DNA from: Macrostomum hystrix
Taxonomy: Eukaryota; Animalia; Platyhelminthes
Direction: 5' to 3'
DNA length: 64,000 nt
Assembly (NCBI GenBank): GCA_950097015.1
Contig: CATNEN010000030.1
Location: 4,650,001 to 4,714,000, forward strand
The notes beneath the pieces are model-generated. The model did not search any database and had not been told where the DNA came from. It saw nothing but the letters and a program-made list of their open reading frames with translations. Below are positions 1 through 64,000 of this stretch, piece by piece; position 1 is the first letter of the stretch; each line of letters begins with the position of its first letter. The position numbers were made by a program, and so were the translations under genes.

Positions 1-253
1 CCGTTGGTATTGTGCAAAATCTTCAGGCAGTAAGGAGCTACGGCATTTAGCAACCCGGTGCGGTGCAATAGGATTGAGGAGGCTATTAAGAAAGCTAACA
101 AATACCTTATCGTTTCTAAGTATGATTGGAAACTAGAATTAGGAAGTCTTCTTTGCGGCACGAATGGTAAAAGCTTCTTACAGAATATAGAGAACTAGAA
201 GGCTTGATACTTTTGAAAACAGCACCTAAAATATTAACACTACCCCTGAGCAA

Positions 254-2795
254 TTGGTTCCTGCCAGCATGGACACTGAGCTGCTTGCGGAGCGGTTCAC
301 CCTGGCCCTTCTCGCCCAGCCGCAACTGCGTGTCGACGACGATTTGCAAATGATCATGGCCTGGTTTAAGGATCTATCCAGAGCGGAGGCTCAGAGGGGC
401 AAAATTTGCGTGCTGGGAGAACTGGACGACAGTAAGAGCTTTTCGTCTTTTTTCTCTGCATGAAAAAGCGAAACTTCCTGTTTAGCTTGAAAGGGCTGAG
501 AGCGTATCTGTGATTGAATATGCAGTGCTCCAGTTTTTGGGATGCTTCCTGCTGGTGCTTTTCTTCTTGCCAATTTGTGTCATACGAAAATGACATCTGA
601 GGCAATCAAAGGTGCAAGTTTCCCCACGCCTATATGAGCGCCAATAGGAGCTAGAATAAATAAATGCTGGCTCATATATTGCTCTCTTAAGCTCTGAGCT
701 TAACTTATAAGTTTATACATGAAAACACAAAGCTAAAACTATAACTTTAAAAAGTTTTCCTACTCAGTTAGGTATTTTGTGTTTATTCGAAGAAAGTGTT
801 GCTAGAGTGTGCGCCTATCTTTCCGCTATTCGTCAGTCTATTTCGCACGCTCTTATACGACTATTAACTACTTTGGGGTCAGTTGCAGAGCGATCTAACG
901 CGTTTGCCTCTCGCACCAAGGTCCCTGAGCTCGATTCCGCGGCGAGGCCACATTCATTTGGGACGGAGCCGCGGAGAGAAGGCTTGTGGGCTTGTCGTGC
1001 AGTTTACGTACGCCCTTTACGCCGTAAAGGGCCAAACTCCACAGTGATCTTCTAGTTGTCCTCGTGTTTTTCTTTTTTAACTAAAATGGCTTGATACGCA
1101 AATTCAATACTTTTTCGGTAAAGTATACTCATATGAAGTTCAGGGTCTGTAAATTATGCGTGGGAATCTTGAAATTCAGAAAGTATTGAATAGTACAGTC
1201 CTCATTAGCGATCACTTTCTTTTTTATTCTCGCATGCCACTCTCTAGAGTACGAAGAAAGCCGCTCGTTTTTATTTATAGCTTTTTGTTTTCGTTTTACA
1301 TAAATAATATCTTCAGGCGTACTAAAAGTGTTGGTCAAATACTCTTTATTGGAGACTCAACCGCGTGGCAAGCTGCTCATAAGAAAGGGTGAAAATGGTG
1401 ACTTCATGTATATCATCCTGTTGGGAGAGTGCGAGGTTCGCGTGTCTACTTCCGATGCCTCAGCCTGCAAGGAGGGCGACGTTATTCACGGTGGCCCCAA
1501 GGAGTTCGGCGACGCTCTTGGCGTTTTGGTCGGCATTGTCGGGCGTGAGTTAGTTTGCTTCGAACCTAATAAAACTGTAGGGCCGCTCTATAAAATAGAG
1601 GTATGAGCATATTAATAGGAAACTACGCCTATAAAGATGCAGGTGCAGGCATGGGGAGGCAACGTCAGGAAGTGGGAGCATTTGGCCCAAGCAGAGCATG
1701 GGACGCCAGTCCACCTCTAAACTCGCGCCTTTTTTGGTTGATTCTCAGGCATAAGATGCCTAAATTCCGATCGAGGATTTGGTAATATCAGAGGAAAGCT
1801 TTGCAGTGGAGCTAAGGACCTTTACTACCTGTAATTTACTGAACTTACTGCTTTAAGTTTATCTTACATATGTACTAATAGGACAAATATTCTACATTTT
1901 AGAAGGGGCCTTGATCGGAGAGGTGGCTCTCGTTCGCAAGGTGGTTCGTACAGCGAACGTAATGCACTATGGTTCGAATATCCAGGTCACTATATCAACG
2001 AACCCTTCAAAGCTCATTAGAAAAGCTAGAACAGGAGCGGGAATCATTTGCCAGCAATTTTCATCTGGTTAGCAACTATAATCCGAAGCTTAAGCAGCAG
2101 TTTATCAGGGTACTTATGAAGCAAAAGTACAACAATAGCGACATCATCGTGCGCCAGGGAGACAAGATTGAAGATATATACTTCATCGTCAGGTAAGCTG
2201 TTCGATGACTACTTTAGCTTCCTGTACATTTATCATTTAAAGATTTTTAGCGTTTTCTTTGCTTTTGCAACTTTCACAAATAAGTAAGATTTTTACTAAG
2301 TTTGTTAAGTACCTTACCAAAAATAGTCTTTTTAATGTGTGCTAATTCAAGGTCCTAATCAAACAACCCGCCAATCGGCAGATTTGGTGTACAACAGATC
2401 TTTCGAATTCACGTTGAAATTATGGAAAGATAATTTGTACAAATTTCACAAATTTCACAAATTTCTACTTTCACGTACAAATTTGTACAATCGAGTACAA
2501 CCTTAAAACTCTACAACTAAAAAATCTGCTGTTAACTCTAGCGGCGAGGTGCTGCTTTACATAGATACGAGGCGATTCGCCGGTCAGTACGAGTTGCACC
2601 TACAAGCCAAGAATATCTACTCCATTTTGCCTGGCGGCGCTCAGAGCGGACGAAAATCGGCGTACGGCCCACGACACCGTCGTCAGCAACCTGCTTTAGT
2701 CGGCGGCCTTGCGTCGGGTACTCGGATTGTGTGGAGCTGTGTCAGCAGGCATGGCATGCTTAGCGATTTTGAAGTTCTGGCGCAGCTGCCAAGCC
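254..2795 (+). CDS. Multi-exon cyclic-nucleotide-binding-domain (CNBD) protein, two CNBDs; frameshifted and 3' end not found (possible pseudogene)
   Basis: Inferred exons about 254/269-431, 534-611, 1317-1544, 1903-2192, 2542-2795 with GT-AG ends and matching phases. Motifs: GKLLIRKGENGDFMYIILLGECEV, GALIGEVALVRKVVRTANV, DIIVRQGDKIEDIYFIVSGEV, GMLSDFEVLAQLPS. Frame changes between RTANV and MVRISRSLY at about 1960-1969. The first two exons are less certain. Confidence 0.75.
875..1050 (+). mobile_element. tRNA-headed SINE (family C), partial copy
   Basis: GGGGTCAGTTGCAGAGCGATCTAACGCGTTTGCCTCTCGCACCAAGG...GATTCCGCGGCGAGGCCACATT aligns with the reverse complement of about 58560-58651; A-box/B-box-like head. 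Confidence 0.65.
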
Positions 2796-3253
2796 GTATG
2801 TCGTCTGTCTGTCTGTCTGTTTGTGGAATATCGTTCCACAGGCTGGATGCCTCAACCAAAAAGAATCGAGATTTTTCTAGAACTTAAAAAAATTCAAGTC
2901 AGACTACTTTTAGCATGGAGGAAAGAATAGAATTGAGTGCTATTCTGAGCCAGCCATTTTTGTTTCGCGAAATTTTCACTTTTAGCATCTTTGTCGCCTC
3001 GTTCCTTCCTATTGGCTCGTGAATGCCATAGACGAGCGTGTTTTTTATTTTTTATTGTCACGGACAACTAAAACTCTCGGGACGCGAAACGAGCCAATTC
3101 ATGGCAAAAAATCTGAGGGGCTCGCTTAAAAGTATTGTTCTATGGCTTTTTCGAGTCTTCTCTGCTATCAAGCAAATTAAAATTGCTTTAGCTGCGGCCA
3201 GCAGTGAAGCTAAGCTGAATATCAAGAGAAGCATTTTTTATTCACTTGATGAA

Positions 3254-3532
3254 ATGCCAAGAAAGTGCAGCGCATTTCCGTGCTCGTCAAATTACAACTC
3301 TGAAGCCGTTCGAACACGGATATTTGCGTTTCCCAGAGATCCACAGGAGCGAGAGCGATGGAGAAAGGCGCTGCCAAATTCTCCAGGTAAGAAACCAGAT
3401 CATTTGCTGTCATTACTGAGCTGCATAATTCCGCTTCAATAGTGCATGCCAGTCTCGTCCAAACAACTTGAAACCCAAAATTTATTATTTTAGAGAGTGA
3501 CTGACAATATGGGCGTGTGCGTAAAGCATTAG
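3254..3532 (+). pseudogene. THAP zinc-finger remnant of a P-type transposase
   Basis: MPRKCSAFPCSSNYN...IFAFPRDPQERERWRKALP (3254-3386, then GTAAGA donor); next piece RVTDNMGVCVKH ends in a stop where THAP has VCxxHF. No catalytic domain present. Confidence 0.8.
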
Positions 3533-3857
3533 ACTTATCCTGTCTACAGCAGTTTTATTCTGCACTCTCCTACGTGCGCAACTCGCGTGCAGAAGCTGTT
3601 TTATGTTATTAAGGACTTTTACTTTCCAACTAAGACACAGTTCAGCATGGACAGTGTGTCCCGTCGGCTAGCCAACGTTTTTTTTCAAAGGACTAGTAAG
3701 ACGCTCGTCAAAACTCCCACCAATACCGACGACATCCCATGATAGATAGCTTCGGAAGTTAGATGCTCAGTATGTGAAGTTCCAGCGTTTCCTTTATGTA
3801 CGAGCTACTGACTGTTTGTGTCGTCTTGTTCTTGGAGTTCCGTATTTGCTTCTATTT

Positions 3858-3955
3858 TCTTGCCGTTGGAGTTTCATCTTCGCTTTCACCCTTTATCTTC
3901 TTACCGTTGGAGTTATATCTTTGCTTTCATCTTTTATCTTCTTGCCGTTGGAGTT
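3858..3955. repeat. 41-bp tandem repeat, about 2.4 copies, inside the P-like element
   Basis: TCTT(G/A)CCGTTGGAGTT recurs at 3858, 3899 and 3940. Confidence 0.85.
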
Positions 3956-4624
3956 TTTTTGTTGATATGGCGGTTACTTTATTGTAAATACATTGTAACT
4001 ATATCACTGGTTCCTATTCTTTAAATTAAATACTCGACATTGCCTCGCTTTACTATTTACTATCTAACCGTTAATGCCTGATAGCAGAGAAGACTTGAAA
4101 AGCCATAGAACAATACTTTTAAGCGAGCCCCTCAGATTTTTTGCCATGAATTGGCTCGTTTCGCGTCCCGAGGGTTTTAGTTGTCCCTGTCTATTCTATT
4201 AAAACAAATTTAAATAAAATGCCCGCGACTCTGTCAGCCAAGGGCATGTCAGCTTAGTTGAGCTTGTTGTTCGAAAATGCGTTCGTCTATGGCATTCACG
4301 AGCCAATAGGAAGGAACAGGGGGGGCGAGGATGCTAAAAGTGAAAATTGGGCGAAACAAAAATAGCTGGCTCAGAATAGCACTCCATTCTATTCTTTCCT
4401 CCATGAATTTTAGCCGCATCGTGAATCGACGAAGAGAGCAAGATAAGTTTCGGCCATAAACATCTTCAAGAAAAAAAGACATCATCATTTTAGCCAGCTA
4501 TCTGCACACCGGCTCTTCTTAAAAAACGAATATTGACAGTCTTGACTGCATTCTTTAGTTTTTAGATTGAATGTAACCTACTATATAGTCAGAAATTTTG
4601 TCAAGCAATTAGCTAAGCAGGACC

Positions 4625-5984
4625 ATGGCAACAGCCTCTGGCGACTGCGTCACCAATTCTGGCGCAGATTTGAATCGGCTCTGGACTTTCAAGAGCGTCG
4701 TTCTGGGAGATAAAGGCGTCGGCAAGACCTGGCTGGTGAACAATATGCTGACTGGGTGCGGCAGCGATGAAACCAAATCCAAGGAGACTGAGGAGGCGGC
4801 AAACACTGGCGGAGTGACTTTCCACATGGCGAAGATGGAGCTGGGCGGAGGCAGTACGGGGATTCTGCATGTGTATGACACTTCTGGCAAAGAGAGGTTA
4901 GGCTGCACTCTGTTGCAGGTGCTGTTGTCTAATTAGAAACTTTTAAGGCGCTTAACGCTTGGTGTGCCATTAAATCGTGATTCTCAAGTTCCTCATGGAA
5001 ATCCAAAGTTAGAAACTCATCAGATTACTTCAAGTAGGCTCATTTTTTATCACAATTATCGGGCCATCGTAAGGTCTTAGTGAGGCAGATTAGGTTTAAT
5101 TTGTCAACAATTTGGCAATAAAATAAGAGATATTTGCATTGCTCGAGCGAAGTTCTAATAAGGAACATTTATTGTGCATTCAGTTGCATTATGTGCATTG
5201 TGGTTTTAATTATCTCAAATGCGGTTAATTAGCTCAACACCCAGCGCATAAGTTAAAAGAGAGTGCTGCAGCGTCACACGAGATTAAGAATACTTCTTTG
5301 ATGCGAGGATGATGAGATTTCCCTCATTCACCATCGACTATTACTATCCCAACCGCCTCCAGATTCCAGGAACTCCAAGCCAACTTAATGAGAGACGTCG
5401 GCTGCGCCATAATTGTATTCGATCCTTGCCACCAATCCGCTGAAGCTTGCTGTGCCTCCCTTGCCGAATGGCACCAGCTGGTGCGTCAGTACTCCGACGC
5501 TCAGTCTGTGTCGGAGCTTGCTGTACTCTTCTGCCTGGTTGCCGTCTTTAACTGTGATGCAACAGTTCAAGTTGCCGAAGGAGGCAACTGCAAGGATATC
5601 GGCGGCTGCCGAGGCCGCAGCTGCGATCACTTGCGTTGCCTATCCGCTGGCCAGTCATTCGCCGAGGCGCTGTGTGGCCAATTTTTCCAGTGCCAGCGTG
5701 CTGGTCATGTCGGCCGGCCCAGATGCGAGTGGCTTGGCGGACAGGAGCTCAGCCCAGCTTGGCTGGGCAGCGAGCTCATGAGGCGACAACTCTGCTCGTT
5801 CGCCAAGCAGCCGGTGCGTCCGAAAGCTAAAACTGCAGACAAAGAAGACAAAGTGACGCAGCTGCGGCTGAGGAAGTCAAAGAGCTGCTGTCAGCAGCTC
5901 GTTGAGCAACTGAACGCGCTACTGAATCTTCCCGCAATGGTTGCTGTGTTTCTAGCTAGCCGACCGCCAACAAGCCAGAAGTGA
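4625..5984 (+). CDS. Divergent Rab-like small GTPase, two exons
   Basis: Exons 4625-4896 and 5363-5984 join in phase to give DTSGKER/FQELQANLMRDVGCAIIVFD. G1 GDKGVGKT, G2-like NTGGVTF, G3 DTSG; G4 and G5 degenerate. Confidence 0.8.
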
Positions 5985-7398
5985 TCACCTTCTGGTCTCA
6001 AGCTGAGTGAATAAAGGGAATAAAGGGAATTAAATTAGCACACAAGTACGAGCTACGCTAATACACCAGTACACAGGAGTTGCGATTACACTAGCTGGGC
6101 TATTTACGTCTCAAACTTTACTAACAAAAGTTAAAAAAATCGAAACGCAGCCCCAAAAGCTGCTGTTGTCAACTCTCTCCAAAAAAGGTGGAATACTCCT
6201 TTTCAATTTCAAAAGGCCATTGTTAAGAATTACTGTCTAGATAAAAGAATAAAATATCAAAATTTAGCTTCACAACCGTTAGTAGGTCATTGTTCCTGGT
6301 TGTTCTAATTAGCACTCGTCTGTTTCTAGGGAATCTAAACTCTTCAGACATCTACAGTGTATATATCGACTGCGTTAAAGCGTTGAAATACTCGCTGTCT
6401 GCAGAAGTCTAGTTACTCTCTATGCAGTTTGTCTGTTCACCTCTACACTGCATCCAAAGAAACTTTTAGAGAGTTTAACACAAATAATTGTAGCACACAA
6501 AGCAGCGCGTTAATTTAATAACAGCACTAACAGCATTTGAAACTACGTGCATCATATTTTGATCCATGCAATTTTCTTAGCTAAAAATAGTTATATTTCT
6601 CGTGCAAAAGTTTTTAAATATAACACCAACAGAAAAAAGAAAAAATACGAGTATTATATTTGCGGTAACTAAGACAGAAGCATTGATTTTTTCTGTTCGT
6701 CATTTAAAATTTTCGGGAAAAGGCAAGATCTAATAGAATTTTAAAATAGAAATTTGCGAACGATAAAACTCTGGCAGCGGTTCACACATTCATTCTCTTA
6801 GTTGCGCGCTGAATAAATCCGATATAACCGATTGTTCGGCTGTTAGCAGTTTGATTGCTTCGTGTATTGTGGAACAAAGCATCTTTGTAGAATGAAGGAC
6901 CACGTGCAGTAAGCACAACTTGTGTTAATCTTTTGCGAGCACGCATAGGACACTTAATATAAGTTAGCTGTGAGATATATACTCGTACAAAGCAAGTCTA
7001 AGGTCGGGTATACCAGGAAAGAAAAGTATAGAATGCAACTCGAAATGATATTTCAAGAATCAAATAGTCTACGATGGTAGTTTATACGAGTATAATATTT
7101 GTAAATAAGTTATATGCATTATACATGTTAAGTGATAATCAATGTGCAGTTATAGGGACGCCAAAAACTAATCTTATTTTCGGGTACTGGCACACTTTTC
7201 AATCACTTCGAAAATGTTTAACATGTGGAAAGTATAATTTTTTATAGAATAACAAATAGGCGGGCCACCGAAAAAGGAAAATCGGACAAAGAGCTTCTGA
7301 AAACTATGTAAATTGTACATTTTCAGTTAATTTTTAATCACTGCGAGCTGAAATCGTTCTTAGAGTAGATTCATACACCGATTGAATGGAGAGACAGC

Positions 7399-7428
7399 GC
7401 ACGGCTTTTGAGTGCTCAAAAGCCGTGC
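7399..7428. repeat. Perfect 14-bp inverted repeat with 2-nt loop
   Basis: GCACGGCTTTTGAG-TG-CTCAAAAGCCGTGC. Confidence 0.9.
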
Positions 7429-7491
7429 TTCTATCACATTGACGAATGGTTTGGACACTCTGCATAATCGATAATCAATCAGTGGGTTGGA

Positions 7492-7599
7492 CCATAGACA
7501 GCGTGCAATAATACACCATTATCTGCATGCTGACGGTTGTATAACTGCATTTTTGTCAACAAACGCTGACTGGAGCAATGCTCGTATTGCACGCTATGG
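7492..7599. mobile_element. Tiny MITE-like element
   Basis: Imperfect terminal inverted repeat CCATAG(AC)AGCGTGCAATA ... TATTGCACGCT-ATGG. Confidence 0.35.
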
Positions 7600-8057
7600 T
7601 AAATCCTGGCATTATTTTGTCTCAGCTAGTGTCCAAACCATTCGTCAATGGAATTTGTTAAATTCCGAATCAGCTACCAGCTAAATATAAAATAAAATCA
7701 GCTGGGGTAACGTAATTTAGCCTTAAGCATTGCAAATAAGATTCTTGGTCTACGTTAAGGTTTTTAGTTTAGGTGTTTTAGTTCTTCAGCTATGTGGAAA
7801 TTCAGTAGGAAAATAAGCTTCTTTTATACTGTTCACTAGCCAATCAGAAAAATGAAAGAACTTTTTTGTGTCGTTCACAATATAAACGAAGTGGACAATT
7901 AATGCGTTCATGATATTCTGAAGGCTCTCGTTAGAACAGAGCGGGAATCTGGAAGTGACGCAGGATTTTTTCTCGGATAATAACGACGACGCCATACTCA
8001 GTGAAGACGAGAAGGGCGAGAACGGTGCAAGAGCGATTAAAATGTTTTAGTTCCGAT

Positions 8058-11000
8058 TTATTTGTACTTGTTGATGCGTCGCAGTTGTATGTAGCAGAGA
8101 GTAAGGAAGAACAATGTGATGAGCAGCATTCCGAGCTCGTTGCTCCACAAGTCCCAAGGTGTCGAGTAGGCGATTTTCTGGTCGCTCAACACCACGTAAC
8201 CTTCTTTGCTACAAAGATAAGAGAGTTAAAGCTCTGTGATTTTCGTTAGGGATTGGAATAAAGAAATATTTTGGTGAGTCAGCATCGTCAAGTGGTGACT
8301 ATTTTGAAAAAAAGTGTGTGAAAATTTAAACTTAATTTAATTCACAAATCAGTCTTAGAATTAGCTTTTTAGGCCTAAATAAAACTGTAGTAGTTAGGTA
8401 ATTTCTTTCGTTTCGTTTTTCATCTAGCTCGTAAATGCCTACTTACCAGGTCCTGGTCAAATTTGTCGTGTTGTGCGATGGGCAAAACTCTAAACCGACG
8501 AACTCGTTAGCTGAGAGGCCAGAGTAAGCGTAGTTAAACAATGACAGGTATTTGCACCAAGATAGCCAGTCGCCCATCGAGCCGATGTTCATTAGGAACC
8601 CACCGAACACCATCATGAACACATAGATGATTGAAATGAAGATGTTGGCAATGCCGAACACGGAAACGGAGGCCGATACAAAAAAGGCTACTCCACAGGC
8701 GCCACAGGTTGTAAGCACCAGGTTCAGCTCGTAAAAGAAAAATGCACCGGCTGACAGCTTCAACTTGGCCATAAAGTAAACTATAGGCATAAACAGAAGA
8801 ACAGGCAGTGTCTTAATAGGTAACATGTCGCAGAATATCTTGGCCAGGAAGTACACTGAAACCCGGTAGAAGCCTGATGAGTTCTCGTGAATGAAGATAA
8901 CTCGCTCCTTTATAAAGACTTCCACAGCTCCGAGATTAACAAACACCATCTGGAGCAGGAGAAAGAAAAACAGACCCTGGCGATTCTGGATTCCGGACTC
9001 CAGAGAGGTGTCCAGGTTGAAGAAAACGGTACCCAAACTGATGGCGAAAAACAGGTAAACCACAAGTTGGATGACCGAGCTCTGTGGATTTCTGAACAGG
9101 TTCAGTCCCGTCCGCCACGACACCCACAGAATCTGAAAACCAGGGATTCGATCGGACTACTTTTGATAGGCTGTCTTTCATTGAAATTCAAATACAAGAC
9201 GTCTAGAAATTCTTTTCTAAGAAGCATTCGAAAAGACGAAAAAAATATTTTACCTGGTTCCAGACGCTTGTTGGATAATCCACGCGAGGGACTTTCTTCC
9301 CTTTAAATTCGATCGAGGCGCCCTCTCTGCTTAAAGAGTGCAGACAGATGTTGTCCACCTGCTCGTTAACACATTTGGCTTGAGCAGACTGGCTCCAAGC
9401 CTCTATCAGGCGATGGCTGATAGCCTCGCTCTTTGTCTTCAGCTCATCAGTATCAACTATGCTGTCGTTGTTTGCCTCTGGAAACAGTGCGTTTTTTAAT
9501 ATGGGATATTACCAAAGATCGATAAGCGATGATCACGAATGCATAGAACACTTACAAATATGAAAATAGTTTAAATTACGAGTATTATTTTGCACTTTTT
9601 TATCTTTCACATCAAGATCCTGTAAACTGAAAGCGAATGATCAATATCAAAGTAGGAGTCTCACTGTCTTCCAGATTCTCCCGACTGCCCTTCCTCGAGA
9701 GTATCTCGCCGTGAACCATGTCCATGAAGAAATCTGGCGGACTGTTGTGGGCCTCACATTGAAAACCTGCATGTCATGATGTAGTATTCAATTTTTTAGT
9801 TTATTTCTTTATTTTACTACCACAAACTTTATTAAAATCAAAAGACAAAAATATCCACAAAATTATTGTACATTGTGCTTCCAACATAGAAGAAACGATT
9901 ATACAGGGATACAAAGATATCGAAGATTACTCCGAGCGTTCACGCGATCGCAAAAGAGCTTATAAAAACCAGGAGCAAGTCCCAATAAGAAAAACATTTT
10001 CTATTCTGGCATGTCGCATGACAGTACAGAGGGCTTTCATAAAACTTTCAATGTCCGTTTCAGTTTCAGTTTCATAGAACTTTCATGTCAAAGCTTTGCA
10101 CCATAAGTTGCTCCAAAGGAAGAATCTGAAAGAATCTGGGGCAACTTATGGGGGCAAAGCATTGAGCATTCCAGAGCCACCAAGGCTTGCATGGGTTTAG
10201 CAGCTTTAGCGGAACTATGGCAAGCCTCTTTCTCTCATTTTATTTTTAAACGAATGTTACGATGATATTGCCAATCCACACATGAGATTGATAAAGCAGT
10301 CGTCATCATCAGTTTTCAAAACTTAAAAACAAAAAGGTTACAATGATTCACCGATGCGAGCGAAGTAGTCAAGCGGATCGTTTTCAGCTCTGCCGTGATA
10401 TACAACACTGCCAGCCACCACCAGTGTGAGGTTGTCAAAGAGCCGGTAGATGGAATACTTTGGCTGGTGAATGGAAAATATAATAGTTCGGCCAGAGTTT
10501 GCAAGCATCTTCAGAGTACGAATGACCGAGCCAGCTGTGAAGGCATCCAGTCCCGTCGTAGGCTCGTCGAGGAACAGCACAGGTGGGTCGGTTATCAGCT
10601 CCATGCCTATGTTAGTCCGCTTGCGCTCGCCACCAGAGACTCCACGGATCAGTTCTGTGCCGATCTTGGAGTCAGCGACCTTTTTGTTGTAAGAGTGAGT
10701 GAGGTTTTTTGATACAGTCCATTAATATTATTAGGTATCATCAATATCATTAATATGAATAGGTATCATTAATGTCATTAATATCAATAATATTATAAGT
10801 TTCTTAAATCCGAGTTTACAATGTGAGCTATTGTCATAGAAATGATGACACTAAAATAACTTCATAGAAGTATAGTTTTCCTTTACTTAACCTGATTATT
10901 GTAGAGTATTAAAAAACCTCGATAGATTTTCTAACCCAACTATGCCTCCATATACATCAGACATGCACAGTTGGCTAATTAAAAATTATACCTTCGTTAG

Positions 11001-12802
11001 TCCTAGCTCCTTAATGACACCATCCACCTTTTCCTTCCGCGCGCGAGCTGATGTATTCCCCGGTAAGCGGAGGGCGGCCGAGAAACTGAGATTCTCACGG
11101 ACTGTGAGAGTACCCATCACAATGTCGTCTTGCACCACGTAGCCAGACATGCACTTAAAGTTATCTGGCTGTTCAGCTCCATCAACCAACACTTCACCCC
11201 GCAGATATTGCGGGTCTTTGCGACCTGCCAGAACGTCAAGAAGGCTGCTCTTGCCGCTACCAGTCGGACCCATAATTGCATTAAGGCCGGGACGCATTAT
11301 TCCGCTAAAAGATGCACGCAATTATAAAATAATAATTAAATACAAAAACATTGTCTGTCGAGGCTTTATACAGCAGTAAGTATTGATATTTAATCTATTG
11401 ACTTACTATTCGATTTTTAGGACCTAATATTTCTATTTGGGATCTTGCTATTAGACTTTTATTATCCGTATATTACATGTAATTGACTTACGCTTATTCC
11501 TGACATTCGCTCAGGGATAAACAAAAATGCGTTGATAAGTGCAGAATTAAAGTGATAAATCTAATATGCTTTTTTAACTAAGGATCATCTATATGATTTG
11601 AACGTCAGGGCTTTAAAGTTCGTTTCGATTAAATAAATGTATCATTTTCCAACAAAATCTTCTTTCAAACTTACCTGATTCCGTTCAGAACAACCTTTTT
11701 TTCAGCCTTGCTCCAAGGAAAGCGCTTGACCATGACCTCATAGTTTATTTTCCTGAATGTAATCACCGACCCCGGTCGACTGCTGGAAGACCTGCGCAGA
11801 CCAAGAGAATTCAAGTCTGGGTCAACCACTGATAAGCCTCCTCCACAGTTTACACCACCATCGTTGTGCATAGGTCGGTAGCGGGACGAATGTTTTGAAA
11901 CAACTGGCTGTGGACTGCTCAGGTCGCCATTCGACACAGAGAGCTCGCGGCTATAGCAGGCCTCTGGCTGTTGCTCTTCACGCATGTGAGATGGCGGTGC
12001 GCTAAGATCCAACGTCACAGAACCGGCATTTCCGGAGTCAGACTTGCGATAGGAGATGGTAGGGGGTCGACCACTGCTGCCGCCACCATTTGTTAGTGGC
12101 TGGCGTGGCGTGGATTTTTGATGACCTCTGCTAAAACCGATATCATTAGAAGAAGACGCTGATGCTGCTTCCGCCGCTTTCGCTTCTTTTAGTGAGCCTT
12201 GGCTCGCAGATAGGAGGGGCTCATCCTTAACACCTTGGCGCTGTCTAGTGGGCAGGAACTGTTCCTTGATGAACTGGCCGGCCTGTGATGAATATAATTG
12301 AGTGCTCAGATTCTCGGATGCCTTATTCCTAAAAAACTATGAGTTTACATGGTTGTTCTTTTGATCGAAAGTGCATGCTAGTTTAGCCGTGATCTTATCG
12401 TTATCCTTAAATAGTGAAGTGTTTTATTTAAGTCACGAGTAACACAGGATGGAAAGGTAAATGTATTCCGAGTGCTAGCTTTTACTCTATACTAGAGCTG
12501 AAATATCTAAAAAATTGATGATGTTCTTGTGCCGTGTAATAGACGTCCATACGTTCAGGCACTGCCTATCTAAATATGACACTTACAACATGGTCAATAT
12601 GGCCAGCAGCTGCAGCTGCAGCTACAGCTGCAACGCGCATTGAACGTGGCGATGGCGGGGACCCAGAGCGTCGAGGTCGTGTTGGCTGTTGCTTGTGCTG
12701 CTGCTGCTCGGATTCGTGATACACGTGACCCCACCCAGGTGGCGATGATTGTCGCCTGATCGCTCGGTCAAGGGAGTTGTACTTGTGCGTTGACGAAGCC
12801 AT
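8058..12802 (-). CDS. ABCG2: ABCG2-like half ABC transporter (NBD then TMD)
   Basis: Exons (minus) about 12282-11675, 11304-10992, 10679-10352, 9766-9665, 9477-9254, 9132-8447, 8208-8058 with consistent phases. Walker A GPTGSGKSS, signature VSGGERKRTNIGMELITDPPVLFLDEPTTGLD, HQP, six-TM region, C-terminus CYIQLRRINKYK*. The probable first exon (12802 to about 12588, MASSTHKY...) is less certain. Confidence 0.92.
10093..10160. repeat. Short hairpin / MITE-like inverted repeat in ABCG intron
   Basis: GCTTTGCACCATAAGTTGCTCCA ... TGGGGCAACTTATGGGGGCAAAGC. Confidence 0.6.
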
Positions 12803-13627
12803 GCATTTGCGAACAGCGCGCTCCGTCGCTGACTCTTAATTTTGTATCTATATTTACTTTCTTGCTTTATTTGGTAAAGTCTAAGCGATAACATGCCGAG
12901 TTGAGCAGAGGCTAAATCTGCTGCTCTTTCTTATTCTCAACTTTAAGTCCTTAAGTAGCAAAAAAATATAGAGCTCTGCTGTTAGTTAGCACAATGCCTC
13001 CATACATCGCTTTACCTCTCTCTCTTAGTTCTTTAAAGAAAAAGAAGCAGCAGTCTTGGGCATTGGCTGGCCATTCTGCTTAGCTCTAACAAATTGAGAG
13101 TAAGTTCACCTGAGTTCTCCGAAAAGTAAACTGCAGAGCGAAGGCTCCTGGTCCGCCCGGTTAAAGCCCCTCCTCGCAGAGAACTGCGTTTGTATGCCCG
13201 ACTCATACTGAATTTTCGCTATGTGGGACGAAGGAAGAGATCATCGGAGTGATGACAAAAGACGCGAGTGTCGTATTGTGTGAACAGCTTCTGTGCATTT
13301 TGCAAGCCACTGTACAGCATTACGAAAAAAAAGACATTCATTTGAAACAAATTTCATTTTAAGAATTTTACCAGATTCACTCTTCTTCCAGAAAAGCAAC
13401 ATGATGCTTCAATTCATCACTTATTTGAGGCGCATGGTTAATGCATCGATGCATCTTAAAGGCCTTAATTCAGAACCAGGCTCATTTAAAGAGGTGTTTA
13501 AATAGCCTATCTTTTGCATCATGTTAATATGAGCTTTAATTGCGCAATAAAGCCTTCATAAAGTATCACTCAGTGTATTAGTACAGATGGTTTTTCAATA
13601 AAATATTCGGTACTTTTTGGTACTGAC

Positions 13628-13950
13628 CTCAGTAAATTTAGCTACCACCTCCTGCTGTCCAGGATTTCCGTGGCCGCTACGTCGGTTGCTGCTGCTCCCG
13701 GAAAAGCTGGCGCCAGCATTACCGCTGTTGGTGCTGCTGCCCAAATTAGGCTCCTCAGCAACACCTACGGTTGTGGTGGAGCTGGTCGGAGCTGCGCCGA
13801 CGCCGACACCACCACTGATGATATCTATACTCTGATGACCACCCAGTGGTGACAGCTTAGCTCCAAGAGTCTCCTGAGTCATCACTTGATATTTCAGAGG
13901 GCTACGGCTGCGTGAAATCATTTCCCTGTCGAATAATTGGGTGGTGAGAT
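13628..13950 (-). CDS. Isolated exon-like Gly/Ser-rich ORF, possibly an alternative upstream exon of the ABCG gene
   Basis: Strong acceptor TTTTCATTTGCTCATTCAG, open frame (…MTQETLGAKLSPLGG…QQEVVAKFTE), phase-0 donor GAG/GTCAGT compatible with the phase-0 acceptor at about 12282. Confidence 0.45.
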
Positions 13951-14749
13951 CTGAATGAGCAAATGAAAAGGGAATCAAAATTTGGCATTAATAACCAAAA
14001 AAGTAATGGTTTTATATGTAAACGTTCAAAAGCAATCTGCTATACAGAATTATTAACGCACACCACAGTAAAGCTCATGTACAAAATCTAGGACTTTAAT
14101 AAAATACATGCACATTTCTAATACAGCTTACATATTCAATGAGCTTTAACCGCGAAGCTATGTTGAAAATAGGCACAAAGTCAAGTGGTTTCAAAACAGT
14201 GATAAAAGTGCTTAACATCGGAAACATTCAAATTAATTTTATGACGTGCGAGTATAATGTGGTACAAAGCAAGTCTCGTCTTCATTACTTTCAATGCTAA
14301 CTACGAGTAATTGTCATAGAGTAGGAAATCAGACAAGTTTGAATCGTTGTCTCGTCATGCCCAATTGAGACTTAAAGTTGCACCCTGCATTTTTGTCAAG
14401 GATGAATAAAGTAACGCATATATCTTCTATATAGTAGTCCTTGATTTTAGCCTATTAACCTTTTAATGAGTTAATTTAAAAGTTGTGAAAAGAACGATAA
14501 CATACGAGCCGCATATACTGAAGGTGAGCAACGATAGACTAGGTCGAAAATTTGAAATTTGGAAAGTTTTACACGTGGACTATTGCATCGCAATAACGCA
14601 AGACTAAAAATAAAATGTAATAAAAATAAAAATAAAAGGTTATAAAAAGCGCATGTTGCTATGGAAGCGAAAGTTGGCTACATCGCAGCTGTTTCTCGAA
14701 CCTCTGTCATCTGTGTTATGTATTATGCTAGTAACTCTGTTCATTCTCC

Positions 14750-16300
14750 AACCTCTTGAACAATCAAGTAGAAGACCTTGTCTGATGCACTTAATAATTC
14801 AAAGTTTTTGACTATGTTGGAAATTTCAGCTGTAAATTTTTCCCGATTATTTTTGTACCTGTCCCTTTTTAATCTAAAAAGAAAACGGATTTCGTTCTCT
14901 ACCTCAGCCTGGCACTTTGAGCCGATCCTGCATTCGTATTCTACTCTTGGTCTGGCTGTTCTCTGTGTCTCGCAGACCAGCTTGTGGTTACTGAGTCGAA
15001 ACGCAGCGAGTGCCTGTCTATGCTTTGGCAGCGATAACCTTTCCAAATATTTTTCCGTAGAATGCAAAGTTTTAAATGTGTAGTAGAAATGGCTTAGCTA
15101 GAAGGATTTTTCAATCCGCTATCTCCAATAGGCTGCGAATTGTGCCTTAAAGTTGGATTTGTGGTTTCTAGGCGCCCTTGTCTAATTCCTTTTTGAATTG
15201 TTAAGCATTACTTCACTGTTCATCTTTGCAGCTATTCCAACATCAATGAAAGCTGGGTCGTTCACAATCCTAGCAATAATTGAGTTCGGACGTTTTCGTT
15301 GCTGCATCGAAAGTGCACTCTTTCAAAAAGGTTACGGTCCCAGGGTCTTCGTTTCCAGGAGGTAAAAGCCCCCCATGTTTCGGAGGCGTTTGACAAAAAT
15401 GCAGTCAATCATGGCTGTGCAAAACTGTTCTAGCTGACTAAACCTACTGGTTCCGAAACCTGCAAGTTTCCTTAAAAATGAAACCCGACATCCACATACT
15501 TTACTAGTCTCTATTGCATGGGTGTTCACTGTTCCCTTTGAGTAAATGTGAAACCCAGATACTTCCAGCTCTCCACAGATTCCAAGAATTTCCCTTGTAG
15601 AATTTCCTATAATGGAGCTTTTCTTAGATACATTGTAGTTGACTTGTTTTGTTTTCTGCAAATTTATTTGCAGTCGGAAGGAATGACAGTATTCAGAGAC
15701 TTTGTCGAGACCTTTTTGAATTTTGATCCTCTCCAAATGTCTCGAGATCGTCAAAGTACAGCAGATTGTTAATTAGGTTGCCGTTGACTTGAGTATGGCT
15801 ATCAAACGCCGAATTTAGTGCTGAGCTCAATGGGTTTATGTATAATGAGAATAACAGAGGAGAGAGGGGGCAGCCTTGTCCCACCCCATTAAAAATGCTA
15901 TGCTCCTCCGTGGCCAACCCTTCGGAAACTTTAATTTAAAATTTGGCTCCCGAGTACATGCTCTCTATTGACCTTGATAATTTCGGGGTTCACATCAAGC
16001 CCATCAAGCCATTCAAATATTATGGTGTGATCCACCTGTGGTGCGCTTCTTCTTTTGTCTGGATCAACTCTCTTCAGTCCTGTTCAAAACCCTTTGACTG
16101 TGTTTAATAAAGTCATTTTGTTTACACTGTCGTTGATATCTTGGCCCTTGAGCTTCCTCAGTTGTTTTGCATTTCCTAACTACTTCGTTGTATTATGAGG
16201 CTGGCGATTTATCACTTAGGGACCGCCTTTTATTCCTCGCAACGTGTTTTATTTATTTGCCTAGAGACCTGAGGGTGGCATCCCTCTCTAATCCAGAATT
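14750..16300 (-). mobile_element. Degraded CR1/L2-group non-LTR retrotransposon (RT and C-terminal region)
   Basis: GVGQGCPLSPLLFSLYIN, NNLLYFDDL (YADD-like) and RQALAAFRLSNHKL...EVENEIRFLF; multiple stops and frameshifts. Confidence 0.8.
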
Positions 16301-16739
16301 TATTGGAGATTATGGGCTTGACTGGTTGCACTGGAGCTGATGGCTTCAATAGGCACGTCAGGTTCAAAGACAGCTGCTCAATATCAGATTTCTCGTTTAT
16401 GTCTATGGATAAGAGACTCTCCACTAGACTTAGATTTTCATGTATACACTAAGCCTCGGCCTGAGAAATGCGTCCTCGGACTTTATTTTCCGTAGCCACA
16501 CTGAGAAAAGGAGGAGAAAATATAGCTTTTTGCAGACCATTTGATCCTTCGAGCATTCGATTTAATCCACAGTGGCAAAATCCACTGCTAGATTCACAGC
16601 AGTCAATTTATTTACCAGCAGTGACTATGGAAGACGAATTAGATCTTGTGTTAGAATATTAAAAAAATGAAGACTTCCGCTGCAACTAATCCTTCAGGTA
16701 TTAGTAATCGATTCGCTATACCCTATCGACTGAGGATAT

Positions 16740-17770
16740 ACAGGAGAAGCTGGATGCTGCAATTCCACCGAATACTCGAATGAAGGAACTATAGGCAGTA
16801 AAAATTTTCGACCAGTGGTTCGAGCAGCAACACAATCAAATTCTGAGCGGTGATACAACAGGCCTTTTCGTGTTGAAGGAGCGGCATGAATGGAGTGCCA
16901 GTGAGTGGAACTATCTATTAAAGATGTTCATGCTCGAAGTACGAAAAGTCGATGGTACTAAATACAAATCTACGACTCTTAAGGACATATTTTCTATGAT
17001 GCAGCACTATCTGCAGCACACGCTCAAGAAAGAACTAAATCTCAAGAAGGACGCTGCGTGCAAAGATGCAAGAGTGGCATTGGACGCTGCCATGAAAGAT
17101 GCTACTTGAGAGGGCTTAGTTCCTGGAGTAAATAGGTCGAACCCAATTCCTTCAAGCCTGGAGTATGATTTGTGGCGGAAAGGACGTCTAGCAACTACGT
17201 CGCCGAAATTACTGCAGTTTACGCTAGTGTTCTACCTTGGCAAGCATTTCGCTTTGCGTGGGGGCACGGAATTAGGGGGGGGGCTCTGACAATTTTTTTT
17301 GCTGCACCCGAACGGAACAATGCAAGCACACGAAACTCAAGAACACGGGCCAACTTTTTGTTGCGCATCTTCTGAAACAAGAAACAAGTCGCCAGCTCTT
17401 CAGACCGTCGAGATATTCAATGTTTCTGGCCGAAGGTCCGATTTTTCCCATGAGAGCTAGTGTATTTCATACACCCCTATACACGAATTAGAACTGCGCC
17501 TCAGTGCGGCCTTGCCAGGCCATCAAACTTTCTCAGCATGTCACCCGAATGTGCCTGCACCATCTCCGTCTTCGGTGGTCACCTACCTTTATCTAGACGA
17601 AGCAGCTGGACGGGGGGAATTCCCCCCTTGGTATAAAAACGGGCGGCAAAATGGCGTGGTATTCCTACTGTTTAGGCTAATTGAAAAACTTTCTTACTGA
17701 CATGGCCTAAGAACCATCTCAGAAAAATTTGGCATCAGATTCGTACCAGTGTGATGAAAATTGGTTGGGC
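16740..17770 (+). mobile_element. Crypton-type tyrosine-recombinase transposon remnant (DUF3504-like)
   Basis: AAIPPNT...AVKIFDQW, FMLEVRKVDGTKYKSTTL, LDAAMK, LWRKG.L...SPKLLQFTLVFYLGKHFALRGG, PWYKNG; interrupted by stops and frameshifts. Confidence 0.75.
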
Positions 17771-20700
17771 CATTTTGTCTCTACGCTGTAATTTACAGAC
17801 AGACAGACGGCGCAGCTTTAGAGCGAGGGAGAAGAAGAAGACTTAAACTGAGTGAATTGTACGAGTACTTGTAGTATATTGTACTTTTTACTGTAGAACG
17901 AAAGTTCAAATTGAGGTAAGAGTTATAATGACATGTGTCCTGACGGATGAATTCATACCTTCAAGCGTGTTTCCGAAAGCGTGGAAAATTCATAATCCTA
18001 ATGCGCAATAAATTATTCACACAAGATTCTTAAATTGTGTTGCAATTATTAGTGCGGTGAATCGAGATTCTATCAATAACACGATTCACGACCGTTCTTC
18101 GGTACATTTATCTAGCTATTGAAAATAAGCTTTTAACAACTGTGCATTGTGCACGTTCGTAGCTTCTTTCCATAACTTAATCTGTAGTGCCAGATTATAA
18201 AATTCATTAACTATGTTCAACACGCGGATAATTTGCCTTGTACAAATATATATATGAGCACAAAGAGAGGCTTAGTTAAGGTTCAGCAAGCAAAGTTCGG
18301 CAAGCTAATTTGTCGTTTAATTTGGAGTTTCATCGAGGCGACTGGCGTACTGGCACGACGATGGGTCCGTAAGCTACCACAACCACACTCCACTAGAATA
18401 AAATCAGCCGGATCATTCTGCCGTAGCTGGAAAGCCAATTTAACGCACAAGAGCCTGCGGATGACTTCTGGGCCGCGGTTCTGTGCTTGTTATCATTTCT
18501 CGACATGTTAGCGTATGGGGAAAACACGCTATTTTGGCCATTTATGCCCAATTGCGACGGGTGATGCTGTCGTCTCATCGTGTGACAATCCAAGACCGAC
18601 CACAGAGTAGCAAAATCTTTCATGAGGCTATCCTGCCAGCGCTAGCCCGAGCCCCTTGGCACCACCTCAAACTCAACCAGCAGCGGCTGGCGAAAGACGC
18701 GACCTGGACGACTGCGCGTGAATTTGATGCGTCCATATTTACCCGCGTTGAAAAAAATTCTTACGGGTATTTTAGTCGCGTTTTTTGTTGCTGTTATGCA
18801 ACTTCTTGGAACTTGAGGACCCTGTTGAGGGAAATTTGTACTTCGTTACTGATTGTGCCCGTGCGCATGTGGACGCACTCGGCCGCCACTAAACACTGAG
18901 CTGAAAATACGATTGCAACTGCGTCTGTTGAGCTGCAGAACGAGCTGAGTTGTACAGCGTCTCCATTAACAATTCGGTTGCTCGACCGTTTCGTTTATGG
19001 AGCTATGTATATTTGGTGGTTCTTAATGTCAGCCAATTGTATTAATATGGAACCGAAAGTCCGATGGATATCCGATCGAAAGTCCAGTGTAATTTTCGAT
19101 GGAAAATTTTGACAAATGTCGCTCCGCATACAGACAAAAGCGACTCATCAAATCAGAAACTTTAGAGAAACTGACTTACTGGAATTACCAGACCGCAAAC
19201 GTTGATACTTACAATGTATTTTGATAATATTTACAAACAAAAAATAGCCTTAAGCTCTGTTCTTTTAGGTAAGCTACCACTGTTGCATTTTCACTTAAAG
19301 TTTCAATTTGCTATCAACATATCATATCGTATTATATCTTATCCTACATATGGAGGCTGTGTGCTGTCAGTATATGTTGAGTTTCTAGGCTAAGATTTCA
19401 AGTGGATAAGCTTGAAAGCTTAAGCCGTCCAAAATTTATGGCCAGAATTCTCGTTACTTTTGTAACACACCCCTCATGGAAACAAAAGAGAATAAGGAAC
19501 AAAAATTCTTGATATCTTACATGGCTTGATCGGTCGTTTATTTAGTAGTCAAGCTTCTCGTTCTCAGTCCAGACGTCGATTGATTACAGGCCCGTTTTAA
19601 ACAGGCCTCGAATTGCTAAGGTGAGGCAGCGAGGCGTATCTAGCAAATTCAAAACTGGGAGCCAAGACAATATCGCTGAGTAAGACAGAATACAGTTTCC
19701 TCAGCATTAGGAATGAACGAAAGCTGCAATGGGTTGAGAACTCAAGACAACTATTTATATATCTTGTGAGTTGGATGAGCAACTCAGACTCAAAAACTGT
19801 CTTGGTCACAAGGTATATAGCACTAACGCACAACAGTATGTTGCAGCACAATGGAGCTCGATGGTTTTCGAGATAGCTTGGAGAGTGCACAGAGCACAGA
19901 GGGTGTGGGTTCATTATAAGAGAGAAATGAAAGCTGCGGGCAGGCGAAGATAGAATGGTCTAATTACTTGGCTAAACAGTTCTCAACAACATACGCTCTG
20001 AACACAGCCGACATGGGGTCCACATCTTTTTCTTTAAATCAGTCTTCATTATAGCCTTGTGCATTAGTGTACAGTGCACATTATTAAGTGTGTTATTGAT
20101 AAGTGATTCTGTTCATGCACAGCAATTAAAAAAAGCGACATAAAGGGCAAAAAGTGGTAAAATACCTTCGTGTAAAATTGAATTTACCGGTATATTCTTA
20201 ACTCTATATTTTAATTTGATTTTTTAGTAGCTAGCTAGCTCCTAACTTTTCAACAAAAATGTTGCGTGAATCAAAATCGAAAAAGGCCAGGAACTTTGCA
20301 GCAGAGATTTCACCATGCCGCTTGCAGTTTAAACTGAAAAGAAGTTATTGAATTGCAAATTTTTTTATGATTGATGTGTTTCGCAATCTTAAGCAAAATC
20401 GGTATAAAATTTGACTCAAGTTACGAGCGTATGCACATTTAGAGCAACAGTATGCTTTCAGTTATGCTTGAGGACTGCCTAGAGTCGCAAAATGGCTGTT
20501 GTGCAAGTTCATCAGACCACCGCATCAGCTTGTAGTCTGTGCCCTGTGCTATAGACGTACTAATAATTACTCCGTTAGATTTTCTGACGCTGCGGAGACT
20601 GACCACGGAACCTGACTCTCCAAACGACGTAGCGCTACCGCTCTGTCTCTCTCACCTGCCCCAGCGCGCGCTTTATTATCGATCGCTCTACCCCCTCCAT

Positions 20701-22609
20701 TTTGACCCACCTGCGCTAAACCCCTTTGCTGTCTTTTCGTCCCCCATATCTTATCTATAGTTCATGCTGGCTCGCGCGCTTGACAGCCAATCAATATACT
20801 AAACTGGTAACGGGCTTTGGGCCCATACTGGCCTGGTCGTCTCTCTTCGCAAATTAGAACATTTTTCTCTACATGTCCTAACTCCTCGCTCCTCGCTCAG
20901 CGTTCTGTGCTATAGAATCAAATGTAAACTTAAAGAGCTAGGAGGTATGCATTTGTTGAGATGTTTCCGATCTTGCCGATTGTTTAACGCGATAAGTAAC
21001 ATAAAGTTACACAATGAATATGATTAGCTTTGTTTCTTAACTTTATTATCGCCTACTGATTTTCTGTCACATCTGGCGTAATTTTTACTTTAAAATAAAT
21101 GATATACATTTACTTCTGTGCCTTTGTTATAATTTGTGATAAAAAATCTAAATTTAAATTTTGTTCTGAAGTATTATTCACATTCACATATTATTCACAT
21201 ACAGACTGTAAAAAGGCTAACTGTATCCACACTAACTAATAACTAATCCACACGTCACAACTTTTAAAGAGTACAAAGACTGTTATCGAAGCGTAATGAA
21301 TTGTTATTGTTACCGATGTTGCTGACGTTACAGCTTACAAGTCTACAGCCAACTTAAAAAAAAACTACTTCGACAGTCGACGACTCTTAGTCTTACCCAG
21401 CCTCGTTCAGAAGACTCATTTCGACAGTAACATTTTTCCCAATTAAAATTTTAGTAAACAGTGTAGGCCGAATAGACAATTCATCTAGAAACAGTTAGAA
21501 AATGATTAGTAGCTATGAAATGGTATTTTGGTAATTATAGTTATAGGCCTAGTTCTACTTTACATTTTTTATCTATAAGACTATAACTTAGCCTATATTT
21601 ACAGAGATACAGACTACAGTAGGTTTCACAGGCATATCATTGATGAAAAAATTAGTTTCACATGTTGATGTTGGTAGCTGAGTTTGGCAGCAGATTCATT
21701 TAGGGCAATGTATCATCAACCAAACAAGAATGTGTATTTTTTTAACTTCAAACCTAAGCTACAGATTTTCTATTTAAGATATGATTATAAATCAAAAGCC
21801 AAGTTATAGAAAACAGTTACATCTTTCTAAAAAGTATCTGCTTTTGCTAATTTGTCAAATAGAAAAAAAGTTATTCCTGCTTTTTATCTAAAACCGAACA
21901 ATGATTTTCATATATCTTCAAACCAAACAGAGAATTTGATGTTTGGTTTTAAAATTTGAGTGAGTGGTTTAATCTTATTTTAAGGAGTGAACTATCATGA
22001 ATTATGTCATTTGAAAGCATTTTTCATGCTCTATAAGTAACTACATTTATGGTCATTTAATTGGCAAGCAACCACATACAATCTTTGTCTAAAGTACATA
22101 CTGAAAAAATGTTGTTAAAAAGTATGATTTTGCAATAAAAATTTCTACTGAAACATCAATATCTTTCTTTCCTCTTAATGCTTCATTGCACATCATGCCT
22201 CAGCTTGTAGATAATTTCTTCAACTTTCAAATTAGTTGTTCTGTGAAACACAATAGCTTGTTTCTGTCTTGCACGAGACCAAGGAAGGAGTCAAAATTCT
22301 TGTTCCGTTTTGAAGATACACTGTTCGGTTGATGATACATTACCCTATAAACTCTATAGGCCTATTCTATTGTTTCCATATTTGTTTTAAATTTTGGTTT
22401 GGGGGCCTAAATTGAAACATTTCTGTCAGAATGTGTCTGTTGGGGGAACCCATAGGCCTATATTTGCTTATGTATCAGTTATGCCTAAACCACCTTAAAT
22501 TTTAATATAGGCCCCTAGGCCCTAGATTGTGTAAATTCTAGGACATGCTTCATTATAGGCCTATACCAAGTACATATGTATTAGTAAAAACCTAATGTCT
22601 TGATTGATC

Positions 22610-23175
22610 ATGTGTAATCTTCCTGGAAGCTTCAGTTAAAAATTTACATTTTAGATTAAATATTCCATAGTCTCAATTATGTCAAATATATCAATGTCCT
22701 AAAATTTTTGGATGTATTGATGTTGCCTAGCAATGCCTAGGCATACCTAATTTTCATATATGCCATAGTATAGATAATTCTAAGTCAAGTGCATGTTCTA
22801 AAATATCTTGACTTTAGGAAATGTGTGATCTTCCTGGAAACTTCAGATAAAAATTTACATTTCAGAGTAAATATTCCATAGTCTCAATTATGTCACTTAT
22901 ATCAATGTCCTAAAATTGTTGTTGCCTACCTAATTTTACATATATGCCATAGTATTGATAATTCTAAGTCAAGTGCATGTTCTAAAATATCTTTAGCAAA
23001 TGTGTGATCTTCCCGGAAACTTCAGATAAAAATTTACATTTCAGAGTAAATATTCCATAGTCTCAATCAGGTCATTTATATCAATGTCTGAAAATTTGGG
23101 GATGTGTGGATGTTGCCTACCTAATTTAGCATATATGCTATAGTATAGATAATTGCATGTGCATGTTCTAAAATG
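22610..23175. repeat. Three diverged tandem copies of a 175-210 bp unit
   Basis: ATGTGT(A/G)ATCTTCC...CAGATAAAAATTTACATTT...TTCCATAGTCTCAAT...GTGCATGTTCTAAAAT starts at 22610, 22821 and 23000. Confidence 0.9.
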
Positions 23176-23187
23176 TTGTTAAGGCTT

Positions 23188-23488
23188 AATTGATTACACC
23201 TGCCTCAATTGGTTCAGATGAGCAGCCAACAGCACAGCCTCAGCTATCAAGACTATCAAGACAGCCTCAAGACTTCGTACAACTGTTTAGTCCATGGGCT
23301 GGGGGGATGCCACACCCACCTTCAATTTACCTAGCTAATGCTGGTACCCATTTAACAGCTGGGTTAATTGAAGAAATGCAGAGTAAAGTGTCTTGCTAAA
23401 GGACACAAATTGTTTCTGTGGTTTTGGGAATCAAACCCCCAACCTTCAAGTTGTGAGCCCGATGCCCTAACCACTAGGCTACAACCTC
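23188..23488 (-). mobile_element. tRNA-headed SINE (family A), copy 1
   Basis: Head AGAGGTTGTAGCCTAGTGGTTAGGGC..., core GTGTCCTTTAGCAAGACACTT...AATGGGTACC; 12-bp TSD TTGTTAAGGCTT (23176-23187 / 23489-23500); homologous to 46119-46449. Confidence 0.9.
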
Positions 23489-26018
23489 TTGTTAAGGCTT
23501 GAATGCTCACAAAAAGTGTATACATAAACTGAGATATTACACACTGAAACAAATATAGAAATCTTATTATATTGTAAAGTAACTTGTCTTATTCCAACTG
23601 GGAAAAATCCTAGGGGCCCTCTAGCGGTTGGTGACTGAGGGCCACTAGAGGGCTATCTAGGTGCTGCACCGCCGGAATGCTAGGGGCCCCACTAGTGGGT
23701 GCCCCTCATGGTGCCCTATTGGGCCTCTAGCATGCCAGTGCTAGCATGCCTCTAGCGAACCTCTAACACGAACTGCTATAGATTTTCACAGTATTTTCAC
23801 AGGCACCGAGTAATGTTAGCATCAGTTTAAATTTCATCCCTTTTGTTGTGTCTGGATATAAAATTGATTGACTTCATGTACCTAATGCACACTTAATATC
23901 AATTTTATTTGATATTATCAATATAATATCAATAATTTCAATTAATCATGAACCAAAATTAGCCTTGTCTTATGTTCTATAGATTAAACTAAGTTTTCAC
24001 ATTTTCAATATAAGGATAAAATTATGAATTAACATTAATTTATTAATTACTGGTCCACTATAGTAAAGGACATTAAGAGTAACATTTGTTATGAAAACCT
24101 TCGTTGAACCATATAGCATTAATAAGCTTAAACTGGACCTTGAACCATTGTTATTATAAATAGGGAGATGTTTTCAAAAATGCAATTTTGAAACCAAGAG
24201 TTCAGTTTTAGTATATAGCATTTGAAATGCAACTTTTAGGGATTAAAACTTATTTTTGGAGAAGTAAAATTCTTTCTTCCTCATGAGTTCTTTTGTGCAA
24301 ACTAATTAGCACACAATAAAGGCATATAAGAAAATTTTTTCAAATGTTACAGCTGCAAAATCGATAAATTTAGTATGCTTTTAAATGAATATTTGAATGC
24401 TTGCATGTTATATTTCTGAAGTAACAGAAAAAACACAATACACTTTTCAAGCTTTTTAAAATCCTAATGTACATTTTATCTGTCCATGCACTTTAAGACA
24501 AGCTGAAATGGCTACCAATTGTTCTTACAAAATGTATGTTATGCTAGCTTAATTTAACATCATGAGCATTCACTTTAACATAAGTAATAAATGAAAATAT
24601 TATAAGAAATAGATTGAAAATTGATGTATTTCATGTTCACAAGATACTAAATTCTACACACACACATAACATTTAAAATTCAGTAACTGCAAGCATATCT
24701 GACAGTTTGTTTATCATTTACTTGTAAAAAAATTTTTACTTATCTTTTTAACTCAGAATTTAAGCCTTGTTTTTTTTGCTTACTTTGCTTTAGTCTACAA
24801 GGTCTTCTGTCAAACTCAAGTCGCATTTGTTAATAAATTACTAGACTCAAAAAACAGTGCACAACAAAACTAAAAAAATGCAAAAATGGAACAGGGCAAT
24901 ACAATGCTATAGAAAAAAGATGAAAAATAAAGTCCCAGGTCAATCAGAATCACTTTTGATCCTCTTATGAAGTACTTTTTGAGAGCGGTGTCCCTGAGTC
25001 CTGTGAGAACGTTCTCCCTCATTCTCACCATTAGATTCGCCAAATGACAAAGAGTGAACTCGTCTGTAGCTTTATTTTTTAAAGCTGTGGCAACAGCCTT
25101 CCTCACCGCTTTGTAATACTGCAGCATTATGATGGACCCTGTGGGTTGCATCTTGAACTAATTCTTCAAAGGGCCTTGCAAACATATTGTTGCTGTCAGT
25201 ACCAGTTCAATTAAAATCGCACTGAAGCCGGTTAGACAGAATGAAGACTATCATGTGTTGCACAATTTCATTAAGATTGTTAAGATAAAATTAAGATTAA
25301 GATAGGCCTAAGATTAAGATAAAATATATTAAGATGCATGAATTTTGCATATTATAATCTCTGAAGTCTCTGTAATATTTACTTGAAATCCAAAGATATC
25401 CAAATAAGATACATTTTGTATCTAAAAATATATAGTTTGAACTTAATCATTTGGGAGCTTGAATAATACTAATTTGGGAGCTTATATATTTTAAGCAAAA
25501 CTACAAGCCCATTTTATTAGGACAACATTTATTGACAAAAATATTTTGAAGCTAGGAATAGCTAAAATTTTAATCTTTTTTTTCAAATAAACATACAAAA
25601 TATTCTAATTTAGGCCTCTCTTGGCTTTAAAATAATTTAGCACTTAGTAACTTAGCCAAATACAATTAATTTTTTAAGTTTTCCCTTTACTTTGATTTGT
25701 AGCTTAACATGCAAACTTAAGTCTAGTACAAAATAGTTTACATGTAATGCATATTCTTAGAACTAATTTAGCATAGACTGTAGTCAGGAAGGCCAATGGC
25801 AATAGGATAGAAAATTCCATTTCACATGAAGGATCCTGGTACACTCTTTGCACAATCATTGTATATAACAATGTTCCAGGTGCCTGTGATACAAAATCAT
25901 GGCACATGAAACTGGTTGCTTCAAAATATCAGTGAGGGCATAGCTTAACTAGCTTACTAGCTAACTTTTCAAACAAACAATCTAGCTAGTATTTTTTTAT
26001 TAGGCTACCTATCCAGGC

Positions 26019-26125
26019 TCAGCTGTTCAGTTGCCAGGGGTTAGCGATATGGGCGGCATCAGCCGCCTCCTCGCTGCGTCCGTCATGGAGGCTCCCTGCC
26101 GCTAAGTCAAAGTCAGCTGTTCAGT
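26019..26125. mobile_element. 81-bp GC-rich insertion flanked by a 13-bp direct repeat
   Basis: TCAGCTGTTCAGT at 26019-26031 and 26113-26125 brackets a CpG-rich 81-bp piece inside a CpG-poor region. Confidence 0.5.
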
Positions 26126-28691
26126 AAGTTAAAATTTAAATAACAAAAAGTTCAGCTACTTGATGTAGTAGTAGGCCTAGCAAAGCGATACCATTTTGTA
26201 TAAGTATGCCCTAGGCTTAGCCTTAGGTATAGCAAAAATTATATTGCCCATAGGCCATGATATTAGAATGATAATGACAATAAAGAGAACAGAGCCTGTT
26301 TAACAGACCAACTGTTATTCCAATAATATTGGTTGAGTGCTAGAATGGCAATAATATTTCTATTTTACTATTTTACTTTTGAATTTGTACTTCTGGGCTA
26401 CATAATAACCTGTTGCCACATGCAGGGGCCTTGAGTCCCTTGACCCATTCGATTAGCAATCACAGTCAGTTAAAAATTGCATAAATAAAACAAAAAATCC
26501 TAAGAAGTAACTTAAATTTAAAATGTATTAGGTAAAAATAAAATAATTAGTTTCTAGGCTAGTTTTTCAGCAATAAATTTTTTATGTATTGTTAACATTA
26601 AATTCACACTTTTTCTTGTTAAGTAGATGACTGGTTTATTTAGCAGGCAACCCTAAGGGTACTGCCCCTTAAACGCCGACAAAAAACCCACAAAGAAATA
26701 ACTATAAAAGATGCATCTAACAAACATAGAGCATTGGTTTATTGTATTATAATTCTGAACAAAATATACTCTGCAGTTTTCTTCCCTAGTATTGCCCCAA
26801 TCCCCTAAGAATCCCCTAGTGGCCCCCTAGGATTTTTGGCCCCCAGTGAGTTTAGTATACATTTTAATCATTTTTAAGATAATATTGATAATAATGATTG
26901 ATTATATAAATCTTGCCACAATTGGGCAGCATGTATAGCCATTAGCATAACTGCAGCTATTGCACAATGCATCTAAATAGGCCCCCTATGGCTATTCAGT
27001 CCATGTGGGCTTCCTGATCTTTAATCCTATAAAAGTGTTCTAGGTTTAGTAAAATACAATATGTAAACAATTTTGTCTTGCCTTTGTCTTTGCAAAATAT
27101 ATGTTAACACATCTTTTACAAACTACAATTATCAGTTTTGTCCTGATGTACCTGTTTCTGCATGCCACACTGGCACATAAATCAAATTTTCTCCATTTTC
27201 CTTCTGGTGTTTACCGGATATGATCTAGATGCTTGAAAAAAATTTTGTTGAAAATATTTTTATCATTAAAAACCATATACTTAAATTCTATTCTAAATAA
27301 AAAATCCGTCTGAATATTTGGCTCGATCACTGTACAAGACTAGGGAATCACTCAGTGGTTTTAGGTTGCAGTGGAGTATTTTGTTCATGGGAGAAAAATT
27401 GAACTTCAATAGTGGCATATGAACCAATTAAATAAAAATCTTATTTATAGTGTGGGCCTAAAGGCTTTTGTGGGTTTAACCACAAAAATAATATAAATAG
27501 TATTTAGGAATCAAAGGCCCTGTCTAATAGCTTAGACGACAATTTATGAAATGAAAAAAGAGGTAAAGAGAGCAATAGTTTGTTTATTACCTAAATGGTT
27601 TATTATTGGTGTTGTATCTTTAAAATATACTTAAAGCACCAGCTCGACGATTATGTGAGCCAAGTACAAATTTGTTAGTTTTTTGGACTAACTGACAATT
27701 ACAAAAATACATGATATTACATTTTTAAAGGATGCTTAGGATGTTTATAATAAAAAGTTGGTTAAGAAGATCTAAAGCTAGAATTAAAGTTTTGGGTTAA
27801 GAATAACTTTGTATGTTTTTTTAAATGACTTAAACAATAATTTAACTTGTGCAAATGCTGTACATTTTTATTGGGAAAATGACTCTTGCATTGTGTTTCG
27901 TGTGGGTATGTAAATTTAGGGTTCCTGTACGGACAAACAAAAAATAGTATTTTTCAATGCCATATTATTTCTTTGCAGCATTTTGGAATGAATATTTTTG
28001 TGTATATATACATAAACTAAGTGAAATTTCTTGATGCCCAAAATTTGGAATCTGTCTATGTAGATGCAAAATGAAAAAATCAATTGCTATAATAAAAGTA
28101 GTGAAGGTATTTGTTAATTTTCATGCTCAAAATCACAATAGATAATTGTCTAGCTTGAACCAAAGTAAAATATTTACAGACTTTAACTTACAAATATGCC
28201 CATTATTTATTAAAAATATGCTTTTGAGGAAATCAAAGGAACATATTTTATCATTACATTAAGCTAAACTTGGCTATAAAATTTCAGCATATTTTTTGCA
28301 CTTTGTGTAGTGCTAGTGTGGTTACATAAAGTTCATTTTGTGCTAAAATATCATAACTTTTGTCAAATTGTCAAATGTTATTGAATATATTTCCATTCCA
28401 TGCACTTCTATTTGTATATGGACAATATAGAACTACAGTACTGATGTGGAACTAGTTAAATTATGTGGAAGTGCAGTATTTTTTTCCTTTTTGAGTACAA
28501 AATAAAAGATAAAGACTTAAAATATGAACAGGAATTGTTATCAGTAAAAGTGTTTGCCAAATCAATACTAAATACAATTTCAATTCTTAGATGAAGCTAT
28601 CATAATTAGAGTATATTAATGAAAGTTTAATCAAAGGGATAAATCTGGTTTATAATTTCAGTTTATTCCTATGAATCCATTTAAAAGAGCT

Positions 28692-28706
28692 AATGGCGGC
28701 CATTTT
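28692..28706. promoter_or_regulatory. Overlapping YY1/Pho-like motifs at the likely hnRNP L promoter
   Basis: AATGGCGGCCATTTT (GCCATnTT-type core on both strands) at the point where CpGs reappear, about 450 bp upstream of the hnRNP L ATG. Confidence 0.35.
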
Positions 28707-29150
28707 GAAACAACCAAAAGTTACTTTTTTTTAAGTTAATTTCTTTCGTCGCAATTACTGGGAAATAGGATGTTATTAGTTAATTTGCAACTAATTTACA
28801 GTGGGTCAACTATTAGTATTCTAGCTTATTAATTTGTAGCCATCAGTTGCCTCATTTGCACATCCGAAGCATTTCTGTTGTTAGTAAAAATGTGTTGTTT
28901 TTAACTATTAGAAAAGTATTCGAGTTATTGGTGAGGCCTTTGTGATTTAGTATTTAGCGCCACCTAATCAGCTAGCCATAATTAAATCGTTGCTACAGTG
29001 CAGTGTAATTTTCATAGGATGAAATAAAACGTAAAGCAGCTAAAGTTGCTGTTGACAAGACTATTAACTCAAATTTTCTCTTTTTCAGCCCGAGGTGCAG
29101 TCAAACCACACAGATTTCAACTAGCACACTAAACACAGCATAACTTAAAT

Positions 29151-30791
29151 ATGTCCTACAGAGGCAGAGGCAGAGGCGGACGCGGCAGCAGCGGCGAGGC
29201 TTATAGAGGAGACGAGAGGTTTCCATCTGAGTCGCTTGAGCCAAGCGCTCTAGTGCACGTCAGTGACCTTCCTGAGCACACACTCGAAGCTGATTTGCTG
29301 CGCGCATTTTCTAAGTTTGGCGGCATCAAGGAAATCTGCATGCTGCCGCACAGGTCCCAGGCACTGATTGAGTTCCAGGATGTGCAGTCCGCCAATTCTG
29401 TTGTCGATTGTGCAAAGACCGAGTCGATTAGTGTTTCAGGCCGCCGAATTAAAGTGAATTATTCTACCTCGCAGCATATCGTGCATCCACGTGATGGGCA
29501 GTCTAGTGCCCTAGAGAACAAGGTGCTCTTGATCACAGTTTACAATGCACAGTATCCAATCACAGTGGATGTACTGCACCAGATTTGCTCACCACATGGT
29601 GCTGTGAACCGGATCGCCATATACCGCAAGTACAATCTGCAAGCCATGGTGGAGTTCTCGCGCCTCGAAGATGCCATCAGGGCCAAGCGAAACCTGAACG
29701 GGGCCGACATCTACTCTGGCTGCTGCACAATTAAAGTTGAGTACGCCGCTTCTCAGACACTCACGGTGACCAAGAACGACCAAGACTCCTGGGACTATGA
29801 GAATCCACAGCCTAGCAATGCTTCGTTGCTTGGCCAGCCAGATGGTAGACAGCAGTCGCTACTTCGTGAGCCCAGGGTAGGCAATGAACGCAATCCTGTT
29901 CAGCAAGCGCCAACACTAACACATCAAACTGTTCCTATCGGCTACGGTAGGCTGCAGCAGCAGTTTGGTGTTCCCACGGCGCCCGATGCCTTCCACTACG
30001 GACACCCCCATCCGCACATGCTAACAAACCCGGCTGACGCTGCAATCATGCCTGGTACGGTTGTGCTTATGATCTACGGACTAAACTGTGAGGTATTTAA
30101 TTGCCAGCGCCTTTTCAACCTGCTGTGCTTGTACGGAAATGTGGTGCGCATTAAGTTCCTGCGCAGCATGGAAGGCGCTGCGATGGTGCAGATGAGCGAC
30201 CCGCAGGCGGCTGATCGGGCTATTCAGAACTTAAATTCCGCTCGCATGTTCGGCAACAAGCTGCAGGTAGGTTACTCAAAGCAGGCAAGCCTGGCTGAGG
30301 TGGCCCGGCCGCATGACATGTCTGATAGCAGTCCGTCCTACATGGACTTTGCCAGCAGCCGCAACAACCGTTTCACATCACTCGAGCTGTCTGCCAAGAA
30401 CAAGATCTATCCACCATTTCGTGCTCTCCACTTTTGGAATTGCCCACCGCACTTTAATGACGATGACCTGCGCCAGATGTTCACCCGCTGCGGCTGCCAG
30501 GTTCCGGAGAAAATCTGGCGATTCCCTAACGCTAAGTCAGCGGAGAAGACCTCTGCCGGCCTGGTGCAGTGGACGAAGGATGTGGACGCCACGGAGGCGC
30601 TGGTGCTGGCAAACAACTGCGAAGTGCAAGCTCAAGGCCATCATTACCCCTTTGCCATTAGGCTGAGCTTTGCAGCCAAGCTTATTAACGATGGTCCCTG
30701 GCCAGCTTCTCGTGATCGCAGCCCGTTTAAGGAGGACACCCCTGGCTTTAACAAAGGCGGTGGCCGCGGCGGCAGAGGCGATGCCTACTAA
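29151..30791 (+). CDS. HNRNPL: hnRNP L / LL family RNA-binding protein (4 RRMs), intronless CDS
   Basis: 546-aa ORF with NKVLLITVYNAQYPITVDVLHQIC, QAMVEF, LNGADIYSGCCTIKVEYA, VLMIYGLN, FNLLCLYGNV, SRNNRFTS, LHFWNCP; RGG boxes at both termini; acceptor TTTTTCAG at about 29088 in the 5' UTR. Confidence 0.95.
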   Translation: MSYRGRGRGGRGSSGEAYRGDERFPSESLEPSALVHVSDLPEHTLEADLLRAFSKFGGIKEICMLPHRSQALIEFQDVQSANSVVDCAKTESISVSGRRIKVNYSTSQHIVHPRDGQSSALENKVLLITVYNAQYPITVDVLHQICSPHGAVNRIAIYRKYNLQAMVEFSRLEDAIRAKRNLNGADIYSGCCTIKVEYAASQTLTVTKNDQDSWDYENPQPSNASLLGQPDGRQQSLLREPRVGNERNPVQQAPTLTHQTVPIGYGRLQQQFGVPTAPDAFHYGHPHPHMLTNPADAAIMPGTVVLMIYGLNCEVFNCQRLFNLLCLYGNVVRIKFLRSMEGAAMVQMSDPQAADRAIQNLNSARMFGNKLQVGYSKQASLAEVARPHDMSDSSPSYMDFASSRNNRFTSLELSAKNKIYPPFRALHFWNCPPHFNDDDLRQMFTRCGCQVPEKIWRFPNAKSAEKTSAGLVQWTKDVDATEALVLANNCEVQAQGHHYPFAIRLSFAAKLINDGPWPASRDRSPFKEDTPGFNKGGGRGGRGDAY

Positions 30792-33700
30792 TTGTCATCC
30801 ATTGCTCGATCTGGCTAAAAATGGCGCAGTTCTACGTCAAAAGTATATTAACTAACGGTGGCGACCAATCAAAGTGTCAGTGACAGTTTTTGCAGGCAAG
30901 TGAGTGTCTAATATATTAGTTTTCTAACATTAAATTCCCCTTAAATCTGTAGCCAATATGTTCGCTTAGCGCATGTTCAGTCTTTATTAATTGTTTCACT
31001 TAACTATCCTTTTTGTTTCCATTTCACTTAAAATGATTCTTAGTGTGTCGAAACACGGAATAGCCTAATGGTGAACAAGTTAAACGGCACTTGGTTTACG
31101 TAACTGCAACTATCTTTTCATTCTGTTCTCATTCTCAGTTTTCTTTATTCGTTTTAGTGTAAGCTTCCGTGAAATCAATCCTGCAAGCAGGGTTCTGCTG
31201 CAGGCTCCTGGTTAAAAATGGCGAGGTAGTTCTTAAAAAGTCTAAAAATATGTGCTGCATCAATTGTCGTATTGGTTCAATATTGTTCAATAATCCATTT
31301 TATATTTCACTAAAGTTCTGTTGTTTATGCCTCTAGAATTCCCTAGCTGCTGTCTTCATCTAGGATGGGTACCTTACTGAACGAAGTACCTTAGGCCAGT
31401 TGCTTTGTTTAGGTAGTTCGCTAATACGTTCCACGAATTGCTGGCATCTTGAGAAGACGACGAAGATCACTGGCTCTGAATGCTCGCTATTTTTTGTTTC
31501 TGCTCCCTTCTACTACTCCCAATACGATTATTATTTTATAGTCTGTCTGCTTTATATAATTAGGTAAATATAAATTAATTTTTTTCAGCTAGAATAGTGT
31601 ACTCCCCATAGCAAATCGTGCCTATTTTAATGTGTTCAATATGTCCATGTTAAACCCTCCTGGTATCTGTGCATTCTTACAATACAGCCCCTACAGACAC
31701 AGCACAACAAACATAAGCAAATACATGCATGCACACTAGTACTGCCAGTAGCATATTGAAGACATTCACAACTGCAATCTACCAACTACTGTGTTAAAAC
31801 AGAATATTCGTGCTTTGTTTTTTGTCTTTATTTGTGCGTTAACTAGCGTAGGGAGTTATTCAAAATTAGTTATTAATAGTAGTTCTACTTGATAACAATA
31901 ACATAAATACGAGAACAGTACTTTCACGTGGTATAACCATAACTTCTTTTATAGCTACTTAAGTGATAGGATAATTGGATAAGATTGTAATTATTATTAG
32001 GTGCAAGTTCATATAAATTAGCTTATTTACACAATTTACAATTTAGTAATTTGTTTTTGTAGTTTTTCTCGAATCTAAAAATGTCTTTTTAACAATAGTT
32101 TCTTTCAAAACTAACGCCAGACTTTATAATTTAAAGCCAGTATTTTCATATGCACTTCTTTCTAGGCCTTCCTTAGTTTTTAAAATACTAAATTAGACTG
32201 TCACGGTTAGGTTCTGACAAGTAAGTAAGTGGGAGATGTGTGCTGGTATAGGTTATAATCTGCAAGCAAAACATCATTTACTACAACATGTAATAAACTT
32301 CCAGACTATTCACACTCCCCGATTGCAGCAAAAGCCAATTTTCAACAGATTTAGTTCAACAAATTTAGTGTTTCAATCACAATGCTTCACTAGACCTGAA
32401 GCACGCACATAATTTCACACATATCGCCAAGCTTGAAACAATAGTCAACACAGCCGCTTGTTGGTAAGTTCAGTCGTCGACTTGTCTACTCTAATTGAAT
32501 TGATAAATAGGAATAGTTATTATATACTTCTTTATTATATATTACATCAAACAATACACATAATTTGTATGCAACTTTCAATACAATCAGGTACTTCCAT
32601 GTTTATGAAGAAGCATAGATTTTTCATACCAGCAATATGTAAATCCAGGTGGTATAAAGTTATGCGGTAGGCTGTTTTCTTGAGCTGACTGCTCAATATT
32701 GAAACTGGGATAAATCTTAGATAAATATAATCGATTACATTTTTGTATGTAATATATTTAAGTTAAAAAGGTCTGATTCGCAAACTAAAGTGGAGCTAAG
32801 TGGCAAAAGTTAATTTAGTATTCGATCTTGTATACGAATCTTGACTTGCTCTCGTGAAATGGTGTAGCATTTTTAATAGCACTTAAGAGACCGATGTTCT
32901 CACAATCGGAACATCGTTACAAATCGGAGGCTGAAATCATCCTTCCTACCGAACGGGTTTGTCCTGGGTGCCCATACCCTCGTGTTTTTATTCTGATCCA
33001 GTTTTTGTATGAGTATCTAACTAGCTGAAAATAACTAATGATGCAAACTACTTCTACAATGTTATTAAATTCCAAAGAACATTTACCCACTGATCCACAA
33101 TTTTAGGAGTTGCAGTCTTTGGCGTGACGGAAGACTCGTATGTGACCGCCATCTCGCCTGACACTAGACCTACTTAAGAAATAATAGAAAGATATTTTCA
33201 ATTGGCTCAACTCTTATGAAAAATATTTTTATAGATAGATTAGGCAAACGTTTTTTGTAAAATAACCAGCCGTTTTTACTCTCGTTTATCGTCGTTTCTG
33301 GTGCATTCACAAAAAAGGTAATTTTTTCGCATTTTCTGATCCGTATCTCACCAGGATTTCGGCCGGTGTCACACGCGTTTACTAATTTTGTCAGCATTTT
33401 CGCTTTTCCGGACCTAACCTGCAGGACTTGAATTGACCAAATACGTTTTTTGTGCATCTTTATTCCTTCGCGCTGAAATTCCAATACACATAATGTCAGA
33501 CTTCAGACTTTCACGTGATGCTCGATCTGACAAAGCTTTAAGGCGACTGTGAGTTTGACGTGTACTATCTCTGTTAGCATTTATTCAGCTCATTTAAATG
33601 ATTTATTTTTATCTTTTTACCTTATTGTGACGACTACGAGTATTTATACGTAATTCCCCATCTGCACTTTACCCGCGGTATATCTGGTACGTATAATAGC

Positions 33701-34569
33701 ACTTATAGTATATTAAGGCATGTTTTTTCGCAATTTACTCATTTTTCTAGATCTATTTCTTGGATGCATATCAAAGCAGAGATAATACATAACTGTACTA
33801 GCGGAATCGTCAGTCTGTTTTCTTTTCTCTCTTCTGTGTAGGCAATTATATGTCTAATGCTGTGCAGATTTAAGACTGCAAACGGACAGCCTAGTGGGAT
33901 ATTGCTGCCAATATCTCATTCAGTATAAAAAAATCCTGCCTTGTCAATAAATAGATCTACTTGTTGTACTTGTTAATCGAATTTCGCTGAAGCTCTGGAT
34001 AAAGAGTATTTTTGCATTTTTATTACAAGCAAGTCGGCTTGCTTTCCCTGTGTCTTCGGGGCTTTACTGATCCGTGCTTAAATAAAGGAGTGCTTCTGAT
34101 TCCATGCGAATGTGTCCTTTGTACTGCTTAGTAACAGTGCTCAGCCATGATAATAAAACGATGTTGCTTCGCTTATACTCTGATTAGATATTTAAGTATT
34201 ACAGACAGGTCCTGATTATGATATAAGGCACTTTTGAACTTACGCACTTTAAAATAATCTTTGCAATAGTTAGGCTATCTTACTTCGCGATTGCGGTGCT
34301 AAGCTAAGTCTGCCAGCAAGCCACTTGAACTTCAAATGTTCAGTGGTAGTTTTAGGAAGAATTCCCATTCCCAGTTCTATTTATCTGTTGATTAACTATC
34401 GTAACTAATCTCTTGATGCTACTAAACATATTTTCAGCTGATTCAGTGACGCTCAATCAATTATCTTTGTTCCCACACTGGTGTGTATTGCCGTTTCCAG
34501 ATTTAATGGAGCGGGGTGAGTTTTTATGCTGCTGATATTATGCTGAAAATTTTTAGCTTTTAGAGTTTA

Positions 34570-35597
34570 CCCGATGAATTCTGATAGCCGCCGTGGTGGG
34601 TCATTTACGGCTCATATGAGAAGCTTGACCAGTATTTGCGCATTTTTTAGCAGTTTGGACCGTATTTAAGAAAGAGCCACCTGTGCGGGTGAAGTGTCTA
34701 AAGTGTGTAAAAAGTTGTGCAAAAGTTGCCTAACTTTTCAGCGGCTCTCGAGGCTAACGCGGCCTAAAAGTTGGTCATATGTTTTTGATGGCTCAAGTAC
34801 GTTTAAAAATTGGCTCAAGTGGGTCAAGCTGCTCAATGGCTGGTCAAGTGGCTCAAGCTGACAATGGCTGGTCAAGTGTCTCAAGTGGCTCGCACTGCTC
34901 AATGGATGCAAAAGGATTGCTAGTCCATCCCACTGGATAGAATAAACAGAATGGATTGCTAGTCCATCCCAATGGATAGAATAAACAGAATGGATTGCTA
35001 GTCCATCCCAATGGATAGAATAAACAGAATGGATTGCTAGTTCAACTCCACTGGATCCCAGTTAATAGGCCGATTGTTTTTCCATTGTGTTTACATACGT
35101 ATATATATATATCTATGACGAAATAAACGCTACGCTTAAAAAAATCACAATTTTCTAAATACCAATAATAGCAAACAAATGCATAAATATTTGTGCGACA
35201 TAACTCTTTCAAAATCTTCTTTACACTTTTAACCAACACTTTAGCCGTATTGACAACTTTTAAACAACATTTGAGACGCCACAGTCATAATTGACCAGTT
35301 TTTAAGCCATCTATAACCTACATGACCAGCTGGGGTTTCCCTGCCACCCCAACCCCAGTAATGTACGCACAACCATGCGCCAACCCCCGCCCCACGTACA
35401 CCACTCCCAACTGGCGGCTCATTGATCCGTTTTTAAGACGTTTTTGACCCGAAATCGCAGTCCGCGTTTGACATTTGGGGTTAAAAGTTGCTAAAGCGTC
35501 TCAACTCTTACCCCTCTTAAAATAGCTAACTGAGTGCTGTACTTAGCGGAGTTGAGACACTTTTGACCCACAACGGCGGCTCACTTTTTTCATCCGG
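34570..35597. mobile_element. piggyBac-like (TTAA) non-autonomous element with internal minisatellites
   Basis: Imperfect TIR CCCGATGAA...AGCCGCCGTGGTGGGTCA vs TGACCCACAACGGCGGCT...TTCATCCGG; flanks TTTA (34566-34569) and TTAA (35598-35601); no coding capacity. Confidence 0.5.
34914..35040. repeat. 39-bp tandem repeat, about 3.3 copies
   Basis: GGATTGCTAGTCCATCCCA(A/C)TGGATAGAATAAACAGAAT at 39-bp spacing; no spacers. Confidence 0.95.
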
Positions 35598-35837
35598 TTA
35601 AGCCTAGAAATTTGCGTTCGTAAACTGCAACAAAAAACCAGGGAGAAAAAGAGACGCGTTTCAGTGATGTTTGACCAGACTAGCAATTGTGGCTAACCTG
35701 TGATCTGGGATTCTAGTTTCAGACATACCAGAGATTTTATTTGCAATCCTTGCTAAAAAATCGCTTGTTACTTGCAATGTGGTTGTTATCAAACAAACTC
35801 GTTTTTGTGCTTTTCCGCACTTTAAGGAACTAAACAG

Positions 35838-38800
35838 GTCGCTTCACCTGTGGATCCAGCTTTGGTGGCTGAGGTCGGCAGTAACCTCGTGAAGCAGGCG
35901 CAGGAACTCACAGGTGGCGACCACATATTGGTTATCGATCCGAGTCTGATGAAACCGTTAGATCGAGTTACTACGGGAGTCCAGTTAAGGTATGGCTCTA
36001 GCTCTATTTTTGTCCGATTTCTTACTTGTAACGCCTTACGTTGTAAACGATTTTCGGAATTAAACAAATCAAAGAATTTGATGTTTTCCTAGTTCACCCA
36101 TATTATAATTATTGTATGATGTGGACTTGTCTGTTCGAATTCCCTATGCCTATAAAGAAGCAGCATCTAAAGAACTAGCAGACAGCAAGCTTTTAATGAT
36201 TTTTCATCAATTAGTCAATCGGCATTGTTACCTGTCAATTTCCCGCCTACATAGGCTTCCTAGTTCGCTCAGTATGTTAAGCAAAGAAATAGGGATTTCG
36301 GGTTGTTTAAGCTTGCCCACAGCACATTCGTCCGCGGACGCTTGCTCGCTGAATATTACTCACCGTGCGCGGCCTTTTGATGCTTACATTAAATGAGACA
36401 CACTTACGGGGCTCGTACATGAGAGAATCAATGTGATGATCAACACAGGTGGAACGCATGTCCTACTAGGCTTGGTTAAGCACGTGAACATGCTTGTAAA
36501 TGCATTGACTACATAGTACTTATTAGGTTTATTTATTATTTATATAAACTTATATAATATATAATATATATAATATAAAAGTATAAAAGTATATAATATA
36601 TATAATATATATATAATATATAATATATTTATATAAACATAGCTATATCAATTGCTATATAAATTTTGTTTATATTTGGTACTATATAAAAAAATAAAAG
36701 CACTAAATACTCCATCTGCTGTTAGCTATTTTTAATTCTCCAACTAGCCAGTTTTGGTCAAACTTCTAATTTGCACCTTACATCATCATGCACAGTAAAG
36801 CTATGGTCCCAGTGTGGGATCGGTGCGAAACAACACGTGGGCAAATGTGCGGTGTGCAGACGTCTGGTATGCAAACGGTGGGCAAATTGGTGATTTCCGT
36901 GCCTAATAAATAGTGAGACCTCGTGTCCAGTCCAGAAGAAGTCTAGATCCACAAAATTCAACACAGGAATCAGCAGGCTGCCGAGGTTCAAAGTTATCGG
37001 GACGGTCGGATTGAGCATCCACCTGAGTCGGCCCGCGCTCGCTACCCCCTGTTATACCTGCTGCGCCCCGACCTGCGACGTCTGCGCCAAGTGTGTAACG
37101 CCTTTAAGGCAGATGCAATCCGTGGGATTCGGCGCCTTTATCTGGTGGCTTTCGTGCCCGCAGTTCCTACCGGCGCCTATGCCCTCGCTGAGGAGGAGGG
37201 TGTATTGGGCCAGCTGTTCCGCCTGCACGACCTGCCGCTGTTACTCTTTCCATTGGATGAGGATCTTCTGTCTATGGAACTAGAAGCTGCCTTCCGTTGC
37301 CTGCAATCGGACGGTGACCGCAGCCTGCTGGCTTCAGTGGCTCGGGCCATCGTCTGCATTGAAAACGCTACTCGGCCTGCCGGCCCCGCTCCGAACTGGC
37401 ACCTTTTCGGCGAGTGTGCACACGCTGTGTTTGCCCTGTGCGAGCAACTGCGCTCTGGAATCGGTGCACCGCCTGCTGCCGCTACTCCTGCTGGTGCCAG
37501 TGCGGGATTTAGTCAGGTTTTGCCTAACATTTTTCCTTTTTAGAAGTATTTTACTCGTAGTAGAATATACCAAATAAAAATCGTTATAATTTCTTTCTCG
37601 GGATATAAAGATGTAATTAAATCTTACTTACTAGCTTTTAAAGGGCCAAATGGATTTATTATTTACGAGCATAGTATAAGGTGACGGATATTTCCGGTGT
37701 TAAAAGTTTTCATTTTCGATTAAACGCGTTTTCGTTATTGCCTTCGTTTTTATTACGTGAGTGCGTTATTAACCTTGAAATCTGCATTATGTCCTGGGTG
37801 CCTTTGGAAAGTTCTAGATCAAATATCTGACTCTATCTACTTAGATCCAATTCGCTGCTCCTAACCCTGCATGTCATATCAAAGCCCTTTATTGAGTCGC
37901 CGCCTTAACACCCAGTAACTGCCCCACCCTTAAGTGGTCCGGTTCTCTATTGTTTAATAGTAACCCTGTACTTCAGCGTTTTAAGTTCAGTGCAGAATTA
38001 CTCACTTCTCCCTCGACACAAATTGATACCACATTCTGTTTTCTGAGATACATTAAAAACAGCAAGCGCTTCATCAAACTTCAACACTTCAAACCAGCAT
38101 ACAATATTTTATTCATCAGGTTGTCATTATTAGTCGAGAAGTAGACTTGATAACTCCATTGTGTCTTCAACGTCTGTATGCTGGCTGTCTTGACGACTGC
38201 TTTCGTGTCACTAGTGGCCTATTGGTTGCACCGCGAGCACCAGCTGCTCAGCCTACTCAGCAGGGACAGCAGCAGCAGCCAGCCAGGTTGTTTGTGTCCC
38301 GGCTTGAGGACCCAGTGTTCAGGGAGTTGTCAGATCTGCATATGGCTGCTGTTCCTGATATGCTGCGCCGTGTAAGCATTCTTCGCTCACTACAGTCGTC
38401 TGTGAATTACGACTTTTAATACACCGCCGCACACATTTTAGGTAGCAAACAGCCTGACGGATTACGAACGGCAGGGCCGTTCAGCCCAGACTGTAGCTGA
38501 GATGCGCAGCTTTGTTCAGAACGATCTACGAGATTTGGCGTTTAAAAAACGCTCCCTAGCTTCGCACATCTCCTTGTGCGAGGAGGTCAACCGACGCTTC
38601 AATGGCCTAACGGAATTTTTGCACGCTGAGGAATGTATGCTAATCGGTGCTGATCCCACAGATGCCAGCATGCGACAAAGTATTGGCATGCGCAACTACT
38701 ATGCTGACTACTTCGCTGAGTGTTGCGTCAGGCGAGCCGACCCGCGCCACACTCTGCGTCTCATTTGTCTGCACTCGCTAACCTGTAGTGGCTTCTCTGT

Positions 38801-39443
38801 TGATGATCTGTCTCGGCTGCGTCAAGCATTTTGCCAGGCCCACGGATTTCAACATGTTGCCACTTTTGCTGCTCTGCACAAAGCTGGGCTGCTCACTCCG
38901 CGTGACAGCGTTGGCCACGTTGCCTCCCTCACTGGTTGCCGTCAGTTCTCTGCCTCATCTGTGCCAGCATCTTCGCCAACTGTGCCACCTGCTTCCGTAG
39001 CATCCGTTGACTACCCGGCACTGCGTAAGCGGCTGCAACTGGTCGAACGAGATCCAGCAAAGGCAGAGCGTGACCCGACCCGGCTATCCTACGCGCTGAG
39101 TGGCCTGTGTGAGCCCCTGTCTGGAAAGCTCATTCAGCTCGCTTTGGAGTCGGGCAGAACCAGCGGTCATCAAGCACAGCCAAGTCTCAAGGATTTGCCA
39201 TTCTACAAGGAGTGCAGACTTGCGCAGAATCGCTACGCTGTTAGTCAGTCGGCCCTGGTAGTGATGCTTGGTGGTTGCACCTACTCGGAGGTGGCCTCAG
39301 TGCGCCAGATTGCCAGCAAGTACAATATCCGAGTTCAACTACTCACTACCGGCATTGTGGGCTGCTGCGATCTCCTTACCCAGGTGTCTCCTGCTCTGGC
39401 CGCCACAGTCGAGCCTTTAGGTCATTTGGCAAACCGAGTCTGA
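35838..39443 (+). CDS. VPS33B: VPS33B-like Sec1/Munc18 family protein, four exons
   Basis: Exons 35838-35988, 36967-37516, 38120-38371, 38442-39443 in matching phases. LVIDPSLMKPLDRV (B-type LMxPLDR), LPLLLFPLDEDLLSMEL, IISREVDLITPLC, MRSFVQNDL, HISLCEEV, MLGGCTYSEVASVR. No in-frame ATG upstream of the first acceptor. Confidence 0.9.
36530..36690. repeat. AT-rich (TATAA/ATAT) microsatellite in VPS33B intron 1
   Basis: Degenerate ATATAAT runs. Confidence 0.85.
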
Positions 39444-42400
39444 CCTTCACGACCACCCTTTGCTACATGCGATGAATACATTATATCTGGCTGAGGCTTC
39501 TAGATTACATGTGTTACTGTCGGAGTTTGCGCATGTAATCGTATTCCTGTGTTGTCAATAAAAAAGACGTTGGACATTTAATATATCTGATTTAAATGAA
39601 CAGAGCGATGTACCAACCTACCGCTCTGCCGCTCTAGCTATTGCTGTTTTGTGTCTTTAATGTAACTATTTTTCATGAGCAACTTAGAAGACTCGAAATG
39701 TCTCCTTTTCTCACATTTGATCGACTTCCCACGATAAGTACTAAATATGCTAACCCCCGTCACGCTTTATTTGAAGTCGAAATCGCCCTCTATAAAACTT
39801 TGTATTTTCAGCTTATCTAGACTGCCTGCTAGAACGTTTTTTTCATATGATGTTTTGCCAAATGGATTGTTCTCGATAATGATTTAATGTGTGAATAACC
39901 TAGCCTGTGGAATTCGCTATGCAATATAAATTGCTAAATTTCATGTTATACAGATTTAAATTTCATTTCATATTTTCATTTGCAAACGAGTTTTATATTT
40001 TTAAGTCCTCTTTCTTTTGAGCTGATTCAATAACAGTAACTTAGGTACGAGCGCATGTAGATTTTTGTGACTGTGAAAACACGTCTTTCAACATAAAAAA
40101 TATTCATATTAACCACACCAGGAGCTCAGCCAAGGAACCATTCAGTTAGTATCTTTTATTTATGTGGATCGAAACTAGGAAATAAATTGCAGAAACACCT
40201 TTGCGATCCTAAACTACGCGTTAGTAAGTCCCTTTAAAGAAAAAGCAAAAGCTAAAAGCACTTTACCTGGGTCAAGCGATGCTGGACAGCGATGAATTTT
40301 GGATATCCATCGCGGAAAGTGATGCTGGGCAACCATCCTCTGCAATGTGTCCACCCCTTGCCTCGTCTGGAACAGCAGCGCCAGTTAGCAAGCGGACAAG
40401 TAGCTATTGTCCGCACTTGGCCCTCACTGCGAGGGCGCCGCAACGTCAGCAGCGGTTTCAGACAATAGGACTCGATCTGTTAAATCACGTTCCCGGGCAG
40501 TCCATTCCTCACTTGCGCAGCTGGTCGGAGGGCGTTATTAGCTGCGCCCTGACATAGAGTTCTCTGTTGGTGTCGCCACCTGTCCGCTGCGGACACACAG
40601 AGCTGCACCTAGGATGTCTGAGTGGGCAGGGTTAGGCACGGAGCTGAATGCGGCTCAGGCCTGGCCTGTCCGGGTCGTCTGAATTATATTAGTTTGCCTG
40701 GTAATCAATGGAGGTGCTAGAGGTAACTAAATGTCGAAATCCAAAAAGGTAGCTAAAAGAGTTGCCGAACGATACAAAACTCGCTTTCGTGTGCTGAATC
40801 AAATGCTTAAGTCAAAGTGCAAAAGCGGTTAAACTTATATTTTCAGAACTTTTTCAGAACTACCCTCGAATAAAGGACTTTAACTGAAGATTTTAAACAA
40901 AATAATAAATAGATGAGGTTTCCCGTCTGTTTAGTGGCTACAAGTGTCAGTCTATATTTTTGGGAAGTTTCATCGTTCGCGTGATCAAATGATAAAAAAA
41001 TTGCTATTTTGCGGCAACCTTTGTAACTGTCAGCTTGAATCATAAGCTCTCCACTCAAGATCTAGCTGCCAGTGCAGACAACCTCTTTTGATAGGCCTCG
41101 ATTTTAGCTTTTTAATTCTCTTTCATTACCCTATTTCTCGGTCCTTAAATGGATCTGAGTCGTGCTTTGCAAGCCCTTGAGGATTAGGAAAGATACACTT
41201 GACTATGCTTCTCGCCTTCCGGTTTCCTGTCCTCCAGCTGAACAGAAATCTTTTTCTTTCAGCCACGAGCACAATTAGCTCGTATTAGCAGAGATTGTTT
41301 ATAAGTAAAAAAACTCTCCTAGCCAGAAGCAAATAGCACAAAAATGCAAATTAAGCAGTATATGAAAGAATACATTTTAAATAGTTCAAGTGTTGAGTTA
41401 GTTTAGCCGTAACATGATATGTCATTGCAAAACGCAGTAAAACGAGATTAAAACCAGGCAGGGCCTAGAATTGTAATTTTAATTGATAGAATTAAGTTAC
41501 TGAGAAGCGAAGGATCCGTCGCAACTTTTTGGGAACAGCTTTGGTACTATAACGAAGCAAAAAGGTTTGCACCTGCAGGCGATAGAGTCAGCGATCATGG
41601 TAAGTTAAAATATTAAAATAATTAAGTAATGAATAAGTAAAAACGCTCGAGCAACTTGAAGGTCCACCAGGCATCAGCTTGACCTTGAACTCACCAGCCG
41701 GCTGTCAGCCGCTCAACTGCAGTTACTGACACATCTGCAAGCTGCCCGGCTGCGGCAAGCCGCAACCCGCTCTCCATCATCGGCAGACCAGCGATGCGAA
41801 GAAGTGAGCAAAAACGATATTTATTTTGTAGCCACCCTACTTTAACCCCTCGCCGCCCTTTTCTTTTATCCAACCTCCCAGCGCCCCCGCTGCTTCCCCC
41901 GCCCCCGTTCCCGCTCCCTTTGCCGCACCGCGCCCTGTCTTAATTCAGACATCTGCTGTTGCGCAATGACTCAGGCGAGAGATTTATTTACGACGGTCTT
42001 CACAACCGATTTTGCCTCATCAACACGACTCCGCCAGCCTTCACGCAGTCTGCTAACTACCGCTTCGCTTCTGATAACGCCAAGCAGGCGGAAAAGCAAC
42101 TTTCAGAGGAGCTCCGCCTGCAGTTCGCCACGGGTCATCTCATGGTGAACCATTTATAATCCTTGCTGCCGCTCAGTCGGTAATGTGATTTAAATGTCTG
42201 GGTTTTGTTCGTGTGTGCGTGCGTGCGTGCGCCGGTCTGTCTGTTTGGGGTGCGATAGGGTTGGTGTGCGTGACATTGCTTTGTTTGGCTGGTGTTATTT
42301 AGCAAGTGTGCTCAGCTCCGTGGCTGGGTGTCTGTCTATTAAAAAATCTGCCAGAATTTGTATCAAATCGCTTGATCCAAATTGATCAAAACAAGATCAA

Positions 42401-44572
42401 ATGCAATAATATTTGCAATGCAAAAATCCATCCAATCATGATGAGGCACTTTTCTTTTTTATGCTTGACTCGCAAAAAACTTATCCTTTTCTGAATCAAT
42501 ATTTTAACTAAATAAATAAGCATTTCCATAAACATTGTCATAATATTGAAAATTTTACACTATTGCTTCATTAGACTAACGATTTTATCTTGCTCTTTCT
42601 GTGAGCCTTACTGGAGGTTTAACATGAAAGGGCCAAGTATTGCTGCACCAAATGCAGCGCCAATCAACCTCTCAGTCTGCCGTTTAGTAGGCCTGCTTCC
42701 AATTGCTGACTGTCAGTGATTACAAGGAAGAGGGAGAGCAATCAGCGCTTCCATTCTTTCCGCCTTAGACTTTTGCCGTCTCGGTGTGTCCCTGGGCGCT
42801 CCTATTTAGCCTCGTGCTTTTCAAAGTGCAGACTTCCATTCCATAAAACTGCAGGTCTATGGTTTGCACATTCTAAGTCGGCAGTCTAAGGGACTTCAGA
42901 CCAAGGACCTCTAGAAGAAGAAGCACTTTGTTTCTTGGAAAATCTTATTAAAGACTGATTTTCACGGAAAAATACACAAGCGAGAGGAAGTTTTCACGTT
43001 TTTCACATTTAAATGTTGATTAATTTTTATTGGAAGCAAATACATTGCTGTTCTTTTAATATATTCTTGCAAAACATGTTTCTTTAACGAAGTTTAGAAA
43101 GCATCATTCATGAATATAATTTGATCTTCATTTTATTTTCGTTTATTTATCATGAATCACAGTAGCAACCAATCAGACATAAAATTAGCCCATAGCTTGG
43201 CCTACTGATTTGTTAATGAAGAATTCTACATAATTCTCTTTATTGACTTATAATTGATTAGAAAGTGCCTGTAAAATAGTTCCTATAGTTCCTATCCCGC
43301 TAGTGTATTTTTTCGTGAAAATTTGCCTTCAATAAATTTTCCAAGAAACGAAGTGTCCCGTCCTTCTTCTAGTGGTCCTTGCTTCAGCTTTGCGGTGCCA
43401 ATCTCTTGCTACTTTAGAATTCCCTATTTAATCTAAATTAATACATTACACGTGCCTCTAAGGAAGTATTCTATTGCAAAGTGGACTGTACTTCACACAA
43501 CCAGCCGCAGTGGTTGTCTTATGCTTTTCGTATTGTTAACTGCCATAAATTTATCTTCTTGACTTTCTAACTTTCTAACCCATGTGGCCTATCTTTACTG
43601 CATCAATGGTGAATACTTTTATGTCCATATTGCCTTTAGAAAAAGTGAAGCCATAAAGCGTTCACAGCAAATAAGACTATCAGGCACTATAGCCTAACCT
43701 ACTGCAACTTTTTATAGTTACGCTCGTATGTCGATTGGAGGTTGCTAGGATGCATCCATTGCACGATTCTTTAAGCTTGAAGTACCGGGCGAAAAAGTGA
43801 ACACAAGCATTCACGTATTTATCAAAGCGAGCGCCAAGCCTCATATGCTTGCTAAGCTAAGATTAGATTCCGTGAAGCCAAGGAAAATGAAATGATCGGG
43901 CTCCTCTTTAATGTAAAATAAGGTGAAAGTGAAAGTAGGTAAAATAGTTATTAGCCTGCTATGTCGATAGAAGCTGTATTGTTGCTTTATCGGCATCAAA
44001 ACATTGGTTTACCGAAATCCCTGCAACCTTCTTGAAACCCAGGATCCCCCGAATCCCTGAGGATTCAAGGTTCAGGGGTTCAATCAGCTTCAAACCCGTG
44101 CTCCAAGCGAGGAGATGGTTCTCTTTTGGCTCAAAGGATCACTGGCAAGACGGCTTCACAGGGAGCCGCTGTGTCAATTTATACTCGAGGTTCATATCAA
44201 GTAGGATCAATGAAGGAATTGACACCTGGAAGAAAGAAAATGGGGTTTTCTATATTCGCATCGTCAAATGTGGCTGCACATTAAAGCTTCAGCTAATTTC
44301 AGCTAATTCCTCCATCTCTATCAGCGCGGGCTTTGCTTCAGTTGCGTATTCAAGTATATGAAATTCTGCTCACCCAGTTTTCTGACTATACTTTATAGAG
44401 TTTTTAGATCCATACTTTGCCGGCTTATTTGATTGGACAGGAGCATATAGCCAGTAGACTTTCCCAACAAAAGTCTTAAAGCGGATGAGGGACTGGCAAG
44501 CAGAGGTCGCGGCTGCTGAATCATCGAGGCAACAATTTCCTGTTTCTTGGCTCAATTCAATCTAGAGGTTGC

Positions 44573-47500
44573 ATGGAAGGCCCTATTTTCAATGGCACTG
44601 GCGATGGAGTTAATGCCACCGGCAACGGTACTACTGACGAGTGTGCGAATCGTCTCCGACTCTTCACAGATAGCGAGCGGCGCTTCATCCTTGTCACAGA
44701 TGTAGGCCTTTCTTCAGCTATATGCCTACTGGGTCTGCTTCTGAATTCTCTGTCAATCGTTGTACTTAAACGCGACGTACGGCGATCATCAATGAGCGTC
44801 TTACTACTTGCTCTTGCTATCTGTGAGTGTGCCGATCGCTTTGCATCATTTTTTATATTAACAGAATTCTGCATTTTTTTGGTTTTGAATACTCATGCTT
44901 TGAGTAGAACGAGAAAGCATGTGTTCTGGAAGACAAGCGCTTTAATTTTTACCTTTTTACGAATTCTTTATATCATGTATACGAAATTACTAACCGAAAG
45001 CTGAGTAAATAGTGCATTTATTTCGCAGCAACTCACAATCGACTTACGAATATTACTGTCGGAAAAAAAACGGACTGAAAACAGATTCGTCCGCAAACTG
45101 ACTGAGTGAGGACTGACTGAGGGACTACTGTGGACTGAAATCGGACCCACAGAAACAAGTTAATGAAGCAAATTTTAAGAAGTAACCAGGATTTACCCAA
45201 AAGCCGACGTGGATCTAAAAGAGCCCAGCACGATCTGAAAGAGATTCGAACGAAGCAGATTTTTCCATGGGGCAGCTATATTATCGGCCTTTATGAGCAC
45301 ATAAGAACATCTGATGTATCATTATATCAGAAGCATCACTGCATCGCTGTGTACACTCAGCAAAATTGCGCGGCGCGGATGCAAAAAATTATCCAGATTT
45401 AGAGTTTGTTAGCGCTGAATATAAATTGATATTACTTTAATATTATTTTACTTTCTTTTTTTATTCACCGCTTCTTTTTTAGCCAAACACAAATTTATTT
45501 GCAAAACTTCTTTTGCCATTTCTTCATTACTCTTGTCTACGACATTCATTGGTCTTGAGATTTTGAAGTGCTCACACAGAACAACACAGTTTGATCAAAT
45601 TGTGCACATATATAGACTTGAATGGTGGACTGCAGTTCTTGTAATCCCTCAGTTCTTCAGTCCACAGCGGTCTTATTCATCTTTCTACCCGAAATCGAGT
45701 TCTCGTTCAAATCCCATAGCGGCCCTCTCATGGGAAGTGGGAGCACTCTGTCATTGCACGCGGTCCCGGAGTAGAGAGCTGAATTGTATCCGAATTTGGG
45801 AGAAGTTGAAGAGATTGGAAAGACCAGGAGCAAAGGCAAACAGTCAAAAAATGAAGTCTCTTTTTCGCTTTGCCGCTCCTTGATTGAGTACGCCGCCTAT
45901 GCATTAACTTATGGCCATCGGTTGGATTACGACTGCATAGTGGTAGGCTTCCAACTGAATTTTCTCCCGCTTCGCCAGCCTACTTTTTCTTTCTCTACAC
46001 TTGACTGCTCATCCCGTGGGACATATTTTATCGAATTTTATCGGACAGAGCTAATCATTTCTAGACTAGTGAGTGGAGCCAATAAGTCTTAGCTTATAAG
46101 CTAGCTGTTGGTTAACATAATAATAATTGTTAATTATTAATTATAATTTAATTGATTACACCTGCCCCAATTGGGTCAGATGTGCAGCCGACAGCACAGC
46201 CGCAGCTAATGCGCGGCGCATCTGAAGGCTGCGTACAGCTGTTCAGTCCATGGACTGGGGGGACGCCGCACCCACCTTCAATTATCCCAGCTGATGCTGG
46301 TACCCATTTAACAGCTGGGTGAACTGAAGCAATGGAGAGTTAAGTGTCTTGCTAAAGGACACAAATTGTTCAGGGGAGTCGGGAATCGAACCCCCGACCT
46401 TCAAGTCGTGAGTCCGACGCCCTAACCACTAGGCTACAACCTCTACCAATGTTGGTTAACATTGGCTTCAATTTTCCCGCATTTCAGTTAATATCTTAAA
46501 AAATTGTCGGCAGTTTATTTATTACCAGTTGTCGAAATATGACAATATCGGATCGTGGATTACATTCAATAATCTCACTGTTTCATATGAAAAATACTCG
46601 TACGATTTACAAAACATTTACGAATTCGGAGTTGCCCGAGGTGAATTTCGAGGCTGGTGTCAATTGCAAATCAGAGAATTACTTCTGCCGTCGCATCGAT
46701 TTCTAATATTCTGGCGGTGTTAGGAGGAGCAGAATTTTTAGTACACAAGTCAATTGAGAACAATTTTTTGTGTGGCGCAGGCCAACTGAAATCACTAAGT
46801 CAAGTTTCAAAGAGGGTATTTTTGTGCCCATGTTAAGTCGTGGCACTGGCACGACAGTAAGTTGAGCGCAATGATGAAAATCATACGACTATAATGTATA
46901 CACTATTCAACGGAAATCACTTTCTTTGTGAGCGGGATTCCACCTGGGTTAGAGGCAGAATCTAAAGTTTTACTTCGATATTCTTCTGACTGATATATTC
47001 CAGAGGGTCCATCTCCGTTTCTACTAGCTCCATTCCTTACAGCGATTTTTTGCGTTAGTATGGGAATGCAAAAGAGAAGCGTGCAGGCGCAGTGAAATTT
47101 AGGATGCTGGCCGTGGCTTCTGCATAGGCTTCCCCAATTTCCCGAATTTTACTGTCTGCAGCAAGCGCGTGTGCAAGAGTGTCAAGCAGAGACCCTCGCG
47201 CCACTGTCAATCACAAAAGCGCTTCAAGAAATATGCCTTAATAATAATTTGCCAGATACTACTAGTTACCAAACAAACCCTTATTATAGGCATTGTATTA
47301 GTTTGTGCACATATCTGAATATTATATTTTGTGTATATGCGCTTTGAGTACCATTAGACTTGTGCTGCCAGATTTTACAGAACTACCTGTAATTCCGAAA
47401 CTCTGGCTTCCACTCATTTTTAAAATTTAAAGTATATTTTAAAGCACTCTCATTGATCCGATATTTATTCACAAACAACTGCCCATTAAAAAAGTAAATT

Positions 47501-49951
47501 TTATCTCCAACAAAGTAAACTAAAAATCTGAGCAGGTAGAAGTGTTGCGCTCGTTTACCAGGGACTTCTTTACGCAATTACTAGACAGGAAGTTTTTACC
47601 CGCCGCAAAATGACTCCAGATTTCGAGCAATAGAATGCTTGCAGTGAAGTAAAAACTATGGTTTAAAGCGAAACAGAGCAAATATTTCATCGTGAACCAA
47701 TAACGTTGTAATCCAATCAAGCACCACAAAACTTTTAATTCATGCATATTTTGTAAATGTCGATTAATTTCGATTTAAATACTAACGTGTATTTATTATT
47801 ATTATATATATAATTATATATAATAATATAATTATATATTATTATATTATTAATAATATTATATATATTATTATATGTTATAATATATTATTATATATTA
47901 TTGCTGCCATATACGATTGGTCTTAACAGACACGAAAGTAGTAATTGTCAATGAGGTATATTCAATGTGCACTACAGCATTTGTTCTTCCAAATTTAAAT
48001 TAAACAAGCCAAAACGGTTTTTTACTAAAATAAGCACAATTAAATACTACAGGACGCGTAATATTCAAGCGAAAAGAAACATGGAAGCAAGAATATAGCA
48101 AATTCTCAGCAAATTCTCAGAACTTAGCAAATATATTAAAAGGAAACTCGATGCAATTGTGCATGTATACTACCGATACCAGAAAGCTTCGTCGGATTCT
48201 TTCTTCAGTCAAGAATATGGTATGGATGCATAGAAGGCCGTGAAAGATAATATCTAAGTTAAATCCAGCAGGTCGATTTTTGCGTCGATATCTGTGTAAG
48301 CAACTCCTCAACCGTATCAAGTAAGCAGTCCATTAACCAGGACGGTTAATGCCGTCCTGGAGACGTACAATATCCGTAAAGGTGAGCCAAAAATGTTTCT
48401 GAATACGTGCCGCAGACCGGCAGTCGAGGCCTTGACAAGTGGCAAAAATCGTAGTTACCTTGCATACATAACATGCATATCCAATTTTGCTGCTAAATGA
48501 TGAAACTTGGTTATTATTCTCGAATTCGAATTCGTATTCCCATTCGTGTTCGAACCTACTAAAAGGTTAGTTAGTAAATTAAACATAGTTACATAGTACT
48601 CTTTTGCAACACCAGGCCCAAACCGAAGAAATCCACAGAAGCGGCAGAAATCTGGGAGGAAATGAGGGAGGAAAAAGCTGAAAAGCACTACCTTTTCAAG
48701 TAAATCGATTGTGCTTCCCGGCCTCTCCTAAGCCAAAAACCGCCTCATCTTGCGTTAAAAAATGACTAATTAAAATTTTTCTTTCCAGTCCATGAGATTT
48801 CATAGCTCTTCTCACTCCTTAACATTTCAGTCGACCTAACTTTCATCTTTTTGTCGGCGCCCTACTTCGTAGTGTACATGGGCTTGGGCTCCATCATCCG
48901 GGACTCGCAAGGCCTCACTCTGCAGACGTGGCTACACGCCAGCCCTGGTACCCAGCTTCTGCTGCCAGTTGTGTGGTATCTGGGCAATGTGGCTCGAACT
49001 GGACGCAACTGGATTGTGTTGCTTGTAGCTCTCGATCGCTACATGGTGGTGCAGAATCCATTCCTGTCCACGCAGCGCAGCAATCCGCAGCGGTCAAGGC
49101 TCTATTGCCTCTGTGTAACGGTGGCTGCCATGCTGTACAACATGCCATTATTCCTGGAATACCGAACAGATAAATCTCGATGCCTGAACATCAGCCTGAT
49201 GCTTGCCCGACCAAAGAGTTTAGGCAACGTGTACATGCTCGTGTACAAAAAGCTACTGTACATCTTACTTCTCACGGTCGGACCCATGCTATGCCTCACA
49301 GCGCTAAATATTCTGCTGATCCGGAGTCTCTTAATTGCCTCACGGATTCGGGCTGCCATCACCAGAGAAACCACGCGGCGTACCGAGGAGACCAAAATGC
49401 TAGTGATCATTATAGCTATGTTCGTGCTTACTGAGATACCTGGCACCATATGGCACATGCTTCTCGGAACAAAGTTTGACCGGAGCGCATGGTTTAACTC
49501 CTACCTGTATTCAGTCGGTTCTCTGTTGACATTATTTAATTCAGCGGTTAACTTCTTCATCTATTGCGTATGGAGCCGAAACTTCCGTCGCAACATGCTC
49601 TATGCAGTGCGCAGGCGTAAGAAGCCACCGGCTCGGGTCATCCGCTTCGACTCCGACTCAGATCGCACACGACAACTTATGCTTCAGCAACAACAGCAAT
49701 TGCTGGGCATAAGGCAGCTACCTGGAGTGCGACATGTCAGTAATCAACGACAGCACCAGCAGCATCAGCATCAGCAGCAGCACCAGCAGCAGCCAGAGTG
49801 TTTGCCGATGCAGGTGCTTCGGGCTTCGTCATCCCATAGTGGCAGCGGTGGAAAATGCGCTTCTAAAGGCGCCGGCATCAGTGTTGGAGGTAGCAGCGAG
49901 CGAATTCATTCCTACCAACAGCAGACCCAGAAGCATATTCGATTTGTTTGA
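44573..49951 (+). CDS. Rhodopsin-class peptide GPCR, FMRFamide/myosuppressin/sex-peptide-receptor-like, two exons
   Basis: Exons 44573-44822 and 48831-49951 join to ALAIFDLTF. N-terminal N-glycosylation sequons, GLLLNSLS (TM1), ALDRY, YNMPLFLEY, TEIPG, NSAVNFFIYC; Gln/His-rich C-tail. Confidence 0.9.
46119..46449 (-). mobile_element. tRNA-headed SINE (family A), copy 2
   Basis: Intact A/B boxes (TAGCCTAGTGG; GGTTCGATTCC), (ATT)n-like tail, 13-bp TSD TGTTGGTTAACAT (46106-46118 / 46450-46462). Confidence 0.9.
47790..47900. repeat. AT-rich (ATT/ATA) microsatellite
   Basis: TATTATATATAAT-type degenerate repeats in the GPCR intron. Confidence 0.85.
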
Positions 49952-51956
49952 CCCTGTCTAGTAGTTTGAATGCTGAATATTCTTGCTATTATTGACTTTT
50001 GGAGTTAAGACTTTTAGCTGCTTTACCAAAATTAAGTTCGCGTATTGAGAACAAAAAATATGAAAGGTATAAAAAATATGCTAAATATATTTGCGAGCAA
50101 TACTTATTGTTAGGCGTTCTTATCGTGAGGAGTATGGAAATATGGAAGTTAATAAGGAAATCTGAGCATTCAAATAGTCTGGGACCCAAATTATAGCCGT
50201 AATTACTTCTATATCTAGAACAATTCACTTTTCAGAAGCGTTTTCTGAAATCAACTTACGGGCACTTACGAGCACCTGATAAGTTCAATCTGATTGAAAG
50301 AACAGCAAAATGGGGAAGATGTTCTTAAAAGTTTAGGAGACTTATTTTTCTACTCCTGCTTTCGCACAGTTTTGTAGTCGAAATCTATGCGCTGCTATTT
50401 TGGAAAACATTTGAAAAGTGCTTTCAAAGAACTTACTCGTAGTTCTATGAAAAAATGCTCTTTTAGTTCTGAATGCCGATCATACCTGGCTTATGAACAG
50501 CGCATAATGTACTAAACTTTTAGTCCAACTTCTTTGGTTCACATCCATCCCACATTGAACATTAGGTCTTCCGGGCACGCAGTGGGTATTCATTTTCGTG
50601 CCCCCTTTTGTGCGGCTGTAGTCAGAGCTCCTGATACAACGGATAACGAGATTCACCTAAGCGCTCCGAAATACATCGGAAGACTTTGCGGTCTGTCAGC
50701 ATCGTTTCTGGATGGCCCTTCCATTCTAACTTGAGGTGAAGAATGAAGGGAAATACTTGCGTGACTGAGGACCATGTAACTAATTGCCACTGAGTGTCTA
50801 AACAGAATGGAGCTGCCCGGATAGATTTTGGCAACTGCCGAAGTATTTTCAACTGCCGTTGACTTCTTGTGCCTCAAACTTTGTATCTTGCATCAGATTA
50901 ACTTATTTCGGAGGTATGAAAGCACATTTTCTCCTAAATTAAAAACAAAAGAAAACTCCTAATGTTCTAGTATAATGATCACTATATTCCGTAGGCAAGA
51001 AATTTTATTCGCTAAATTTTTCCGAAAGACGAATTTGTTCGGTAACCCTACAGATCAAAGTTCGGTACTTGTGTGGCTGGTTTGTGTTTAAGAGTGCGCT
51101 AGTGTATGATTTGGAAATCTTACTCTCGATTTAATAAGTAGATACATCTAGATGCATAACTCCAAGCATCAAGTATTATTTATCTAAATTTAAATAAAAG
51201 CTTGATAAGTGGTCCTTTTAAACCTATACCTTACTTCTCACGCTCTTTAAGTCCACTTTGCATCAATTTTGTTGATCTTTAGACTTTCAGTTCGTCTAAA
51301 GCTTCCATTCAGACGGACTGACGAGCTTTAATTATTAATTGACTTATTTTATGGCTGCAGTAAGCTCAGAAACCTGTGTAGCGGAGATTAAACTATGCTC
51401 TTCAGCAGAAACATTGCATATATGTACAAGCTCGTAGTCATACCTATTTCATCTTCACCTTTGTATTCGTCTTAAGCTTCTTGCATTTTTCGAATGAATA
51501 ATAAAGTAGCATATCAACAGCTCGTAAAGTCTTGAATATTTAGCACTGCATGCAACGAGGCACTAGTTATCACGACGTAATTTCCGCTCATCACAATATA
51601 ATTGAACTTACACTGACTAATCTTTTATAGCCATAGACACCCCAAAGTTTTCACGTTTTAGAAGTTCTTGGTTTTAGGATCTGCATTTCGTACAAGCAAA
51701 AACCTGAAAATATATGTATAATATGTAAAATAATCCCCATTTATTTTGTTGTCTAGCGGGCAAAAGCACGAGGTGTCTCGTTTATTGACCGAGGCTGAAA
51801 AGCTTAAAAACATAGACAACTGCCCGGAGCAAGTGGGGATACATACCATGAGCGTACGTACGCAATGTGTCGGAAATTTTCTGGCAGATAGATAAAAAAT
51901 TAATCGCGCTTAACGCAGGCTGTCCCTTCTGGTAAAGAATTAAAACTTGCTCGACA

Positions 51957-54737
51957 ATGTCTGCTGCTGCAGAGGTGGAACAGGGCTTTATCGATTTCGA
52001 AGTCGACAGTGAGTTAAAAGAGTGCTTATACAGCGACTGCCGCAAGCAGGGACCACAAGACTCCAGAAACAACTCGTCCGCTAACCCTCCAAAGGGTGAT
52101 GGAACCCGTAAAGAAGTGGTTAGTAAACTTTTTCTTTTCCGTTGCCCTGAGCTGCCATTACTTAGTCGAGTCCTGTAGAATGTGATGAGAAGTAATTCAT
52201 GCTAATTTGCATATTTGGTCTAGAGTACTCACTAAAAACTTGCTTATTAATTGTGAAAAAGTTTTTCATTACCTTGTATTTCTTAAAAAACGAATAGTAC
52301 GCAACATCCCGGACAAAAGCACAAGTGCCCCCCCACAAACTCTAAATTATATTTCTAAAACAATGCAAACCAGGATTTTGCACGCACCGTACTATGCGCA
52401 CAGTGCTAGAATCCACTTTCTTTCTGCTCTCTTTATGGCAGAGATATAAGGAGGGAGTTTTAAAGAACGAAAACCAAGCTGCATGTCTAACCTTCCTCTG
52501 AAAGTCATTCAGAATCAATTGCTAGGATCAACATTTTTTGCCACAGTTCATATGCTTTTCTTGCTGCAGAGGCTAAATTCAGCAAAAGCCCGAAAGAAAT
52601 CGCCAGAATTCCGGCACGGTTGCTCAACGCCAGCGCGGTCACGCTTCGAAGTAACAAGTTCCAGTCAGGTTGTTCAAACGGTAGTCCTGTGGATTTGCAT
52701 CAGAAAGCATACTTACAAAAACTATTTGTGGCAGTTTTTGCATCAAGGTCGCTTCCAAGGGACGGAGGCCTACAAAAATCTGTCACGTTGGACTACCCAG
52801 CTGCGAATTCGAATGAACCGCAGAGTTCCCTTCGGCTACCTGCTTCGCGGCCTTCGCTCCCGCCTTGGACTCAGCACTAACGTTGATGCTGTCAAACTCT
52901 GTTTAGACGGCTTCTATGGCATGATTGGTTTCGGTGACATCTTCGGAAACTATGGGGACGGTGAGTTGTAGGCCAGGTTGCTTGCTTTTTTCTGCTAACG
53001 GGATTACTTACTTACTTAATTGCAGGGGGCCTGGGGAACTTGACGCACAAGCGCAGGAACGGCATGCCCTCAGGCCGGCGAAATAGGCGGGAGTCGCCCA
53101 TCGCGCCATCTAGACCCCTGGAAACAGGCACCTCACACACAGCAGCAAGCAAAGCGGGGAAGGGGGCGGCAGCCGGAGTGCCTCTCACCCCAGGCCCGCA
53201 CACGCACAGAGCTGACCAAACCAGGGGAGGACTTAGATGCCTGAAGGGTAGGGACGAGAGGACCAAGCCACGCGCGCAGACGGCTGCTGAAACCTCGCCG
53301 CTCAGAGCACGCATGGCTGGTGCACACCCGCCCCACCCCATACAACGCCTCACACCCGGCCCAACGCACAAACACAAACACAAAGAAGCAGGCATGCAGA
53401 AGGCAGGGGTTAAGCTATTTTAAATTAGCTTTGGTTGCACATAATAAGGTGCATCTCCGCAAGTCACTACTTCGCAGACCCCCAACTAAGCCCCGAAATA
53501 ATCGTGACTTGGAGGGAGGAACGAACCAGCGACCATTGGAAAGTGAGGCAGCGACATTAGCCGCTGACCCACTCACCCCCTTCTGCTAACGGGATATAAT
53601 TAACTTGAATATTCTAGGGAACTTTAGAGAGGTAGCCTCTTTTGTACTACCTGCGAAGCATTTAATTCCTTTACGCAATATTTGTTTGCTCTTATTGTCA
53701 CATTCAGCTCATATTCAAAGTAAAATGAAAATTATATAGGTGTAAGTTTCTTTATAAACCCTTGGTTTCTGTAGTTCACTGTGAAGGTAGTCTGCGGTAC
53801 GACAGCAAGTGATATTAGTAATTAAATTTGAGCATATTCAGTATAATTAGAAGTTGGGTTCGAATCTAACGGAATATCGAATTCGCGTCCTATTTTTAAT
53901 TTAGCTTCGCTTGTCTCTCAACGCCTGAAAACAGATATCAAAAGCAGAACATCAACACCACAATATGGCATCACAACATACTATCGAATAAATATTAGGC
54001 ATAAAAAAATATAAACTTTTACTTTCATTACAAACATAATAATTAAGATAATTATGAAAAAAATAATTACATAAAATAAACTGCAAAAAGCACGATCAAT
54101 AAGTAATCTTAAATCAAAGCTGATTATAAATGCTAGGTTAACGACTAGCATCTACGTGACAATTCGCTACTCAAACTGCCTCCACAAATGTGATATTACA
54201 TTTGCTTCGGCATTGACTTAAGGACCATATGGGTTCCTAACATTCGCTTCAACTGGCTCTACCGACCCCAGGAGTCGTACCATGGATGGAGATATCAAAC
54301 CAGTCCACAGCTGACACCCTTCAGCTGCATGACGGTGACATTATATTCGTGAGCTGCTCAAATGAAAAGTTAGAAAGCCTAGCCCGAGCCAATCAAGCGA
54401 AAATTATTTTCCAGTCATCGGACAGCACCCACAGCGCTGGAAACATTGATCAGGAAGCTTTCAACGAACATAATGCTTCAGAGCTCGAGTCAGTGCCTCC
54501 TTTCACTTCTGGTCGGCTTCAATCTGATGACAAGCGATCCCAGCCAATTAGTCATAACGCTCTTCCTGTGATGGGCACTGTGACTCAGCTGCCGATGTAT
54601 ATGGCTGAAGTTTTAGTCGAACTACCTCAACTAATAAAGGCGCTGTCATTAGCACTGCATGAGCGTCAGCCTATGTACATAGCCACGGCGGCCATCTCAG
54701 CGGAAAGTCAGTTCTGCCAGACGGATTTTATCGATAA
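51957..54737 (+). CDS. Uncharacterised protein with a SUMO/ubiquitin-like domain; 3' end unresolved
   Basis: Exons 51957-52118, 52570-52960 and 54272-(54737, 54843 or 54888) in matching phases. LRIRMNRRVPFGYLLRGLRSRLGLSTNVDAVKLCLDG and, across the intron, EISNQSTADTLQLHDGDIIFV match the SUMO/Rad60-SLD pattern (FKIKxxTPLxKLxxAY...LFDG...TPxxLxMEDGDxIxV). Confidence 0.65.
53005..53580 (-). mobile_element. tRNA-headed SINE (family B), about 576 bp
   Basis: Head GGGGTGAGTGGGTCAGCGGCTAATG...GGTTCGTTCC; (TAAG)n tail; 15-bp TSD TTCTGCTAACGGGAT (52990-53004 / 53581-53595). Confidence 0.8.
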
Positions 54738-55419
54738 GTCAGTCCTTTTGTGCTTTTTAGATTTTGTCTACCTTCTGTTTATCGTAGCAATTGTTTTAAT
54801 TACTTGTAGCAACTTTTATTCCCAACGTCACCTTTCTCACTTAGTAAGTAGGCATCAGACTTCGAAAAGTTTAATTCAGATTTGTTTCGTGAGTAAGCTT
54901 GTCACGTCAATGCTTTTCAGTTGAGTCAGTCGTCAGTTGAATTAAAATGATTCCGCATCTAGCGAGGTTGCAATAAGGTTGCTATTACGATTTACAAGGT
55001 ATTTGAGGTAGCGAGACGCAATAAGGACGACTTACTGCTTGATATCTAGTTGATTATTTTCAAGGCAGTTTTTGATATTCTGAATTCGCGGTTTCATCAT
55101 TTCGTACCTACGACTATGGATGATTGTCTAACTTTTACTAGTCAAAAGGCTGCGGCAGCCTAAATTCGACGATTATTCTCAGATTCACTGCAGAAAAATC
55201 TTCAACGGTCAAATCGATAAAATACAAGTACTAATTTCTGGCTGTCAATTTTCCCCAAGCCTATCTGCTAAACACTGACGTTGCTGTCCATCGGACGCAC
55301 AACGATACAAGGATATAGAGTAGATTTATAGTTATGAAAATACCGCCCATGATGCTCAAGAGCTCGGAAACAATGCCCCTCCCTTATGTTCTTTCTCTTA
55401 CTCTACTTTTTCCGAACAG

Positions 55420-58400
55420 TGTTGCGTTCGCCTAACTACATTTTTAAATGTGACTGCCCACAGGAGACGGAGGTCAAAGAGCAGAGATTGGAAATCGGCA
55501 AACATCCTGGAGGTGTTTACTAAAGACGGGTCTGGCCTCCTTCCTGGCATCCAAAAGTTTATGCACCAAGTGCACTTAGAGAGTGAAGATATCATCCGCG
55601 TGAAACATCCCAACTCGAAATGTTCTGAAGGGCTTGACCTAGTGCTGTCACCGGAGCTGGTGGCTTCGATTCTGGATGCGGTAAACGAACGTCCCTCTCC
55701 GCGGTTGCATCCGCTACTTGCGGAGGCACGCGCGGAAATATTTCGGTGTTGCAGCGCCTCGGACGTAGACGCGGCTGATGGCATCGGATTCGAAAATGAG
55801 GCCGGTGGAGGTGTCATTGAAGAGCTTCGCCTCTTTGCCAGCGAGTTGGACAGTAGGCTGCGCATTCGTTGCGCCGGCGCTGGTGACATTACCAGCTGGT
55901 CGCCTGACAGCGCGGCTTACTTTGTTATCGACACTTTCTTTGCTACATCAATCAGCACTATCTACGGCTTAGGGCGCGATCATCGTTACCAGCCTTACGT
56001 CGTAGACTCTGCTATGCAAATTATCGAGGAGGATTTATCGCTGTTTCTTTGCAACTCAACTGGTTCGGATCCAAAGCACAAGGAAAGAGTAGATTGGGCC
56101 TGGCATCATATTTATAGGCTGCATCCGGCACCCCACGAACTGGATTCTTCTAAAGCATGCCTTCACCTTAAAAAGCTGTTGGATTTACACTCTGGGCGTG
56201 AGTTTATTGTTTTTATGAAGTCTGAAGGATGGACGTTTAAAGTTGAATAAAGTTTAGACAAAGTACACCGTAGAAATGCGTGTGAATATACTCATTTTGG
56301 AATGTTTAGTGCAATCCAAAAGTTATTGGAAATTTTTAGTTCGCATATTTTCTAATACATACATTAGATATTTTTTAATCATCCGAAACATCAGAATTGG
56401 ACGATTGAATGCTTTCCTAATTTCTATTTTATGAATGCGTACAAGCATGTACTTATACCGGGACCTCATTAATACTTAGATTCAGATCGACAAGCGGACC
56501 CGATGATGGATTGGCTTTTAACAAATTTAGAAGAGCACTCGAATGCTTTTAGCAGTAGAGAGACCACAAGTGTATTTCAAACGCCTTTATTAATATTTTT
56601 GTATATGCTAAGCTATTCAACCAATCACCCTGAAAATACAGAACACGGGCTAAAATTTTCCACTCTATCCGATGAAACAATCCAGTCCAGAATCACAAAA
56701 CATCTGCATCATCGAGATATTCAACGATTTTCGTCGGTGTCAGGTGGCAAAAACCAAAAATATAGGCATAACTTTTCTGCTCACTAAATTTCATCTCGTA
56801 ATCATTAATTTCGGCCATTCTTGTCGATTTTATTGTATTGGTTATATTGTTAATTATTATACTCGTTTTCGTTCAAACAGAGTATTGCTTGTTGTTCTTG
56901 TCATCAGAGTCTTCGACAAGAATCACTGAATATATTGGAAAGTTAGCGCAGCGTAAAGGGCGGAAAATTTTGATCCATATGGTGGACATTCACGAAAATC
57001 GGTCATTCGGTTTGAGAGCTAACGTGCAGTGGTTATTTGAAATACTTCCTGTGGTCTTTCCCTAGGGGAAAATAGCGTGGTCTTTCTACAGTTAAGAGAG
57101 TATTTCTAAGTTGTTGGGCTATTTTAATCACCTCTAGTCTGTGCCAACCGAAGTGTGCTTTTCTAGTACTCGTGATTCCCATAGTAAGAGCTATTTTAGG
57201 AGAACAAAGAACAACTATTTTATCAACTTTTGAAACAGTTTCTTGACTCCTCGTTCGCAGAACGAAACATCTCCTGGAGATCCTTTATTGGCTGCAGCCT
57301 AAGCTGCTTGTACAGCGACTACAGTGCGAAGAAAGCAGCTTTTTGGGCCATCAACTTCCTGGTTTCGCAGCCAAAAGTTTACAATACTCTACTAGCTGAG
57401 ATCGACTCTTGCTGCCCAGCCAAGCCTGGTGTTCCGGACTTTTGCAGGCTGACACTCACGGAGCTGGAGGAGATGCCTTTTCTAGGTGTGTTGAACTTTC
57501 ATGTTTTACAAATTCTTGATTGTTAGTTAGGATATTTTACACTGATAAATGGAGTTCTACAGGCAACGAAACTCGGATGCCGCCGATGCCACTTATGGGA
57601 CAGAAAAATATTTCGCCTCTTTCCGACTCAATCGATATTTAGGGTTCAAAAGCTTTAGTCAGCATAGATTTTAATGGGTTGCGGAGCTGACTTTATGACT
57701 ACGTTATAATGAGTGGAAAAAGAAATTTATTAATAATTCTAGCGAAAAAAGCGCAAAGAATCTTATATGATCCTTCTATTGCCTAGTAAATTTTGCTTTT
57801 ACATATGAATTCTTAACTGTGTTTTTGAACAGCATGTCCTCTGTGAGTATTCATTTGTTAACCTAATCAGATACTCGATCAATTACTTACCGATCAGTTT
57901 TACAATGGCTTACTATCGGGGTTGCTGGCCAGGGTCCGTGGATCAAAGATAGAAGATGTGTTTCCAGATAAACTAGCTCTTTTTTCCCGTCCCAAACCCG
58001 ATTTATCGATTATCTAACTACGCTCGTACGATTAATTGTTCCACTCTTTTCTCTTTCACTAGGGACTTTCTCTTTCACGCTCGTAGCTCTCAGAATCCTT
58101 CCGAATTTTAATTCAACTAATTTTATCTATCTAATTAATTTAATCTGAACCTCATGTTTCTCGCCGTTTTATGGCAACCACAAGAAAATTTCTTTTTTAT
58201 AGATTTCGAATATAACTCGTAGTTCGTGCAAAAGCAAATGTTTTTGCCTTGCGCCTCAAGCGCATGCACTTAACGAAAACTTGTAAATCAAGTTAATAAA
58301 ATTAATCAAATTGTAAATCAAATCAAATATATATCGTGCAAAAATAATAATAATTTCAGGAGGGCAGCGAGCGATGGCACATCATTTCGCTGACTCCTGA

Positions 58401-61400
58401 GCACACAAGCAAACAGATACCGTACGCAGGCACACACTCACATAGGTGTGTACATCTGTCCTGACTTTCTCATCGTCAGGCAGTGTAAACCCTCAGTGTG
58501 ACTTGGAGGTTGGTCTTTAAGGGCGTAAATTTCATGAAAAGCCGCCTGCAAGCCTTCTCTTCGCCAATTTAATGTGGCCTCGCTGCGGAATCGCGTTCAG
58601 GCGCCTTGATGCGAGAGGCGAACGCGTTAGACCGCTCCGCCACTGATCCCCATATGGGATACAGAGGATAAAATATAATTCTTCAATGAACACATGGGAT
58701 CAAATGAGATAAGATGCATTCCTACACCCGATTGCAGAGGCATTCGTAAAGGAAGTGTACAGGCACACTGTTGGTCAGTTTGTCTGCTTCAGAGCGAACA
58801 GTGACTTGCAGCTACAAGCTCGAAAAGAATCAGTCGTCATTACGATGGCGAGCGGCAGAGAAGCGGGCATTCTGCTTCACACACTCAACATGGACCCCAG
58901 TCTGTTCAGCCAGCCAGAGGTGATACGTGATTTTTTGTCGTGCTGTATTTTATTTTATCATTTCAGTCGGTCATGGCAAGTTTTGAAAGCTTTTTGCATC
59001 GAAAAAAGCAATTAACAACAACAAACTACAACTACAACAGTTGGCTAAGGCCGCAACTGTGTAGTTGTCAAAATTCGCGCGCAAGCACATTGTTTTCCAG
59101 CGTCCGACAGAAGCAGGTCGACGTAGCGCAATATCCTAATCTCTCCACACCACCGTGATCCCTAAAGGGAAAGCAGCAGCACATCTTGCCCGGGCTGTGG
59201 GCAGTGCTGCTCCGCTCAGATGACGTAGCCGGTCAGCTGCAGACGCTGGGTGCGAAGTAGCTGGCTTGGTCGACAGAGCTGGGCTCTGCGGTACAGCTCA
59301 TCGTTGGTAACGTTAGTGACGGTATCTGGTGAATAATGAATCCCAAAGGCGGTGCGCAGGAGTGCTGCGTTGGCGGCGTCTAACTGCCGCTCCTGCGAGC
59401 CGGTCAGGGTCCATTTGTGGGCGTTGTATAGGAGCACGGTCTTGATCACGGCTTGGTACAACCACAGCCGGCCTGAAAGCGCGGGGCACTGCAGGACTGT
59501 TCGCAGGGATCGGAAAGCTTCCCCGGCAAGTGCTCTGTGCCGTGCAGATTTTACCCTGCAGGTTTGGAACCAGGCCACCTAGGTAGACAAACTCCTTGCA
59601 GTGAGGCAGCGGCGCCACCTGCCTGCTTGAGTCTTGGCAGCGGATCTCAACCGGTAGGTTCATCGGCGCTGTCAGCACCATCGTTTTCCAGGCGTTCACA
59701 GATAGCCCGACCACAGCTGCCCCGGCCGTCAGCTTGTCCAGCAGGCGTTGAGCTCCTTCAACAGAACTTGACAGGAACGCTAGGTCATTTGCGTATGCCA
59801 GTATGGAAAGTCGCTTTTCCGGATGTCGCCTTCTCGTTCTGCGGCAGATCAGAAAGCAATCGAAGTCATCAGGAAGACTGACACGCAGCACCCAGTCCAT
59901 GATTAAGACAAAGAAAAAGGGCAAGGGATGTGTCGAAAAAGTCAGACAGGCCGTCTGGAGTCACAACTGGTCTCCTGGTACACCTGGCCATCATAGCCGT
60001 CACCAGCCACTCAGGCACGTGGTACGCGCGCAAAATGGTCGTGATGATTCGCCTCGACATCGAATCAATCTACGAAGACGCAGACGAGGATTAATTGTTG
60101 GATGCGAGCCTCTTCTAAGATGCGGCGCATCGCGAAAATTTGAGTTACTGCGCCCCTGCACGGCCGGAAATAATACCGCTCTCGCCTGAGGAAAGGGTCC
60201 AGCACTCACTGCAGCCGCGTAAGTAAAGGTAAAGAAAACTGAAGTTAAAGTAAAGAGAACGGCTAGCGCAAAAGCCTATTCGGTCTGCAGGGTGTATGCG
60301 ACAGTTAGCAACTAGCGCACCTGCAGAAATGCCAAGAGGGCCAAGAAAGCCACCATTGACCAACTAAGATACCAATATCAGCCGGCAAGTGTTCCTAACG
60401 CTGGCATCCACGGACCCGGCGTCAAAGCCGCGAGAAGCACCGGTGTTCATAAACTGTAATTCTGGTCGGACGAGCCAAAATTCCTCGGAGTCACCTTCGA
60501 CAAGCGGCTATCGTTCAGCTATCGCACGTGGCAAATATCACTGTGGACTACAGAAGAAGACTAAACCTCATGCGCAAGCTGGCAGGCACGGGCTGGGGGA
60601 TCAGACGCTGAACTGATTAACCAGACTTATATCGCCACCATTCGCATTTAGATCTTGTACGCAGTGGTTGCATGGACGCCTTGGATCAGCAAAGAGCTCT
60701 GGGTGAGGCTGTGGTGGCGCGCCATGCAGCGCAAAGAATTATCACGGGCCTGATGGTGACATGCGCTGAGGGCGGAGAGTGGCCTTAACCCGATCCAGGA
60801 GGTAAACAGTTCGTTTAGGGCCACCAAATTGGACAGGCGCACAGAGAAAGGTTCGCTTCGTTGGCATCTGGTGCACACCAAAGCAGAGGCTAAAAGGAAC
60901 AGGATGGAGAATTAAGACGCAGGAAGTACTCAGGACAGCGGGACTCACTCGGTCCCCAGAATCCCGGACGAGCTGAGCATGCCCCCGTGGAGCGCGTGGC
61001 ATATGGAACGGAGGTCAAGAGGAAGGAGGTAGAGAACAGACGGTGGAAAAGAACAAACGACACACCGAAGAGACAGTCTGGGAGGCCGCTAAACAGACAT
61101 AAATCTTCACAGATGGCTTGGTCCGGGAAGATCACGGAGGCAGCGGAGTCATTATTGCGGAAAACGGGCAGATAGAGACCGGAGAAATCCTCGTAGCAGG
61201 CGGCAAGCCGTGCAGCTCAATGATGGCTGAGCTTACAGCCATCCGGACGGCACGACAACTAAATGGGGAGAAGGCGGTAATCTTTTCGGGCAGACGAAGC
61301 GCAGGTCACGTGTGCCATCCGGGCCGTTGCGGCGAAGCTCATGGCGAAGGGAACACTGGCGATGCTCTGGGTGCCGGCCCATTGCGGCCTGTACGGGAAT

Positions 61401-63047
61401 GAAGCAGCTACCAGCAAGAGAAGCTGCTGCTGGCCGGTACGTCCGGTGCATGTTTAAAAGAACACTAAGAAATGCCGGACTTGGACACACGACAGGAGCC
61501 AGCGCACGTACGAAGGCCAGGATGGTAGGTCCAGGGCGCATTTTAGGAGCCGGACCGAAGCGGTGAGGCTACGGTGCTTCAAAACGGGACACTCTCTCGA
61601 CCTGGCCGGTTACTAGGCATGGTATAAGATAAAAACTGCCTTTGTTGCCAACTGGAAGTTGAAAGCGCAACGCAACTTTTCCTTTGCAGCGCAAGAGCAC
61701 CTATGCGAATGCCCAACTACGTTTGGGACACGGCAAAAACTTTGTATTTTTACTATCGCCCACTTGTGAAAGAACGAGCCCGCATCCTTTAGGTACTGGG
61801 AGAGGCTGCAAAAGAAAAGTGGAGACAACACTAGCACGCACCGTTATCGCACCAGTAATGCAGCGCAAGATTACTTTCGGCAGCAACAACAACAAGCACC
61901 CTGTTGTACTATTTCGCGGTTCAGGACATGAGTGAGATTCTACGGTGCTCATCGATCTTGACAGAGCCAGGATTCTTTGGGATTCCAACATTACAACAAT
62001 CCAACAATACAACAGGGAACTGTGTTCAGTTCGCCACAGTTCCCTGTGTGTTAGCCCTCGGTGAGCACACAGTTCATCACTCGCGTAGCTTCCTGCGCCA
62101 CTCGAGGGGACGCAGCAACTCCACTGGTACGTCGTCAGGTCCCGTAGCCTTGTTTATAATAAATTAAAAAAATATTATTAACTTAAGGCTCCACTGATGT
62201 CGAACAAAAGAGCAGGAATTGTAAATCGTCACACTATACGAGCCTCTTAGTTTTGTTTTACGAGGCTTCACAGAGCCCATTATTAATGGCGACTGACTCC
62301 TTTTAATTGATGATTCTACGCTCGTAAATGAAGCAACTCTTACGAAAGCAACTAAGCAACGAAAATATGCGAGGCCAGCAGGCAGGATTCTGAATAACTT
62401 CTGTCTAGGGTTACTACTATTGTTTTATTTCATAGACTATTTTTTTATTTATACCATTTATTTTACATCGACAGCCTTTCTCTGAAGCACGTGAAGTACG
62501 TGCGCTAACGTTCACCCTCAAGTGCACACTTTGAGGATCCCTCCTTGACCACTTTTTGCCAAAAAAAATTTTCTGTTATATAATTTTATTATACATTACT
62601 TTATATAATTTTAGAATTTTTCTTTTTTATTTCATTACATTTACGAGCGTATATAATGAAATTTCTATTGCACTTATAATAATATTATTGTGTAATTATT
62701 GCTACTCGTCATTTAGTTATTGTTATTTCCATTTTTATTAACAGCAATATTAATTTTTTTATTTATAGCCAAGTTTATTTTGAACTCTCGCTTCATAGGA
62801 GTTTAAACCGCATCGTTTCCTGCATGGCAGCCGGGCCACTAAGCTGTTTGCGCTGCCATTCGGCTATATGTGGCCGCGGCGTCGCCTGGGTTTGCTGAAG
62901 CTAAAGCTGTTCCTGTTTCTCCTACTAAGTCAATACAAGCTTCGAGCTGGCCAGGTTCCGACTGCACAGTCTAACGATGGCCTCCTTGGTGTTGAAATCC
63001 TACCTTGGACTGAAGATTTCGCCTTTGAGATCCAACCAAGGGGTTAA
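55420..63047 (+). CDS. Cytochrome P450-like protein (CYP7/CYP8/CYP39-clan-like) lacking the axial cysteine
   Basis: Exons 55420-56197, 57261-57485, 58738-58919, 62799-63047 sum to 1434 nt (477 codons plus stop) with no internal stop. Motifs SW.PDSAAYFVIDTFFATSISTIYG, AAFWAINFL..QP, EEMPFL/EAFVKEVYR (ExxR), LNMDPSLFSQPE/EFKPHRF, LPFGYMWPRRRLG. Confidence 0.85.
58345..58651 (-). mobile_element. tRNA-headed SINE (family C), near full length
   Basis: Head GGGGATCAGTGGCGGAGCGGTCTAACGCG...; (ATT)n tail at about 58345-58360; homologous to 875-1050. Confidence 0.7.
59012..62150 (-). mobile_element. 5'-truncated RTE-clade LINE, split by a nested insertion
   Basis: KATGPDDVPVELL and GIPKNPG...HRRISLMS (about 62150-61895) continue into LDPFLR...FRPCRG...QIFAMRRILEE, PFFFVLIMDW, LAYANDL, FVYLGG, TVLLYNA..WTLT; (GTT)n-like tail near 59015-59040. 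Confidence 0.85.
60224..61893 (+). mobile_element. I-group (RNase H-bearing) LINE 3' fragment inserted into the RTE copy
   Basis: KFLGVTFDKRLSF, LNLMRKLAGTGWG, AELTAI, LWVPAHCGLYGNEAA (RNase H); ends in (AAC)n; degraded. Confidence 0.75.
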
Positions 63048-63619
63048 AAGGGCGCAACATTCACAAAATTAGTACCTGGACTACAATTGTACATATTCAA
63101 GCATATGTTTTGCTGCTTCAGGTTGACTCGCACAAGTGTATAAGTCCTTATTCTTCTTTTTTAGATAGTTTAAGCCGAATCGGATATTTTTCTTTGTAAT
63201 GTACTTTAGTGTCAAAATAGTTATTCATGCCTCTTTAACTTGTACATAATGAATGTATTTACCTACTTAACGTTTCTTTCTTTGGTACAGGGGAGCTACA
63301 GTTATTGGATTAGTCATTGTCATTTTGGTAATTTTTTAGCTATTTTGAATATCTGCAACGTTATTTCTCTTTAGAATAAAATTCAAATACATCTTTATGA
63401 TATTGCCTTGAATGGTGATAGACAAAAAACGGACTCTTGGAAAAGTAATGATCATGCGAAATGTTTAGAATAATGGCTTCTGTCGACATTGATCACTTTA
63501 TGGTGAACCCATCAAACTAGACGATGGAGCTCGACTTTTAAGCTTATTATTCTAATATGATAATATTAGATGGCCTTCCATATGCCACAATTTATCAGAG
63601 CTTATCATGCGGCAAGTAG

Positions 63620-64000
63620 CTAGGATTGCCTGCCATACCGAGAATTGCTCGAATGCTGTACCAGCTCAAAAGGTACCATCTGAGGTCTCGTGGTCACCAG
63701 GATCCAAGATGCAGATTGCCAACACGTTGTCAAGAGCGTACTTGCCAGAGACCGAGGCAGCTTTGGATGATGAATTCGAGGTACAGGCCCACCAGGTGTG
63801 CAGGAGTCTACCGATATCTGCCGTTCGGATGCAAGAAATTCGTGACGAGACTAGCAAGGATCGCGACTTGTCTCTTGGGGCACAGTTCGTTCAGGATTGT
63901 TGGCCAACGGATTTCCACCGTGTTTGTTCATCTATCCGTTCTTACTGGAGCTTCAAGGAAGAATTGGTCTATCACGAAGGCGTACTGCTGAAGGTGAGCC
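63620..64000 (+). mobile_element. Gypsy/Ty3 LTR retrotransposon pol fragment (RNase H end to integrase linker), runs off the window
   Basis: PRIARM..QLKRY, PGSKMQIANTLSRAYLP, EIRDETSKD, SYWSFKEELVYHEGVLLK. Confidence 0.8.

Follow-up and report, generated by a model that had tools for sequence, protein, structure and literature searches.

A conserved and expressed Macrostomum gene encodes a cysteine-less P450-like domain behind an unrelated N-terminal region

A 64,000-nucleotide window of the genome of the flatworm Macrostomum hystrix (contig CATNEN010000030.1) contains a seven-exon gene that is real, spliced, expressed and under purifying selection. Its protein begins with a conserved N-terminal region; a variable linker then leads into a C-terminal domain, ~455 residues long, that derives from cytochrome P450. 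The gene spans positions 51957–63047 of the window and encodes 802 amino acids, according to a model built from tblastn with Macrostomum lignano proteins and from exon borders and phases (Table 1). P450s are generally regarded as needing their axial cysteine. Here, an animal lineage keeps a P450 fold that lacks it, under purifying selection, in a protein that has apparently left the membrane and gained a new domain by fusion; it is a natural case for asking which functions such a fold retains once thiolate heme is gone.

Gene structure

Four blocks with GT–AG borders (55420–56197, 57261–57485, 58738–58919 and 62799–63047; 1434 nt) join into 477 codons and a stop, and translation of the exons bore out the open frame described in the initial annotation. 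That annotation had considered the gene full-length; however, three more coding exons lie upstream, and the four blocks form the C-terminal domain of an 802-residue multidomain protein. All six intron phases are common to this gene and the M. lignano gene. The upstream joints (52118>52570, 52960>54272 and 54737>55464) are predicted from the orthologue; at the last of these, the exon 3 donor has the M. lignano intron phase and the spacing from FC to EVF is 22 residues in both species.

Beyond this donor, the frame stays open through a membrane-helix-like stretch with no counterpart in the M. lignano protein. Combining this frame with an acceptor at 55420, where the first block had originally been taken to begin, adds ~50 residues that M. 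lignano lacks, and this arrangement was rejected. Because its intron phase and spacing match M. lignano, the 54737>55464 joint is preferred, and the exon 4 acceptor is probably at 55464. No signal peptide or membrane helix was found in the seven-exon model protein, in which no 19-residue Kyte–Doolittle window exceeds 1.38. The model also lacks the Pro-rich hinge, as had been noted from the outset, and the N-terminal membrane anchor of microsomal (class II) animal P450s. With the membrane-helix-like frame removed by a joint modelled on the orthologue, the protein would be soluble. The introns contain large transposon remnants; an Rfam search with the high-copy intron repeat returned no match.

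Table 1 Features of the gene (window coordinates)
Feature	Position	Strand	Description or evidence
Coding exon 1	51957..52118	+	ATG at 51957; donor GTG/gttagt, phase 0; tblastn of M. lignano P0001, 66% identical over 51978-52091
Coding exon 2	52570..52960	+	Conserved N-terminal region, fold without assignment; phase 1 donor, intron phase as in M. lignano; 59% identity to P0001 residues 54-181, E 4e-46
Coding exon 3	54272..54737	+	Conserved VPWMEISNQSTAD...IIFVS block, poorly conserved linker; proposed donor GATAA/gtcagt, phase 2
Open read-through frame	54738..54846	+	Membrane-helix-like stretch, probably intronic; Kyte-Doolittle 19-residue mean 2.99
Coding exon 4	55464..56197	+	N-terminal half of P450-like domain, acceptor probable; tblastn, 51% identity to P0001 341-557, E 5e-64
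Coding exon 5	57261..57485	+	I-helix and J-helix region; spliced contigs X2, X3, X6, 0 differences
I-helix segment CLYSDYSAKKAAFWAI	57305..57352	+	16 aa identical in M. lignano, the longest such run
Coding exon 6	58738..58919	+	K-helix to meander; 61% identity to P0001; joints in contigs
ExxR motif E-V-Y-R of K-helix, retained	58752..58763	+	Inside 14-aa identical run EMPFLEAFVKEVYR
Coding exon 7	62799..63047	+	PxRF meander, remodelled Cys-pocket loop, L-helix, C-terminus, stop TAA
FKPHRF (PERF/PxRF motif), retained	62802..62819	+	Also in M. lignano
Trp745 codon TGG	62871..62873	+	At heme-thiolate Cys position (L-helix register) in CYP7A1 alignment
3' UTR	63048..63380	+	AATAAA at 63375; spliced contigs go past 63100, X6 contig ~360 nt further

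Transcript evidence

Three samples, drawn from two studies, supplied transcript-like contigs over 57200–63100. Those that are spliced measure 1091 nt (X2), 2597 nt (X3) and 2948 nt (X6); they have GT..AG joints and match the window letter for letter across the last three exons. Joints 57485>58738 and 58919>62799 are present in contigs of all three runs, and joint 56197>57261 is provided by the X6 contig, the loose end of which corresponds to 56168–56197. Contig depth is 8–67 in the exons versus 0–2 in unique intron bins. The GT..AG joints and this depth profile are the pattern of RNA, rather than of DNA or a retrocopy.

These contigs also bear on whether the missing cysteine is an artefact, arising either from a base error at 62871–62873 or from a mis-spliced model that hides a last exon with a Cys loop. 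The Trp codon reads TGG, not TGC or TGT, in the X2, X3 and X6 contigs, a check made on assembled contigs, which drop rare variants. The three samples and two studies thus give the same letters and the same exon, the M. lignano gene model on its own locus ends in the same Trp-bearing exon, and the open reading frame listing of the region contains no second P450-like C-terminal exon. We consider an artefact of either kind to be extremely improbable.

Membership of the P450 family

As the separate exon translations are too short for Pfam, the full-length M. lignano orthologue (P0004) was scored instead. In keeping with the P450 assignment first proposed, it lies above the PF00067 cut-off (66.0 versus 22.8 bits, E 3.6e-18, profile positions 283–440 of 462). 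A further M. lignano copy, P0001, scored 59.4 bits, and the last exon of the M. hystrix gene alone scored 11.2 bits, below threshold. The C-terminal part of the I-helix, the J and K helices, ExxR, PxRF, the L-helix and the C-terminal tail align with P450 structures (E 5e-8). The length upstream of the I-helix (~254 positions) equals that of CYP7A1, and the domain has the length of a full P450 without its anchor. Sequence comparison of its N-terminal half with P450 gave nothing significant; among the language-model neighbours of the orthologous part, 27 of 30 are P450 clusters (0.91–0.92), which we treat as a lead only.

Human CYP7A1 (3DAX, 3SN5) is the nearest solved structure, with almost equal scores for CYP11A1/11B1, CYP1A1 and CYP17A1. 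The profile scores against the PDB (CYP7A1, 35.2 bits; CYP11A1, 35.2; CYP1A1, 34.7; CYP17A1, 34.4; prostacyclin synthase, 24.7) do not single out the CYP7/8-like affinity that the initial annotation had assigned. AlphaFold2 was run on the P450-like and N-terminal parts of the orthologue with alignments of two species and gave unusable models (pLDDT 33.5 and 33.0, respectively).

The spliced frame contains the motifs MPFLEAFVKEVYR, FKPHRF and PFGYMWPRRR. The E-R-R triad, formed by the ExxR of the K-helix and the PxRF of the meander, is present and is kept in M. lignano; both motifs are fold-stabilising. Compared with the P450 superfamily, the flatworm domain lacks the heme Cys, the A/G-G-x-D/E-T-T motif, the anchor and the Pro-rich hinge, has a shorter proximal loop, and is fused behind ~345 unrelated residues.

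A remodelled heme pocket

The heme-binding loop of P450s, F-x-x-G-x-R-x-C-x-G with its axial thiolate Cys, was not found; the corresponding loop reads P-F-G-Y-M-W-P-R-R-R-L-G, with no Cys anywhere along it in this species and with CGG at 62877–62879 among its codons. The initial annotation had placed Trp in the position of the heme Cys. In the HMMER alignment, Trp745 does fall on the CYP7A1 heme Cys and Pro falls on Pro, with the loop shorter by three residues. In the CYP11B1 alignment, however, the third Arg, not Trp, occupies the Cys column. The register is therefore ambiguous: the absence of Cys from the loop is firm, and either Trp or Arg may occupy its place. Because the heme-binding cysteine is absent, the gene product cannot be an ordinary P450 oxygenase, and the P450-like domain is predicted to be incapable of thiolate-heme monooxygenation.

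The I-helix lacks the oxygen-activation motif A/G-G-x-D/E-T-T/S, the segment reading L-Y-S-D-Y-S-A-K-K-A-A-F-W, and the missing AGxxT groove had been described correctly. CYP7A1, CYP8A1 and CYP74 are true P450s that also deviate in this motif, so that its absence alone says little. The AAFW of the I-helix aligns with ATFW in CYP7A1. A CxxxC in the same helix, made up of Cys596 and Cys600, is conserved with M. lignano.

Relatives and selection

In an exhaustive search of ~1.84e9 representative proteins, the only relatives were M. lignano proteins; the second match, P0002, is a Myb/SANT repeat protein and was discarded as spurious. A word search of 5.8e9 proteins, run with the whole protein, residues 340–798 and residues 575–798 at E<=10, likewise returned M. 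lignano copies only. A literature search found no paper naming the M. lignano locus tag and none on Macrostomum P450s.

The orthologue, M. lignano BOX15_Mlig033662g3 (P0004, 798 aa), shares seven exons, their intron phases and the domain order with the M. hystrix gene; the two proteins are collinear and 54% identical. It has identical WPRRRLGLLKLKLFL, I-helix and ExxR runs, and the Trp is the same in P0001, P0004 and P0005. The two species differ two residues before the Trp, where M. lignano has Cys (PFGCLW) and M. hystrix has Tyr (PFGYMW), and their linkers cannot be aligned. For the P450-like part, dN is 0.36 and dS exceeds 1.8 (saturated), giving omega values of ~0.13 (NG86) to 0.2 (YN00), an upper-bound style of estimate from one species pair with saturated dS. 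The orthologue thus carries Trp, not Cys, and dN/dS is far below 1.

The three longest runs of identity between the species are the I-helix (16 aa), the proximal loop and L-helix run WPRRRLGLLKLKLFL that begins with Trp745 (15 aa) and the ExxR run (14 aa). As these runs lie in the I-helix, in the K-helix and in the loop/L-helix led by Trp, selection centres on the remodelled heme pocket, which suggests that the former heme pocket is still the functional centre.

Loss of the Cys and of the I-helix motif, together with introns holding large transposon remnants, could also point to a decaying or recently inactivated P450 gene, that is, a unitary pseudogene with its frame intact by chance. Against this, the substitution and the 15-residue loop are both shared with a species at just 54% identity, omega is low, the introns between the last four exons are spliced in transcripts from three samples, and 802 codons are open across seven exons. 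We therefore regard decay as very improbable, although a shade less so than an artefact. The initial annotation had suggested that this may not be a dead gene; the spliced contigs exist, and the data describe a conserved, expressed, cysteine-less P450-like gene.

Possible functions of the P450-like domain

An axial Cys is present in >99.5% of >200,000 P450 homologues, and the catalogued exceptions are bacterial (PMC11703216). Heme-free P450-fold proteins that act as partners of other proteins have precedent (PMC10054333, PMC11703216). In the PDGAF proteins of actinomycetes (EryCII, AknT, DesVIII), a P450 fold without the heme Cys and without heme has been kept by selection as a partner or activator of another protein (PMC10054333, PMC3391682, PMC11703216). 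By functional analogy only, this group may offer the nearest parallel to the workings of the flatworm protein; PDGAF proteins are bacterial, single-domain and encoded beside their own glycosyltransferase, whereas the flatworm protein is multidomain and animal, and no EryCII-type chain was among the PDB matches. The insect CYP408, cited in the initial annotation as a Cys-less precedent, was not confirmed as one: the CYP408 papers treat it as an insecticide-resistance P450 and none describes a cysteine-less protein.

On balance, we favour a P450-fold module that is heme-free, or at least non-thiolate. Its remodelled pocket would bind either a small hydrophobic ligand or another protein as partner, and the N-terminal region might link this event to other proteins, in the way that heme-free P450 homologues of bacteria activate enzymes. 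The non-catalytic role as a sterol or lipid sensor, carrier or scaffold that the initial annotation suggested is conjectural.

A non-canonical heme enzyme is a different reading, in which the P450 fold would bind heme through another residue, or without a protein ligand, and carry out different chemistry. Candidate ligands would be an Arg of the RRR run or, on the distal side, the CxxxC of the I-helix. The non-canonical P450 homologues (ncCYPs) catalogued as subfamilies A–T in a preprint by Nguy et al. 2024 are natural proteins with other axial residues, including Ser, Sec, Glu, Arg, hydrophobic residues and others, and heme is bound by a Ser-ligated member (PMC11703216). The third Arg on the Cys column of the CYP11B1 alignment and the conservation of Cys596 and Cys600 would suit such an enzyme, and the strong conservation of the pocket-lining I-helix and proximal loop/L-helix fits heme with another ligand. 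On the other hand, the loop is three residues shorter than that of CYP7A1 and has a bulky Trp on the Cys column, the acid–alcohol pair of the I-helix is missing, and Arg as a heme ligand is no more than putative even among the bacterial families. Heme binding by ncCYPs has been shown only where the residue is Ser or Sec. The 880 proteins are all from bacteria, the listed residues do not include Trp, and no member forms part of a larger animal protein (PMC11703216). Taken together, we judge a non-canonical heme enzyme to be rather unlikely, and a heme-free or non-thiolate binding module remains our preferred reading.

More speculatively, the gene could represent a first animal family of non-canonical P450s, in which a Trp/Arg-rich pocket with a CxxxC would hold non-thiolate heme or another cofactor or lipid and signal through a new, Macrostomum-type N-terminal domain; we put this forward as a doubtful but specific proposal. 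RNAi and transgenesis exist for M. lignano, so that the part a P450 fold plays without thiolate heme would be open to test.

The N-terminal region

The conserved N-terminal region comprises ~225–330 residues. P0004 residues 1–340 matched no Pfam family at E<=10, and the N-terminal profile had no match in the PDB. In UniProt, M. lignano copies carry the automatic names 'FERM domain-containing' and 'Protein kinase domain-containing'. A FERM identity, from the name of P0001, was rejected, as there was no FERM_N, FERM_M or FERM_C Pfam match and no PDB match; the protein kinase name is without Pfam support. Our analysis corrects both names. The sole lead for this region is a weak language-model neighbour (0.84) that is SUMO/ubiquitin-like.

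Conservation and gene structure

We searched 1.84 billion representative sequences exhaustively with HMMER, using the largest exon as the query, and recovered one true relative, P0001 from Macrostomum lignano (E = 2e-64); the second match, a Myb-repeat protein, was spurious. Word-index protein searches added the M. lignano copies P0004 (798 aa; NCBI hypothetical protein BOX15_Mlig033662g3) and P0005, with nothing further even at E ≤ 10, and a literature search for the M. lignano gene and for Macrostomum P450s turned up no publications. UniProt automatically names P0001 and P0005 'FERM domain-containing protein' and 'Protein kinase domain-containing protein'. These names look wrong, as p450 is the sole Pfam family matched in the two copies scanned, P0001 and P0004.

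The initial annotation had described a full-length gene of four blocks, 55420-56197 and what are now exons 5–7. Each block has AG/GT borders, and together they form 1,434 nt (477 codons plus TAA) free of internal stops. However, tblastn matches of P0001 to the window are collinear and begin far upstream of that start, at 51978. P0004 maps exactly to its M. lignano locus, L001, as seven exons whose introns have phases 0, 1, 2, 1, 1 and 0, and a seven-exon model of the window gene has identical phases and an open frame of 802 codons. The two proteins share 54% identity across 780 aligned columns. Downstream of the gene, L001 carries an Arf/Ras-family GTPase gene (15485-18975) and a TB2/DP1/HVA22-family gene (21841-23653) on the opposite strand.

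Exons of the preferred gene model (window positions)
Exon	Positions	Basis	Remarks
1	51957-52118	seven-exon model	
2	52570-52960	seven-exon model	
3	54272-54737	seven-exon model	donor GATAA|gtcagt at 54737
4	55464-56197	seven-exon model	acceptor cccacag|G at 55464
5	57261-57485	seven-exon model and spliced contigs	
6	58738-58919	seven-exon model and spliced contigs	
7	62799-63047	seven-exon model and spliced contigs	TAA stop

We infer the three junctions before exon 4 from this comparison. The junction 54737>55464 preserves phase 2 and, as in M. lignano, places 22 residues between the conserved FC and EVF, so that acceptor 55464 is preferred to the 55420 first proposed. Read-through to 54846 with entry at 55420, rejected in favour of this junction, adds ~50 residues without an M. 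lignano counterpart. The best 19-residue hydrophobicity window of the seven-exon protein is 1.38, too low for a membrane helix, and in this preferred model the protein is soluble. The frame past the proposed donor (54738-54846), which also lacks an M. lignano counterpart, is strongly hydrophobic and membrane-helix-like (KD 2.99) and runs into a good GTAAGT donor whose phase matches the AG at 55419; it may be chance intron sequence or a minor membrane-anchored isoform.

Transcription and splicing

Contigs, rather than raw reads, from four public sequencing runs were placed on 57200-63100. Single contigs from runs X2, X3 and X6 (1,091, 2,597 and 2,948 nt; three samples, two studies) span 57261-57483, 58736-58917 and 62797-63100 with no other letters and no gaps, jumping 1,252 and 3,879 bases at GT..AG, exactly the junctions 57485>58738 and 58919>62799 (cut +2). 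The loose end of the X6 contig ahead of 57261 is window 56168-56197, and therefore the junction 56197>57261 is also used. Upstream of 57261, the X6 and X3 contigs extend 1,878 and 1,804 nt, which fits seven exons preceded by short 5' UTRs; under the 54846/55420 alternative they would be 5'-truncated. Run X9, which comes from a different organism, gave matches to repeats alone.

Automatic run-type guesses for X2, X3 and X6 were 'DNA?' or '?'. Contig depth was 8-67 in exon bins versus 0-2 in unique intron bins, and each run comprises only 30-54 Mb of contigs; RNA gives such a pattern, unlike genomic DNA or a retrocopy. The gene is expressed. Independent samples read the TGG codon identically, and its exon is the one used, which, together with the matching M. 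lignano gene structure, contradicts an artefact, including an assembly error at the Trp codon.

P450 identity and the heme pocket

Pfam p450 matches the M. lignano orthologue at 66 bits (cut-off 22.8) over profile positions 283-440 only, a stretch that begins at the end of the I-helix and reaches the Cys pocket. Against the PDB, a two-species profile found CYP7A1 best (E = 5e-8, I-helix through the last residues), with CYP11A1, CYP1A1 and CYP17A1 scoring equally, so that score does not separate the clan. The N-terminal half of the domain had no significant sequence match; its ~254 positions ahead of the I-helix point aligned to CYP7A1 residue 275 are the right length for a P450. Language-model neighbours were P450 clusters for 27 of 30 (0.91-0.92) with this half and 30 of 30 (0.97) with the whole domain, which we treat as leads rather than proof. 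AlphaFold on two-species alignments gave no usable model (pLDDT 33). The protein's N-terminal region has no relative in Pfam or the PDB and a weak ubiquitin/SUMO-like language-model lead.

The motifs MPFL-E-AFVKEVYR (spanning the 57485/58738 junction), FKPHRF (62802-62819) and PFGYMWPRRR (TGG at 62871-62873, CGG at 62877-62879) are present as initially quoted, and ExxR and PxRF are retained. HMMER alignment to CYP7A1 sets PFG---YMWPRRRLG against PFGSGATICPGRLFA, with Trp on Cys, Pro on Pro, a three-residue deletion in the proximal loop and a well-aligned downstream L-helix. In the CYP11B1 alignment, the third Arg occupies the Cys column; the proposed replacement of Cys by Trp thus holds in the first register and fails in the second. 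In this species Cys is absent from the loop in either, and thiolate ligation of heme is impossible. The M. lignano loop has one Cys two residues before the Trp, not conserved. The I-helix, LYSDYSAKKAAFW, has no acid-alcohol motif. At the start of this segment, GCSLSC (57293-57307; residues 596-600) places two Cys four apart, and M. lignano shares both; true P450s have this face of the I-helix turned towards the distal heme side.

Selection was estimated from one species pair, the window species and M. lignano. With dN 0.36 and dS saturated (>1.8), omega was ~0.13 (NG86) for the whole protein and each domain and ~0.2 (YN00) for the P450-like part, far below 1; the linker alone is unconstrained (30% identity). 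The gene is conserved between the two species. The longest identical run of the whole protein is CLYSDYSAKKAAFWAI (I-helix, 16 aa), followed by WPRRRLGLLKLKLFL (15 aa, beginning at the Trp) and EMPFLEAFVKEVYR (14 aa). Constraint is thus strongest in the segments found around the heme of true P450s, which argues that the remodelled pocket, rather than the fold alone, is functional. The low omega, shared intron phases, open 802-codon frame and spliced contigs contradict a pseudogene, in agreement with the initial view that this is no dead gene.

Proposed role

A non-oxygenase role centred on the ex-heme pocket is most likely: the pocket would bind a ligand or partner, and binding would be coupled to the N-terminal region. 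The bacterial PDGAF group (EryCII, AknT) is the nearest functional model; its members are P450 homologues that carry no heme and act as activators of partner glycosyltransferases (PMC10054333, PMC3391682). The strongest competing reading is a heme protein that uses a different ligand, as in ncCYPs, whose axial residues are Glu, Arg, Ser, Sec, Ala, Phe, Leu or Ile/Val; the 880 known members are all bacterial, and Trp occurs in none (PMC11703216). Papers on insect CYP408, initially cited as a Cys-less precedent, treat it as an insecticide-resistance P450 and do not bear this out. P450 folds without Cys were already known in bacteria; what is new here is that the protein is from an animal, is joined to a further domain, lacks a membrane anchor (in the preferred model) and has a Trp/Arg proximal loop.

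Intron repeats and insertions

In intron 57485-58738, ~200 bp (58382-58578), single copy within the window, are hugely abundant in transcript contigs of all four runs, X9 included (summed depth 1,100-6,150 versus 8-67 for exons), in many contigs with differing flanks. The segment has no Rfam match and resembles a short interspersed element that is transcribed and present in very high copy number. Intron 58919-62799 holds decayed retroelement remnants (59100-62100), with diverged copies, 80-90% alike, in transcript contigs; a minus-strand frame (59313-59924) matches RVT_1 (reverse transcriptase) weakly, under the cut-off (E = 5e-4). The otherwise AT-rich intron 52960-54272 carries, at 52990-53595, a 576-bp GC-rich (59%) insert lying between two perfect 15-bp direct repeats, TTCTGCTAACGGGAT (52990-53004 and 53581-53595), which looks like a transposon insertion with target-site duplication.
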